This document shows positions 1 through 64,000 of a stretch of 64,000 nucleotides of DNA, one piece after another. A model generated the notes under the pieces. The model was not told where the DNA came from and did not search any database. It saw nothing but the letters and a program-made list of their open reading frames with translations. Source of the stretch: Podospora anserina (taxonomy: Eukaryota); NCBI GenBank assembly GCA_017654855.1, contig CM030338.1, forward strand, positions 310,001 through 374,000. Direction: 5' to 3'. The stretch's first letter is position 1, and every line of letters begins with the position of its first letter. A program made the position numbers and the translations under genes.

Positions 1-1652
1 CGAACACAATCCGGTGCTAGAATACTAACCAAGACATGAACAGAAACATGGAAGCGCCAACGCAAGCTCTGCAACCACTTGATGCACACCTCGGCCCTCG
101 CCTCGCTTCACTCATATCCCACCCGTGAGCGCGATAGATTTCTTTACCTCATGGGAAGCGACCCTTCCAAGTACCTCGAGTGGATCGAGCAGTTCACGTC
201 TCGCACCGTCTCTCGCCTGTCCTGGGGAACCGCCAAACCAGCCCAGATCCTCCGGCACACGACCTTTGGCCTGCTGCAGACCATCTCACCTTCCGGCGCG
301 TTGCCAAACATCATCTCCTTCCTGCAGCACGTCCCTCTTGCGCTAAGCCCGTGGAAGAAGAAGGAAGCGGCTAGACACGCGCTCGAGGACAGGTTGTTCA
401 AGGCCAATATCGACTTTGTCAGGAGAAGTCTCGAGTCTGGAAGGGGTGAGGAGTCCTTTGTCGGCACGTTCATGAAGAGCCAGTTGCCTGCTGAGGGTAA
501 GGACGAGAAGGAGAGGTTGAAGTGGGGAGATCAAGAGGAGGCGATGCATGTTGTCGGTCTGATGGCGATCGCTGGGGCGTTGACGATTGGGAGCCCGATT
601 CAGAGCTACATCCTGGCCATGTGTCATTACCCCGAGGCTCAAAAGGCGTTGCAGGAGGAGATTGACCGGGTTTGCGAGGGGAGGTGCCCGCAGTGGGAGG
701 ACAGGGAGAAGCTGCCTATGCTGAGAGCGGTGGTCAAGGAGGTGATTCGGTGGAGGCCGCCGGTGCCCACGGGCATTCCCCATGCGATTGAGAAGGATGA
801 TGTCTATGAGGGGTATCTCATTCCCAAGGGGGCGACGATTCATGCGTTGGAGTGGTGAGTTTTTGCCTTCCCCCTTTCCCCCCCCTTTAGTGTGATGAAG
901 CTAACAAGTGGAAAAACAGGGGCATCACCCGCGACGAGGAGACCTACCCCTGCGCCGATGAGTTCCTTCCGGCCCGCTGGGTCGACCCGGCCTATCCTAC
1001 CTTCAAGGAGCCCCTCACACAATACCCGAATCTCAACGGCTTTTCTCAGTTTGGTTTTGGCAGGCGAACGTGCCAAGGCATCCCCATCGTGGAGCAGGAT
1101 CTGTTCCTCTCGATGGGCGGCATGGCCTGGGCCTTTGACATCCGCAAAAAGGTAGACCCGGTGACCGGCAAGGTCATCCCTGTGCACTGGAACGACTACA
1201 CGCCTCTCTTGATCGCCAAGCCCTGCAAGTTTGACTTTGACGCCATCCCAAGACAGGAGGGTAGGATGGAGGAGCTCAGGCAAATGTTTGATTCTGCGAG
1301 GGAGGAGGAAGAGCAAAAAGACAAGGCGATCGCGATGGATATCAGCCAGTTTGAGAAGGACCTGGGTGCCGAGAAGATTTACCGCGACAAGGCATGTGAG
1401 ATTAGGTATGCCGACGCTGCGGCGCAGTCGGATGAGCTTGAGCAGACGGCCTCTGAGGGGTCTTCGACGCCACTGGAGCCTGGGCTTGAACTTGGGGATT
1501 CGAGTTCCGAGGCCGATACCGAGAGCGACTTCGGAAAGGAATCGCTCAGCACGGGGATGAGGGTTGTGTTGGACGGCCGGGTTGAGAAGACGCTCGGGAT
1601 TGAGCCTGTGGTGAGCGTGACGGGAGTACCAGGCGCGTGGAAGTGGGCTTAG
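1..1652 (+). CDS. Cytochrome P450, 5'-truncated by window edge, intron-containing
   Basis: ExxR motif (KEVIRWRP), PKG motif, intron about 855-919 (GTGAGT..CTAAC..CAG), heme motif FGFGRRTCQG near 1050-1080, stop at 1652. Confidence 0.9.
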
Positions 1653-2720
1653 TGATGATGGCTGGCCATGATTTTGCGATGTTTCTAATGAATGAGGGCT
1701 GCATTGGGATTGGGACTTGTGCTGGGTATTTGGGTCTATCAAAGTGAAATACCCAAAGGAAACTGGTAGTATTTGGATGGACGGAGTTTGGAAAAATGGG
1801 TTGGTTGTTTTGATGATCGACAGGGCGGGTGCCCTCTTTTCTTTTGTTTTTCTTTCTTCTTATTCAATTAGTATTAGCATAACCTAAGGTAGGTTTCTTG
1901 GAGCAGATAGCAACTGAACTCTCCTCTTGAAATGACTAAGAAACGTGCCCTACATGGCCATCGAGGTAGCAATTTGACTCTCGTTGTCTTGTAACTACGC
2001 TTAAGGGTGCTGGTGTTGTTCAAAGTTTAGTTCAATGTTAACTCGTGCGACAAAGAGCCGGGATGACTGGATGTTGATGGATTCGGATGCTGACGAGAAC
2101 ATGAGGGCGCCCGCATGATGTTCTGGAATGAAGAGAGGCCCGGAAAATGGCTTTCATCTCGCGTTGGGCGACTCTGCATAGAGCATTGTGTGGTGGAGTG
2201 GCAAAACGGCTGGTGGCTTGACCAATAGCACGGCCATCTCTCCTGCCCAGGCATTAACATGGAACGGCGAATCTTGCGAGAAGGACCCTTCTTCTGGCGT
2301 TGACCTGGCTAAATGTGTTTATGGTGGTATCCAAGCCCGGTAGCGTCTTTTCTACCCACCAACGAGAAGCGTCAGATGCCTGTTGGTGCTGGCTGTCACT
2401 AACGGCCCCATGTGACTGCTCCGCCGTACAGTCTTCTTAGTGGCCGCCATGTCCACGACCCCAAGGCACCATGCTCTCCCATGTGGCCAATCCAGCGTGG
2501 CGTCTTGCAGTGCCGCTGCCAGACAGCAGCATGATAAGCAGGAGAGATGACAGATGACAGGGGGCTGGGACAGTTAGGTGGTATAGGTCGATATTAAAAA
2601 CCTGGGGAACTGCCGTATTCACCTGGATTTCACCCAGGCTCAGGCTCTCAACATCATCATCACCGGGCAACCTCCTTCCCACTTTTTCTCGACCTCTCCC
2701 ATCACCTTGACCAGCACACA

Positions 2721-4198
2721 ATGGGCCAGGGACCCAGCACCAGCGCCCTGCAGCAATGCATCCAGGGGGTTGCCAACAACCGAGCCAACTTCGCTGCTTT
2801 TGCCGGGAGCCCACTTTACCAGATTCAATGGGTCAAGCCGTATAATCTTGATGTGCCCGTCGAGCCTGCCGCCGTGGTGAGGCCAGAGACGGCACAGGAT
2901 ATTTCCGACATTATCAAGTGCGCCAATGCCAACGGCGTCAAGGTGCAGGCCAAGTCTGGGGGGCACTCCTATCAGAACTACGGCGCTGGCGGGAGTGATG
3001 GGGCCGTTGCCATCGACATGGTCAACTTTCAGAAATTTTCAATGGACACCAAGACATGGTATGCTACCATAGGGGCTGGAAATCGCCTGGGAGAGGTGGA
3101 CAAGAAGATGCACGCTCAAGGAGGACGGGCCATGGCCCATGGTGTCTGTCCTGGTGTTGGCCTTGGTGGTCATGCTACGATTGTAAGTGACTCTTCAAAT
3201 CATGTCTTGCTGGATGCCTGCTAACTTGACCATCAAAGGGAGGATTGGGCCCCATGTCGAGAATGTGGGGATCTGCCTTGGATCATATTGTCGAAGTTGA
3301 AGTCGTCACCGCCGACGGCAAAATCCAGAGAGCGAGCGCCACGCAGAACGAGGATCTTTTCTGGGCCCTCAGAGGCTCTGCGTCTGGGTTCGGAGTCATC
3401 ACCGAGTTCGTTGTGAGAACACATCCCGAGCCGGCCAACGTTGTTCAGTACGAATACACCATCAAGCTCGGGAAACAGGCCGATGTCGCTCCTTTGTACT
3501 CGAAATGGCAGGCTTTGATGGCGGACCCCAAGCTTGACCGTCGGTTCGGATCCATGTTCATCATGTTCCCTCTTGGCGCTATCATCACTGGCACATTCTA
3601 TGGAACTCAGGAGGAGTTCTTGACAACTGGCATCCCCAACGCTCTTCCGCAAGATGGCAACGGCCATCTGGTCATCAACGACTGGCTTGGGGGTTTGGCT
3701 CATGATGCCGAAAAGGAGGCACTGTATCTGTCTGGGCTTGCTATGCCATTCGTATCACGCTCTCTGGCCTTCAAGCGACAGGACCTCCTGGGACCGGAAA
3801 AGATCAAGGACATTTTCAACTGGGTCGACACCCAAAAGAAAGGCACGCTCCTGTGGTTCATCATCTTCGACGCCGCAGGGGGTGCTATTGAAGACGTACC
3901 GCAGAATGCCACGGCCTTCGCTCATCGTGACAAGGTCATGTACTACCAGTCTTATGGTATTGGACTGCCCGTGACAAAAACCACCAAGGATTTCATCACC
4001 GGATTTCACGACCAGGTTGTTCAGAAAGCCGGTCCAGGCACTTGGGGCACGTATCCAGGGTACGTCAACAACGCTTTGGTCAACCAGCAAAAGCAGTACT
4101 GGGACTCCAACCTGCCCGCATTGGAGCAGATCAAGGCTCGGTGGGACCCCAAGGACTTGTTCCACAACCCAGGGAGTGTGAGGCCTGCCAAGAACTAG
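2721..4198 (+). CDS. FAD-linked oxidoreductase, berberine-bridge/AA7 (glucooligosaccharide oxidase-like) family
   Basis: KSGGHSY and CPGVGLGGH FAD-attachment motifs, DLFWALRG, C-terminal BBE segment YPGYVN..KARWDPKDLF; intron starting at 3183 (GTAAGT..CTAAC..AAG). Confidence 0.9.
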
Positions 4199-4539
4199 TG
4201 TCTTGTCCTCATTTTCAGGCGATTTGTACTTGTAGAATAGAGATACCCGATTGCATTAATGTTTACGTGTTATCTGGCTTCCGAATCAGGACATGACTTT
4301 CACTCAAGTGATCCTTGGACTAGGTAGTTGGATGTAGTTGAGGACGGGTGAATGTGTGCAAAGCCACTCAAAACAGCCACCCAACCCCAAACATTCAGCC
4401 GCTGGGCTCCCTCGTGATGCTTCACCCCTTGCCAATAAATATGTATACAAAGTATGCGGGATCCTATCTCCGACTTTCACAGCTAAGGTTCTCTCCATCT
4501 CTCCACGATCATCTAAGCGACCAACCCCTTTCTACAGCG

Positions 4540-5190
4540 ATGACTGACACAGATCTTCTGCCGGACGCCGTGATTAGATGGGCTCCCACAATTGATGCAC
4601 TTGACAAAGCCATCGCCAAAAACATGCCCCTGTGTCCATCCACAAGCTCCGGCGAACAAGCATTCAACCATTTCTGGCATAACGTCTTTACCTCCCTTGC
4701 CGCCGAAATCGAAGAAGATGACACCATCCCCTTGCACCTGACTTCGCCTCCCCGTCCCACCTTCTACATCAAGATTTTCACGAAACCAGTTCGGGACAGG
4801 ACTTGCTGATGTGATAACACTGGCTATAATTTCCAAATCGTCCTTAGAAACCCATCTGGTGTGACCAAAGGGGATTTGGTAAGGGGCATAAGGGATTATC
4901 TGTATAGCGAGGAAGGGTCACAGACAAGGGTTTTCTACAGGCCAGGACAGCCGGGCGATGAACTGGGAAAGCAGGAGGTGGATATGAAGCGGGTAGTGGT
5001 TTATGATTCGACTTGGTATATCATGGACAATGAAGAGGACATACCTGATGAAAATGAAACACGTTTCAAGGGATGCACATGGAAGAATCCCGAGATCGTG
5101 CTGTTTTGTTGCACGATGGAGAAGGTGGAGGAACGACGGAAGGAAAACAACAGAATTGGGGACACGCATATGAAAGATGCGGCGGAGTGA
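4540..5190 (+). pseudogene. Hypothetical protein gene with a single in-frame TGA at 4807-4809
   Basis: ORFs 4348-4809 and 4861-5190 are in the same frame; read-through gives ..RDRTC*CDNTGYNFQIVLRNPSGVTKGDLVRGIRDYLY.. Confidence 0.55.
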
Positions 5191-5464
5191 CCCAATTGTA
5201 GGTGTTTCCAAGCGTGTGCCTGCACGCAAACCAAAATAAATCCAACTCATGACTTACCCCAAACGCCTTGATGTAAACCAAAGGGCATTGCGCTGATTCC
5301 TGAGGCCAAAAACCGCCTGAAACCCTTAAACCCAAAATGCAAAAGACATGACAGTGTGCCCGACCCGGCTCCTTTCTGTCCTTGATCCTCGCCCTCGGAC
5401 CTTCCATCCATGACGACACGAGCGTCCCTTGTCCAACCAAATTCAAAATATTATAAACAGCTCT

Positions 5465-6760
5465 TCACCAACCACAGTGCGGGCATGGCTCGTTGTTGTA
5501 CGTCGCATTGGCCAAACAGATCTCAGTCCCACTGTCTTCTTTCTTGCTTCCTCTGCCTGATTCGGCTTCCGCATGTTCTTGATCCTCCTCTTCCGGCTCC
5601 TCCATGACGACACGGGCGTCTCCTTGTTCTTGCCCTCCAGCTTCCTCCTCTTCTTGATCCTCCTCGCTGACGACCCAGCCGTCAATCTCCCAGTATCCTG
5701 CCTCTTCAGTTTGTTCCTCGTCTTGCTTCAGCCACTCGCGTTCTTGCTCTTTCTCCTGCAGTATCGCCATGACCGCACGAGCGTCGTCCTTCATGCGTTC
5801 TGGCTCTTCAAAATCTGGTGCCAAAAGTGCGAGCGGATCAAGCTGGCGGTAGAATTGTTGCCACATAATTCCGAGTTCGCTGCTCGACAAAATGTTGTGA
5901 TACACCCCCGTGCGAGGAAAACTCAACACTCGGGCTTCGAGCGCATGATCCTCGTTGTTCTTTGCGTTTTTCGTGAGCCTCTTCATGGCTGAGCCGAGTT
6001 CGGAGCCAGCTGCCTTGAGAACTTTTGTTGTTGTTTGGTCTAGCCAGTCCTGGTTGGGGAGTCTGCCGCTGAACTGGTCCCGGAACCTTGACAGATTCTC
6101 TGTCATGTCTTGACACGCCCTAGATCGGGCTTCGGCGGATTCATTGTTTGGAGCGGCCACGGCTTCCTTGCCAGCGAAATATGTGGCTTGGGAGACTGTC
6201 ATGTAATATGCCAGCTGAGCAATGGTGCCGCGGACTTGGCGCATTTTCTCGCCGTAGATTGGTGGCAGAGGTAGAAGGTGTTCTTTGAGAGTGTTCCGAT
6301 AGGTCTTGCTGGCGGCAGCGATGCTCGGGCGGGCTAGGTGGTTGTAAAGCGGTACGAGTCTGTTGCGCTCGTACGCCGGCGGAGTGTCTTCATTGTCGAT
6401 TTCGCTGCAGTGGCAGTCGCAGGCGTTTGGGTGGTGGCAGTGGAACTGGCAGTCCTGCTGGTGGGTGCTTTTCCCGCAGCCGCAATCACAAGGGAAGTGG
6501 AATTGGCAACCGCAGCCAGGCTCGTAGTCATCATCATCATTCTCAGGTTGTCGTCATCATCCACGTCGAGTTCGTTGTCGTCATCCGCCTCCTCCTCATC
6601 ATCCTCGGATTCGGCGTCATGATGGTGGAGAGCATTGTAGCTCTGGAAAGCTGTGTATGCTGGTGGCCTGTCATACGAAGGAGGGGCCCCAAGTTTCTCC
6701 TTCACCCCGCGGAGAGCGACGTTAGTAAACGGGTTCCTAAACCCAACTGAACATCCACAA
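5465..6760 (-). pseudogene. Orphan acidic, Cys/His-rich protein gene with an apparent 1-nt frameshift near 6547; start unresolved
   Basis: The frame of ORF 5465-6244 extends upstream through DDDDYEPGCGCQFHFPCDCGCG..CQFHCHHPNACDCHC; the acidic run further upstream continues in another frame (ORF 6334-6813); TACTAAC branch site at about 6721-6727. Confidence 0.5.
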
Positions 6761-7043
6761 GCGGCAATCCTATCGTCTACAACAAATTGATTGGCGTTTG
6801 TCAACGTGATCAATTGGCATTCATAAACGCTGTTTTAACGTTTGTACACGCAATTAAGTGTCGTTTACAAACGCATTTTTTCACGTTTTAGAAACGCTGT
6901 CTTGACGATTGACGTTTGAACACGCGATCAAGTGTTCTTTACAAACACATCTCTTGACGTTTAGAAACGCAGTTTTGACGTTGGTAAACGGACATTCACA
7001 AACTATCCATCGTCTACAAACGCATCTGTAACGTGTGTAAACG
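6720..7043. repeat. Array of about 14 imperfect 12-bp palindromes (CGTTT-NN-AAACG), including a ~72-bp imperfect direct duplication
   Basis: Units start at 6720, 6774, 6795, 6818, 6839, 6862, 6884, 6913, 6936, 6958, 6979, 6993, 7011, 7032; segments 6836-6906 and 6910-6980 align. Confidence 0.8.
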
Positions 7044-7098
7044 ATAAGCTGTTGACTGAAAAGCAAAAGCAAACACTCGATACTTGCAGTTGATAACT

Positions 7099-7212
7099 GG
7101 TGATGGTGATGATGGTGATGGTGATGATGGTGATGGTGATGATGGTGATGGTGATGATGGTGATGGTGATGATGGTGATGGTGATGATGGTGATGATGAT
7201 GGATGGTGATGG
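7099..7212. repeat. Minisatellite (GGTGATGGTGATGAT)x6 plus degenerate tail
   Basis: 15-bp tandem unit read directly from the sequence. Confidence 0.95.
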
Positions 7213-7427
7213 GTGAGGGAAAAAAAAGAAAAGGTCAGAGTGCACAGGAAGACGGTTGATATAGATTCAGATTTTAGGTTGTGCCCTAGCGGCAAGAAAA
7301 AAAGACCACGTTCAAAAGTTCGGTTGGGTATCATGTGGGTGTAAAAATTCAAAAACTGGAAATGGCCTCCATCGTGGTAACTCCTAAACGCCCATATTTC
7401 CACCATGACCTTCCCTCACGACCTCTC

Positions 7428-7748
7428 TCAAGACCTCGCGCTTCCGAAACTTGAACTTGTCCTCGTTGAGCTTGCACTGCTTCGTCTCGTCCATATTGAA
7501 CCTAGCCCCTGGGCTTCTTGATATGTTGTTCGCGTGGGACCCGGTAGGCTCACGGCTTGCAGCTTCTCCAATCCCGACTTGAAGGCACTGTTGATGGCCA
7601 CTCTGAGGCCCGAGATGAAGGGGTTGTGTGCACGGTGTTGGTGCTGTTCTGCTAGTTGGTAGTCGGCGGGGTGGGAAACGTGGTGATGAACTCGCTCAAG
7701 ACGCTCCATGTCGTCGAGCATCATGTGGTAGTACTCTTCATCCTCCAT
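7428..7748 (-). CDS. Small hypothetical protein (106 aa)
   Basis: ATG-initiated ORF MEDEEYYHMMLDDMERLE.. with protein-like composition; no recognisable domain. Confidence 0.4.
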   Translation of the reverse strand: MEDEEYYHMMLDDMERLERVHHHVSHPADYQLAEQHQHRAHNPFISGLRVAINSAFKSGLEKLQAVSLPGPTRTTYQEAQGLGSIWTRRSSASSTRTSSSFGSARS

Positions 7749-8646
7749 AATGCGGTGGTGGATATGATGGTGTCCCTGATTGTCACATGTCAGGATTAGG
7801 GCTGTGTTATTGTTTTACTTCATGGCTGAATACACATACACTGTGTGGAGAAAACAAACTCGGAAGCTTTGGGTGGAAGAACTCAAGTCAGAGTTCGATG
7901 GTGTGTCTGAACACTTCAAGATGATGGCTCTTGTGAACTTTGACAGCTTGACCGTCGGTAAAGTTTGATGTGATGCGATGGTGAATCGTTGGTGATAAAA
8001 ACGCTTTGGAAGGCCATCCATACCCTCAAAGGGGACATGGAGTTGGGATTTATATGTCACATTGTGATTCTCTTGTTCATATTGAAGTTGCAGCCCAAAC
8101 GCGTCAATCGCACCACCACTGCTGTGTGGCCAGTTGTACTGAGCTGGGGACTGCCGTCGTCGTATGATTTTGGTTCAATAGAGTTGGTGCCATTGGCTGC
8201 ACCAACCACAGCCACCCAGACACCTCCCCAGTTGTCAGTCCACTACAGAGCAGTGCATCCTGATGACATTGAGCCCAGACTTTGGCATTGGGCCACCGGG
8301 CGAAACCGGGCTAGCATGGTCCAAATATTTGTCGTGATTCGAGAATCACCACAGTTGGTAGCTAGACACCTCTTGCGCTATCAATAAAATGCCATTCAAA
8401 ACAACAAAGGAAAGGGTATATAATAACCTAGAATGATACAAGACGCAAGCGAGTGCTGGGCTCGGTCCCACCCCTTCTTCACCTCCCACCTCTCAGCCCA
8501 TTGCCAGGCTGTTGGCCCTCCCACGCTGGCAAAGGAAAAAACAAAGGAAAAAAAAACAGTATTACACAAGTGACTCATGAATTATCATTATCTCGTGCTC
8601 CACCACCCTAAACTCTCCCTTCTTCTTTACACCGTGGCTTGGCCCT

Positions 8647-11600
8647 TCACAGTTCATCATGGCCCTGAACCTTCTCCTTGACCGCTTCGGTCGCTTCGCT
8701 CGCAACACTTGCCACCTTCTCACCGACGCTTCTGACCTTCTCGCCGGCCTCACCGACCACTTCGCTAGCGGCGCTGGCGGCTGAGCCAACAACGTTGGTG
8801 CCGGTGGCATAAGCAGCATTCAGCCTGGACACCACGCTTTCCGAGAATGTTGGTTCCTTGCCGACCAAGAGTTCAGACACGAGCGCGCTCACGGCCTCAT
8901 AGCGTTGAGCAGCCGCATCACTGGCCACAGCAGCGGCACTCGTTACTGACCCCGCCCCTTCACCAGCTGCCGCCGAGGCAGAGGAAGCGTACTCGCCAAC
9001 ACCGCTGTAGAAAGCTTCGTACCATGGAGTAGGGGCTGGAGCACCGTAGACCTGTATGCTGATCTTGGTGACAATGACATCCCAGCCATCAGCCACGTAG
9101 TCAGCTGCAGCAGCAGCTTGCTCGTATCCGGCGGCAGCCGCAGAAGAGACGTTCTCGCCGGCAACCGATGCGGCGGAGGAAACTCCTGCACTGGCAGCAG
9201 CCGCAATAGAGGATGCACCTGACCCAATGACAGAAGCAGCAGAGGCACCAGACTCGCTTGCCGCCGACGCAGCAGAAGCGGCAGCCACACTAGCTGCCGA
9301 AGCGGCAGAAGCAGCCGACTCGCTGGCCACTGAAGCGGCCGAAGAAGCAGACTCGCCAACGGCGGCGGCAGCAGCAGCCGCGGACTCGCTGGCGACCGAA
9401 GCAAGCGAAGAAGCAGTACCGGCAAGATCAGTCGGTGTAGGGGTGGCCGTCATGGAGCTCACGGCTGCGCTGGCTGCCGACAAAAACTCGGAATACCTGG
9501 CATGCGCGAGGCCGAGACCGGCGTAGTAATTGTGCCGGGCATTATCCAGAAGCTTGTTGACATGTTCAGCTGGGGTGGAAGGTGTTGGGGTGGCCAGACC
9601 AGCTGCAATCTTGGCACTTTCGTACTGCTCCAGCGCCCAAGACCGGCCCTGTTCGAGGCGTTCCGAGGCAATGGACTCGATACGGGCCCAATCGACACTG
9701 GGCACGGGGACAGTCGGAATGGCGACCGTGGGCATGATGTTCTTCTTCGTCTTGGTTGGTGTCCCGCGCAACTGAGTCGACACAGCCTCGAGCGCAACGT
9801 CCATCCGAGAGCTTGCTGAGGCCATGGCCTTGTTGTAAGCAGACGTCACCGAGGCTAGCATCTGTTGATGAGCAGGAAGGGGAGTGCCGTGGATCTGGGC
9901 TGAGACAGCCGACAATGCCTCGGAATATTGTGCGTTGGCACGAGACATGGCTGCGGAGTAGACCGATCTCAATTCGTCTTGCATTACCTGAATGGCACCG
10001 GACATGTCCTCCTCGTCATCCTCCTCGTCATCGAGGATAGGGGAATGACGGGGCACAACCTGAGCGGCGGCGCCAAATAGAGCGGGCTTGACAGTAGGCG
10101 CCGCTTCGGCTTCCGCGACAGGACGAGTGTCAGGAGCGTCTCCAGCCTCCTCTTCTTCCCCCACGGCGTCCTCGTCGACTGGCAGCTCAACTGGGGCTGG
10201 GTCAGCTTTGACGTCCTCTTGAATCTGCGTCACATTATCAACAATAGGGGGGGTCTCGAACACCAGGGACTCGCTGGCCGCAAGATGGGTAAGATCGTCA
10301 GCAACTGGTTCTGGAGAGTTGTCGACATCGGCGGTGGCCTCGGACGTGGGCTCAACAACGCTGGAGATCTCTTCCGAGGCAGCGCTAACTGCCTCAGCCG
10401 GCTCCTCATCGCCCTCACCAGCCATCGAGTCCTCGGCCCACAAGTTGTTATTGCCAACCGATTGGGCAGCCTCAGCTGTCTTTTCCGATACAATGTCCTT
10501 GACACCGACAACAGCCTCGCTTGCCTTCTCGTACCCTCCCGCCACCTTGTCGACGACGGCATGCTGGGCCTTTTCCGCGGACTCGCCAGCCTTGTTGACC
10601 ACGCTGGTGGCAGCAAGTCTGGCGGCTTCGACAGCCTCGGCAGCCTGCTGTGTCAGGGTGCTATCAAACTCCTCCGTCACATCGCCAGCCACAAGCTTCC
10701 AGTTGGCCACTTGCTTTAGACGACCGAGCTCCTTGGCTGCCGTGGCGGCCAGTTTCATGGCCTCATCCTCGATGTTGGCCCCCTCCACCTGCGCAGCTTC
10801 AAGGTTCGGGTGGGTAACGATGAGGTTCTCCAGATCTCCCTTCCACTCGTCAAATCTGCTCTTCAACAGGTGGTACTTGGCCCAGTCCTTGTATGTGATT
10901 CCATCCGTCCAGGCCCACTTCATGCCAATCCTTTGCAGTGCCAGATCTCTGATGCCTTGAAGAACGGTGAAGTGGGTTTCAGCCGCTTGCGTGATGGAAG
11001 CCTGCAACTCGGTTTCGTACTCCTCACGCCACTGGCGCACGGCCTGCGCCTTGTCTTTGATAGCCATACCGGCCTGCCTGACAGCCTGAACGATTTCCTC
11101 CTGTGCGTCCTCGGTTCCCAGCTCCTTGTCGTTGACTGCATTGATGATGTCGAGAATGTCGCCGCGGAGCAGTACCAGCTCAGAGACTGTGGCCTCTTGA
11201 AGCTGGTCGAGAAGAGCCTTGCCTGTAATTCCAGCGTTTCGGCGAATCATCCTCTTGGCAATCTCCTGGACGCGGTTGTCAATCTCGGCAGCCCCTTCAT
11301 CCACGGCTTTGGCGTAGCGCTCTTGCCAGTCCTTGAGATCTGCAGCCACCGTCTCACGAGCAGCGCGGCGCACCGGATCCTCATTCTCAACTTGTTCGGC
11401 AGTATCGGGAGGAGTGATGGGATCGACGCTGGATTTGGATCGATGGGCTTCTGGAGCGTCCTTGGCTTGCGGTCGACCGGCTGTGGAAGAAGGCTTGCTC
11501 GAGGCAACAACAGAGGTGGTCGAGGAGGCGGATGGTGCAGGCTTGACAAAAGAAGATATCGTTTTGGAAGCAAAGCTAGAAATACGTTAGCAAACTGTGT

Positions 11601-12578
11601 GCTGCATCACTGGTAAAGACTCAGACTAACCTCGAAGCTGAGTCTACTGCCGACTTGGGAACTGACTTTTTGGTGCCATTGGTGCTGCTGCTATACCGGC
11701 CCAGTCGCTTGCCAATCTTGACAAGCTGGGGCTCCACATTCTCAACGTAGATGACTCTCAGATGCGGCCAGACAGTGCTGTCAAGGAAGAGGTTTGTCTT
11801 ATTCCACGCCCAGGAGCATGTAGGCGCTACGGTTCCCAGCGCAAAGTCCGAGGTGGCATGATAAGCCTGCAGTGCGTAGGGCTGAGCAAACTGATATGAG
11901 GGTAACAGAAACTCGTGATATGTCTGGAGAGAGTTGGTTCGCACGATCTCGTAGTATGGCCCAACAGCTGCCGAGAGCTGGTCGAGATGTGGTGCGAGGG
12001 TGTGGTCGTATTGGGTCTTGGCCAGATGCTGGACTTTGGTGATTTGAGGCTGTACAGACTTTTCCCACTGTGCCTTTCCGTAGACACGGGCCTGCTCAAC
12101 CTGCGGCGCACCATGCTGCTTCGCGTAATCCCAGGCTGGTGTGATGACCTTTTCGTCCACAGCGTTGTAGTATGGGCGCGCCAGCTCAACGTACGGTGCC
12201 GCGTATGCGTCGTAATATGGCTCGAGATGTGGGGTGACGGTGTTCTTGAGCTGGAAGTAAGGTCTGCACACGAGCGGGGAGTTTTCATCGCAGGCGTCGA
12301 GGGTAGCTGGGCACCAGAACAGAATCGCGTAGATCGAATACCATGCCACCAACCTGGGACGCAAAAATATGTCAGCTCTTCTCCTCTCTTGTCTGACAGC
12401 TAGTATTTGCTCACCTGGCAGCGAAACTGAACAGCCAGGACGGCCAACCTGGCCCACGACTTCTGGTAGTTCTTTTCTGGACAGTGTTGTGGCCATTCAA
12501 GGCGGGCGACTTGATGGCGCCGTTGATACCATTCGCAGCCCGGTGGGCTTTCATTGTGGTGCCGTTTATGTCGTCCAT
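8647..12578 (-). CDS. She10-like ER protein: N-terminal TM segment, helical/coiled region, Ala/Ser-rich repeats, C-terminal HDEL
   Basis: Start MDDINGTT at 12578; two introns (about 12352-12414 and 11577-11630); LVAWYSIYAILFWCP..CRPYF and WAWTDGITYKDWAKYH segments; ends GHDEL. Confidence 0.75.
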
Positions 12579-14072
12579 GGCGCAAGACGATTCAGCACCA
12601 GGCTGAGGAGACGAGAAGAGAAAAAATATGACAGCGCCAATGCGTCAAGCAATGAAGCCGAAGAGAAAGGGCGTCAGGCGAAGTTGATTTCGCGCCGAAA
12701 GAAGGGAACAAGATGCTACTCGGTGATGGGAGGTCAGAAGTGAGGCACTGTTGGAGAAAAGACAGGTTTGGCCAAGGGAAGCTCGGACGGCTTGGATGGC
12801 TGTTTGGAAATGCAGGGGACTGCCAAGCGGGGGCGTTGTTGGGTTTCTCCTGCAGTGCCCTGGTCTTGTCTTGTTGCCTTGTTGGTTTTGAAAATGGATA
12901 CAGGTAGCAAAGTCAATGTAAAAATTAGCTGCTGCTTGTTGGATGCAACTCTGAATCTTGGGACATCTGGATGCCTGCTCGATTTTGTGTTAATTTTTTC
13001 TTGGGAAAAGCTGCAAAAGCGTGACGACATTTGGTAGCTCGACTTCCTTGACAGGGCTCGGTCCTTAGTGCGACGCGGCCCCCCCTCCATGGACGTCATA
13101 GGCGCGGGTGGTACACCCCAATCCCACTGCAGCCCGAGGAATAAACACAGTGCCCTATCTTTCACCAGTATTGATGTCAATCAGTCATATACAGAGTTTG
13201 TGTCAATGAAATATGGATGGACCTTGAACGAGAAGAGGTGAAACTTTTCCTGAATGTTGGGTCGGCTTGTCAAAATGTTTCAGATCGGCGCCGGGAACGG
13301 CGAGGCAATGGCACCTTACTACGGAGTTCTCTTCAGCCTTGGGCTTCAACCTACCTCGGATGAGATGGCAGTTACATACTGTGTATGGATTATGATCCGA
13401 TTACTTCCATTTCCTACTGCCTTGTCGGTCACAAAGCACAGAAAAGCGAACAGCAGATTTCATCACACGCTTTAGACTAGTGTAGATGAATGAATGATAC
13501 CCATAAAACAGCATATGATTGATTATATCAGCGCAGCCTGGTATTTTGTGAAGTCATTGGGCACGTGCAAACGGCCCACTTTGTAGCAATCACCGGATGT
13601 TGATTGGCCCTGACACGGCGTCTTTGTGATAAGCAAAGCCCCGGTCCTTTGGGCGACGACCCTCCTCCGCGCTGAGCCTAGGCCTGCATCTCCAGCGTGG
13701 ACGTGGAGTTGCACCTCCTGGTGGGATTTTGGAAATCTGTTGAAGATTTGCCATCGCATCCATCCATCGCCCATTTCCCATCTCAAATCACTATCTGACT
13801 GTCCCAACCAACAACCCATCACCCGATCAGCAGAAATCAACCCTTTGCTGTCGACAACAACGACAACGACAACGACCACTGCCACATCTTGCGCTCCCCT
13901 GTCAAACCGCCACCGACCTCATCTGCCTCTCGATCCAAGGCCACGGTCCCGCTGGAAACCTTCTCATAGTTCCCATGCGAGGTTAGAGTAGAGGCCTCGG
14001 AATTCCTGCTACGAATGGCGTGTCCTTAACGTCTCCCGCCACGCACAATCACTCGACAAAACTCCGGTGAAG

Positions 14073-17000
14073 ATGGCGGACCCCCAACTTCTGGGCCCCT
14101 TTCCGCCCCCCGACCCAGATCGATTTCCAAACACTAGGCTGCGAAGCCATCTTCTCAGGCCAGACTCGACGCCGCAAGAACCGCAACCATCACATTCTAC
14201 GAATGATCCAGACACATGTCGAATATGTCGCGGGGAGGGGACGCCTGAAGAACCGCTCTTCTACCCATGCCGGTGCAGTGGCAGTATCAAGCACGTCCAT
14301 CAGGATTGCTTGATGGAGTGGCTCTCCCATTCACAAAAGAAACATTGCGAGCTTTGCAAGACGCCCTTCCGCTTCACCAAGCTCTACGATCCAAATATGC
14401 CCAGATCGTTGCCATGGCACGTCTTTGCCAGCCACATGGCCAAATATTTCTTCGCCAACATGCTGCTGTGGATGAGAGCGTCGCTGGTTATGCTGGTTTG
14501 GTTTGGAGCCTTGCCGTACGTTATGAGGAATGTATGGAGCATGTTGTTCTGGTTCAGCGATGATGGTATGGCTGCTTTCCTCTTCCACAAAAGACGAGAT
14601 CAAGCCCATCAGCTGGCCTCGGCCGCTGGGACGACACCTAACCCGGCCATGAACCTGTTCAGAAACAACACCACGCTAGCTACTAACCTCATATTCCCTG
14701 GCACAGCATGCATCGCCAAAAGCACCTCTGGTGCCGCTCAGGCCTCCAACGAGCACTCGGCCACTTCTACCATTTTACGTCTATTGTTTGGAGCACCCGA
14801 TACATCTGGCGCTGTTTCCACCGAGGCGGTTGCTATCCCAACTAGGAACAACTCCCTTTTGAGCGGCGTCCAATTTCTTCGCAACTTGACGCGGCATCCT
14901 TGGCTAAACGACAAGGTCATAGAGGTCCTAGAGGGCCTGATTATAACAATTCTGGTTATTGCTTGCTTCATTCTCATCATCTTGGTCAGAGACTATGTCG
15001 TTCAACAACAGCCCGAGATCAATATGCGTGCTGCGTTTGCAGCTGCTGAAAATGCGCCGCATCCCGCACCACCACAGGAGCCCCTGGCACGACCAGAACC
15101 CCCACCTGTCGAGGAGGAACATCATGACAACCCTGCTCAGTGGGAGGATCTACAGGGTCAGTGGGATCCCGCCATTGTCGAACCACCTCCGCACTTGGCG
15201 CTGGAGGCCAGGCGCCAGATTGCGTTGGCTCGCTTGCAAGCTCATGAAAGACGGCTTCAAAGACAGTGGGCAGAACCCGAAGCTCGATATCAAGCAAGGT
15301 ATGCGGGTGACGACCATGCTCCTGCACACGAGGCTGCTGAGAATAATCCAAATAGCTTGGCTACTGGCTCACGAAATAGTTCGCCCTTTTTGCCATCGCC
15401 CTCCTTCCTTCCAAGAGCGGAACTGGACGCCATCGTCAATGGTGGTGAAGCTGCTGACGTGAAAAGCCGGCACCTCCATGACTTCCTTGCCATCTATCAG
15501 CGTGCCAAGGGAGATCCCCATCGCATTCTCGAAATTGCCAGAGAACAAGGGGCTGAGGAGCGACTGGATTACTGGCTGGCCCTTACGAGGTCGCTGCTGG
15601 ATCGTCAAAACCGTACTGTGGCCGGTGCCGATGACCACTCGGACGCCAGCAGCGCTGCTGAGAATACTCCAGCATCGAGCACGGATGCTCGCTTCAAGAA
15701 TATGGATTCTCCACCGTTTGGAGGCCTTCGTCCAGCCACCCAGGCTATGGAGTGGACGACCTTTTCGGCTGGCGAAGACAATTTTGGACCCCGACATGAT
15801 AAAAAAGGCAAGGGCGTACTAAGAGAGGATTCCGACGGTGAAAGCGCCCACACCGAAGACAGTGAAAGACCTTTAGCAAGCCCGCTTCGACCAAGGGCCA
15901 ACACAGATGGTCCCAAAATTAGCGATACAATCCACCCCTTGGCCAACAATAGCTGGTCGTTCCAGACCTTGACAGAACAAGAGCCTGATGGGATGTTGAG
16001 TGACCAACACGGGACTGAGTCGACATCTTCGGGGCACTCGACTTTCGGATCACCCAAACAACCGGCGTCTCGACAAGATGCTGCGTCTGCCTTCTTCAAG
16101 AGGCCCAGATTCACCGAGGCTGCATTCGAACTTGACCAGACCACCCAGTCTGTGCCGCATCTGAGCAGCAGGGCTGAGGAAGAACTGCCAGCTGATCATT
16201 TGACTTCAGGACAGGAATCAAGCGCCGATTTTTGGGACATGACCTCGGGTGCTGAAGCGGCCCAGTCAGAGACAACCCCTCCGCCAGCCTTACCAGAGAA
16301 TGGGGAGGATGCCGATGCGCAGGCCGAGCCCCAAACCCCGAATCCGCCAGCCCCGCGCCCCCAGCCCGTAGGCATTGTCGACAGACTTGCTGATTTTATG
16401 TGGCGGGATGTGGATGGAATAGACCCGGCCGAGCTTGCTGCAGCTGACGCTCTGCAATTCGACGTGGGGGAAGGTGATCTCGCCAACGATGAGGTAGAAG
16501 AGGACGACCCCGAAGTGCCACAGCGAGATAGAGAGGTGGTTGAAGCCGCTGTGGCAGCTGGGCTGGATCCAGACGCGATCGAAGATGCTGAGGACTTGGA
16601 AGGGATCCTGGAGCTCCTCGGTATGCGAGGTCCCGTCGCTGGCTTATTTCAGAATGCCATATTCTGCTCTTTTCTCGTCTCTATTACCGTCTTCCTCGGT
16701 ATCGTAGTCCCCTACAATATCGGGCGTATGACAGTTTGGATGGTCGCGAATCCTATTCGACCGGCGCGGATGCTCTTCGGCTTATGCATGCTCGTTCAGG
16801 ACATCGCCATTGTATTGTTCGGATTAGCAGTTTTGTTCGGCGCGAAGGCTCTTCTCGTGCTCACGAAAGTCGCCCCCAGTTTGCTTGGCTCTGTGGTCGA
16901 CCTTCTCACAACCACGTCGGCCATGTCCTATGGCACCATGATGAGTGCTTCCAACAGAGTGGGGAGCAGTTTCTTTGCCGAAATCGTCCACATTTCTGGC

Positions 17001-19469
17001 ACTGAGATACAAAACTTCTCTGCCATCAGTCATGAGGCATTGCTTCAACTGAAGGGCCACATTAGTCTGGGGTTCGCTGCACTTGTCACAGCGGTGGACT
17101 ACCTCTTCTCCGGTGATTACGCCGAAAAGAGCTCCGACATCGTGTCATTCATGGAAGGGCTCGCTACGATAACGATGGGATGCTTGAAGCAACTCCCCGG
17201 CATCCTCACCAACCCCAACTCTTGGGTACTTAACCTCAGCGTGCCAGATTCCACGTCAACGGCCTTTGATGCAGAACTTGCTCAGTGGAGCGGCACCGAC
17301 AGACTCTGGGCTATCGTGGCTGGTTATGTTGCCATCTCCATCATTGCTGGTCTCTACTTGCGACGAGGAAGCCCCTTTTTTACGGGTCCAACAGGTCAGG
17401 ATTGGGAAGCATCCATTATTGATGGCCTCAACCAAGCTAGTGGCGTCATGAAGGTGATCCTGATCATTGGTATCGAGATGCTCGTCTTCCCGCTCTATTG
17501 TGGGCTGCTGCTCGACCTCGCCTTGCTGCCCCTTTTCGCGGGCGCCACGATTAGGTCAAGGGTCCTCTTCACCATGAACTACCCAGTCACGTCCATCTTC
17601 GTTCACTGGTTTGTCGGAACAGGGTACATGTTTCACTTTGCCCTTTTCGTCTCCATGTGTAGAAAGATCATGCGCAAGGGGGTTCTCTACTTTATCCGCG
17701 ACCCCGACGACCCGGAGTTCCATCCGATCCGCGATGTTCTGGAGCGCAGTGTCGCGACTCAGCTGCGCAAAATCCTGTTTTCTGCCTTGGTTTATGGCGC
17801 ACTCGTCATGGTTTGCCTAGGCGGCGTCGTCTGGGGGCTTGCCCTTTCTGCTTCGAGCGTTCTACCGATCCACTACTCGTCCAATGAGCCTATGCTGGAG
17901 TTTCCCGTCGATCTGCTCTTTTACAACTTCCTCATGCCACTAGCAGTTCGTCACTTCAAGCCCAGTGATGGTCTACATGCCATGTACACGTGGTGGTTTC
18001 GGAAATGTGCCCGAGGCTTGAGGGTGACTTGGTTCTTATTTGGGGAGCGTCGCATCGATGAGGAAGGCAAACTTGTACTGAAGAGCGACTCACCCGATGC
18101 GGCCCTGCCGTGGTGGCGGACATTGTTCCTTGAGGTGAATAACGACCAGGTGCGGGCAAAGCAGTGGACCAACCCTTTCGAGCCCAGCCCGGAGAAACCG
18201 ACCGTCATGCGAACGGAAGACGCTCTCTTGTGGAACACAAACAAGAAGGCCCTCGTCGAGTCAGGCCAACTCATCCCTGACGGACGCTATGTTCGGGCGC
18301 CATGCTCTGATCAGGTCAAAATTCCCAAGGGCAAGAGGGTGTTTCTCGACGTATCCGAAGATAACAAGCGACAGGACGAGGCTGCACCAACTGACCTGTA
18401 CAACTCTGAAGAGTTTCAATTCGTCTATGTGCCGCCCCATTTTAGGCTCCGGGTCTTCCTCTTCATCACTTTCATCTGGGCCTTCGCCGCCATCACGGGT
18501 ATTGGTTTCACCATCGTACCGCTCGTCTTTGGCCGTTGGATGTTTAGATCTCTTCTTCCCAGTCACATTCATACCAACGACATCTATGCTTTCAGCATCG
18601 GCATCTACATTTTGGGCTCTGCTGCTTATGCCGCATTTCATGCGCTGTCCATCTACCGTGCCGCACACGATTGGGTCGACAGCTTTACAAGGACCGTCGT
18701 CAATGGGGAGGCTGTCCGGCCAATGGTTGATGCAGGCATCCGGGTTGCCAAGATTATTTACGCCCACGTCTTTTACCATATCGTCTTTCCCCTCATGCTT
18801 GCCTCATTGGTGGAGTTGTATCTTTTGACGCCGGTGAATGAGATCCTATATGGTGCCCTACCTAAGAAGCGAGCTGATGCTTCTGAGCTTGCGCCCATCA
18901 TGACGCCAGGTGCTGAACTCAATCCGAAGCATACTGTTCGTTTGGTCCAGGCCTGGACCATTGGCCTGCTCTATCTCAACCTCATCAACCGGATCATCAA
19001 CCGCTGGTTTTCGGGTACCCGCCTTGCTGCAGCCGTGATGGCTATCTTCCGGCGTGGCTGGCTGCATCCAGATGTCTCCATCCTGACTCGGGCTTTCATC
19101 GTTCCTGGACTCATCCTCTGGAGCAGTGCCGTCATCGCGCCGCTCCTCCTTGCCAGACTTGGCGTGGCCAACGGGCTACATGAGGCCATGCTTCACTCAT
19201 CGTATGGCACACCTCTTGTCGGCCATGCCGAGTTAAGCCATGCATACAAGGTCCTCATCTACCGTCTGAGTTACCCCGTCATGGCTGTGTTGGCTGTCTG
19301 TGCAGTTGTGCTCTGGAGTATGTTTGGTGTGTTCAAGAGGTGGAACATGCGTATAAGAGACGAGGCATATCTAATCGGGGAAAGGTTGCATAACTTTGGG
19401 GCGTCGGTGGGAAATAGCACCCCAAAGGGGAAGGCCACAGCTTGGAGAGGCGCTCCGGGAAGGATATAG
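14073..19469 (+). CDS. DOA10: ERAD RING-CH E3 ubiquitin ligase Doa10/Ssm4 (MARCH6 family)
   Basis: CRICRGEGTPEEPLFYPCRCSGSIKHVHQDCLMEWLSHSQKKHCELC RING-CH; TD-domain IGIEMLVFPLYCG; many TM segments; C-terminal RDEAYLIGERLHN. Confidence 0.95.
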   Translation: MADPQLLGPFPPPDPDRFPNTRLRSHLLRPDSTPQEPQPSHSTNDPDTCRICRGEGTPEEPLFYPCRCSGSIKHVHQDCLMEWLSHSQKKHCELCKTPFRFTKLYDPNMPRSLPWHVFASHMAKYFFANMLLWMRASLVMLVWFGALPYVMRNVWSMLFWFSDDGMAAFLFHKRRDQAHQLASAAGTTPNPAMNLFRNNTTLATNLIFPGTACIAKSTSGAAQASNEHSATSTILRLLFGAPDTSGAVSTEAVAIPTRNNSLLSGVQFLRNLTRHPWLNDKVIEVLEGLIITILVIACFILIILVRDYVVQQQPEINMRAAFAAAENAPHPAPPQEPLARPEPPPVEEEHHDNPAQWEDLQGQWDPAIVEPPPHLALEARRQIALARLQAHERRLQRQWAEPEARYQARYAGDDHAPAHEAAENNPNSLATGSRNSSPFLPSPSFLPRAELDAIVNGGEAADVKSRHLHDFLAIYQRAKGDPHRILEIAREQGAEERLDYWLALTRSLLDRQNRTVAGADDHSDASSAAENTPASSTDARFKNMDSPPFGGLRPATQAMEWTTFSAGEDNFGPRHDKKGKGVLREDSDGESAHTEDSERPLASPLRPRANTDGPKISDTIHPLANNSWSFQTLTEQEPDGMLSDQHGTESTSSGHSTFGSPKQPASRQDAASAFFKRPRFTEAAFELDQTTQSVPHLSSRAEEELPADHLTSGQESSADFWDMTSGAEAAQSETTPPPALPENGEDADAQAEPQTPNPPAPRPQPVGIVDRLADFMWRDVDGIDPAELAAADALQFDVGEGDLANDEVEEDDPEVPQRDREVVEAAVAAGLDPDAIEDAEDLEGILELLGMRGPVAGLFQNAIFCSFLVSITVFLGIVVPYNIGRMTVWMVANPIRPARMLFGLCMLVQDIAIVLFGLAVLFGAKALLVLTKVAPSLLGSVVDLLTTTSAMSYGTMMSASNRVGSSFFAEIVHISGTEIQNFSAISHEALLQLKGHISLGFAALVTAVDYLFSGDYAEKSSDIVSFMEGLATITMGCLKQLPGILTNPNSWVLNLSVPDSTSTAFDAELAQWSGTDRLWAIVAGYVAISIIAGLYLRRGSPFFTGPTGQDWEASIIDGLNQASGVMKVILIIGIEMLVFPLYCGLLLDLALLPLFAGATIRSRVLFTMNYPVTSIFVHWFVGTGYMFHFALFVSMCRKIMRKGVLYFIRDPDDPEFHPIRDVLERSVATQLRKILFSALVYGALVMVCLGGVVWGLALSASSVLPIHYSSNEPMLEFPVDLLFYNFLMPLAVRHFKPSDGLHAMYTWWFRKCARGLRVTWFLFGERRIDEEGKLVLKSDSPDAALPWWRTLFLEVNNDQVRAKQWTNPFEPSPEKPTVMRTEDALLWNTNKKALVESGQLIPDGRYVRAPCSDQVKIPKGKRVFLDVSEDNKRQDEAAPTDLYNSEEFQFVYVPPHFRLRVFLFITFIWAFAAITGIGFTIVPLVFGRWMFRSLLPSHIHTNDIYAFSIGIYILGSAAYAAFHALSIYRAAHDWVDSFTRTVVNGEAVRPMVDAGIRVAKIIYAHVFYHIVFPLMLASLVELYLLTPVNEILYGALPKKRADASELAPIMTPGAELNPKHTVRLVQAWTIGLLYLNLINRIINRWFSGTRLAAAVMAIFRRGWLHPDVSILTRAFIVPGLILWSSAVIAPLLLARLGVANGLHEAMLHSSYGTPLVGHAELSHAYKVLIYRLSYPVMAVLAVCAVVLWSMFGVFKRWNMRIRDEAYLIGERLHNFGASVGNSTPKGKATAWRGAPGRI

Positions 19470-19875
19470 AAGGGTGCAATATCTTTTGCATTACAAACGT
19501 GTTCATCGTCACGAGCGCGACGTCTTTTGTTCTGGGAAGGTAGTTATAGACGGTCAGCATGGGTTGGTTGGTTGGCTTGGCGTTTGGCTGAACAGGTGAT
19601 GATTTAAGGAGCAGAATTATAGCAGAAGCGATAGGCGGAAATTCTTCAGGTACTGGGAGCTACGAGTGTACATCTTCATGTTTTGTATGTAGCAGTTACA
19701 AAAGTACATACCCTATCCATGAGCTACTGATGAATTGACGCTGTGACAGGCCCTGGTCTCCGAAAATAGCGGTAAAGTGGGTCCTGGAAAGGGGTTATGA
19801 TGGACAAGCTTGAGGGCTTGGCAGTCAGCCATGTGTAACTTTTTTTATTTATCTATGTGCACGCCGACATGCCGA

Positions 19876-21555
19876 TCAGTGGTCTTCCACGTCTTCATCT
19901 CGGCCTGGATATACGATGTCTCTCACCACCACTGCCCTGACACAGTGGAACAGAACAAATCCATAGACCAACACCAAAACAATCGAGATGGCCGTCGAAA
20001 ACCACAGGACGAACTCGTTCTGAAACACCTTCCCCAGAGAGATGGTGGCCAGGATAAAGCCCGTGTTTGGAAACACCGACGCCCACCACCCCAGGTGGAA
20101 GTACCTCGGTGGGCTCTGCACCACGGCCAGCACGGCAATGGCAAACCACCAGAAGCTCAGCGCCCAGAGGAACCCGGCCCCGACGATGGCCATCATGAGC
20201 ATGATGCTCGCGTCGAGCAGCCCGTCCATGTTGGCGTCGAAGCTCCCCGGGAGGGACTGAGCAAGCCCGATAAATGCCAGCGCGGTGAAACTCGGCGGGC
20301 CGACGCACATGAACAACCCCGGCCTGTGCTCCCTGTCTGGAAGGCCCGACTGCATCAGCCGGCCGACCATGTGGGCGTACATCATTGCCGCGACGCTGAT
20401 GCCCAACCCCTGACAGCTGAGGCCGCTGACGATGATGGGGAGGGCCATGGCGGGCGGTTGGGTGGAGGCGATGACGGAGGCGATGGTGCCCGAGAGCATG
20501 ACGGGGAAGATGGGGAGGATCCAAGTCGGCATCATGGTTTGAAGGCTGAAGGAGTGCCGGCGGCCAAAGACGAAGGAGTATTGTGCTACTGCTAGGCAGG
20601 TTGACAGGGCGACGTAGATCCAAAAGGCGATTTGGATGGCCCAGCGGAGCCCCTGGCGTTCACCGTCCCATGATTGGATGTGGGAGGGGATGCAGTATTT
20701 TTGTGTCGAGGTGATCAAGGTTGCGATGGAGAGCAGGAAAGTGGGGACGAAGAAGCCTTCGCGGGGGTGGGTGATGGAGGCGACGAAACTGCCGGTGTTG
20801 AGGAGGAAGCGAGCCAAAAGGAGGGAGGTGATGAGGGTGAAGAGGATGATGTTGAGGATGTAGACTGCTAGGCCGAGGACCGGGGTAAGGGAGGGGAACT
20901 GGTGGGGTTGGGCGTGGATGAGGAGGGAGAGGCCACCAGTGGACATAGAGAGGGTGTACCATGCCCAGGTAAAGTGTTTGAGGCGGGAACGTAGAGAGAG
21001 AGGTGGTCGGGGATGGGTGTGGTCGTGAGGATGGCCCGGAGAGGGGGTAGGAGATGGTGAGGGGCGGCTGTCGAGCGCGTCATTTTTGGCGGCTGCGATA
21101 GCGGCGGTAGCTTCGATGTCCTCTGGGGATGGCTTGAGCTCCTGATCAGTAGGGAGGCGACTCAGTCGGCGTCGTTCGGGAACGACATATGGCAAACTCG
21201 TGCCCGAGATGGAGCCCCGTAGAGTGGGCGCCCGGGAATCGAGCTGGAGATCGTGGACCAGATCGTCTTTTTCTGGGTTCCGTAACTGATCAAGGGATGG
21301 GCTTGCATCGTCAGAGCTGATCGATAGCCGACTGAGACGACGTTGCTCTCCTCTCTGTTCGCGGCCTTCGTAGAGGTATGGATTTTGTTGAGAGACGCTG
21401 GAGGGTCGACGGCGCATGGACCGCCGGGGAATTGGGGGGGCGGGACGATGGGATGCAGGTGCTCTAGCGCCTGCAGCTTGTGGCTGGAACTTTTCGTATT
21501 CTGCGTCCTGCCGGTTGGTTTCAATATCAGAACTGTCCAGCAGTGGTGCTGACAT
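19876..21555 (-). CDS. C4-dicarboxylate/malic acid transporter (Mae1, TDT/SLAC1 family)
   Basis: HFTWAWYTLSMSTGGL, WILPIFPVMLSGT, RPGLFMCVGPPSFT and WWASVFPNTG motifs; about 10 TM segments. Confidence 0.92.
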   Translation of the reverse strand: MSAPLLDSSDIETNRQDAEYEKFQPQAAGARAPASHRPAPPIPRRSMRRRPSSVSQQNPYLYEGREQRGEQRRLSRLSISSDDASPSLDQLRNPEKDDLVHDLQLDSRAPTLRGSISGTSLPYVVPERRRLSRLPTDQELKPSPEDIEATAAIAAAKNDALDSRPSPSPTPSPGHPHDHTHPRPPLSLRSRLKHFTWAWYTLSMSTGGLSLLIHAQPHQFPSLTPVLGLAVYILNIILFTLITSLLLARFLLNTGSFVASITHPREGFFVPTFLLSIATLITSTQKYCIPSHIQSWDGERQGLRWAIQIAFWIYVALSTCLAVAQYSFVFGRRHSFSLQTMMPTWILPIFPVMLSGTIASVIASTQPPAMALPIIVSGLSCQGLGISVAAMMYAHMVGRLMQSGLPDREHRPGLFMCVGPPSFTALAFIGLAQSLPGSFDANMDGLLDASIMLMMAIVGAGFLWALSFWWFAIAVLAVVQSPPRYFHLGWWASVFPNTGFILATISLGKVFQNEFVLWFSTAISIVLVLVYGFVLFHCVRAVVVRDIVYPGRDEDVEDH

Positions 21556-24222
21556 GATATTATGCGATTAATCAAGAGAAGACCTGCTTCGGCCAAGAAC
21601 GTGGTGCAGGGGCGAAATGCAAGCCTGAGAGAATGGATGATGTTGCTGACCGAGACCGAGGAACTTGAGGGGATAATAATAAGTGAAAACTGAGCGACGG
21701 AAAGACAACAAAACAAAAAACGACTGCTCCAGAGCCTGTCGAAGAAAAATGAGCGTGATGATTAGGACGGGGCTTAACTGTCTGCAAGCGCTCGAGCTTT
21801 TGTACATGTTGATCGTATTCGCATCGAGACTTTTCACCGAATGACCACCCAGGCGACATTGGAGTGGAAGTGGCAAGATATTTCAAACATTTGATGTTTG
21901 GGTCACGGTAGGTAAGCAAGTTTCGACAGCTCAAATGTCGAGTCAGTCACGACAACTGCTCTGGTCAGAGCTTGCTCGAGCTTTTGGCTCTCATTTCGTC
22001 ATCATGTCCAGCCAACACGAGATACGCGCCATGGTCTCCTACATGTAAGAAATAAAATCTAATTTTGCCTTGACGCTTTTATTGAGAATAAACAGGAAGT
22101 TTGCAGGCGGGTGTTGCCTTCATCGTCAACCTCCTCTTGGCGTCGGATCATCCGAACAAGAGTGGTGCTTGGACATGCCTGACTCAGAGGTCTGAGGACC
22201 TTCAGCCTTTTGGTAACAGCTTCAAGTCTTGAGAAACTTCTTTCTCAGCTGTGTGGAAATTTGCACACATTATGTGGCATGAGATTCTACTTGGATGCAG
22301 AACTTGAAAGTCATCAATATCAGGTTCTCATGGCTGGTGACTGCCCTCGTGTAAGGACCATTGACACTGTAACTCACAACGACCGCCATTTTGAATAAAA
22401 CGAACACATCGAACGTTACCTTACCCACATATTAGAAGTTTCTGCTTACTAGTCTGGCAATATTTGGCTGCCATAACGCAGATATTGAAAGATAAGGGTA
22501 AGGTAACTAGACCAAATGTCACGTCATTCAATGTTCACGTCGTATCGATGCTGGGGGTCCAGTGAAATAAATGCACGTAAGATTTTAACCTCATTTTCGA
22601 AATGCTTAAATCTGTGATGACCGCGGCTAGTGCGCGTTGGCCCCGTAAATCAATCTCGCTGCCTGACGAGACATGCGCTCGATAACCCGTGGACGTGGTA
22701 CCCTCAGCAGAGAAGAAGACGCCACCATACCCACAAGAACAATAGACATTTCTTGGGCATCATACGCAGTGCATATTGACCCGACTCCGTCCCTGGGATG
22801 ATGGCCAATGATACCCCTTTTGCCAATATTTAGCACCTTAGTTAGTGGCCATGGTCTGGCATGATGGTGCGATCAGTGTCATGAAATCGCCGGCGGACGA
22901 AGTGGACCAACCCAAACCGAGACATGCTGAAGCCTCGATAATCAAGATGCCTATGATTGTTTGAGAAATTCGGGTGCCTAAAGCCAAATATGTCTGTGGA
23001 GCGCGACTCGAGGCAGGGTCAAGTAACGTCGTATGCATGAAGAGACTGAGGGACAGCAGCCTCGACGCACACCGTGTCACCAACCTGGCACAGAGCATGC
23101 AGAAACACAGTCCCACAGAAGCAGAGGCTTCAATGATATGTCTAGAGGGAGAGTGTTGCTTTCTTCTTCTGCACGGGCACCGGACGGATCTTATATCCAG
23201 TGCCGCATCAGGCAACATCGAAACTGAAACGGGCAAAGTTCGAACTGAGAAAAGCACAGTATCCGCCCTGATTCCAACGTCAAAAGTGGAAGGTTTACTG
23301 CTTCAGCTCTGGTAAGGTGATAGTCAATCTAACCTCTCCGCTCTGTCTCCATAGTAAGCACTGTGATGACCGGCGGAAAGGGGGCGGTTGGAGTTCTGGG
23401 AACCCTAACCCTATGTAGGCCTCTCGCTCGGACTGAAGTGCCACAACAGGTAGGAGTGCGTGGCAGCAGGGACCTCACGTGAAGGCCCCCACTTTACAAC
23501 GGGAAGTACCTGCCAACACCCCCAAAGTTGGGGCTTCGAGATTGGCTGCAGGGATCCCCGCCAGAGAAGCCCAGGCAGCAGCTTTTTGCACCCTCCATTG
23601 CCTGCTTCGGGATGCGATGGGCCAATGCGGCATCGCAGCGATCCCGCCCATCACAGGCACCGAAATAACAACCACCAAATCCCGAAAGTGTGATGCTGCC
23701 ACGATAGAGGATGCTGCACTGGTGAAGGCCGTCTCTCTTCCCATTTTCGCCTCCCTTCTCAACCTCAACTTTCAAGGGGGGCAAACGGCTGCAGCCTGCC
23801 TTCTTTTTCTTTTCTTTCTTCCTTTCTTGCTTCTCCTCTCTAAGCTCACTTCGTTTCTCTCTTTACTATCTCCCGCAGCGTCTTCAACCTTCCCACAGGT
23901 ACCCCTCATAAACCCGTTGGTGGATTGCCCGATTGACCTCCAGGTCTTCACCAACAACAAACTTGGCGTGCATTGTGTATTTCCCGCAGGCAAGTTCCAA
24001 TCAGTCTCACCAACAGCCAACGCCAGCCCACCATCGACCATAAACTGTCCCCAGAACCCCGCACTACCTTGCCGTGACGAGTCCCTCTCTTCTGTCGATA
24101 ATAGAGGCCATGTATTGAGACCGAATGCCAAGTAGTAGCTTGGATTGGAGTCGACTAGGGTGTGAAAGACACCAGTGAACCAGCAACACCGAACCGAGCA
24201 TCATCAACACAGGTCTCCCGCC

Positions 24223-27200
24223 ATGGACCCTCTCAACCCCATGGGTGATGCCCAGCCGGCCTTCCAGCGCCGGCTGAGCAGGCTTTACAACGACACCAAA
24301 AGGAGATCCGAGTTTGTTCAGACCTCTGTCCAACACCCCGAAGCCGATCCCGAGGTCAGGTCGTTGCATCGAAGGCTCAGGATTCAGAAGGACCGTTTCG
24401 TCACCTGGGGTTTGGAATGGGCTGACCCTAGTCAGTCGGCCGAGGTGTTGATAGACTCGTCGTTGAACAAGGCCGGAATCAGCGAACTGGTTAGCAACAT
24501 CATGTCCAACATCAAGGAAATTCTTGCCGAAGCCGAGCCACTCTGGATGAGTTCAAGACGACTGGCGGGAGAGATTGTTGAGCCAGCACAGCCACCCCGG
24601 AGGGGAGAAAAGATTCAGATGGTTGTCTGGGACAAGAGCAAGTTTGAAGGTTTGATCCGCGATCTTACCGATGCTATCGACACCCTCTACGAAGTATCCC
24701 GAACAAGATCATCATATGCAAGCTCTGCCGCCGTCGGGGGGCGGCCGGCCAAGTCCTCGGCGGTAGCAGAAGACCTGCGTCCCTTTGCGTCATCACGGCT
24801 ACAAACCCCAGAGCAGATCGATCCCAAGATCTTGACCTCGTTGCGGTCGGTGCAGGCAGCGCCTATGACCGAGCACGACGAGAAGGAAAAAACCCACGAA
24901 ATTGTCTTTATGGACAAGCAATCTTACGCCAAACTCACACGAACTACTGCTGGTGCACGCCATACCCAATCGCCACTTCTTCTTGAATATGCCCCTTTCA
25001 GCTCCCTATACTCTATCACGGGTGTCTCACCACCGATGCACCGCTTCGAGAAGCTGTTTTCTGGCCTTCAGCTTGAACCTCAAAGGCCGGTCCAGCCGGG
25101 ATCGTGGATTGGGTTACCGCGTTTGTTGGGCTACTTTGAAGACATGGAAAACTCAAGATTCGGATTGATCTATCAGTTTCCCCAGAAGTTCAATGCCGTC
25201 ACGTTTGAAACTTTGACCCAAAACCCCCTGAACAACCTCTGCACACTCGCCGACCTCCTGGCCCGCCCAGACTTTGAGCCTAGGCTTGAGGCCAAGTTCC
25301 GGCTCGCTGCCAATCTGGCAAACAGCGTCTTTGACCTGCATGACCGGGGCATCACTCATGGGAGCATCGGCGATGAAAACATCTCTTTTTGCAATGCCGT
25401 GGGCACTGACCCCGAAGTCAGCGGAATCACTCAAGGAGAGGTTGATATTCGCAGACCTCTTATTTCTTCCTTTGATCTTTTTTCAGAGACAGAGCCAGAG
25501 TATCAGGAAGGTCCCAGAGAGTTCTCTTTGTACAAACACCCCCTTGACCCACGAAACAGTGTTCAATCCCCCCTCGCCAACAATGCCGACTCCAAGACCT
25601 TCGACCTCTACTCTCTCGCCATGATTCTTCTCTCGATTGGTCTCTGGACTAAACTTGAGAATCTTGTCCCTAACATGGCCCCGCCAGTGCTGCCCGAGTC
25701 CGTTCTCACTCAATTGGGTATCCGCTGTGGCACGCTTTACATGAAGGCAGTGCAGACATTGTGGTCTGCGGTGGACCAAGAGTTGAGTGGCACGCAAACG
25801 ACTGACAAAATTGTAGAACGGGTCGAATTCAAGGCTGGTCGATATCTGGAGGCATGCTGTATCCTGGATGGTGTCAGCAATCTTGAGGAGAGACTGGGTG
25901 ATGACCTAGGGGATGTGCGCCCGGAGCACGCACGGCTGAGCACACCATCGATCGCTGGACCTTCAAAGGACTCGCAATCAGAAAAGCCGTCCGCCTCTGT
26001 GTTATCAGCCGGCCAAGTCCAAACAGAAGCGAGAGGTAAGTCTGCTGTCGTGGGTCTTCAAATCCCTCCATCGGTGCTAATCCGTTTATCCCAGCCGCCG
26101 ACGCCAATGAAACTTCAACCAAACCGAAGCTACGACTCTTCAAGCACGTGCCCCTACCACCCGAAGAGGTCGAGCGGTGGAACACCAACATCATGCCACA
26201 GGTCAACCAGGCTCTTCGGCACTTTTATCGAAAAAATCCCGAGTCAGTCGAAATTTCGCTGGAGTCTGTTGGAGAGAGTCCTCAAAAAACAAAACCCACA
26301 GTTTTAGTGGTGTGCCAATCCACAAGCTTGGTCAAAACTATCCTGAAGAAGAGGCTTGGCAACATTTTGGCTGCGGCCGGCCTCGGGTTGAGGGTATGCA
26401 CTGGCCGAGTCATCAAATCTCGCAGAGACGCTGTTGGGAGAAGCATGGCTGGTCCAGAAGAGGAGGTGGTTGCGGCCAATCCAGAACACCAACAGCAACC
26501 CTTGAATGGGGCAAGCATCGGGGCATGGAACCAAAGTCACCATCTGCCACCTGTCAGCCTCGGAGGGATGCTCGCAGTCGATGGCAGATTGTACGGCATG
26601 ACGGTACACCATATGTTGGACGAACCGGGTCCCGATTCGGGAGGGAAGTCAGGTGCTCCAAGAAGCATGGCAGGGCCTCCCGGAATGACAGATCTCCATG
26701 CTTGGTACGCACAGCAGTACACGAATCCCAGCGACTCGGACCAAGATACCAGCAGCAGTTCCGAGTATGATGCCTACGACCTCTCTGATGCAGATTCTGA
26801 TGCTTTTTCAGAGTCGGCCATTACTAGCGACTATTCGGAGGAAGACGACGACGACGACGGCGAGTATCAGGAGAGTGAGCCGGGAGATATACCCGGAATT
26901 GAACCCGGTTGTGGGGACGGGTACATCGTCACACAACCTGCCCTGGACGATGTGGATGCTGGTTTCTATCCTTGCCTGGAAACCCAGGATGAAGACCATC
27001 TCGACACGTACAGAGTTGGGGAGATGTATGCATCAAGTGGTATCCGACGTCGTAGGGAGGGGGGAATGAACCACGAGATCGATTGGGCCCTTTTTGAATT
27101 CTTCGACGAGCGACTGCCCTCTGGGAATTTGATTCCCTCCCTCGACCCGCCACTGACAAAAGCACAATCACAAACCACTTCGTCCAGCATTTGTCCTACA

Positions 27201-27992
27201 ACTGTTGCACCTATGTCAAGCTTGCCGGGCCTAGGGGTTCAATGCATGGCACGCACTTCAGGCCTACAGACTGGTGTTATCCTCCCAGCTATGGTGTCCG
27301 TCAAGATTTATGGTCGGGTTTCGCCAAGCGAGACATATCAAGTGTCGGGAACCCGACCGTCTCCAGACCAGCCTCGTCACCCAAAACAGTCGTCGCTTCC
27401 GATGGGCATGCCGGGAGACTCGGGGGCATGGGTAGTTGATGGTGCGAATGGTCGAGTATGCGGGCATATTCTTGCCTGGAGTGAGCGCAAGAAGGTTGCT
27501 TACATCTGTCCAATGGATGTGCTGATTCTTGATATTGCCGAGACGTTGGAAGCCAATGAGATTCGTCTTCCGGGAGGTGAAGTTGTGTACTCGCGGGAGC
27601 CGCTGAGTGCTCAATATCCCATGAGGTCTTTGACGCAAAGGAGTGCAAGAAGTGACATGTCGGGCTGGCAACGTTCTGAGGGCGATGTTGGCGACGACGA
27701 GGGCGAAGAGCCATCTACCCCAATGGCTAGATTTGCCGCCAGGAGACACAGCAGCCGACGGTCTCAGAGGAGCGTGGTGGCCGGTAAGAGGGCATCTTAC
27801 CTCTCGGCCAAAAGACAGAGCCAACAAGCAACGATGGAAAGCACTGTTGGGGAAGAGGAGCTGGAGCACGATGAGGGGGTCGAGGTGGATATCAGTGTTG
27901 GGTTAGCTAATCAGCTCAAAGCAATGAACCTGCCTCCGGGAGACTCAAGCCTATCTTCAGCAGAGATGATGAGGAAATGGGGATATGCCTGA
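24223..27992 (+). CDS. HeLo-like domain + kinase-like (pseudokinase) + trypsin-like serine protease fusion, about 1236 aa
   Basis: N-terminal LRIQKDRFVTWGLEW (HeLo-like); kinase-like LPRLLGYF..FGLIYQ..LH..HGSI..DLYSLAMILLSIGLW; intron 26036-26094 joins the two ORFs in frame; protease motifs TVHHM, EIDWAL, PGDSGAWV. Confidence 0.8.
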
Positions 27993-28437
27993 CTCAAGGC
28001 GAGCTCGGGTTATATACATCCGTATTGGGATGCGACAGTCTGGGCTGACTGAAACAAGAATATGATGGGTATGAATGGGGGGAAGTATAAGGTCATGATG
28101 ACCCGATACCAATCTGCATCATGATATCCCCTGTTTTTGGCTAGCGAAATTTACTACTCTCAGTGCTTCTCGCACAAAAATAAAGCTGAATAATTGCTTG
28201 AATGTTGTCTGTTGACCCTGTCGAAATCAGCTTTTCTCTATGCACGGTAATTATGATGGATGAGATCCCATTGGTGCTGAGAAAGATTCTTGAGCGAATG
28301 AGGGGGTTGGCCATGAGCGACAAGATGCATGAGTTTATGCAGCCCAATTTATGCACTATTCATAACTGACTCCCTACTTAGGACTATACGCAAAGTTGAA
28401 ACAGAAACGCTGACCTGGACTCATCCGTTTGTCTTAT

Positions 28438-31265
28438 CTAGGGAGTTGCCCATCCTGCCTCCGCCAGGCGCATTTTGCGGAGCTGTTGAGCATTCATTTG
28501 CTAGTGGTGGTAAACGTCTGAGATCGAGGATCTCAAGGGAGTGGGGAAGGCAAAGGCAGTATCATACAATCTCCACGGTGCCATGAACCAGGTATCTTGT
28601 GACTAGGACAGTCTTCTTCTGACCACGGCGGGCAACACGACTGAGGGCTTGACTCTCGACGCTTGGGTTCCACTGGGGCTCGAGAATGTAGACGTGGTTA
28701 GCAGCTGTGAGGTTGAGCCTGGAAACACGGGAAGTCGGGTGGTTAGCAAGGTTGGGATACCTAGGGGTTGGCGGAGATGGCACGTACCCGAATGCACCGA
28801 CACCGGTAGTCGTGAGCAGAACTGGAACGGAGGTGCCCTCGTCAGACACAAAACGGCTCATGTTGTGCTGTCTTTCTGCCAGTTTTTGCCTGCCGTCAAT
28901 TCGTTGATGAAGGATCTTCATCCGAGTGAGATGGAGTGCGACCAGGTCCAGGGTTTTTGTCCAGCAGGAAAATACAATGCTGGGTGAGTTGATGTAAGCT
29001 TGGTTCTCAAGGACTTCGGCCAGTCTAGCAGAGCCGACGTACCTCTTCGTGTCTCTTGGGGTTTGCTGGAGGTGGCGGATCAGGACTTCGATTTTCGATG
29101 AGACTCCTGATAGATCGAAATGGTCCACCTTGTCATTGTTGTCGTCACCGCTATTTGGCGTCAGGACGTCTGATTTTGGACTTATATGCCCACCACAATA
29201 CAAGCACGAGGTCTTGTTCGCTGATCTCTGGTCATCGGAGGGGATGCACTCTGGACAAATTACATGCCCACAGCCATGACGGAGTTTTGGAGGTGCTGCA
29301 TCAAAGGCAGGGACCGGTATCCCGCACATGGAACATTCAATATCAGCGCTTGAACCTAGAGCATAGAGAAACTCTTCCCGCTCTAGCAGCTTGTCTCTGC
29401 GGCCACGTCGTTGGAAAGGCTTTTGGAACGTCCCTTGGTTGCAGACCAAGCGAAGCTGGAGCTGGACTTGGAAGATACCAAATGGTCCCGTTGGTCTGCA
29501 CGTAAGCCGGTTTTGTGATTGATCCAGTTGCTCATGTCAGCAGCTGTCTTGTCATAGCGGTTTCTTTCCTCTTGGGAGAGCGTGATGTAGTGGTAGCGTT
29601 CCTCAATCGGAGGCAGCTCGAGCATCTGTTTTGGCCTCCTCAGGCACAGTGTCTCGAACAATAGAGTGAATTGCTAGGTTACAGTATGTGCATCTGGCGA
29701 AGACGCATCCATGATCTTCTTCTTGAACATGGCCCGGTTTTGTAGCTGGTCGATTGGTAGGAAAGCAAGGGGCGACCCGAGCTCTTCCAGCCGGTTCTGA
29801 ATGGGAGTAGCTGTGAGGCACCATCCGAAGTTTGCGCGGATTTCACACGCTGCCTTGAAAAGTGTTGTCTGGGGTCGCTTGATCAAATGTGCTAACAGGC
29901 AAAACTAAAGTCAGTACAAAGTATGTGCTCCTATAGAATTGGGAGGTCACTGACCCTCATCGACGACAACCCTGAACATTCAATCTGAAACAATGCACTT
30001 TATTCTTTGCATTGTTGCTAACCGCCACCGTATTGTATGTAGTGAAGACGAGATTGCTGTTGAGGTAACTGTGAATGTTGATATTGCGGTCTTTGCAATA
30101 GTATTTCGCTATGGTAAGTGAGAAGTCAAGATGCCTCGGCAATTAGAGAGATGTTAGAGAACAGGTTCAGTCTGTGGTCTCGATTAAGGCCCGGTAGTTA
30201 GAAACTTACTTTTTGATTTCTTCCAACCACAAGTACATGATGACTGCGACTGGTCAGCAAGATTTGCGAGAGCGTTTGGTCAAAGTGTTCGCGTTGGGAA
30301 CGCACACCCTGCAAGGCTTTGCTGGTCTTGTTAGCAAAATCCGCCCCGGGCCCGGCAAAGACTTTAGGTTCTTCAAAACCGGGGAAGTGAATCAACTGCC
30401 TGTTCAGATACTCGATGTTTTCGGTGCCATATTCGGGGTCTTGAAGGTACAGCTTGGCAGTGCTGCCGAGATAAAGCCCTACGGCATCGGCATCGGCAGC
30501 AGATCCGTATATGTTGATGTCCACTCGTAGCTTTGCCTGGCCAGGAGTGTGTGACTGGTAAAAGAGGCTCTGTATTTTCCCTATTTGGGCAAACGCCTTC
30601 ACTTCGAAAAACTTGAACTTGTTGAACAGCGAAGTGAGAGCTTGTGATACAGCCTCATTCACCTGGGCGAATATGTGATTATCTGAAAATATGACCATCA
30701 AGTAGTCGTCGTGTTTGATGACAGCAAATGACTGAACATGCTCGTTATTCAGAAGCCTGTCTCTGGACTCGGCCAGGTTACCAACCAGCTTCACTTCGGC
30801 ATGGCTGATCTACTGGACATTGGCGTTAGTTAGAGACAATGGAGATGAGACGACCCGTGGCAGATAACCGTGAATGCAGACAAGAACTCACAGTCCCGTA
30901 GCAACAGAAGCCGCCATCTCCACTTTCTTGCTCCTCGATTTCCAGCAACTCAGCTATACCAGGTGCTATGGGATCATCTTTGATGCCACATAAAGTGGCC
31001 CAAGCCTTCATTTGACTCCATGTGTCCCCTAGTACTGCTGGATCTATCATGGGCTCTTCGTTGGCATTCTCAAAGAGTTCGCTAGTGATAGGGGGCGCTC
31101 CAAACGAGCTACTGTTGTGAATCATTTCCCACTGGGAAACTGCCGAGGTGCTCGGAGTTATGAGGCTGCACAGGTCAAAATGTCAGCAATTTTCCCTCTC
31201 GAGTAACAGGCAGTATGGCGGATCTCGTTATATTTCATGAGGACCGATTCGGTAAGTCGCTTCAT
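28438..31265 (-). pseudogene. SNF2-family (Rad5/16-like) helicase with RING finger, degraded
   Basis: Motif II VVVDE-AH split by an intron, WCLTATPIQNRLEEL, RING-like CSMC..CGHVICPEC..CLYC, SSKIEVL, LNLTAANHVYILEPQWNPSVESQALSRVARRGQ; frameshifts; Walker A segment not found. Confidence 0.8.
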
Positions 31266-31628
31266 GGTCTTCCTCCATGCTGGAAAGGGTGTTGAAGGGA
31301 GTATAGTTTTCGAGGCCTGGTTGCTTAGCAAAGAATTGCGAGAGGTAGGTAGCTGGACAGGGACTGGGGATCTTGTATAACAATTCAATCACTTGCTGAG
31401 ACACAGGCGGGAAGGCACGAGGGTGCACTGCCCGGGGCGGACCACAGGGCGAACCACCGAGCCTTCTCACAAACTGCAAGCCAAGAAAAGGTCGCCTTGA
31501 TCTTTGCATTTGTATTTTACATTAAAAAGTTGAACCAGTCCCGCGTGTCCTTTTGACAAGCAGGTTTTCGACCTGTCCATGCACCGCAGTGAGCTGGCAT
31601 TGTCCGCCCCAGGTTTCCAACATTCAAC

Positions 31629-34600
31629 ATGGCCTCGCAACCGACTCAAATACAGCCCGGAAATGCCTTTGAAACCGCGCTCAAGAAGTTTCGGATGAGA
31701 CTGAAAAGCAATTCCAGATCACTAGCCTCGGTGAACTGAAAAGCGAGATTTTGTCCATCCAAGCCGAGCAGCGCGACGGGGAAAAGCAGATGCAGGTGGG
31801 CAGAATTCAAGGGTTCACTGAAGCCATCGAGCAGTTTGGCAAGGTTATCGAGGTCTTTGTCAACAGCAACGGCATCCTCGCATTTGTCTGGGGTCCTCTC
31901 AAGCTTTTACTTTTGATAAATCTCAGCTGTACCACACTGATAACCGATTTCCACTCACTGACCCATTGACCAACAGACTGCCAAAGGTGGCACCGACGCA
32001 TTCGATTGCCTGCTTGATGCTTACAGCACAATCGAGAAAACTTTACCCATTTTTAAGAATTACCAGCATATCTTCGGTCAGATACTACAGTTCAATCGGT
32101 CCTGTCCTCGATATGGGAACCAATTCTTGATTTGCACAGAAGAGCTCTACGCATATTTGCAAAGTCGGGTAAGTAGGATACTCATAGGATCTCCATGGTA
32201 GCGAGTAATCCACCGGGTCAGGTCATGTAATTAATTCGCGTATCTTAGCGGTGAAGTTGAGGTTTCGGCCGCTGTGGAATGACTTTAAGAGCAGGTTCGG
32301 GGCACTCCTCGGTGACCTAGAACAGCAACGGTCGTTGCTTGAAAGCCATGTCAACCAGATTCATATCGAACACTCGGAGCATGACAGAATCAAGTTCCTC
32401 GACGAGATTGATGAGCAGCGGAGAATGCGTGCTTCTGAAAAGCTATTAGCCGTGCATCAATGGCTCCAAGCTCCAAGCTGCATTCGATATCACGAGGAGC
32501 ACCAAGACGTGCGAAATGCACACAGTAACGGCACAAAGTACCAACCTGGACTCTGGCTACTAGACAACGATTACGTCAAGACTTGGATATCCAATCCTTA
32601 TCCTAGAACACCGTTTCTTTGGATATACGCAAAGCCCGGGGCTGGTAGGTCCTGCCATGCTTACTCTCACCATTCAAGATATTTGTACATGGCTGATACT
32701 TCCTACGCCTAGGTAAGAGTGTCCTTTCATCAGCCATCATCGACCAGATTCAGGAGAAGAAGAATGGTCTTGTGGCGTTCTTCTACTGTAAAGATCAAGA
32801 CCCGGAGAGAAGAACATTTCGATCCATTGTCAGAGCTCCCTACTTCAACTCATTGACCAACAGCGCGACGTTGTCCCCTACTACTATGGCGCTAAGGATA
32901 AAACGGGCGAATTACACCTGCAGTCAGAGAAGTTCACCAAACAGTTGTTCCAGGAGCTCCTACAAACCAGCTCCAAAACCTTTCTGGTGATCGACGGCCT
33001 TGGACGAGTGTCCCGACAAGGAGAGAGGGAAGCTTATGGACCTTTTGATTGAAACGATCATCTCGTGTGAAAATAAGAATCCTGGTAAAATCCGGTTGCT
33101 TCTTGTAACCCGGCTTGAGCCAGATATCAAGAAGCGGATGTCTTTAGTGTTGGTTGAAGACATGGAGCTAAATTATGATAACCTCAAGATGGATAGAACA
33201 GACGGCAAGTACTCCCCTATCAAATGCTCAGCAGAACGATTTGAAGGTGTCTACTGACTAACAGCCAAACTTTGGGAATGTTTCTATTTGCCAAGCTTGT
33301 AATGGAGAACTTGCAAGGCCAGCCATCGTTAGAGAGACTCCACGAGGAATTGCATCCGCGTTGCTTCCCCGACGAACTGGAACAGGCGTAAGCCATCATA
33401 ACTCCCTTGTCACGCTGTGGATGTGCGATACTGATAGTTTACCTGCAGGTATGGTTGGTCGCACTCTAGAGCGCATCAGACCTAACCCAACAAGCATGAA
33501 GCGGAGCAGGCTCATAGTATCTTGTCCCTCATGATTTGTTTCATCCATCCCCTACGATGGCGAGAAGTGCAAGCGGCCATTGCTATCCACCTAGAGGAGC
33601 AGATTGTCCGATATTCAAGATGTCCAGTCGTACACATCAAAGAGATTTGTGGTCACTCGTTATAATTCTCAAAGAAGGAACAGAATTGAGTTTATTCATG
33701 CTACGGTGGTACAGTACGCGTGCTCCGTATCAGGTTGGCCGAAGTTGAGACACAGCTGACACATGAATTGGTAGTTACATCGCTAATCAAAGCAACTACA
33801 TCGAACGGTTTTCCGCAGAGCGTGCCATGACCATGTTGTGTCTACAGTGCCTCGTATTTGAGTGCTTTACACCCGAATGGGGGGGAATCAGAAAGGGCGA
33901 ATTCGCATCGGATGGGTACTATGGCTTCCAGGACTATGCTGTGGCACACTGGGCAGACCGAGTTCTTTCTTTCTTGGGGTTCACTGCCCCTAACTCCAAC
34001 AGCACAGCAGAGCAGCCCACACCAGATCAGGAGTCAGATATCCTTGACATCGACGATGACCTGCTCTCGTTTGTGGGAAGATTCGATTAGGATGGGAAAC
34101 TTCTGCAGGCCTTGAAAGATGACCCAAAGCAACTGAAATCAGCAGCACATCCTCCCGGACTTGGGAGGTTCAAGTCTGACCCGTACTTTCTCAGCATGTA
34201 CAGCATCTGGTACCATGCCAAGTGTGTCCGAGCGTTCACCGGCGACATGCAAGATCAAGTGCACCCTCAAGGGCTTCGAACAATCCCCAAAGCAGCCGTC
34301 AGACACTCGAACAAATGTGGACAACTACACCAGCCCCTTCAGCCGAGGTGCGCGATGTGTACGGCCCACACTGGTTCAAGTGTTCCCGTGCCAGAACTGT
34401 TCCTTGAAGTTTGGCCTGAAAACAGAACTTCGGGAACACATGAGCGCACACATTCACTCGTTGTCACAGCTCGGGACCAGAGAGGTGGATGCAGTACAGG
34501 CTGCAGTCAAAGGCCCAGGTGTGAAGGGTTTATTCCAGCTGTCTATCAAATCATGAGGACCGACCGCAGAAGTTGGCTGTGTCTTTTGCCTGTGGATTTT

Positions 34601-34640
34601 GCAACAAGACGGTACACAACAAGTGGGTCAATGTTGGAAG
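31629..34640 (+). pseudogene. NACHT-domain NLR-like protein with C-terminal zinc-finger motifs, degraded
   Basis: N-terminal helical FTEAIEQFGKVIEVFVN..AFVWGPLKLLL; Walker A FLWIYAKPGAG/KS across intron 32645-32712; Walker B LVIDGLDEC; MFLFAKLVMENL; FQDYAVAHW; YGPHWFKC; CQNCSLKFGLKTELREHMSAH; several frameshifts and TAG at 34088. Confidence 0.82.
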
Positions 34641-34712
34641 ATCATGTTTCTTTCAATTATACAGTGGTATTACACCTTGTTATCTACTTGGAACTGGAGT
34701 AAACTTGGCAGT

Positions 34713-36002
34713 TTACCACCACTTGCCAGGCTTGCCCTTCTTGGTGCCGTTCTTGAGAGCCTCCTGCACGCCGTAGTAGGCGGGGTGCTTGCTCCAGTCC
34801 TCAAACCAGAGGAGGGGAGCACCCTCGCCGGGGAAAACATAGGGCACCCAGCTGAAGGGGTCATAGAAATCCCAGATGGTGACACCGATGCAGCCCTTGA
34901 CCTGGACGCAAGCGCCAACAGCCTATTGACATGTATAAGTATGAATGACGCCGGGAAGGGAAGAAAAGGGGTTTGACATACGTTCTTGTAAGCCTCCTTC
35001 TGCTGAGCAAGGTTGGTGGCGTTGGCGGGCACCTGCAGGCGAATGTCCAACTCGGTAAGGGCAACCTCAACGCCGAGCTTGGTGAAGCCCTTGATGGCGT
35101 CAATGTGCTGGTCGAGAGTAGGGGCCTGCTCGGCAATCAAGTGAGCCTGAAGGCCAACACCGTCGATTCTGATCTTGGCCTTCTGGAGCATCTTGACAAT
35201 GCGCTGGGTGCCCTCAGTCTTGGCATGGGGCCACTCCCTGTGGGTGTATTAGCGTCAGGCATCAAGCTGGTCGTGGGAAATCAATCTTACAAGTTGTAAT
35301 CGTTGTAGTACAGCTTGGCCTTGGGGTCGACCTTGGCAGCGGTCGCGAAAGCGAGCTTGATGTACTCCTCGCCCAGGACGTTGTAGAAGACGGACTTGCG
35401 GTAGCTCCCATCCTCCTCGAGCGCCTCGTTCACAACATCCCAAGCGTAGCACTGACCCTTCCAGGCCTTCGCAACGCGCGTGACGTGGTTGACGATAACA
35501 GCGCGGAGCTCGTCCTTAGTCCAGTCGGTCTTGGCCTCAACCCAGGGGGCGAGCTGAGAGTGCCAGACGAGGGCGTGGCAGCGGAGATATTTGCCGTGCT
35601 TCTTCGCGAGGGAGGTAACAATGTTGCCCTCGGTATAGTTGAAGACGCCCTGCTGTGGTTCGGTGAAGAGCCACTGTTGGTTGAGAGTATGTTAGCTACC
35701 ACTCATGTTGCATGGCGACTCGCATAACGGATGCAAGACTGTACCTTTTGTCCGTTGGTAGGCGTGGTCTGGCCGAACTCGTCCGACTTCCACATGATCT
35801 GGTCATACTTGGGATACTGAGCCTCATAGCCAGCCCGCTCACGGAAACCGGGCGAGTCGGTGGCAGCACCAAAGTACTTCAGACCGGCCTCTTTGGCGTA
35901 GGTGTTGAGACCCTTCTCCTTGTGGCCGTGGCCGGGAGTAGGGGTGGCAACTGCGAGAGGCAGTGCTGAGAGGAGGAGCGAGGCAGCTGTCGGGAGATGC
36001 AT
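34713..36002 (-). CDS. GH10 endo-1,4-beta-xylanase, secreted
   Basis: Signal peptide; LKYFGAA, CHALVWHSQL, WDVVNE (acid/base), IDGVGLQAH, TELD (nucleophile); three introns. Confidence 0.95.
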
Positions 36003-37465
36003 CTTGTCTGGGGTGGCGGTCCTTGGGGAGAGAAAGGATGGAGGAGAAAAAAGACAGTCGAGATGGCCTGGGTCACGATGCCTTTTTATGGACGGATGTC
36101 AAGTCGTCATGCCATGGTGATGGGCCGTGATGGTGGTCCACAATGCTGCCCTCCACCAGACCATCAATGGAACTCTGGACATCGATCCGAGTGCTATGGT
36201 CCCTGGCGGGTTCGACCGATACAACCTCGCCTCCCCTCTACCGGGAACGCGTTCCACAGAGCATGAGGGAAGCATCAAGATGTTACCTAACGCAGCCCAT
36301 ACGGCACTTCGGGGCTGCCCTCCGAACCGGGCTCCTGGGGTCTGGGCTCCGGGGATCAAGTCATTTCGGGCTCGTGTTCATCATTCAGCCGGCCGAGACT
36401 GGTGAAGGCACAGTTCACCACGGTCATGATTTCCATGAGAAGCGAACGGGTATGGTCGGATTGTCACTGGCTTCCGATGCTAGCGCCCCAATGACCACGG
36501 TTGAGCGGCCGGATAAATGCGAGGTGCAGCGGTTCGTGAATTTTGCCGTTGAAACGGCAGCCCTTGGCAGACCGGTGGATGGCGCCGGGGCGACGGGAAA
36601 CATGTTTATTTCCACGTTGGCGGTGCGATGGGTTGCGATGAACACTCTATCGTGCTCTTGGCCTGCTCGGATGGATAATTAAAACTGCAGGAACATGTGC
36701 TAAGAATACCACTCACACCAGAGGAGAGCCTCGTTCAGTCGTTCATGCCTTGAAGACTGGCGAGATGGGAAACCAGCACGACCATGGTATTCGTAAACTT
36801 TTGTTGTTCAGGGCCGGGGGTCAGCTCACGATCCCCTCATTGCAACCTTGGCTTTCTGGGCAAAAGGCGGAGACCCCGGAGCCCCCCAGCCGGGGAAGCT
36901 GCGCTAAAAGTTGGAGAAGGTGGCATTCCCCAACATCCACCCGGCGATGTGGGGATTCACGAAACGGGAGTCTCGGTGAGAGGTTCGGTGTGTGAAGCCG
37001 GAGTTCATGCACAACGTGAGGTTATCGTTATCTTATCGATCTTATCGATAATCCGGAGCCAAGTCCAGAGACCCTAACCCTGGCAATCTTCAGCCGGCGC
37101 AATGACATCATGGGGGTGGTGATGTCATGGCTCCAATTGAGACCAAGGAGTTTGCCAGCCAATCAGGGCAGGCAATGCCGCCGCGTCGACGCCTTTTCCA
37201 CTGAGAACGTCATGATCTGAGTTCGCGCCGGTTGCAGGCGGTACAGAATCAGGTGTCTGCCGGCTCTGTTTCCCCTTTTAAAAGTTTCCTTGTGCTTTCT
37301 CTGGACTCTCAACCGTACCAAAGCAACATCGACTCTCACCAAAATATCAACACCACAACTTTCCATCCGTCACCGACAGTAAAGCAATTTGGCTCCTGTC
37401 ATCCATACCTATACTCCAGTACACAACACATCCCCTGAAGTCGCAAACGAGCAAAGAACATCGCC

Positions 37466-38740
37466 ATGTCGTCCAGACTTCCCGCCCGCATCGTACCCCG
37501 CGCGACTCGCGTGGCTCGCACCACCAAATCCACCCCTCGTCGTTTCCAGTCCACAGCTTCTTCCACCACACAAGCCGCAGCCAATGCCGCCCCCAGCGGG
37601 ACAGGTCACTTCGCTTCCGGCGTTGCTGGCGGTATCGCCGGCGCTGCCCTCCTCTATGGAATTTACACCATGACCCCATCGGGCAAGATGATGAAGACGA
37701 TGAACGCAACCGTCAAGGAGACCAACAAGAAGTATGAACAGCTCGCCGCCACCCTCAAGAACAAGACTCCCTCCACCGATGAGGCTCTCGGCAAGGTCAA
37801 GGAGGTCTGCTACTCGTATGCTGGCTGGGTACCAGGAGGCCGCCAGTATGTCGATGTTGCCTTCAAGGATATTGAAGACATTCGGGACGCGAACAAGGAA
37901 GAGGTTGACAAGCTCGTCGCCGAGACATACAGGGAGTTTCAGAACATCACGGCTGCCGGCCTGACTCTCGAGGCCGCTTCCCGCAGCTGGGAGGCCCTGC
38001 AAAAGCTGAGCCAGAGAATTGCCAACCTCAGCGCGAATGCTTCGGAGCAACTGCTCGATAACCACCCTCAGCTCAAGGAGAAGTTTGGCGGCTCCTTCGA
38101 CACCCTGAAGCAGATGGGCTCTCAGTACGGACCAGAGGCCAAGAAGGTCGTGGACGACACATGGAAGCAAGTGAACGACATCATCAAGGGTGGCTTCACC
38201 GCCGAGAATGCCGACAAGGTGCGGAAGTTGGTCGAGGAGAAGACACAGCAGGTGCGCAAGATGGGTGACCAGGTCTGGGACAAGGGCTTGGAAACCGCCA
38301 AGCCTTATCTTGACAAGAGCCCTGCGGTCAGAGACCTGATCAACAATAACAAGGACATCCTCAAGCAAGGAAATGCCTCGGAGCTGTTTTCCAAAATCAA
38401 GAGCATGTCCGAGAGCGGTGACTCGAGCAAGCTGGAAGACTATGTGAAGCAGGCCGTCAACAAGGCCAAGGAGGCCGGGGACACGGGCAAGAGCTGGACC
38501 AGTTCTATTGTGGGAGGAAGCACTGGTTTCGGTGTGCTGAGCCAGTTCCTTGGTTCGTCATCCGAGGGCGTAACACAGAAGGTCAAGGACAACATTGGTG
38601 TCTTGTCCGAGGTGTATAAGAAGCATTCGGACGAGGGTCAAAAGCTGTTGGAGGAGACACAGGAGGACTTGCGCAAGCTGTTGGAGGAGAAGGCGAAGAA
38701 GGCCCAAAAGATTGCCGATGCTGCTGCCAAGGGGCAATGA
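37466..38740 (+). CDS. Helical apolipoprotein/LEA-like protein with mitochondrial-type presequence and one TM segment
   Basis: Arg/Ser/Thr-rich N-terminus lacking acidic residues (..PRRFQST), GVAGGIAGAALLYGIY TM segment, K/E-rich amphipathic helices. Confidence 0.7.
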   Translation: MSSRLPARIVPRATRVARTTKSTPRRFQSTASSTTQAAANAAPSGTGHFASGVAGGIAGAALLYGIYTMTPSGKMMKTMNATVKETNKKYEQLAATLKNKTPSTDEALGKVKEVCYSYAGWVPGGRQYVDVAFKDIEDIRDANKEEVDKLVAETYREFQNITAAGLTLEAASRSWEALQKLSQRIANLSANASEQLLDNHPQLKEKFGGSFDTLKQMGSQYGPEAKKVVDDTWKQVNDIIKGGFTAENADKVRKLVEEKTQQVRKMGDQVWDKGLETAKPYLDKSPAVRDLINNNKDILKQGNASELFSKIKSMSESGDSSKLEDYVKQAVNKAKEAGDTGKSWTSSIVGGSTGFGVLSQFLGSSSEGVTQKVKDNIGVLSEVYKKHSDEGQKLLEETQEDLRKLLEEKAKKAQKIADAAAKGQ

Positions 38741-39253
38741 GCTGGTCTCAGCTTCTCAGTTAGCATGGATATCGGAGAGGACTTGAGTTGTATGATAGCA
38801 TGAACTTGCATTGCGTTGGTAGCATCACAGCCCGTAATAGTATTACCATTATAAGCTGAACATGTTGTCTTGAGGGGAAGTGATAGTCCTGGTGGCATCT
38901 GTAGGTACCTAGGTACACATCCAGGTGTGAAGAAAACGGGGAATCGAGGGGGGTCTGGTTGGTCAGAATGTACGGGATGCCCCGCGGTACCCGGACCTTC
39001 TGCTCCATCCTTCGTCCATCCTTTGGGTCCAGCTCCCCGCATTTCATTCTTTCACGGTAGTGCACATTGAAAGCCGGCAGCGGCCCCACCTTCCCGCCAA
39101 GCATCTGCTCCAGAGTGTAGACATCATGACGACGTGCCTGCGCCAGGCAAAGGTCAACGCCTCTTGATCGCTGTGCTTTGCTGCGGTTTGTTCGATTCGA
39201 TAGCTCAATTTCGATTGATTCGTATCCAGCAGATCCCGAACCCATTCACCGAG

Positions 39254-40589
39254 ATGCCGTACCACCCTTCGTCCCCGGCGCCGATGACCACGGGGGTGCC
39301 GGGAGCCATCGTGGCCATGACGGGTCAGGCTGGCTTCTCCCAGCCCAAGAAGCGATACATCGACGTTCCCTCGGAGGACCTCCTCGACGTCAGCGAGACC
39401 AGCAGCTACCTGATGGGTGCGCTCGAAGACATCATCGTCAACTTCCCTCCTCGAAGCCGATACCCGCACGAAGCTCTGCAGGGCCTCTGGTCTGGCCCCA
39501 CGGGCATCGCGTACCTCCTGCTTCAGGTCAGCGCCAGACTCCCAGATTTGATCGTATCCGGTCAGCCGGCCTTGCACTGGGCTCAGTGCTATATTTCTGG
39601 GTCTAGGGGACACAACTTGCGGTTGGGGAGCCACGGTTGCGGGGTGTCGGATGAGAGACTGGCATTTGAAGCTGTCAGAGCTGCCCTGACAAAGGATCTC
39701 AGCCACGTCAGGGACTTTGTTGCGACAGTGGAGCAGGTCGCCGAAGTGGCCGAATTTCCAGACGAAAACCTGTATGGGAGGGGAGGGACGTTGTATCTGC
39801 TGAGAATGGTGAAGCATTGGGTCGGTGCTGATAAGTGCGGCAAGATTATTGACCCTGCTATGGCTGAGATTGCCAACACCATCCTGAATAACGGGCTGGG
39901 GTCACCAGGGAAAAACGGAAGTCCCCGTGAAGATAGACGAGCAAAATGGATCTGGCACGGAACACGGTACTTGGGAGCAGTGCATGGAGACATTGGCATC
40001 ATTACTCAAGTGGTGCTCTCCATGCCAAATTTGGCAGACAGGGTGGAGAGGGTGCTGGAGAAGTTGTTGATGATGCAGCAGCACGATGGGAACTGGCCCA
40101 GCATTGAAGGCCATACGAGCCCTGGGAAAGGTTTGGTTCAATTTTGCCACGGCGCGCCAGGGTTCGTGATATCGCTTTGCTCTTTGCGGCCATATTTCCC
40201 ACGACTACAGGACAAGATCGACGGAGCGCTCAAAAGGGCAAGGCAATGTATCTGGACGCAGGGGTTGTTGAAAAAGGAGCCGAACTTGTGCCATGGAATA
40301 TTTGGCAATGCTTTGTACGTGGTCTCAGTAACAGGAAATAAGCTAAAACAAAGAAGCTGACACGAGCAGATGTTTTCCGCCCGGCCCACAGCGACAGCAC
40401 TTTCTGGCAGTCGCTACACCTGAGAATGTGGCCCACATGAAGTGCTCAGATACAACCGGCACGGTATTCGAAAGGGCTGATTACGGACGATCATACTCAA
40501 CCTTGACCAGCTACGCTCCCTGCGCGGTTTGGACCTGGCTAGTCGCGAGGGAACCAGACCCTATCATGTTGGGGTATAACGATGTCTAG
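39254..40589 (+). CDS. Lanthionine synthetase C-like (LanCL) protein
   Basis: GLWSGPTGIAY, ENLYGRGG, YLGAVHGDIGI, QFCHGAPG and NLCHGIFGNA motifs; intron about 40315-40368. Confidence 0.88.
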
Positions 40590-41749
40590 GGTCATCATAT
40601 GGACGAGGTTGGATGTTGGTTGGGTATTTTTCATGTTTCATCAGTAATGTGTACCTCGCAATATTCGATGCCTCCACCTCCTTGGCCAGCCGTTCCTTCA
40701 TCACCCATAATTCCTTCTACTCTCTTCTCGGTGCTGGATAACTCGGAGATGACAACCTTCTTTTGCGACAGTTTCTCTTTATCGGTATCTCGTTCAGTTC
40801 TTGTCGTTCATAGCGTTTTTTTGGCTCTTGCTCATTTGGTGTCAGTTAGTCGGAGAATAGACGACGAGTTGAGAACGTGACTCACCATGTTACGAGATCT
40901 GTGTTGCTCTCTGAGTAGTTGCAAATACTTTGGGTATCGATGTTACTGGCTCGACCTTCGCGCTTGAATTGCGTGCCAAGCAAAGGAGACAATGGCGATA
41001 GCAGCAAGGACAGAGAACATGATAATAACTGGGAGGTGAAAGACGACCATCGTAGCTATGACAGAACCATGTGAAAAGGGGTGTTGGCGTGGCGAAGAGG
41101 TGAATCGAAGAGGGCTGAGTCCAGGAAAGGTTCAGAGGAAACCAACATCGGCATGCTTAGTCCGGGAAGGAAAAGAGATTTTAACCCCAGGTATTCGAAT
41201 AGGCCTGGAGGAAAGGTACCTTGGGCAGATAACTTTGCTTGGATGCCCCTGATATTATTTCTCCGCTTCCAGTCCCATCTCTCATGTTATCACCGTCAAC
41301 AAACATTTCTCTGTCAATCAGGTACCCAACATTTGTGAAGTTTGAAAGAGACTATAATTGGGCTTCGCTGGAACTTCTGGTACTCAACATCTCGCATTCC
41401 TCGTAAAGTTACCCCTGTGGCTCAAGTTAAGCCCCTGACTATTCATCCTGTATATGCATGACAGTTCTCAGCAAGGGTTCCAGGTTATCAAGACACTGTT
41501 GGAACATAATCCTTTGGTGTTGCATCACCGGCATCTGCCGAACACGCGTGTTGGCTGACACCAGACATCAAGAAGCAGGGCCCAACAGTGGCAGTAGGAA
41601 TAAATCCCGGTAGAGATGTGGGGGCTCAATGTGCTGTGCCACCCTTGCTCAAGCTTTTAAAGCTGCGGCGTGTATGGAGTCAATCTCCCAAGACCTCGCA
41701 CAAGTGTGTTCCATCGTCTCTAGCGCACGTTTTCCCGATACGAGATACG

Positions 41750-43102
41750 ATGCGGCGCCGGGGCCACATCAAATCCCGGCGTGGCTGTGTGCAATGGTAA
41801 GGACAACGCCACTTGTCGATTTTTGACAATGGACAATTACCTAACTGACGGCTGGGACTAGTAAATTGCGGCATGTGAAGGTGAGTGTCTGGTAACTTCT
41901 CAGCGAATTTTCGTTGATGTGAATGATGAACTAACCTCGATCGGTCTTCGAAGTGTGACGAAGGCCGTCCAGCATGCTCACTTTGTACCGTTTCGGCAAG
42001 GCAATGCAGCTTCATGTCCGAAGCCCCGGCAGATAGCCCTTCTTCAAGTTCGTTGTCACGACGTCGCAGTCTCGCCGGCATTTCAACGTCCAGTGTCACC
42101 CCCCGGGAGACCTCCACACTTCTGTCTGATACAAGCCGGGCCTTATACAGCCCAACCCCCGAGGGGTTGCTCAATCTCCGTCATATTCACCTCTTGGTTC
42201 ACCTGACATCCTCAAAGGACATCTTCGACTTCGGGGCCACCCCTCTTCGGGCGTCCGAGAATTCAGCAGCTCTCGCTCTGGCCTTGCAAAAGGGTCTTCA
42301 GGACACCTATCTCCTCTACCAACTCCTCGCCTTTTCAGCTCGCCACCTTGCCTGCCTACATCCTTCTCAATCAGAAACCTACCTCGAGCAAGCCATAGCT
42401 CTGCAGACGCATGGCGTCTCTCTGTTCAACATTGCCCAGCTATCCCAAGTCGACCGGTCCAACTGCGTGAGCTTTCTCATCTACTCTGGCATCCTCGGAC
42501 ATCACCTATTGGCTGATGCTCTCTCTTTCCGAGATCAACCGATCGATGAGTTCCTCGCCGAGTACGCCTGGTGTGCGCGTCTTCATCGTGGAGTGAGGAC
42601 GATAGCTGCATCATCCTGGCCTCTGCTGATGGAGTCGGAGCTCACTGGGATGCTGTCTTGGAGTCAGGAGTATTTGCTTCGAAAACCGACTGGGCAGGAG
42701 TGCTCTCGAATCAGAGTGATGGTTGCCGCATCAGCATCGTTGACCGGGGGCGAAAGACAGGCGTGCATGCAGGCGATCGATTTCCTTCAGGTTGGGTTCG
42801 ATTCAGTACTGTCTGCCGACTGGGAGGAGCTTGGGAAAGAGGCCGGAAGCAAGGGGAACAAGCACCAGATGACTTATTCGTGGTCTGTGGTGGTGGCCCC
42901 CGAGTTCATGGCTTTGTTGGTGGACAAACGACCCGAGTCACTGGTGGTGTTGGGTTATTTTTGTGTGCTGCTGCATTATGCGAGGGAGACTTGGCAGATA
43001 AGAGACGCGGGGAGGTATGTTTTCGAGATGGTCGAGCAGTGTCTTGGTGAGGCTTGGAGGTGTTGGCTTGACTGGCCTCGAAGGATGATTGCAAGCGATT
43101 AG
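41750..43102 (+). CDS. Zn2Cys6 transcription factor (Upc2-like)
   Basis: Spliced N-terminus MRRRGHIKSRRGCVQC-KLRHVK-CDEGRPACSLC over two introns; LLAFSARHLA; PESLVVLGYF..WLDWP C-terminus. Confidence 0.88.
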
Positions 43103-43606
43103 CCGCCATCGTGATTGACAGAATGCGGAAGGGCAGATTGTGTCAGCATCTTTTGGGTTCTAGGTAGCTGCATGGCTCGACTGCTGCAGTTCTTGTGGTA
43201 ATTGTTGTTTGCCGAGCAAGACTGGATGTAACTGTTGTTAACTCCGAAGATGCCATCCAAAGATCGCCGCATCCTGCACGGCAGGTGGTAGCCGCCATGA
43301 CCCCGCTGTCAGCAAGTCATTGGTAATGAAAGCAAGCAACTATCAACGAGCCGATTTGTCATTTTGGAAGAGAATAACAAAAAAAAGTACCATGCACTGT
43401 CGCCTCTGGTGCGTGATCACAAGTTGTCGATAGATGGGAATAGCCACCTTGGACACTCGCAGACTTGGCCTCATTGATATAAAGAGGACATATATCGACA
43501 GTTGAGTCGAACTGATCTCATCATCATACGCTGTCAACATCAGCTTTTTTTTTGCCGATATAATCATTCACTCGAAGCTTCATTCGCACCATTTCCCCAA
43601 GTCACT

Positions 43607-44733
43607 ATGGCACCTCAATACAACGCCGAAACGACCGGCTCCGAATTGGTCACCGAATTTGCCGCCCAGATCAAAGGCAAGGTTATTCTCACTACTGGCG
43701 TTTCGCCCAAATCTTTGGGGGCACAATTCGTTCAGCTTATCGCGGAAGCTGAACCCGCTCTTCTCATCTTGACCGGCCGCAATACGACCAAGTCGCAACA
43801 GACTGCCGAGGTCGTGGCCAAGGCTCACCCCAATGTCAAGACACGGGTTTTGAAGCTGGACCTGGGCTCCCTGGCCTCAGTCCGGGAGGGTGCTGCCGAG
43901 GTCAATTCCTGGGACGACGTGCCGCACATCGATGTCCTTGTCAACAATGCCGGAATCATGGCTGTTCCATTCGCACTGACTGCAGATGGTTATGAAAGTC
44001 AATACGCTACCAATCATCTGGGCCACTTTTTATTTACCAACCTGATCATTGATAAGCTCCTCAAGAGCAGCGAACCCAGACTTGTCAGCGTGAGCAGTGA
44101 TGCCCATCGTTTCAGTCCTGTCAGGTTTGACGACAATGACTTCCATGTGAGTGCTTCCCACCTGAAGTCGAAAAGCGGACCGGCATGCTGAAGTATCTAT
44201 GCTCGACAGCGTGGCGAGAACTACAACAAGTGGATTGCATATGGCCAAGCCAAAACAGCCAACATGCTCATGGCTTTATCGTTTGCCGAGAAGTTGGGAA
44301 AGAAGGGGCTGGTAGCTGTGAGCTTGCACCCCGGCGTCATCGGTACCAACCTGGGAGATGCTGTCGATTGGACGGGCGGTGATGTTGCCTTGTTGAGTAT
44401 GTCTTCTCGGTTGTCTCTGAGCGGTGTATTGAGCCAAAATCAAAATCAAAGCTAACCATGGAAAAACCAGATTCTGTTGATAAGACCTTGGGAAACAGGG
44501 AAGCATGGGAGGACGGTCTGAAGTGGAAGACACATGATCAGGGCGTGGCCACCCATGTCTTTGCTGCCTTCCACCCCAGCTTGAAAGAGCACAACGGTGC
44601 TTATCTTCAGGACGCGCATGTTGCCGATCCCTGGACCGAGACCGTGAAGCCCTGGGGCACAAGCCCGGTGGAGGCTGAGAGGCTTTGGAAGCTGAGCGAG
44701 AAGCAAGTCGGACAGGAGTTCACATACAACTGA
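43607..44733 (+). CDS. Short-chain dehydrogenase/reductase (retinol dehydrogenase/WWOX-like)
   Basis: ILTTGVSPKSLG, IDVLVNNAGIM, TNHLGHF, YGQAK catalytic motif, SLHPG; two introns. Confidence 0.92.
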
Positions 44734-46416
44734 AGTTGGTATGGGGCCTCCACGGCCTCCAACAGTAGGCAGTCGAATAGAAGCGGTTGGAACGTGATGC
44801 CGGAGATAACTTAGGTTGAATGTAACCTCGGTGACAGGGTGGGCAACAGAAGGAGCTGAATAAAAGCCCATAGTAGGATAATGATCAGCTTCTGTGGCGA
44901 CGTCAGACTGTATGGTATCCTATCGAGTTGGTGAGTTCGGCCTGTTTCCTTTCTAAAATCAAGAGGTTCTGCTATGGAAAGCTAGAATCCTCCCCTGGAT
45001 GCATCCTTCCTTGCGCGCCAAACGGGCGTCGACTTCCTCTTCAGGAGGTGATTGAGTGTGCCGAGCAGTACCTGGACAGGTTTTGTTCCTGCCACAAGGT
45101 AGCAGAGCGACGTCAACTCTTTCCTATTCATCAATGCGGGCTGCAGGGTTGGCCACAGGTTTGATCGTGCCTTGCATTTTTAAATGAAGTGTTCCAGATG
45201 TAACCTCTCTTGAGAGTTTTGCCTTGGGCGTCCCATTTCGCCCCCCTCATCCACCCCTGCCTGACACGTCCCAGCCCGTACTATGTTTACATCCAGGAGA
45301 ATCACCGTTACTGCCCACCGGATAAAGTGTGGACCACTCATCATCGACGTGTACATTTCCCTTTCAGTCGATATTCCTTTGGCTATCAACACTCTCAGAG
45401 ATAACCGATCAATGTCCTGGTGTGCCAGGCTTTTCTATTGATCGGTATATATTGAGCAGCCAGTAGAGTATCGGAGGTTAATTGCTTCTGTTGTTGTGGC
45501 GAGCTTGTAACCTGATCCGGGCACAAGTGACGTCGATCGCCAAGACCCTATATTCTGGAACCGAACTTTCTCAGTGATACCCCGGGGCTTATGCTGTGCG
45601 TCATGACTGCCATCTGCACCACCGTTGTGTTTCGGGGATTGGGTTCCTATACCCGGACCGGACATCAATGCAGGCGAGCTTACAGCCGGACGATTTAGGT
45701 GGATACTGGTGGGTACCATTCCTTCTTCTATCCCTTCCACCATGTGCTTGCGGACGGCACATCCAGATTCCCGGATGATGTCGTGATTCTATTGCAGAAA
45801 AGGGGTTCTTTTGTGGCACAGGCTGCCTCTTGATTATCTCGGCCTTTGTAAACATCACTTATCGAGCATTTTTGCAAGCTTCTCTCGCCACTCCAAGCCA
45901 CTTGAACGAGTTTCAGTGGCTTGGGAACCACAGAGCCAGTGAGGTGTTTTACCCAAGCTATAAGATGCCATTTATAACACCCTTGTAATCAAGATCATCG
46001 GTCATAGCAACTGAGATATCCTTGCATGTGCCGTGGCTTGTTCCCCCCCTGTCCCTAGGCTCGTGTTGCATTGTCCTTTCTTGTGACGCCATAACATGTC
46101 TTGGATGTTTACAACTGGCCCAGGGCGGGTTTCGGCACCAAGCAGGTATAGGATGGAGATGACGGTGATTCTACCACCACAACATGGACTTGGAAAAAGT
46201 CAGCGATGACCAGCTATTGATGCGGGAGTGCAAAGGGGAACGGGAATGCGACACTGCCATCTATATAAAGATGCTGCTTCTCCCTCCCTCTAGATCAAAC
46301 TTTTTCTATCCTCCACACAATCAAGCAAACAAGCAAACAAGCCCACAAGCAAACAAGCTCTACTACAACCTTCCTGCACTTCAACAACACATCTCAACTC
46401 AAATCAAACCGCCAAA

Positions 46417-46849
46417 ATGAAGTTCACTTTCGCCATCGCCGCTGCCATCTTCACTGGCCTCGTCTCTGCCCTCCCTGCCAAGGAGGTCGAGTCTCGCCAA
46501 GTGCCCTACATCCCCTGCAGCGGCATCTACGGCTCGGCCCAGTGCTGTGCTACCGACGTTCTCGGTCTTGTGAACCTCGACTGCGGCCAGCGTACGTTCT
46601 ACACATTTGTCCCGACTCTCCCGACCTTGAGCTAACATTTTCTGAACTTGGCAGCCCCCGAGACTCCTACCGACGCCGATACCTTCAGCGCTATTTGCTC
46701 GGCCATCGGCCAGCGTGCCCGCTGCTGCGCTCTCCCTGTCGTAAGTCACCATTGCCTCGGGATCTTACAAAAGACATTATGCTAACTGACACTTCCACTA
46801 GCTCGACCAGGGTGTCCTCTGCAACACCCCTGCTGGCGTCCAGCCTTAA
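46417..46849 (+). CDS. Class II hydrophobin (cerato-ulmin/cryparin family)
   Basis: Signal peptide; eight-Cys pattern PC..AQCCATDVLGLVNLDC..AICSAIGQRARCCALPV-LDQGVLC over two introns. Confidence 0.93.
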
Positions 46850-47341
46850 GCACCTTTTTGTTGTATAAGGCGGGGGCTGTCGGTCTTGACTGAATTGTCG
46901 TTTGCGCAGCGATTTGTTTGGGTTATCTTTGGACTTTCCTTTTCGGCTTTTTTTTGACTCTGTTGGGGGTGTGAGGAGGTGATATTGCTGTATATATAGC
47001 TGTATACTATTAACGCTCCTTTGATCTACGTTGTACAGTTCAGACGTGATTACATGCTTTTGTAAACTTTACAAATGGTTGTATAAATGTGATCTTGCTG
47101 TATAAGCCCAAGCCAGACTGTGATAGGTTGACTGGCTTGGGAAAGCCTTTTGGTGTGCCAGTGAGGCTGTGTAGACCAGAACGGCATGGTTTCACTTGGC
47201 TTCAGCATCAGCCCCCTCAAACTATTCAACCTCGTTTGGTCGGACTGCGCCCTATCATGAAGGGCAGCATTTAAAAACTGAAGGGAATTTGTTGCATCAT
47301 AAGGTTTTTACCACCACAACTTTCACGACCAAGCCATCACC

Positions 47342-48292
47342 ATGCTTTTGAGATCACGCAGAATTATCACCCAAACCAATGCTACCCCAACCTTTCCTTT
47401 CGACAAACTACCCAGGGAACTGCAGGATGAAGTGTGGAAGAACTCGGATGAAGTAGATACTTTATGGAGACCCACGGTTCAGGCCCAGAACTCGTTGGAG
47501 TTAGCACGGGACATGATCGGCCCAAAAGACGCAAACGGGAAGTGGCTTGCAAGGTTTCGCTTTGAGTACTTCGTTTCCCGTCGTATCCCAACACTGGCTC
47601 ACGTCTGCCGCAATTCACGACAAATCATCCAGGCACATGCTTCAGCACCTGAACAGACACTCAAAGATCGGAACCGCCTCTGGTATAAAAACACCTGGAA
47701 CGACTTTTACGGCTCAGTCGTCGTCCTCGAGGAGATTTACGCCGAGAACAAACAGTCGCTGCTACCCATCCTGCCAAAAGGCAGTTATCTGGTTTTGGAG
47801 CTCCCATATGGTCGCCGCCACGGACCCATCCACAACCTCGCGCAGGGGAGGAGACTGCTCGAGGTGATCCTGGCAGCAAAGCACGATCAAATCAAGGTTC
47901 TTTTGCCAAGCCAAAAACATCACAAGCTTTCCAAAACACCGATAAACGAAAAGCTGGCTGCGCAGGCGAGGTTCTGGTACGACGATCCTCTGCTGGTGAG
48001 CATTCATGATCTTCGGTGCTGGAACGAACTGCGCGACTATTGCCGCAGTGCTGGTGAAACTTGGCCGTTTATTGAGTCTGTTTTGGAGGGACGGAAAACC
48101 AGGGACGCCATGGTGGAAGAGGCTCTCAGGCCACTCGTGGGTCTGTGGAACAGAGAGAACAAGCATCGAGAAGATCGAGGGTTCGACAAACTGAAGCCTT
48201 TGCCGAGCATCGACGTGGTGGCAGAGGTCCGGTTCACGCATTCTAGTGCTGGGTATAGTAGGATGGCTCTCAGTCGTGGTGGGTGGGATTAG
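47342..48292 (+). CDS. Hypothetical protein, 2EXR-like N-terminal domain
   Basis: FPFDKLPRELQDEVW..IPTLAHVCRNSRQ signature; intronless 316-aa ORF. Confidence 0.65.
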   Translation: MLLRSRRIITQTNATPTFPFDKLPRELQDEVWKNSDEVDTLWRPTVQAQNSLELARDMIGPKDANGKWLARFRFEYFVSRRIPTLAHVCRNSRQIIQAHASAPEQTLKDRNRLWYKNTWNDFYGSVVVLEEIYAENKQSLLPILPKGSYLVLELPYGRRHGPIHNLAQGRRLLEVILAAKHDQIKVLLPSQKHHKLSKTPINEKLAAQARFWYDDPLLVSIHDLRCWNELRDYCRSAGETWPFIESVLEGRKTRDAMVEEALRPLVGLWNRENKHREDRGFDKLKPLPSIDVVAEVRFTHSSAGYSRMALSRGGWD

Positions 48293-48489
48293 AAAGGAGA
48301 GCCCTTAGTAGATAGCCTAGTTGGATGACAACAGGTTGTTTACTTTCCCCCTTTTAACCACCGTTCAGCATACCTAGCCACGCACCGCCAGTCTACGTGC
48401 AGACTTCGATAGACGATGCTCAAATTTTCGTTTTCGACTTGCTGAATCTCTGGTCTCACTCTGAAATTTTGAGGCTTAGCCCCCAAGAA

Positions 48490-49499
48490 CTTGGCGACTC
48501 GATTATGCGTACTACCTATGAGCCTTGATTTCTATGATCGATCTCGTTACTCACCGGTGGTCAAAGATAACGATAACAGGCTCGAACCATGACTAATGGG
48601 TATTAAACGTGTTGACGAGTGTCGCTTGCTCTTCTTCCCACGGATGAGTTAAGGGGAAAAGGGAATTGATGTTCCCGTTCCTGAGCGCCGAGAGCGCGTG
48701 GAAGGCGGCCAGAACGAACCTGCGTTCTTCTGTGGCCTTTCCAAACAGGAAGTTCCCTTACAAATACCCCACTCTTTTGAGCTTCCAAGGCGCTGCCAAG
48801 GCCTTCTCTCCGGCTTAATGCTGGAGTGTGAGCGAAGGGGGGCCCCACGGCGCGGCGTCTTGACATAAAAGAATGAGTCGGCACCTGTAGACATGTCAGA
48901 GCATGGTCAATATCGAAGGCGCGAGAAAGGGCGATTAAGTGAAGAGGCGGTCGAGCATGGCAGCCAGCCCTACGAGATGGCCGTGTCAGAAGAACTGCCC
49001 AAAGCGGCAGTAAAAACACACGTCCTGCGTTTCCAGTTCCTCAAAACCGGCTCCACCGCCTCCAACCGGCCCCCGCAAAGCCCAGCACAAACCCACAATT
49101 CTCTCAACCAGGTACGTAATGTCTGTGGCCATTTGCGCCTTGGCTGCCAGGTTCGGGTTGGAGAAGAGCTGCGAATCCCTTCCTGCCCAGACATTCTGTG
49201 ATTCTCCTTCTCTTGCTCGCGATGCGCCGAGCTACGCGATGGGCAACTTTCGCAGGCGGCCCGGGATGACTCCTCTACGTCTCCAGTGGCGGACCAACGG
49301 GGGAAGAGAAAACATCCAGAGGGTCCAGAGTGTTAATAAGACGGGACATGTTGCTGTTATATAATGGCGTCCTCGGCTCCCCTTTCTGTCATCCCAAGAG
49401 TCTTGCCAACTTCCACCCCTTCGAATCTTTCGATGTAGCACCCCAGCCAAGTTGCGGATCACACATTTTCGCTCCCCGCCGTTCATCTGCCATCTTGGC
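48490..49499. promoter_or_regulatory. Cluster of PacC-type GCCARG sites upstream of the ENA ATPase
   Basis: GCCAAG at 48795 and 49446, GCCAGG at 49146, CTTGGC at 48490, 49139 and 49494. Confidence 0.5.
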
Positions 49500-49512
49500 T
49501 CTGCCGCCCACC

Positions 49513-52500
49513 ATGGCGAACCTTCAGCAGCAAATCGAGGGGCATGTCTCGGGCCAAGCCAACGAGCCCCTTTCTCTCCCTGCCCACTGCCTTTCTGCCT
49601 CCCAGGTTGCTCAGGAACTCCAGACAGACCCGACAACGGGTTTGACCTCCCAGGAAGCAACTGAGCGCCTGGCCAGATATGGCGCCAACGACCTCGGCAA
49701 GGAAAAGGGTGTCAAGCCCCTCGAGATTCTCTTTGCCCAGGTCTTCAACGCCATGACCTTGGTACGTACGGTATCTTGCCAAAAGAGTCTAGCAGCAGAA
49801 CGCTAATCATCTCCCTCTAGATCCTCCTGCTAGCCCTTGCTGCCAGTTTTGGTATCCAGGCCTGGATCGAAGGGGGTGTGTTGGCTGGTCTGATCGCCAT
49901 CAACATTGTTATTGGCTTCTTCCAAGATCTTCAAGCTGCCAGAACCATTGCCTCTCTCAAGTCTCTCAACTCTGCCACCGCCCGCGTGGTCAGAGATGGC
50001 GCCACAACCACCATTGAAGCCAGCAAGCTGGTTCCCGGCGATATCATCGAGCTCAAGGTTGGCGACAGTGTCCCCGCCGATGCCCGCATCATCGAAGCCG
50101 TCAACCTTGAGGCAGATGAGGCGCTCCTCACTGGCGAAAGTGTCCCTGCCCGAAAGCACCCCGACGAAGTCTACCAAGATGCCGATACCGGCCCTGGAGA
50201 CCGTCTCAACATCGTTTTCTCGTCCAGCGTCTTGACCAAGGGTCGCGGAAAGGCCATTGTTTTCGCAACTGGCATGTTCACCGAGATCGGAGCCATCGCC
50301 GCCGCGCTCGATGATGATGGAACCAAGAAGCGGAAGCTGGAACGGGACGAAAACGGCAAGGCCTCGATCGGTGCCTACTTTTCTTTCGCTCTGGGAAAGA
50401 CATGGGACTGGATCGGCGCATTCCTTGGGGTTACAGTCGGTACCCCGCTCCAGCGGAAGCTGTCGCAGCTGTTTCACTATATCTTCATGTTTGCCATCGT
50501 GTGCGCCATCATCATTCTCGCGGCCAACAAGTTCAAGGCAAGAAACGATGTCATCATCTATGCCGTGGCCACAGCCATCGGTACCCTTCCGGTGACCCTG
50601 ATTCTTGTGCTCACGATCACCATGGCCGCTGGAACCAAGGTTATGGTGCAGCGCAACGTGGTTGTCCGCAACATGCGCTCTCTCGAAGCTCTCGGCGGCG
50701 TTACAAACATTTGCTCCGACAAGACTGGTACCCTCACCCAGGGCAAGATGGTAACCCGTATGGCCTGGATTCCCGGTTTCGGCACCTATTCGATTGACAC
50801 CAACGACGCCTACAACCCTGAGGCTGGAGCCATCACCTTCACCGACGCGGAGCCCCGGAACATGAGACGCTCTGCCGACAATGGAAGAGCCGTCAGCCCC
50901 AAGGACGAGTCTCACCCTTCCCTCGCTCACTACCTCGACATTGCCTCCCTTGCCAACCTGGCCAAGGTCATCAGATCAGACAACGAAGATGGTTCCAACC
51001 AGTGGAAGGCCAACGGTGACCCAACCGAGATCGCCATGCAGGTCTTTGCGACTCGCTTTGGCCGCTCCGGCTTGGGCATCGAGGCCGGTTCGGGTTGGAA
51101 GCAGCTGGCTGAGTTCCCCTTTGACTCATCTATCAAGAAGATGTCTATCCTGGCCGAGAGTGAGTCCACTGGCTTGGTGCACATCTTCACCAAGGGTGCC
51201 GTCGAGCGCGTTTTGTCTAGCTGTGTCTCCGTGTCTGTTGGCAACGATGACAGCACTGTTGCTCCCATGACCGAGGAGTTCAAGACCACCACCCTGGCCA
51301 ACATGGAAGCTCTTGCCCGTAGAGGTCTTCGCGTTCTCGCCCTTGCCAACAAGGGCGGTGTCAGACCTGTTTCGGAGGAGGAGTCCCGCCGTGGCCTGCT
51401 CAAGCGCGAGGAGTTTGAGCATGACTTGGTTTTCAGAGGCTTGGTTGGCATCTACGACCCGCCGAGACCAGAGTCACGGCCCAGTGTGTTCAAGTGCCAC
51501 GAGGCCGGCATCGGAGTTCACATGTTGACGGGTGATCACCCCGAGACCGCACGGGCTATTGCGATTGAGGTTGGCATCTTGCCTGCTAGGATGGAGCTCG
51601 TCAGAGCTGATATCGCCCAGGGACTGGTTATGGCCGCGCATGATTTTGACAAGCTATCGGATGACGAGCTGGACAAGCTGCCAGAGCTGCCTCTCGTGGT
51701 GGCCAGATGTGCACCCTCTACCAAGGTCAGGATGATCGACGCTCTTCACAGGCGTGGCAAGTTCGTTGCCATGACTGGCGATGGTGTTAACGACAGCCCC
51801 AGTCTGAAGAGAGCCGACGTTGGCATTGCTATGGGATTGGGTGGCAGTGATGTTGCCAAGTCGGCTTCTGACATTGTGCTGAGCGATGACAATTTCGCCA
51901 GTATTCTCAACGCTGTGGAGGAGGGCCGCCGTATCTTTGACAACGTCCAGAAGTTCATGCTTCACGTCTTGTCGGCCAACGTAGCTTTCGTCACCACATT
52001 AATGGTCGGTTTGGCTTACAAGGATTCCGCCGGCATCTCCATCTTCCAGATCACCCCAGTGGAGATCTTGTTCATGTTGCTGGTGGCTGGAGCCTTCACA
52101 GAGACTGGCCTCGGCTTCGAGTCTGCCTCCAAGCACATTCTCAAGAGACCCCCCCAGAGTGTAAGTTTTCTGCACCCTTCGTCGTTACGGTATCAACATG
52201 TGCAAGGAACTTTGACTAACATTTACGTGACAGCTCAAATACGGTGTCTTTACCCCCGAGTTCATCTCTGACTTGTTTGCCTACGGCCTCATCATGGCCA
52301 TTTGCCTGCTCACTGCCTTCATCGCCGTCATTTTTGGCATGTACGACGGCAACTTTGGTCACGACTGCAACCTGCGCTACTCGGAGTCTTGCGAAGGTGT
52401 CTTCCGCGCTCGCTCGACTTGCTACACGGCCATGATGTGGATTTTCGTCTTCTTCGCCTGGGAGCTCGTCGACAGCCGTCTTTCTTTCTTCCACGGCGCC

Positions 52501-52854
52501 TTCAACAATACAAAGAAGTGGGCCGACAAGTTGTGGAGAAACCCGTTCCTGTTTTGGTCAGTGATGGCTGGCTTCTTTTGCACGTTCCCGACGCTGTACA
52601 TCCCCGTGCTCAACGACCACGTATTCTTGCACAAGGGCATCGACAAGGAGTGGGGTGTTGTCTTTGGCGTGACCATCTTCTTCTTCTTGGCGGCCGAAAC
52701 ATACAAGTGGGGCAAGAGAAGGTACCTGAGGAAGAAGGGTGAGATGGTGAGGAAGGGCGAGGGGAGTTCGGAGGAAGACCTGGAGAAGAAGACGTTTGAG
52801 AGATTTTACTCGTCGGATAGCGATTATGCCAGCGCCGGGACAGAGAAGGCGTAA
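49513..52854 (+). CDS. P-type Na+/K+-efflux ATPase (ENA, type IID)
   Basis: TGES, DKTGTLT, GDPTE, KGAVE, TGDHP, GDGVNDSPSLK; ENA-like WELVDSRLSFF..LWRNPFLFW C-terminus; two introns. Confidence 0.93.
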
Positions 52855-53250
52855 GCATTTAGGTGTTGATCGTGGGTCTACCTACCACGTCGCCATTAAT
52901 ACTAGGTACCTAATATTTTGTTACCATTCCCAAAGCGTCCACTTTGCGTGTTTTGAATGCTGCGCCGCGGCCCAACAACGTGGTGTTGGTACCTTTGGTG
53001 GATACCCCTTGCACTGACAGGCCAACCAGTGGGTGCGAGCGGGACCTGGGAATATCCGAGGCACCAACGATACACTGCAAGACAGCGGCGCATGTTGAAG
53101 CTGACCATGCAGGGACGACCAAGCCGTCAAAGAGATTGTGAGTTGGCCCACAAGATGCTTCGCTTTATACACCACGACAACGCGCTGCTCCTCGATCATA
53201 CTCGCTCGTGTTGATTCTGCCAAACTTGTCTTCCTGACCGAAGCACCAAA

Positions 53251-54990
53251 ATGGGCCTCCTATCAACAGCCTTCTGGGCGGTTGCCAGTCCGATAGTTCT
53301 TTTCCTGGCATACACTTACCTTTCACTCCTTTGGAACTACATCGTCGCCCTTCAAATTGGCGTCCCGGTCCGAGCTATCCCCATCGAGCAGACCAACCCT
53401 TTCTGGATGATTATGGATAAGAAAGTCCTGGCCTTTCTGAAGCGATACCTGCCATTTTTGCGAGGCTCCAGCTTTGCGCGATTCAACTGGCGAGGGTTCG
53501 AGATCGTCGAGAGATACAAGCCGCATCATGAACTGGGAGATGTGTACATGGTCTCGACTCCTGGGAAGAACTGGTTGTACCTCGGTGACCCTGACTTGGT
53601 GACGGAGATGTTCAAGAGACGGAACGATTTTCCGAGATGTTCGAAGCTGACGGGTAAGTTTGAAAAGTCTTGGATGTCGAGTCGGGTTGATGCTAACCGA
53701 GGCTTTGCAGAGTCTCTGAACGTTTTTGGGACAAATCTGGGCACTGTTGACGCCGCGGAGTGGAAGCGGCAACGAAAGATTATTGCGACGTGCTTCACTG
53801 AGCAAACCAATGCTTTCGTGTGGAGTGATGCCGTTACTCGCGCCCGCGATATGCACCGTTACTGGACTTCAAAGCCGAGTTTGACGACAGCTGCCGACGA
53901 CCTTCGCACACTGTCTTTGGGCATCATGTCCGAAGTTGGATTCGGACAGTCATCCAAGTTTCAAGGTCATGGAGAACGGCTGGGAGCAAGCGGCACATCG
54001 ACGACCAGCTACAAGGACACACTGCAGGAGATTTTGGAGAACTGTGTCCTAATCATGGCGCTGGGGCCAGAGGTTCTTGCCAAGCTTGAAAGATGGCTTC
54101 CGAAGAAGCTGAAAAAGCTCCAGCATGCTTGCGTGGTGTTTCAGAGCCACATGACCAAAATGTACGAGGAGACAAAGGCCAAGGTTTCCAATCGGACCTC
54201 CTCTCAGACTTCGGCCGATTCGCGAAACTTCTTGACCTCATTGGTGCAAGCCTCACACGGGATGACATCGGAGGGTCTGACAGAAAAGCAAGTGTACGGC
54301 AATATGTTCATGTTGGCGTTCGCTGGCCACGACACGGTAGCACACACCTTTACCTTTGCCATGCTCTTCCTGGCAGGGTCTCCTGACGTTCAAGACTGGA
54401 TTTCGGAAGAGGTGCGGGCGGTTTTGGAAGACCGCGATACGAAGGATCTGGACTACGAAAAGGACTTCCCGCGTCTTCACCGATGTCTGGCTGTGATGTG
54501 CGAGACTATCCGTCTGTACAGCCCAGTTGCTTTGGCCAAGTGGACAGATTCGGCTGCACAAACGCTACAGGTTGGACAGAAGGCGATTGTTATCCCCGCA
54601 AACACCATGGTCATTCCCAGCTACTCTTGTCTTCACACTGACCCCAGATGGTGGGGAGAGGACTCCTTGACATGGCGGCCCTCGAGATGGATCAGGAAGA
54701 GCGGGCCGAAGGGAGAGGAGGAGCTGATAACACCTCGCAAAGGGACGTTTCTTGGCTGGTCCGAAGGCGTACGGGACTGCCCAGGCCGAAAATTCTCTAA
54801 GGTTGAGTTTGTGGCCACGATCGCGACACTGTTCAAAGATTGGAAGGTTGATCCAGTTCCTCTAGATGGAGAAAATCTGACACAAGCAAGGAAACGAGTA
54901 CTGGAGTTTATCGTGGAGGATGCTGCTCCCGTGCTGCTGTTGCAGATGAATCATCCCGAAAGAGTACCGCTGGTTTGGAAGAAGAGATGA
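53251..54990 (+). CDS. Cytochrome P450
   Basis: N-terminal anchor, FAGHDT I-helix, ETIR, WRPSRW, heme motif WSEGVRDCPG; in-frame 57-nt intron about 53654-53710. Confidence 0.92.
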   Translation: MGLLSTAFWAVASPIVLFLAYTYLSLLWNYIVALQIGVPVRAIPIEQTNPFWMIMDKKVLAFLKRYLPFLRGSSFARFNWRGFEIVERYKPHHELGDVYMVSTPGKNWLYLGDPDLVTEMFKRRNDFPRCSKLTGKFEKSWMSSRVDANRGFAESLNVFGTNLGTVDAAEWKRQRKIIATCFTEQTNAFVWSDAVTRARDMHRYWTSKPSLTTAADDLRTLSLGIMSEVGFGQSSKFQGHGERLGASGTSTTSYKDTLQEILENCVLIMALGPEVLAKLERWLPKKLKKLQHACVVFQSHMTKMYEETKAKVSNRTSSQTSADSRNFLTSLVQASHGMTSEGLTEKQVYGNMFMLAFAGHDTVAHTFTFAMLFLAGSPDVQDWISEEVRAVLEDRDTKDLDYEKDFPRLHRCLAVMCETIRLYSPVALAKWTDSAAQTLQVGQKAIVIPANTMVIPSYSCLHTDPRWWGEDSLTWRPSRWIRKSGPKGEEELITPRKGTFLGWSEGVRDCPGRKFSKVEFVATIATLFKDWKVDPVPLDGENLTQARKRVLEFIVEDAAPVLLLQMNHPERVPLVWKKR

Positions 54991-55322
54991 GCGGTTTGAT
55001 GGGAGCATAGGTTTATAGAAAGAGAGGGCTTTTGTCATTATATCGAGAGTCTCTCGCAAACCGCCGATATTTCTGTCCAAACGTTTTTTCCGCATGAAGG
55101 ACTGATGATATACGTCAAGCTTTTGCTATATTGTGATTTAGCATCCTTTATAGCAAGGAACACGTACGTGCATGGCATGTGCATTACGTACCATGATCCG
55201 GGCTGTGGTGACACTCGTTCATCCCCGCACACATCTCCCACTTCAACTTGCGTGCTCAATTTACGTTAGCTCGCTGACTTCGTTCAAGTCGAGAGGTTAG
55301 CAATTAGCAGGCACTAGTCAAA

Positions 55323-55911
55323 ATGGCGCTACTCAACGATGTTATTCCGGTTTTTTGCACTGCTGAAATCCGCGGGGATGTCCTGGACGAATTTTTCCGT
55401 GCTGCGTATAGTTCTCCAGAGTTTGTCAATGAAGGAATTCATGGTGACATCGGTGGGCTCTTGTATTCCACTACCTACTGTGAAATAAACCAGGCAATCT
55501 AATTCCTTTTGGGTCATGCCCATAGCGGTACTCATCCATGATACCAATACCGAAGGCATAACCCACCCAACAAACCCACCTGTTTCCAAACCGACCTCTT
55601 GCCCCTTCAAGAACAAGACGGCTGAGGAGATCTGGGATTTCGCACAAGAAAACCTGCGTTACCCCATTTTCAACCGTGCCATCGCCATACTTGACGAGCA
55701 AACAGTCGTTGACAAGGAAACATGCTTGCTCGTAACTACTTGGGAAAACCCCCCGTCAGAACAAGAGAACGGGTCTGCGTTGTTGACCGTCAGGTCAGAC
55801 TTTCGATCAGCACTAGTGATCCTCAACATCAAAAACTTGGGCATTGGAGGGGACGAGCACTTCAAGAATGGCAAAGATGCGAAGGGTGTGATCCGCCTTT
55901 ATCGGAGATAA
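55323..55911 (+). CDS. Small hypothetical protein
   Basis: MALLNDVIPVFCTAE exon joins ORF 55516-55911 in frame through intron 55453-55525 (GTGGGC..CTAAT..TAG). Confidence 0.6.
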
Positions 55912-56065
55912 GATGGAGGCCAATAATACTAGATCCACGATCAAAGGTGTGGAACCTACGTCGCCCTTCCAGTGTTGATAGCTTTTGGATACACGTTTCA
56001 TTTGTTTGTTTACATTGTGTCCCCTGAGCCCCTGGACCCTTACCCCTAATTTTAGACCCACGAAT

Positions 56066-58403
56066 TCAAAAATGAAACTCCGGCCAATATATCCCCCCTC
56101 CCTGCTGAAACAAAAGATCGGAACTCGACGGGTCCTCCAGGAATTGCATGCCCATAGCCGGCTGCATGAGAAATTCTTCCAAGGACGGTTCGGCAAGAGC
56201 AACTTCAGCAGTCACTTCCAGCCCGCCCATGTCAGGCATCTGATCCCTATCCTCGGTGTGCGGTACGCCAAAGTGACCCGGGGCCCCATGTCCCATGTAA
56301 GCATTTACATCGTTACTTGGACCAGCCATATCAACTCGAGAGTTCTTCTCTTCTGTCTTTTTGATCGTTTCCATCATCAGCTTAACATGGCGGTAGTACT
56401 CTCTTGCGGGAAAGTTGCCGCTGTCTTTGAGTTGAGACATTAGCTGGGCTGCATCCTCGAAGCACTCCCTGTCACTGGCGCTGTCCTCGTGATCGAGAAG
56501 ACTGGACACGGCGAGGACGGTGAGTGCTGAGAATAGGCTCTGTGTCAGGTCGTGGTACAAGGCCGGAAAAGCACCGTTGACCCAGCTTTCGGACAGGATG
56601 CGGTAGGAATGACGGGCACATCGAATACAAGTGTCGATGAGTGTCTTGGCGGAGGCGGGAATCGGCTTTGGTGGTGAGCTGCCGGCGTGGAGACGCAGAC
56701 CGTAGAGGAGGATTGGACGGGTGGCTACGATGATGGTCTGTAAAACACGGGGTCGGTCTAAGTAAGGTACCTCCATATTACTCGAGAGAGAAGCACTTAC
56801 CGCATTGAGTTTCAGGTGCAAGGAAAGCATGTCATAATTTGGGTAGGAAGATGTCGTGGTGCTAGTGGTGACCATGTGTAAAGCTGGTGGCAGTTCCTCC
56901 ACCCAAGCCTTTAGCTCTTTCAGCCGTTGCTGCACCTTTGTAAAGAGATCGGCTGGTTGATCCTTTCCGCCGTAGATGGACTGTACGACCTTCATAGAGA
57001 TGGTAGCCAACTTGGCGTATGCGATGTAGTACCCGGCGTCGCTAAAGTCTCCGTTGGTCGGGACGTCCTTTTCCACCAGCTTGTTGGACGGCATGTCCAC
57101 CCTGATGTCTTCGTCCTGGATCGAAGGGAGACAGCCAAGGGTAGCCGCCCATGACCGATCCAGGATGTAAGCCGTCCACCATACTCTGACTCGGTGTTCA
57201 CGGAGAACAGGATCTGGAAGTTGCGTCGGGGGTATGTTGAGATGAAGACCCAAGAGAACAGCCATCCGGACGGCGCTGCCTGCAAAGGTATAGGAGGCAT
57301 AGATGCGGTTGAGTGTGAATGAGTAGACTGACTGATCATAGCACCAGTCTGTTAGCGCTGTAGGCCGTTCTCAAAGTGTATGAGCCTACCAATATCAGAC
57401 GTATCTCGATAAAGTCCATGGTCGGGTGTTCTCCAAGATAGCTCAGGACTTTTGTCGCTTGTGCAAAATGACCCAAGCCAGGGAACGCCTGACCCGGAGG
57501 AACGAATCTAGAGGAACACAGCTCGCCAAGAGCAAAGAGTGCCCTCAGCTTGCCAGCCATGATCGGATCCCTCCAGTTTGGATCGGTAAGGCTGTTTTCC
57601 AACGCTCGCAACACCTCACCTGGACGCACAATATACAGACATCTGCTCGCGTGCATCAATGCGACGTTCATGATCAGACGGGCGCGGGAGGGTTTCGGCC
57701 AAGGCCAGGGTGTCTCGGCCAACGACATGATGGTGTCATCACCAGCGTACTCGTTATGTGGAACATGGGAGAATTGAAGGTCACTCGGATCTGAAAGAGC
57801 CTGTCTGAACCTCGTTGCAAATGCTGTGTCGGCCGCCTCGTTGATTGGTTTCGGTGTCTGGGGAAGATCGATGTCCAGGAACCACGGCTGCGCATCAGTC
57901 GAGCCATGAAGGGCAGTTGTTGAATCCGGGACAGCGAAGGGCCCAGTTGAGCCGCGATCCCGGCTGGGGCCTTGCTCTTCCTGAGCTGCCGATGGTGTAC
58001 TGACGCTGGATTCACCGCCACTAGGTGGGACTTCTGCTCTATGTGTAAGTTGAGCGCGCAGCCGCTTGTTCTCACCTTCGAGTTGCTTGATATATCTAGA
58101 CCGAGATGTAAGCCCGGTTGCTGGTTGAAAAGTTGCATCAAGGGTTGGGATTGCCAGCAAACCTTTCATCGACCCGGACTCGTCTATTTCGATTGGGATA
58201 GATGCACTCTAACTTTGACTTCTTGCAGTTTGTGCAGGGCTGTTCACCGGAGCATTTGACCTTCCGAGAATGGCAGCGATGGCATCTGGAGATGTGATAT
58301 CAGTGGAAAGGTCCAAAAACGGGCACAATAAGGGGTGGGGGGGGGCTGACGCTGTTGACTTGATCTTCGGAGCTAAGGTCCCGTCATTCTCTCGGTCACC
58401 CAT
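56066..58403 (-). CDS. Zn2Cys6 transcription factor with fungal-specific TF (Fungal_trans) domain
   Basis: CHRCHSRKVKCSGEQPCTNC near 58225-58285; AVRMAVLLGLH..EHRVRVWWTAYILDR motif; several introns. Confidence 0.9.
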
Positions 58404-58717
58404 TTTCTCTCTGTGCCTGTATCCAACACGGCATTTGGCCGGTCGTTGTCATGTGCTGGCCCGATGCTATCTTCATCTCGGCGCGGGCCTGAGTGCAGCA
58501 TCCGATGCTCGGAGCCGACAGTGACAGGGCACGTCCCGCCGTGGATCCAGTTCTCGACTTGTTGGCAAGTTGAGTCAGACAGTATCCGTAGACTTGGGCC
58601 TTAAAAGTAGGGCTTATCGGTAGCCTCCCAGCGTGTTATCGCCTGTGGTCTAGGCCTGGGCCCTGGCTCGTTTGGTTGCAGTGAGAACGACGGTGTGTCT
58701 TGACCGTCTCCACCACA

Positions 58718-58819
58718 TCGGCAAAAGAACTTTTGCCGACCACGCTGTTTTCGGCAAGGGTGCTGTGGCCGAGCACTTCACGAACTTCAATATCACTCGG
58801 CACACTGCAAGTATGCCGA
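58718..58819. promoter_or_regulatory. Three TCGGC-N12/13-GCCGA inverted repeats, putative Zn2Cys6 binding sites
   Basis: 58718-58739 (perfect 10-bp arms), 58751-58772 and 58797-58819, within the divergent TF/MFS promoter. Confidence 0.6.
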
Positions 58820-59076
58820 ACTATGGATAACGGTGAGAAAATGATGCATGAGCACTACGGCAAAAGGCCTGTAAAAAATTCGTAAGAAGCACTCATCATG
58901 TGTCCCAAGGTCGACGAGATGAGCTCGGTAATGACGTGTTCAGACATTGACGTTCCAAAGGAACTGTATTTAAAGTCTTGAACCAGCGTCGATCATGATG
59001 ACTCTCTTGCCACAGTTTTGTATCATCATCTAGTCTTTTCTCTACATAGGGGGCACCAGGCTCGTCAACCATCACC

Positions 59077-60555
59077 ATGCCCTCGTCTCTTTCTGATAGC
59101 AATGAGCTTGGCATCACCAAGCACGCCAAACACGGTGGGTGCGCCGTCAAGGTCAACACTGCTCCATACGTTAACCCTACCAAAGAATCACAATCCTCCC
59201 TTCTCAAAAGATTTGTCAGAAGCAATCGATGGACGCCACCATGGTGTCGCCAACAACAAGGGCGGGAATTTAGATACAATTCTGGTATTGTCTTGCTATC
59301 CGCCTTCGCCAGCGCCGTGGCGGCCGCCAACTTGTACTACACCTATCCTGTCCTCAACAAAGCCGCCGACGATTTTGGTGTCAGCTATGAAAAGGCCGCT
59401 CTCATTCCCCAGCTGTTGCAGGGCGGGTACGGCCTCGGCATCCTATTCCTCTGCCCCCTCGGGGACGTGTTTCGACTCCGGCCCCTCATCATCACCCTGA
59501 CCCTTGCAACCACTTGCACTTGGCTCGGGTTGTGTTTAAGCTCCAACTTTGAGCTCTTCACCACCCTGAGCTTCCTGACTGGCTTTGTGACGGTGAGCCC
59601 TCAAATTCTACTCCCACTCATTGGCACACTCGCGCCACCGGCACAACGAGCCACGGCTGTCTCCCTCGTCTTGGCCGGCATGATGATGGGCCTGGCAGTC
59701 CCTCGTGTCGTCGCTGGCATCGTCACGCAATATACGCCCTGGCGTAACATCTACTGGGTTGCTCTCGGCCTCCAGTGCATCCTTGTTGCCCTCATGTGGC
59801 TTTTCTTCCCCGACTATCCACGACCAGACCCCAACAACACCCAGACCTTCTCCCGCAAATACATGAATATTCTGGGGAGCATCATCCGCATGATGGTCAC
59901 ACAACCGGTTCTGGCCTACGGCTGTCTTGTGACCTTCCTGGTCAACGCTGTTCAGGCATCCTTCTGGACAACTCTGACAGCCCACCTCGCCGGCCCACCC
60001 TTCCACTTTGGACCCCTCCACATTGGCCTCTTTTCCATGATCGGCATCGGCACCACCATCCTGATCCCTGTGTACGCTCATTTCGTGATTGAACGGTTTG
60101 CGCCTTGGTTTTCGACCATCAACGGACTGTTGCTGACCATCGTGACGGTTGCCTTGGACTGCTACACCGAGAATGTGCTGAAGATCGGGGGGCCTATACT
60201 GCAGGCATTGGGCGTCGACTTTGGGGTACAGTTGGGAAGTGTGGCCTATCGAGCGGCTGTGTACAAGGAGCTGCCGGCCAATCGGGCCAACGTTATTTTT
60301 ACCGCCTGCGCATTCATCGGACAGCTGGTTGGTACCAGCATCGGGAACACTGTATATGCCAGGAGCGGTTGGTCAGATGTTGGAATTTTCCACATTGCGT
60401 TTGCTTTGGTGACGATGGTGGTTATATTTTTGAGGGGGCCAAAGGAAAAGGGGTGGTTTGGATGGACAGGGGGAGCTGGGCTGCGGTTGGAAAATGGTGG
60501 TTCGAAACAAAAGGAGGAGGGTTCCGAGTCGGATGACAATTCGGCAAAAGTCTGA
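59077..60555 (+). CDS. MFS transporter
   Basis: About 12 hydrophobic segments; AANLYYTYPVL and LCPLGDVFRLRP loop motif; intronless 492 aa. Confidence 0.9.
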   Translation: MPSSLSDSNELGITKHAKHGGCAVKVNTAPYVNPTKESQSSLLKRFVRSNRWTPPWCRQQQGREFRYNSGIVLLSAFASAVAAANLYYTYPVLNKAADDFGVSYEKAALIPQLLQGGYGLGILFLCPLGDVFRLRPLIITLTLATTCTWLGLCLSSNFELFTTLSFLTGFVTVSPQILLPLIGTLAPPAQRATAVSLVLAGMMMGLAVPRVVAGIVTQYTPWRNIYWVALGLQCILVALMWLFFPDYPRPDPNNTQTFSRKYMNILGSIIRMMVTQPVLAYGCLVTFLVNAVQASFWTTLTAHLAGPPFHFGPLHIGLFSMIGIGTTILIPVYAHFVIERFAPWFSTINGLLLTIVTVALDCYTENVLKIGGPILQALGVDFGVQLGSVAYRAAVYKELPANRANVIFTACAFIGQLVGTSIGNTVYARSGWSDVGIFHIAFALVTMVVIFLRGPKEKGWFGWTGGAGLRLENGGSKQKEEGSESDDNSAKV

Positions 60556-61685
60556 TGTTGTTTTGATTGTATGATGGTATAGATAAAAGTTTTTGGGTGT
60601 CTTTGGGGTCTTTAGCGGGTTTATAATGATAATGAAGAAGACGGTGAAAAGTAATGGGTTAGGGTGAAAAACGTCCAGGATCTCCATGTTCACGAAGGGG
60701 CAGGAAGTGATTGGTTACAGTTTGACGAGCTCCAGGGTGCCTATGAAGACTGTGTAGTTTCTAGGGGTGGAATTAGGCACCTTGGGCGGATCATCAAAGA
60801 AGTGTTATCAAACTTGATCTGGCAAGCCAGGCCCAATGTGGAGGCAAGGAGTCAAGTGGTCAATGCAGCCATGGTTGGAGGCTTGCAAGACAAGGAGCAA
60901 AGGCGAGCAATTAGGGTAACAGTATAGTTATAGCCACGGCCAATCTACACTATACTGCACTTGGGGGCTCTCTTATGATTATTGTCCAACTTTGTGCATG
61001 TTAGTGTACCTGGGTAGGTAAGATAAGGTACGTATCCATCATACTAGTAGCAGCCAACAACATGAAACGAAGACACGATGCTACACCAAACCTCCAGGGT
61101 CACACGAAACACCCTACTGTATACTCAGATGAGCAATATCTTTTTTCTTCAGCACTTTCATGTGACATGATGGTGTGCTAAAGATCCTTCCGTCCTGTCA
61201 CCAACTGCACTGCTAGTAGCCATGGATAACCTTGGGAGTGTTGGGTGAATGCAACCTTCAACCAACAAAGACTCACCAGGTGTCTGAATACCGCGTATGG
61301 GAATTAGCCATCCGGTCTCCATAATGGTTATAACTTTCGATACTGCCACCAACAAAATTTAGTCAACTCTTGGTATACCCAGTTCATTAGCCCTGCATGA
61401 TCAAGCGTATTCGGCTGGCCTCCAGCATCCACTGTTGGTTTCTCCAATGTCACTCTCCAATACCATTCCAATGGATGTTGGGGTTTACCAAGAAAAGTCG
61501 GTGAATCTTAGACATGGCTGTTGGCAATTATGATGCAGCTTGGCTCATGCTGCGTGGCTGTAAGGTATCGGGAATGCCAGAAGGATTGAGACTCGTGATA
61601 CATATAATGGCCCGGGGGCCGCCGAACTATCTTTGCCTACTGAGTCCATCACCTCTCTGCTTCCACCGCTTCCTTGACACTCACC

Positions 61686-62233
61686 ATGAAGTTCTCGACA
61701 CTCTCTGGTATCACAACCGTGCTCCTGACTGAGATTGGTGGCGCTCTTGCTCAAGGTGGTGGTTTCTTCCAAAGTTGCAACCAGGATTGGTACATGGAAG
61801 GTGACCGATACATGGTGGCGACATGCAGAACCAAGAGTGGTGGTTGGAGGCGGACAAGGCAAGACATGAACAAGTGCATCACCAACCTCAACGGGAATCT
61901 GCTCGCGTGGAATATGTAAGCTGATGGCCATGTTTGTTTGAATTTAGTTCAGTACTGACATGCAAGCGTCTAGGGGTGGTTACCATCCTACATGTGGCAT
62001 GTGCAGCCAAGGCGGCCTCCAATATGACGGAGCACCAAAGAACAGTCGGTTGAACTGCATGTGCATCAATGCCGCTGGTCAGCAAGACTGGAGTGAGCTT
62101 GAGCTGAGTAAAGGGTTCCTCGATTGATGACATTCCAATGGAGACTTGCAAACTGACCATGTGATCAGACAATTTCGTTTCCAATGAGGATGGACATCTA
62201 TGGTGCTTTGGCCATTGGGCCCCCGAATACTGA
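61686..62233 (+). CDS. Small secreted Cys-rich protein, cyanovirin-N homology (CVNH)-like
   Basis: Signal peptide; GFFQSC..ATC..DMNKCITNLNGNL, and a second half repeat LNCMC..FVSNEDGHL; two introns. Confidence 0.75.

Positions 62234-64000: not shown

Follow-up and report, generated by a model that had tools for sequence, protein, structure and literature searches.

A 64,000-nucleotide window of Podospora DNA, the whole stretch that was analysed, carries a gene at 24223..27992 on the forward strand, the spliced coding sequence of which comprises 3711 nt and encodes a protein of 1236 aa with a single terminal stop. An annotated protein, P0003, is of equal length and 99% identical to this product. 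The gene model consists of the following parts.

24223..26035, +, exon 1, with the ATG at 24223, comprising 604 codons and the first base of codon 605; covered by transcript contigs
26036..26094, +, the single intron, 59 nt, with a GTAAGT donor, a GCTAAT branch-like site and a CAG acceptor
26095..27992, +, exon 2, including the stop codon at 27990..27992

The first-pass annotation had proposed a spliced reading frame of about 1236 aa with this intron, and the coding sequence and the transcript contigs agreed with it. The 59 nt were exactly skipped, with GT..AG ends, in contigs of all three runs guessed to be RNA and examined for it (X1, X5 and X13, which represent three separate studies; the RNA nature of runs X1-X14 is a guess, none being recorded as RNA), and were retained in a 78-kb contig of X15, the sole DNA-like run compared. 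The 4427-nt contig of X13 spans 23900..28147 with the intron joint as its one joint, so that one mRNA covers both halves of the protein, the HeLo-pseudokinase and the protease. If the intron were left unspliced, the HeLo-pseudokinase would instead be a product of 694 aa and the protease would lie in a reading frame of its own, and the fusion would be two genes or an annotation artefact. Splicing-free gene calls at the locus do consist of a 694-aa and a 561-aa piece (Logan cluster members), and metagenome gene calls show many homologs as halves; a homolog search with the N half, set to near lengths, likewise gave mainly split calls of the ortholog instead of HeLo-kinase paralogs. However, the exact removal of the 59 nt described above argues against two genes, as do a conserved K-x-R-L-[YF]...W (aa 616-633), which precedes the first Met of the second reading frame and is readable only after splicing, and more than 100 annotated full-length homologs of ~1200 aa each. 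The probability of two separate products is accordingly negligible in our judgment.

HeLo domain and pseudokinase fold of the front half

The front half contains the following features.

24271..24732, +, HeLo domain (aa 17-170), from Pfam PF14479 and five helices in the model, as a predicted bundle
24805..25902, +, pseudokinase domain (aa 195-560), from a VIA fold match, a CLK1 profile match and DUF7580
25357..25365, +, H-G-S replacing HRD (aa 379-381), as aligned with the catalytic loop of CLK1, without the catalytic Asp
25474..25482, +, D-L-F aligned to DFG (aa 418-420), with the Asp kept

HeLo is the module by which HET-S executes cell death, and a relative of it does so in MLKL. The HeLo-like N-terminus claimed at first was borne out by a PF14479 match with an E value of 2.5e-7 and 31.1 bits, above the Pfam gathering cut-off of 23.2. 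The same family was found in 29 of the 35 family members scanned (E<=0.01), and precomputed HeLo assignments were present on 101 of 120 homologs among the matches listed. Helices were predicted at residues 17-32, 43-66, 73-84, 87-114 and 138-170, of which the first is polar and basic, as judged from column conservation, whereas the N-terminal helix of HET-S is hydrophobic. The N-terminal 60 aa were almost invariant among the Sordariomycetes homologs. Fold searches with the whole N half were filled by kinases, and VIA gave no information on the HeLo fold. The similarity to HeLo clusters in Atlas features (scores 0.89 and 0.87) is to be taken as a lead only. LopB of Leptosphaeria was considered as an ortholog and dropped, a signal peptide having been described for it and the similarity being confined to the HeLo domain. 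Pa_7_4390 of P. anserina is already on the list of the HeLo proteins of that species (PMC3689799 Table 5).

The domain that follows has a kinase fold (VIA Z 18.8, rmsd 3.5 A over 255 residues, model 195..550), with BRAF and other TKL-type kinases and pseudokinases (RAF, RIPK2, LIMK and JAK pseudokinase domains) as the best VIA matches for the kinase domain; no MLKL entry was present in the VIA top 50 for this domain. The family profile matched CLK1 with an E value of 3.5e-6, H-G-N/S falling on the HRD-type motif, and DUF7580 was found by Pfam in 20 of the 35 family members. Searches of the PDB sequences with each half alone gave no match at E<=1. The kinase fold with HGS in place of HRD was confirmed; among 35 sequences, the third position of the H-G-x motif holds N 21 times, D 7 times, A three times and S once. 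Furthermore, as read from alignment columns, the Gly-rich loop appears to be absent and Glu appears to stand at the expected position of the beta-3 Lys. The claim that DFG is absent held only in part, since the motif is indeed not DFG but its Asp is kept, as D-L-F, and is present in 30 of 35 sequences.

The order of a HeLo/four-helix bundle and a pseudokinase is that of MLKL and the plant MLKLs. AtMLKL3 (6ka4) ranked second in Foldseek for the N half, with both domains aligned over 603 columns, although the rmsd of 27.6 A indicates another domain arrangement, or an unreliable one.

Correspondence to SltB of Aspergillus

To relate the gene to SltB, the pseudokinase-protease AN6132 of A. nidulans (Mellado 2015, 2016), P0400, a 1272-aa protein named for another Aspergillus species, was used as the stand-in for AN6132 in all alignments. 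The N half aligned to P0400 with 29% identity (E 3e-55, residues 14-534 vs 12-595) and the C half with 36% identity (E 4e-81, residues 11-494 vs 702-1194). Of 25 published SltB residues, P0400 has 21 at the numbers given for them, among which are K257, Y478, N544, Y568, K690, M692, K693 and E743 and, further, T972, H1008, H1033, D1036, F1126, G1140, S1142 and G1156. The other four numbers misfit, three Asp being off by one and the 'His-939' of the text being an Asp; the His-925 of a figure legend fits P0400.

The Podospora protein and SltB are alike in length class (1236 vs 1272 aa) and in having an N-terminal pseudokinase half, a linker and a C-terminal chymotrypsin-like Ser protease half, the architecture published for SltB being a pseudokinase without HRD followed by a chymotrypsin-like protease (PMC4557415, available text). 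HEIDWAL and GDSGAW occur in both at equal spacings, with H1008, H1033, D1036 and G1156 of SltB corresponding to H906, H931, D934 and G1061. The differences are an identity of only 29-36% and the position of the single intron, which lies in the linker in Podospora and near the 3' end in A. nidulans, as given in the same text (PMC4557415).

In range, too, the two are alike, since the homologs for which organism names were seen all belong to Pezizomycotina; 420 representatives, mostly of ~1200 aa, matched at E<=0.001 in the C half. This range and these lengths fit the published restriction of SltB to Pezizomycotina and the statement that the protease part alone occurs in no protein, as worded in the available text of PMC4557415, according to which SltA co-occurs with SltB in all the genomes examined there. 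The family is a single strongly conserved gene across Pezizomycotina, adjoining housekeeping genes. The supplement of Mellado 2015, as described in the available text, holds a list and tree of 69 homologs, possibly including that of P. anserina. AGGCA sites upstream of the gene are a further likeness.

23073..24222, no strand assigned, upstream region with six AGGCA sites (23210, 23573, 23599, 23655, 23797 and 23988), the SltA/Ace1 consensus (PMC4557415)

In A. nidulans, sltB has five AGGCA within 1.15 kb upstream (PMC4557415, available text). The six sites compare with a mean of 2.6 per 1150 bp in the window, of which 6.5% of the sliding windows reach 6, and this sequence feature may be a weak hint to SltB identity. 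Taken together, the kind of gene is already known, that of an SltB ortholog and not of a new death switch, and it is highly probable that SltB, the protease that signals in the Slt pathway, has its Podospora ortholog in this gene, which in P. anserina is Pa_7_4390. The novelty claimed in the first-pass annotation falls because the gene is the ortholog of a characterised protein.

Protease half and its predicted catalytic residues

The linker and the back half contain the following features.

25909..26126, +, disordered linker (aa ~563-615), pLDDT <50, spanning the intron
26157..26417, +, small alpha/beta domain (aa 626-712), superposing on the rice NAL1 ATP-binding domain (putative)
26493..27578, +, chymotrypsin-fold serine protease domain (aa 738-1099), from VIA matches
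26607..26612, +, His776-His777 (TVHHM), proposed catalytic His, from invariance and a modelled location directly behind strand 3 of barrel 1
26619..26882, +, disordered stretch (aa 780-867), acidic and rich in Ser/Thr, inserted between His and Asp, pLDDT <50
27081..27083, +, Asp934 (HEIDWAL), equivalent to SltB Asp-1036, invariant, from alignment mapping
27420..27422, +, Ser1047 (GDSGAW), equivalent to SltB Ser-1142, invariant, from alignment mapping
27594..27989, +, C-terminal tail, disordered (pLDDT <50) and poorly conserved (unaligned columns)

The claim of a trypsin-like protease with His, Asp and Ser motifs was substantiated by both fold and conservation. VIA matched the protease domain to S. 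griseus protease B (Z 15.9, rmsd 2.4 A, 180/185 residues) and alpha-lytic protease (Z 15.7). H776, H777, D934 and S1047 (H171, H172, D329 and S442 of the exon-2 protein) were invariant in 35 of 35 sequences with identities down to 28%, and also in a set of 17 of 17. The long acidic insert noted between His and Asp was likewise present in all 35 family members, with 59-115 aa, 18-46 D+E and 1-11 K+R. Judging from the sequence and the model, the serine protease is apparently active. At the sequence level, the C half matched no Pfam family, including Peptidase_S64 or any other protease family, at E<=1, and its profile against the PDB sequences found only an alphavirus capsid protease, with an E value of 0.95, around GDSG.

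The catalytic His likely lies in the invariant TVHHM doublet and not among the His residues previously proposed, and His777 would form the triad with Ser1047 and Asp934. In P0400 numbering, the doublet is 873/874, whereas the triad His of SltB was given as His-925 and later as His-1008 or His-1033 in the available text of the SltB papers (Mellado 2015, 2016). In the same text, H1033A in A. nidulans SltB caused only a partial loss of function, which would be explained if the catalytic His is in the doublet, as is probable; S1142A of A. nidulans SltB was null (PMC4985261).

The best structural match of the protease half was rice NAL1 (VIA Z 20.7, rmsd 4.3 A, 284 residues, 15% identity; Foldseek E 3.8e-8), extending over model 21..492 vs chain 90..444 and scoring ~5 Z above the proteases that match the protease domain alone. 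The likeness is structural and not at the sequence level, as no NAL1 was found at E<=10 with the family profile against the PDB sequences. Both proteins have a small alpha/beta domain directly before an S1-fold protease, which in NAL1 is the ATP-binding and trimer-building domain at residues 89-172 (PMC12012508), and two adjacent His at the position of the catalytic one (H233/H234 in NAL1, PMC12012508), and transcription regulators are cut by NAL1 and by SltB; NAL1 differs in having neither a HeLo-pseudokinase half nor the long acidic insert. The activity of NAL1 requires ATP binding and a trimer/hexamer cage (PMC12012508). The modelled likeness suggests a possible need of SltB for oligomerisation, which would be in keeping with the inactivity of the isolated protease fragment. 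The Atlas feature score to clusters in which 19-33% of the members carry Nal1_C was 0.92, a lead only.

Ssy5, the Peptidase S64 of the SPS amino-acid sensor of S. cerevisiae, is alike in having a chymotrypsin fold and a very large N-terminal prodomain and in being self-cleaved, after which the pieces remain functionally linked and a latent transcription factor is clipped. The prodomain of Ssy5 is not known to be a HeLo-pseudokinase, and the Podospora protein differs also in having no PF08192 match in Pfam at E<=1. S64 occurs on only 10% of the members of an Atlas cluster near the Podospora protein. The comparison of SltB with Ssy5 was made by Mellado 2015, 2016, on a marginal similarity of only 25% identity over 68 aa and an e-value of 0.09 to S64 (PMC4557415, available text).

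According to the available text of PMC4985261, A. nidulans SltB cleaves itself near Met-692 in a Ser-1142-dependent manner, which parts the pseudokinase from the protease half. BLASTP aligned aa 616 with residue 702 of P0400, and the self-cleavage site in Podospora would, by correspondence with Met-692, be in the linker at about aa 596-616. A complex prediction for the pseudokinase (195-560) and the protease module (10-500), in which the supplied alignments were unused, had a score of 0.00 and gave no verdict.

Slt signalling, cell death and membranes

The Slt pathway is specific to Pezizomycotina and serves tolerance to cations and alkaline pH (PMC4557415), and in A. nidulans the processing of SltA from 78 to 32 kDa requires SltB (PMC4985261), both as stated in the available texts. 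By analogy, self-cleavage, its need for the catalytic Ser, the processing of SltA and the mutant phenotypes, all described in A. nidulans only, would hold in Podospora. The 1236-aa precursor would consist of an MLKL-like front (a HeLo bundle and a catalytically dead kinase fold), a disordered linker and a NAL1-like back, in which the protease, with Ser1047, Asp934 and presumably His777, would cut its own linker. The protease, still dependent on the front half, would then trim the zinc-finger factor SltA to the short form that is active, and active SltA would switch on the cation/alkaline-tolerance genes and sltB itself.

A HeLo domain makes up the first ~170 aa of SltB, in an MLKL-like layout that is absent from both SltB papers (Mellado 2015, 2016), in the available text of which HeLo, HET-s and MLKL do not occur; among the papers listed by a literature search, SltB is in no case connected with 'HeLo domain', nor is NAL1 with SltB or Ssy5. 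The links added to those papers are the HeLo front, the NAL1-like protease half and the TVHHM catalytic His. That the "enigmatic" 600-aa prodomain of SltB starts with HeLo provides a concrete hypothesis for the role of the front half.

The first-pass annotation had suggested that the gene could be a self-contained death switch, in which the pseudokinase senses or restrains and the protease frees the HeLo domain or cuts a partner. In such a switch, the HeLo domain would be held back by the pseudokinase and, once released by cleavage, would make membranes permeable and cause death of the cell. A HeLo domain above the Pfam cut-off, a HeLo-pseudokinase order as in MLKL with AtMLKL3 as the second Foldseek match, a protease that, from sequence and model, is apparently active, and a 2.58-fold increase of Pa_7_4390 in incompatibility (PMC3689799 Table 5) speak for such a switch. 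However, A. nidulans SltB is almost wholly self-cleaved under all the conditions tested in the available text of PMC4985261, and the cells live; mutants with an sltB null or S1142A allele survive but are sensitive to stress, the nulls to cations and alkaline pH (PMC4557415, PMC4985261, available text). Of the role proposed for the protease, the freeing of the N-terminal module or the cutting of a partner agrees with what A. nidulans SltB does, and the death outcome is not supported. Furthermore, the single conserved ortholog with housekeeping neighbours is unlike the variable, NLR-linked HeLo effectors; the Podospora protein shares Pfam HeLo membership with HET-S and other fungal HeLo/HELL effectors but differs from them in its polar N-terminal helix and in the absence of a prion-forming or amyloid motif and of an adjacent NLR. 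MLKL, for its part, has no fused protease, and SltB has no known death function. In the available text of cell-death reviews, 'trypsin' does not occur and the HeLo-pseudokinase-protease architecture is not mentioned. A death switch is therefore very improbable, and we favor the signalling role of an SltB ortholog. The rise of Pa_7_4390 in incompatibility is not predicted by the Slt role; 2231 genes were up at least 2-fold in that study (PMC3689799).

The signalling role could also be combined with a second function, in which SltB processes SltA and its HeLo domain senses membranes or damages them mildly, be it the plasma membrane or endomembranes, so that this activity, beside the transcription that depends on SltA, would link the pathway to the ESCRT/Vps genetics; we consider this unlikely. 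In animals, ESCRT-III has been described as counteracting the membrane damage by MLKL. The conservation of HeLo across the family and the near invariance of the N-terminal 60 aa in Sordariomycetes are consistent with such a second function, as are findings in the available text of PMC4985261 that an N-terminal GFP tag kills SltB function while cleavage persists and that vps nulls are suppressed by sltB alleles with no cation phenotype, such as the N544 deletion and E743K. The cause of the rescue of ESCRT nulls was called unknown in a 2011 paper (PMC3244986). Since deletion of sltA reduces sltB mRNA to <10% (PMC4557415, available text), the sltA suppressors could act via loss of SltB; yet partial sltA alleles suppress too (PMC3244986). 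Against a second function, moreover, C-terminally tagged SltB was cytosolic with no membrane association in the available text, although the tag mostly reports the protease fragment, and neither of the two separation-of-function sltB alleles maps to the HeLo domain. Null mutations of sltA and sltB have the same phenotype, with no additive effect (PMC4557415, available text), so that a simple linear pathway suffices.

It is a long shot, in our estimation, that SltB is a fungal MLKL-like protein joined to a NAL1-type cage protease, with a HeLo domain that acts on or senses membranes. If so, this would explain how cation/alkaline stress or the endomembrane state reaches the Slt pathway, and it would also explain the rescue of near-lethal ESCRT nulls by loss of sltB or sltA, in parallel with the ESCRT-III repair of MLKL damage.

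Gene model and transcript joint

Two long open frames on the forward strand, 24166..26307 and 26040..27992, were joined through a short intron, with the first in-frame ATG at 24223.

24223..27992, + strand: gene for the 1236-aa product
26036..26094, + strand: 59-nt intron (donor GTAAGT, branch-like site GCTAAT, acceptor CAG)

The exons joined at these coordinates gave 3711 nt, with 1236 codons and one terminal stop; the junction codon, GCC, takes its first base from the end of exon 1 and its other two from the start of exon 2. We compared four sequencing runs at the junction (X1, X5, X13 and X15). Exactly 59 bases with GT..AG ends were skipped in the contigs of X1, X5 and X13, which come from three studies and were labelled as RNA by a guess of the tool, and the intron was retained in a 78-kb contig of the DNA-like run X15; the contigs are uninformative on expression level and strand. 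The 4427-nt contig of X13 spans 23900..28147, and the 59-nt joint is its sole joint. Sampled words across the junction gave 0.91 in 14 runs guessed to be RNA versus 1.00 in six others. Thus, the single spliced frame of about 1236 aa in the first-pass annotation was borne out by the 3711-nt join, and the exact skip in three runs guessed to be RNA supports splicing of its intron. The transcript-like contigs stopped 155-210 nt past the stop codon, at 28147 (X13) or 28202 (X1 and X5), which are contig ends and not fixed RNA ends, and at the other end the X13 contig extended to over 560 nt before the ATG. An annotated Podospora pseudoanserina protein of equal length was 99% identical to the product, and its 90% cluster includes PODANS_7_4390 (Pa_7_4390) of P. 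anserina as well as members from four sister species.

Relationship to SltB of Aspergillus nidulans

The kind of system represented here is already known, as SltB (AN6132) of A. nidulans, a 1272-aa protein in which a pseudokinase without VAIK, HRD and DFG at the N-terminus is followed by a serine-endoprotease region at the C-terminus (Mellado et al. 2015, PMC4557415). SltB was described as confined to Pezizomycotina and always accompanied by the zinc-finger factor SltA, no protein with its protease part alone was found by those authors, and loss of sltB causes hypersensitivity to cations and to alkaline pH (PMC4557415). Self-cleavage close to Met-692 parts the two halves (Mellado et al. 2016, PMC4985261). 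The S1142A substitution abolished both this cleavage and the 78-to-32 kDa processing of SltA, H1033A caused only a partial loss of function, and the fragment 692-1272 was inactive on its own (PMC4985261).

As the reference in place of AN6132, we used P0400, a 1272-aa Aspergillus protein from the Eurotiomycete homologs, which matched 21 of the 25 residues named in PMC4557415 and PMC4985261 at the stated numbers; three of the four misses were Asp residues off by one, and the fourth was "His-939", whereas the His-925 of the figure legend fits. The Podospora protein was co-linear with P0400 over both the back half (E 4e-81, 36% identity) and the front half (E 3e-55, 29% identity).

Positions of SltB and their counterparts in the Podospora protein (alignment to P0400)
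Y568: Y506
Met-692: disordered linker immediately preceding aa 616
W722: W633
H1008: H906
H1033: H931
D1036: D934
S1142: S1047
G1156: G1061

All homolog organism names seen belonged to Pezizomycotina (Sordariomycetes, Eurotiomycetes, Dothideomycetes, Lecanoromycetes and Geoglossum). It is very probable that the protein is the Podospora ortholog of SltB and works in the same way. In A. nidulans, sltB has an alternatively spliced intron near its 3' end (nt 3413-3480 from the ATG; PMC4557415), whereas the single intron here lies in the inter-domain linker, so that intron position is not conserved. The 1150 bp before the ATG (23073..24222) contained six AGGCA sites, against a window mean of 2.6, with 6.5% of sliding windows reaching six; AGGCA is the SltA/Ace1 consensus, of which the 1.15 kb preceding sltB in A. 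nidulans contains five copies (PMC4557415).

The protease half and its probable catalytic histidine

The back half (P0002, aa 606-1236) matched no Pfam family at E<=1. Its predicted model (pLDDT 74, pTM 0.72) was well predicted over residues 11-110 and 130-500, apart from a disordered stretch at about 181-260, with a disordered tail from 509. The best Foldseek matches were all structures of rice NAL1 (E 3.8e-8), followed by bacterial alpha-lytic-type proteases. By VIA-align, model residues 21..492 superposed on NAL1 chain residues 90..444 (Z 20.7, rmsd 4.3 Å, 284 residues, 15% identity), and the protease part alone superposed on S. griseus protease B (Z 15.9, rmsd 2.4 Å, 180 of 185 residues) and alpha-lytic protease (Z 15.7); Z was about 11.5 for HtrA and DegS-type proteases. 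H171, H172, D329 and S442 (full-length His776, His777, Asp934 and Ser1047), together with G440, D441, G443, A444 and W445, were invariant in 35 sequences with identities down to 28%, and the former four also in a second set of 17. The protease with His, Asp and Ser motifs recognized at first pass is thus supported by its predicted chymotrypsin-type fold and by conservation of the His, Asp and Ser residues among homologs, and the long acidic insert noted between His and Asp was present in all 35 (59-115 residues, 18-46 D+E, 1-11 K+R).

The catalytic His of SltB was proposed earlier as His-925 (PMC4557415) and later as His-1008 or His-1033, on the basis of a model whose reliable part was limited to residues 1001-1180 (PMC4985261). 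In the predicted model, the invariant TVHHM doublet (776/777; 873/874 in P0400) fits better than these candidates, because it directly follows the third strand of the first barrel, lies inside the range superposing on NAL1 and alpha-lytic protease, and resembles NAL1 both in being a His-His doublet and in its spacings. The NAL1 triad is H234, D291 and S385, with H233 adjoining (PMC12012508). From the start of the aligned range, NAL1 H234 lies at +144 and P0002 H172 at +151, and Asp lies 57 residues beyond His in NAL1 and 157 beyond it here, the insert accounting for about 87 of the latter. Neither within nor between the two papers is the numbering of the proposed SltB triad consistent (His-939 versus His-925, Asp-1036 versus Asp-1037); H925 and D1036 of P0400 fit the published numbering.

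In NAL1, residues 89-172 form an ATP-binding domain that builds the trimer and 184-458 the protease (PMC12012508), so that the aligned range 90..444 includes the pre-protease domain as well. As modelled, the protease module resembles NAL1, also in the domain with which NAL1 binds ATP and makes the trimer. If SltB must likewise assemble, that requirement could help to explain the inactivity of fragment 692-1272. No sequence-level link to NAL1 was found by Pfam at E<=1 or by a back-half profile search of PDB sequences; in the language-model Atlas, clusters with Nal1_C (19-33% of members) and Peptidase_S64 (10%) lay nearby (0.92-0.96), which serves as a lead only.

The HeLo-pseudokinase half, a possible membrane activity and the cell-death reading

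In the front half (P0001, aa 1-604), the HeLo-like N-terminus claimed at first pass was recovered by Pfam (PF14479; E 2.5e-7, score 31.1 bits, cut-off 23.2), and DUF7580 stayed under its cut-off. Among 35 family members scanned singly, Pfam detected HeLo in 29, DUF7580 in 20 and Pkinase in 5. The first HeLo helix is polar and basic throughout the family (RRLSRLYxDTKxS). In the AlphaFold model (mean pLDDT 76.4), five helices over aa 17-170 precede a kinase-type alpha/beta domain, of which residues 195..550 superposed on BRAF (Z 18.8, rmsd 3.5 Å, 255 residues; VIA-align), with similar Z for RIPK2, LIMK and the HER3/JAK/TYK2 pseudokinase domains. Arabidopsis MLKL3 ranked second in Foldseek (E 7e-6, 603 columns) at an rmsd of 27.6 Å, so that the domain order alone, and not the arrangement, is confidently common with MLKL3.

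A family profile aligned with CLK kinases (E 3.5e-6) placed H-G-N, H-G-S in the Podospora protein, opposite the HRD-type catalytic motif, and F-D-L-F opposite V-D-F-G. The catalytic-loop His was retained in 33 of 35 members, and the catalytic Asp position held N in 21, D in 7, A in 3 and S in 1. Judged from this alignment, the domain is a pseudokinase, because its HRD Asp column is substituted (by S). The replacement of HRD by HGS was therefore correctly read at first pass; DFG, reported as absent, has instead degenerated to D-L-F with its Asp retained in 30 of 35. H-R-D is still present at the aa 379-381 column in P0153, P0168, P0171 and P0190, from three lichen-forming fungi and Geoglossum, and loss of the Asp may thus have occurred within the family.

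SltB has the domain order of MLKL, and its "enigmatic" prodomain opens with a HeLo domain. N-terminally GFP-tagged SltB is non-functional yet still cleaved (PMC4985261), and a free HeLo N-terminus thus seems to matter. The available text of the two SltB papers (PMC4557415, PMC4985261) mentions neither HeLo, HET-s nor MLKL, and none of the literature matches listed joined SltB with a HeLo domain, or NAL1 with SltB or Ssy5. Two Aspergillus orthologs are named "HET-s/LopB domain protein" in databases, so the HeLo match is already familiar to annotation pipelines. The value of this analysis lies in the HeLo/MLKL-like link, the NAL1-like link and the testable reassignment of the catalytic His, all of which seem to be absent from print.

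In animals, membrane damage by MLKL is counteracted by ESCRT-III. A HeLo-dependent membrane activity of SltB would tie this together with several facts: near-lethal ESCRT nulls are rescued when sltA or sltB is lost, for a reason that the authors called unknown (PMC3244986), some sltB alleles suppress vps nulls without a cation phenotype (PMC4557415, PMC4985261), and sltB mRNA is below 10% in an sltA deletion (PMC4557415). However, we consider such an activity improbable, as the nulls of sltA and sltB share one phenotype without any additive effect (PMC4557415), C-terminally tagged SltB is cytosolic, and both separation-of-function sltB alleles lie outside the HeLo domain.

The anatomy of the gene was confirmed with one small correction, and its interpretation was partly supported. 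The idea that the protease frees the N-terminal module or cuts a partner agrees with self-cleavage and partner cleavage by SltB; the self-contained cell-death switch built on it is not supported. Pa_7_4390 (1236 aa) does appear among the HeLo proteins of P. anserina, with a 2.58-fold rise during incompatibility (Bidard et al. 2013, PMC3689799 Table 5, where no associated domain is noted for it), in a study in which 2231 genes rose at least 2-fold. However, cleavage in A. nidulans is constitutive and not lethal, SltB being almost wholly cleaved under all conditions tested (PMC4985261), the mutants survive, and the gene, one strongly conserved ortholog, is flanked by the three open frames below, with no NLR beside it.

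13992..19466, + strand: 1825-aa open frame with RINGv, DUF7889 and MARCHF6_C
19879..21567, - strand: 563-aa open frame with a full-length SLAC1/voltage-dependent anion channel family match (E 2.7e-93)
28565..29536, - strand: open frame matching Helicase_C and containing a Cys-rich stretch, in convergent orientation to the sltB-like gene

From its domains, the first product looks like a Doa10/MARCH6-type ER ubiquitin ligase, and the helicase-type frame probably represents a single exon within a larger gene of SNF2/RING type.
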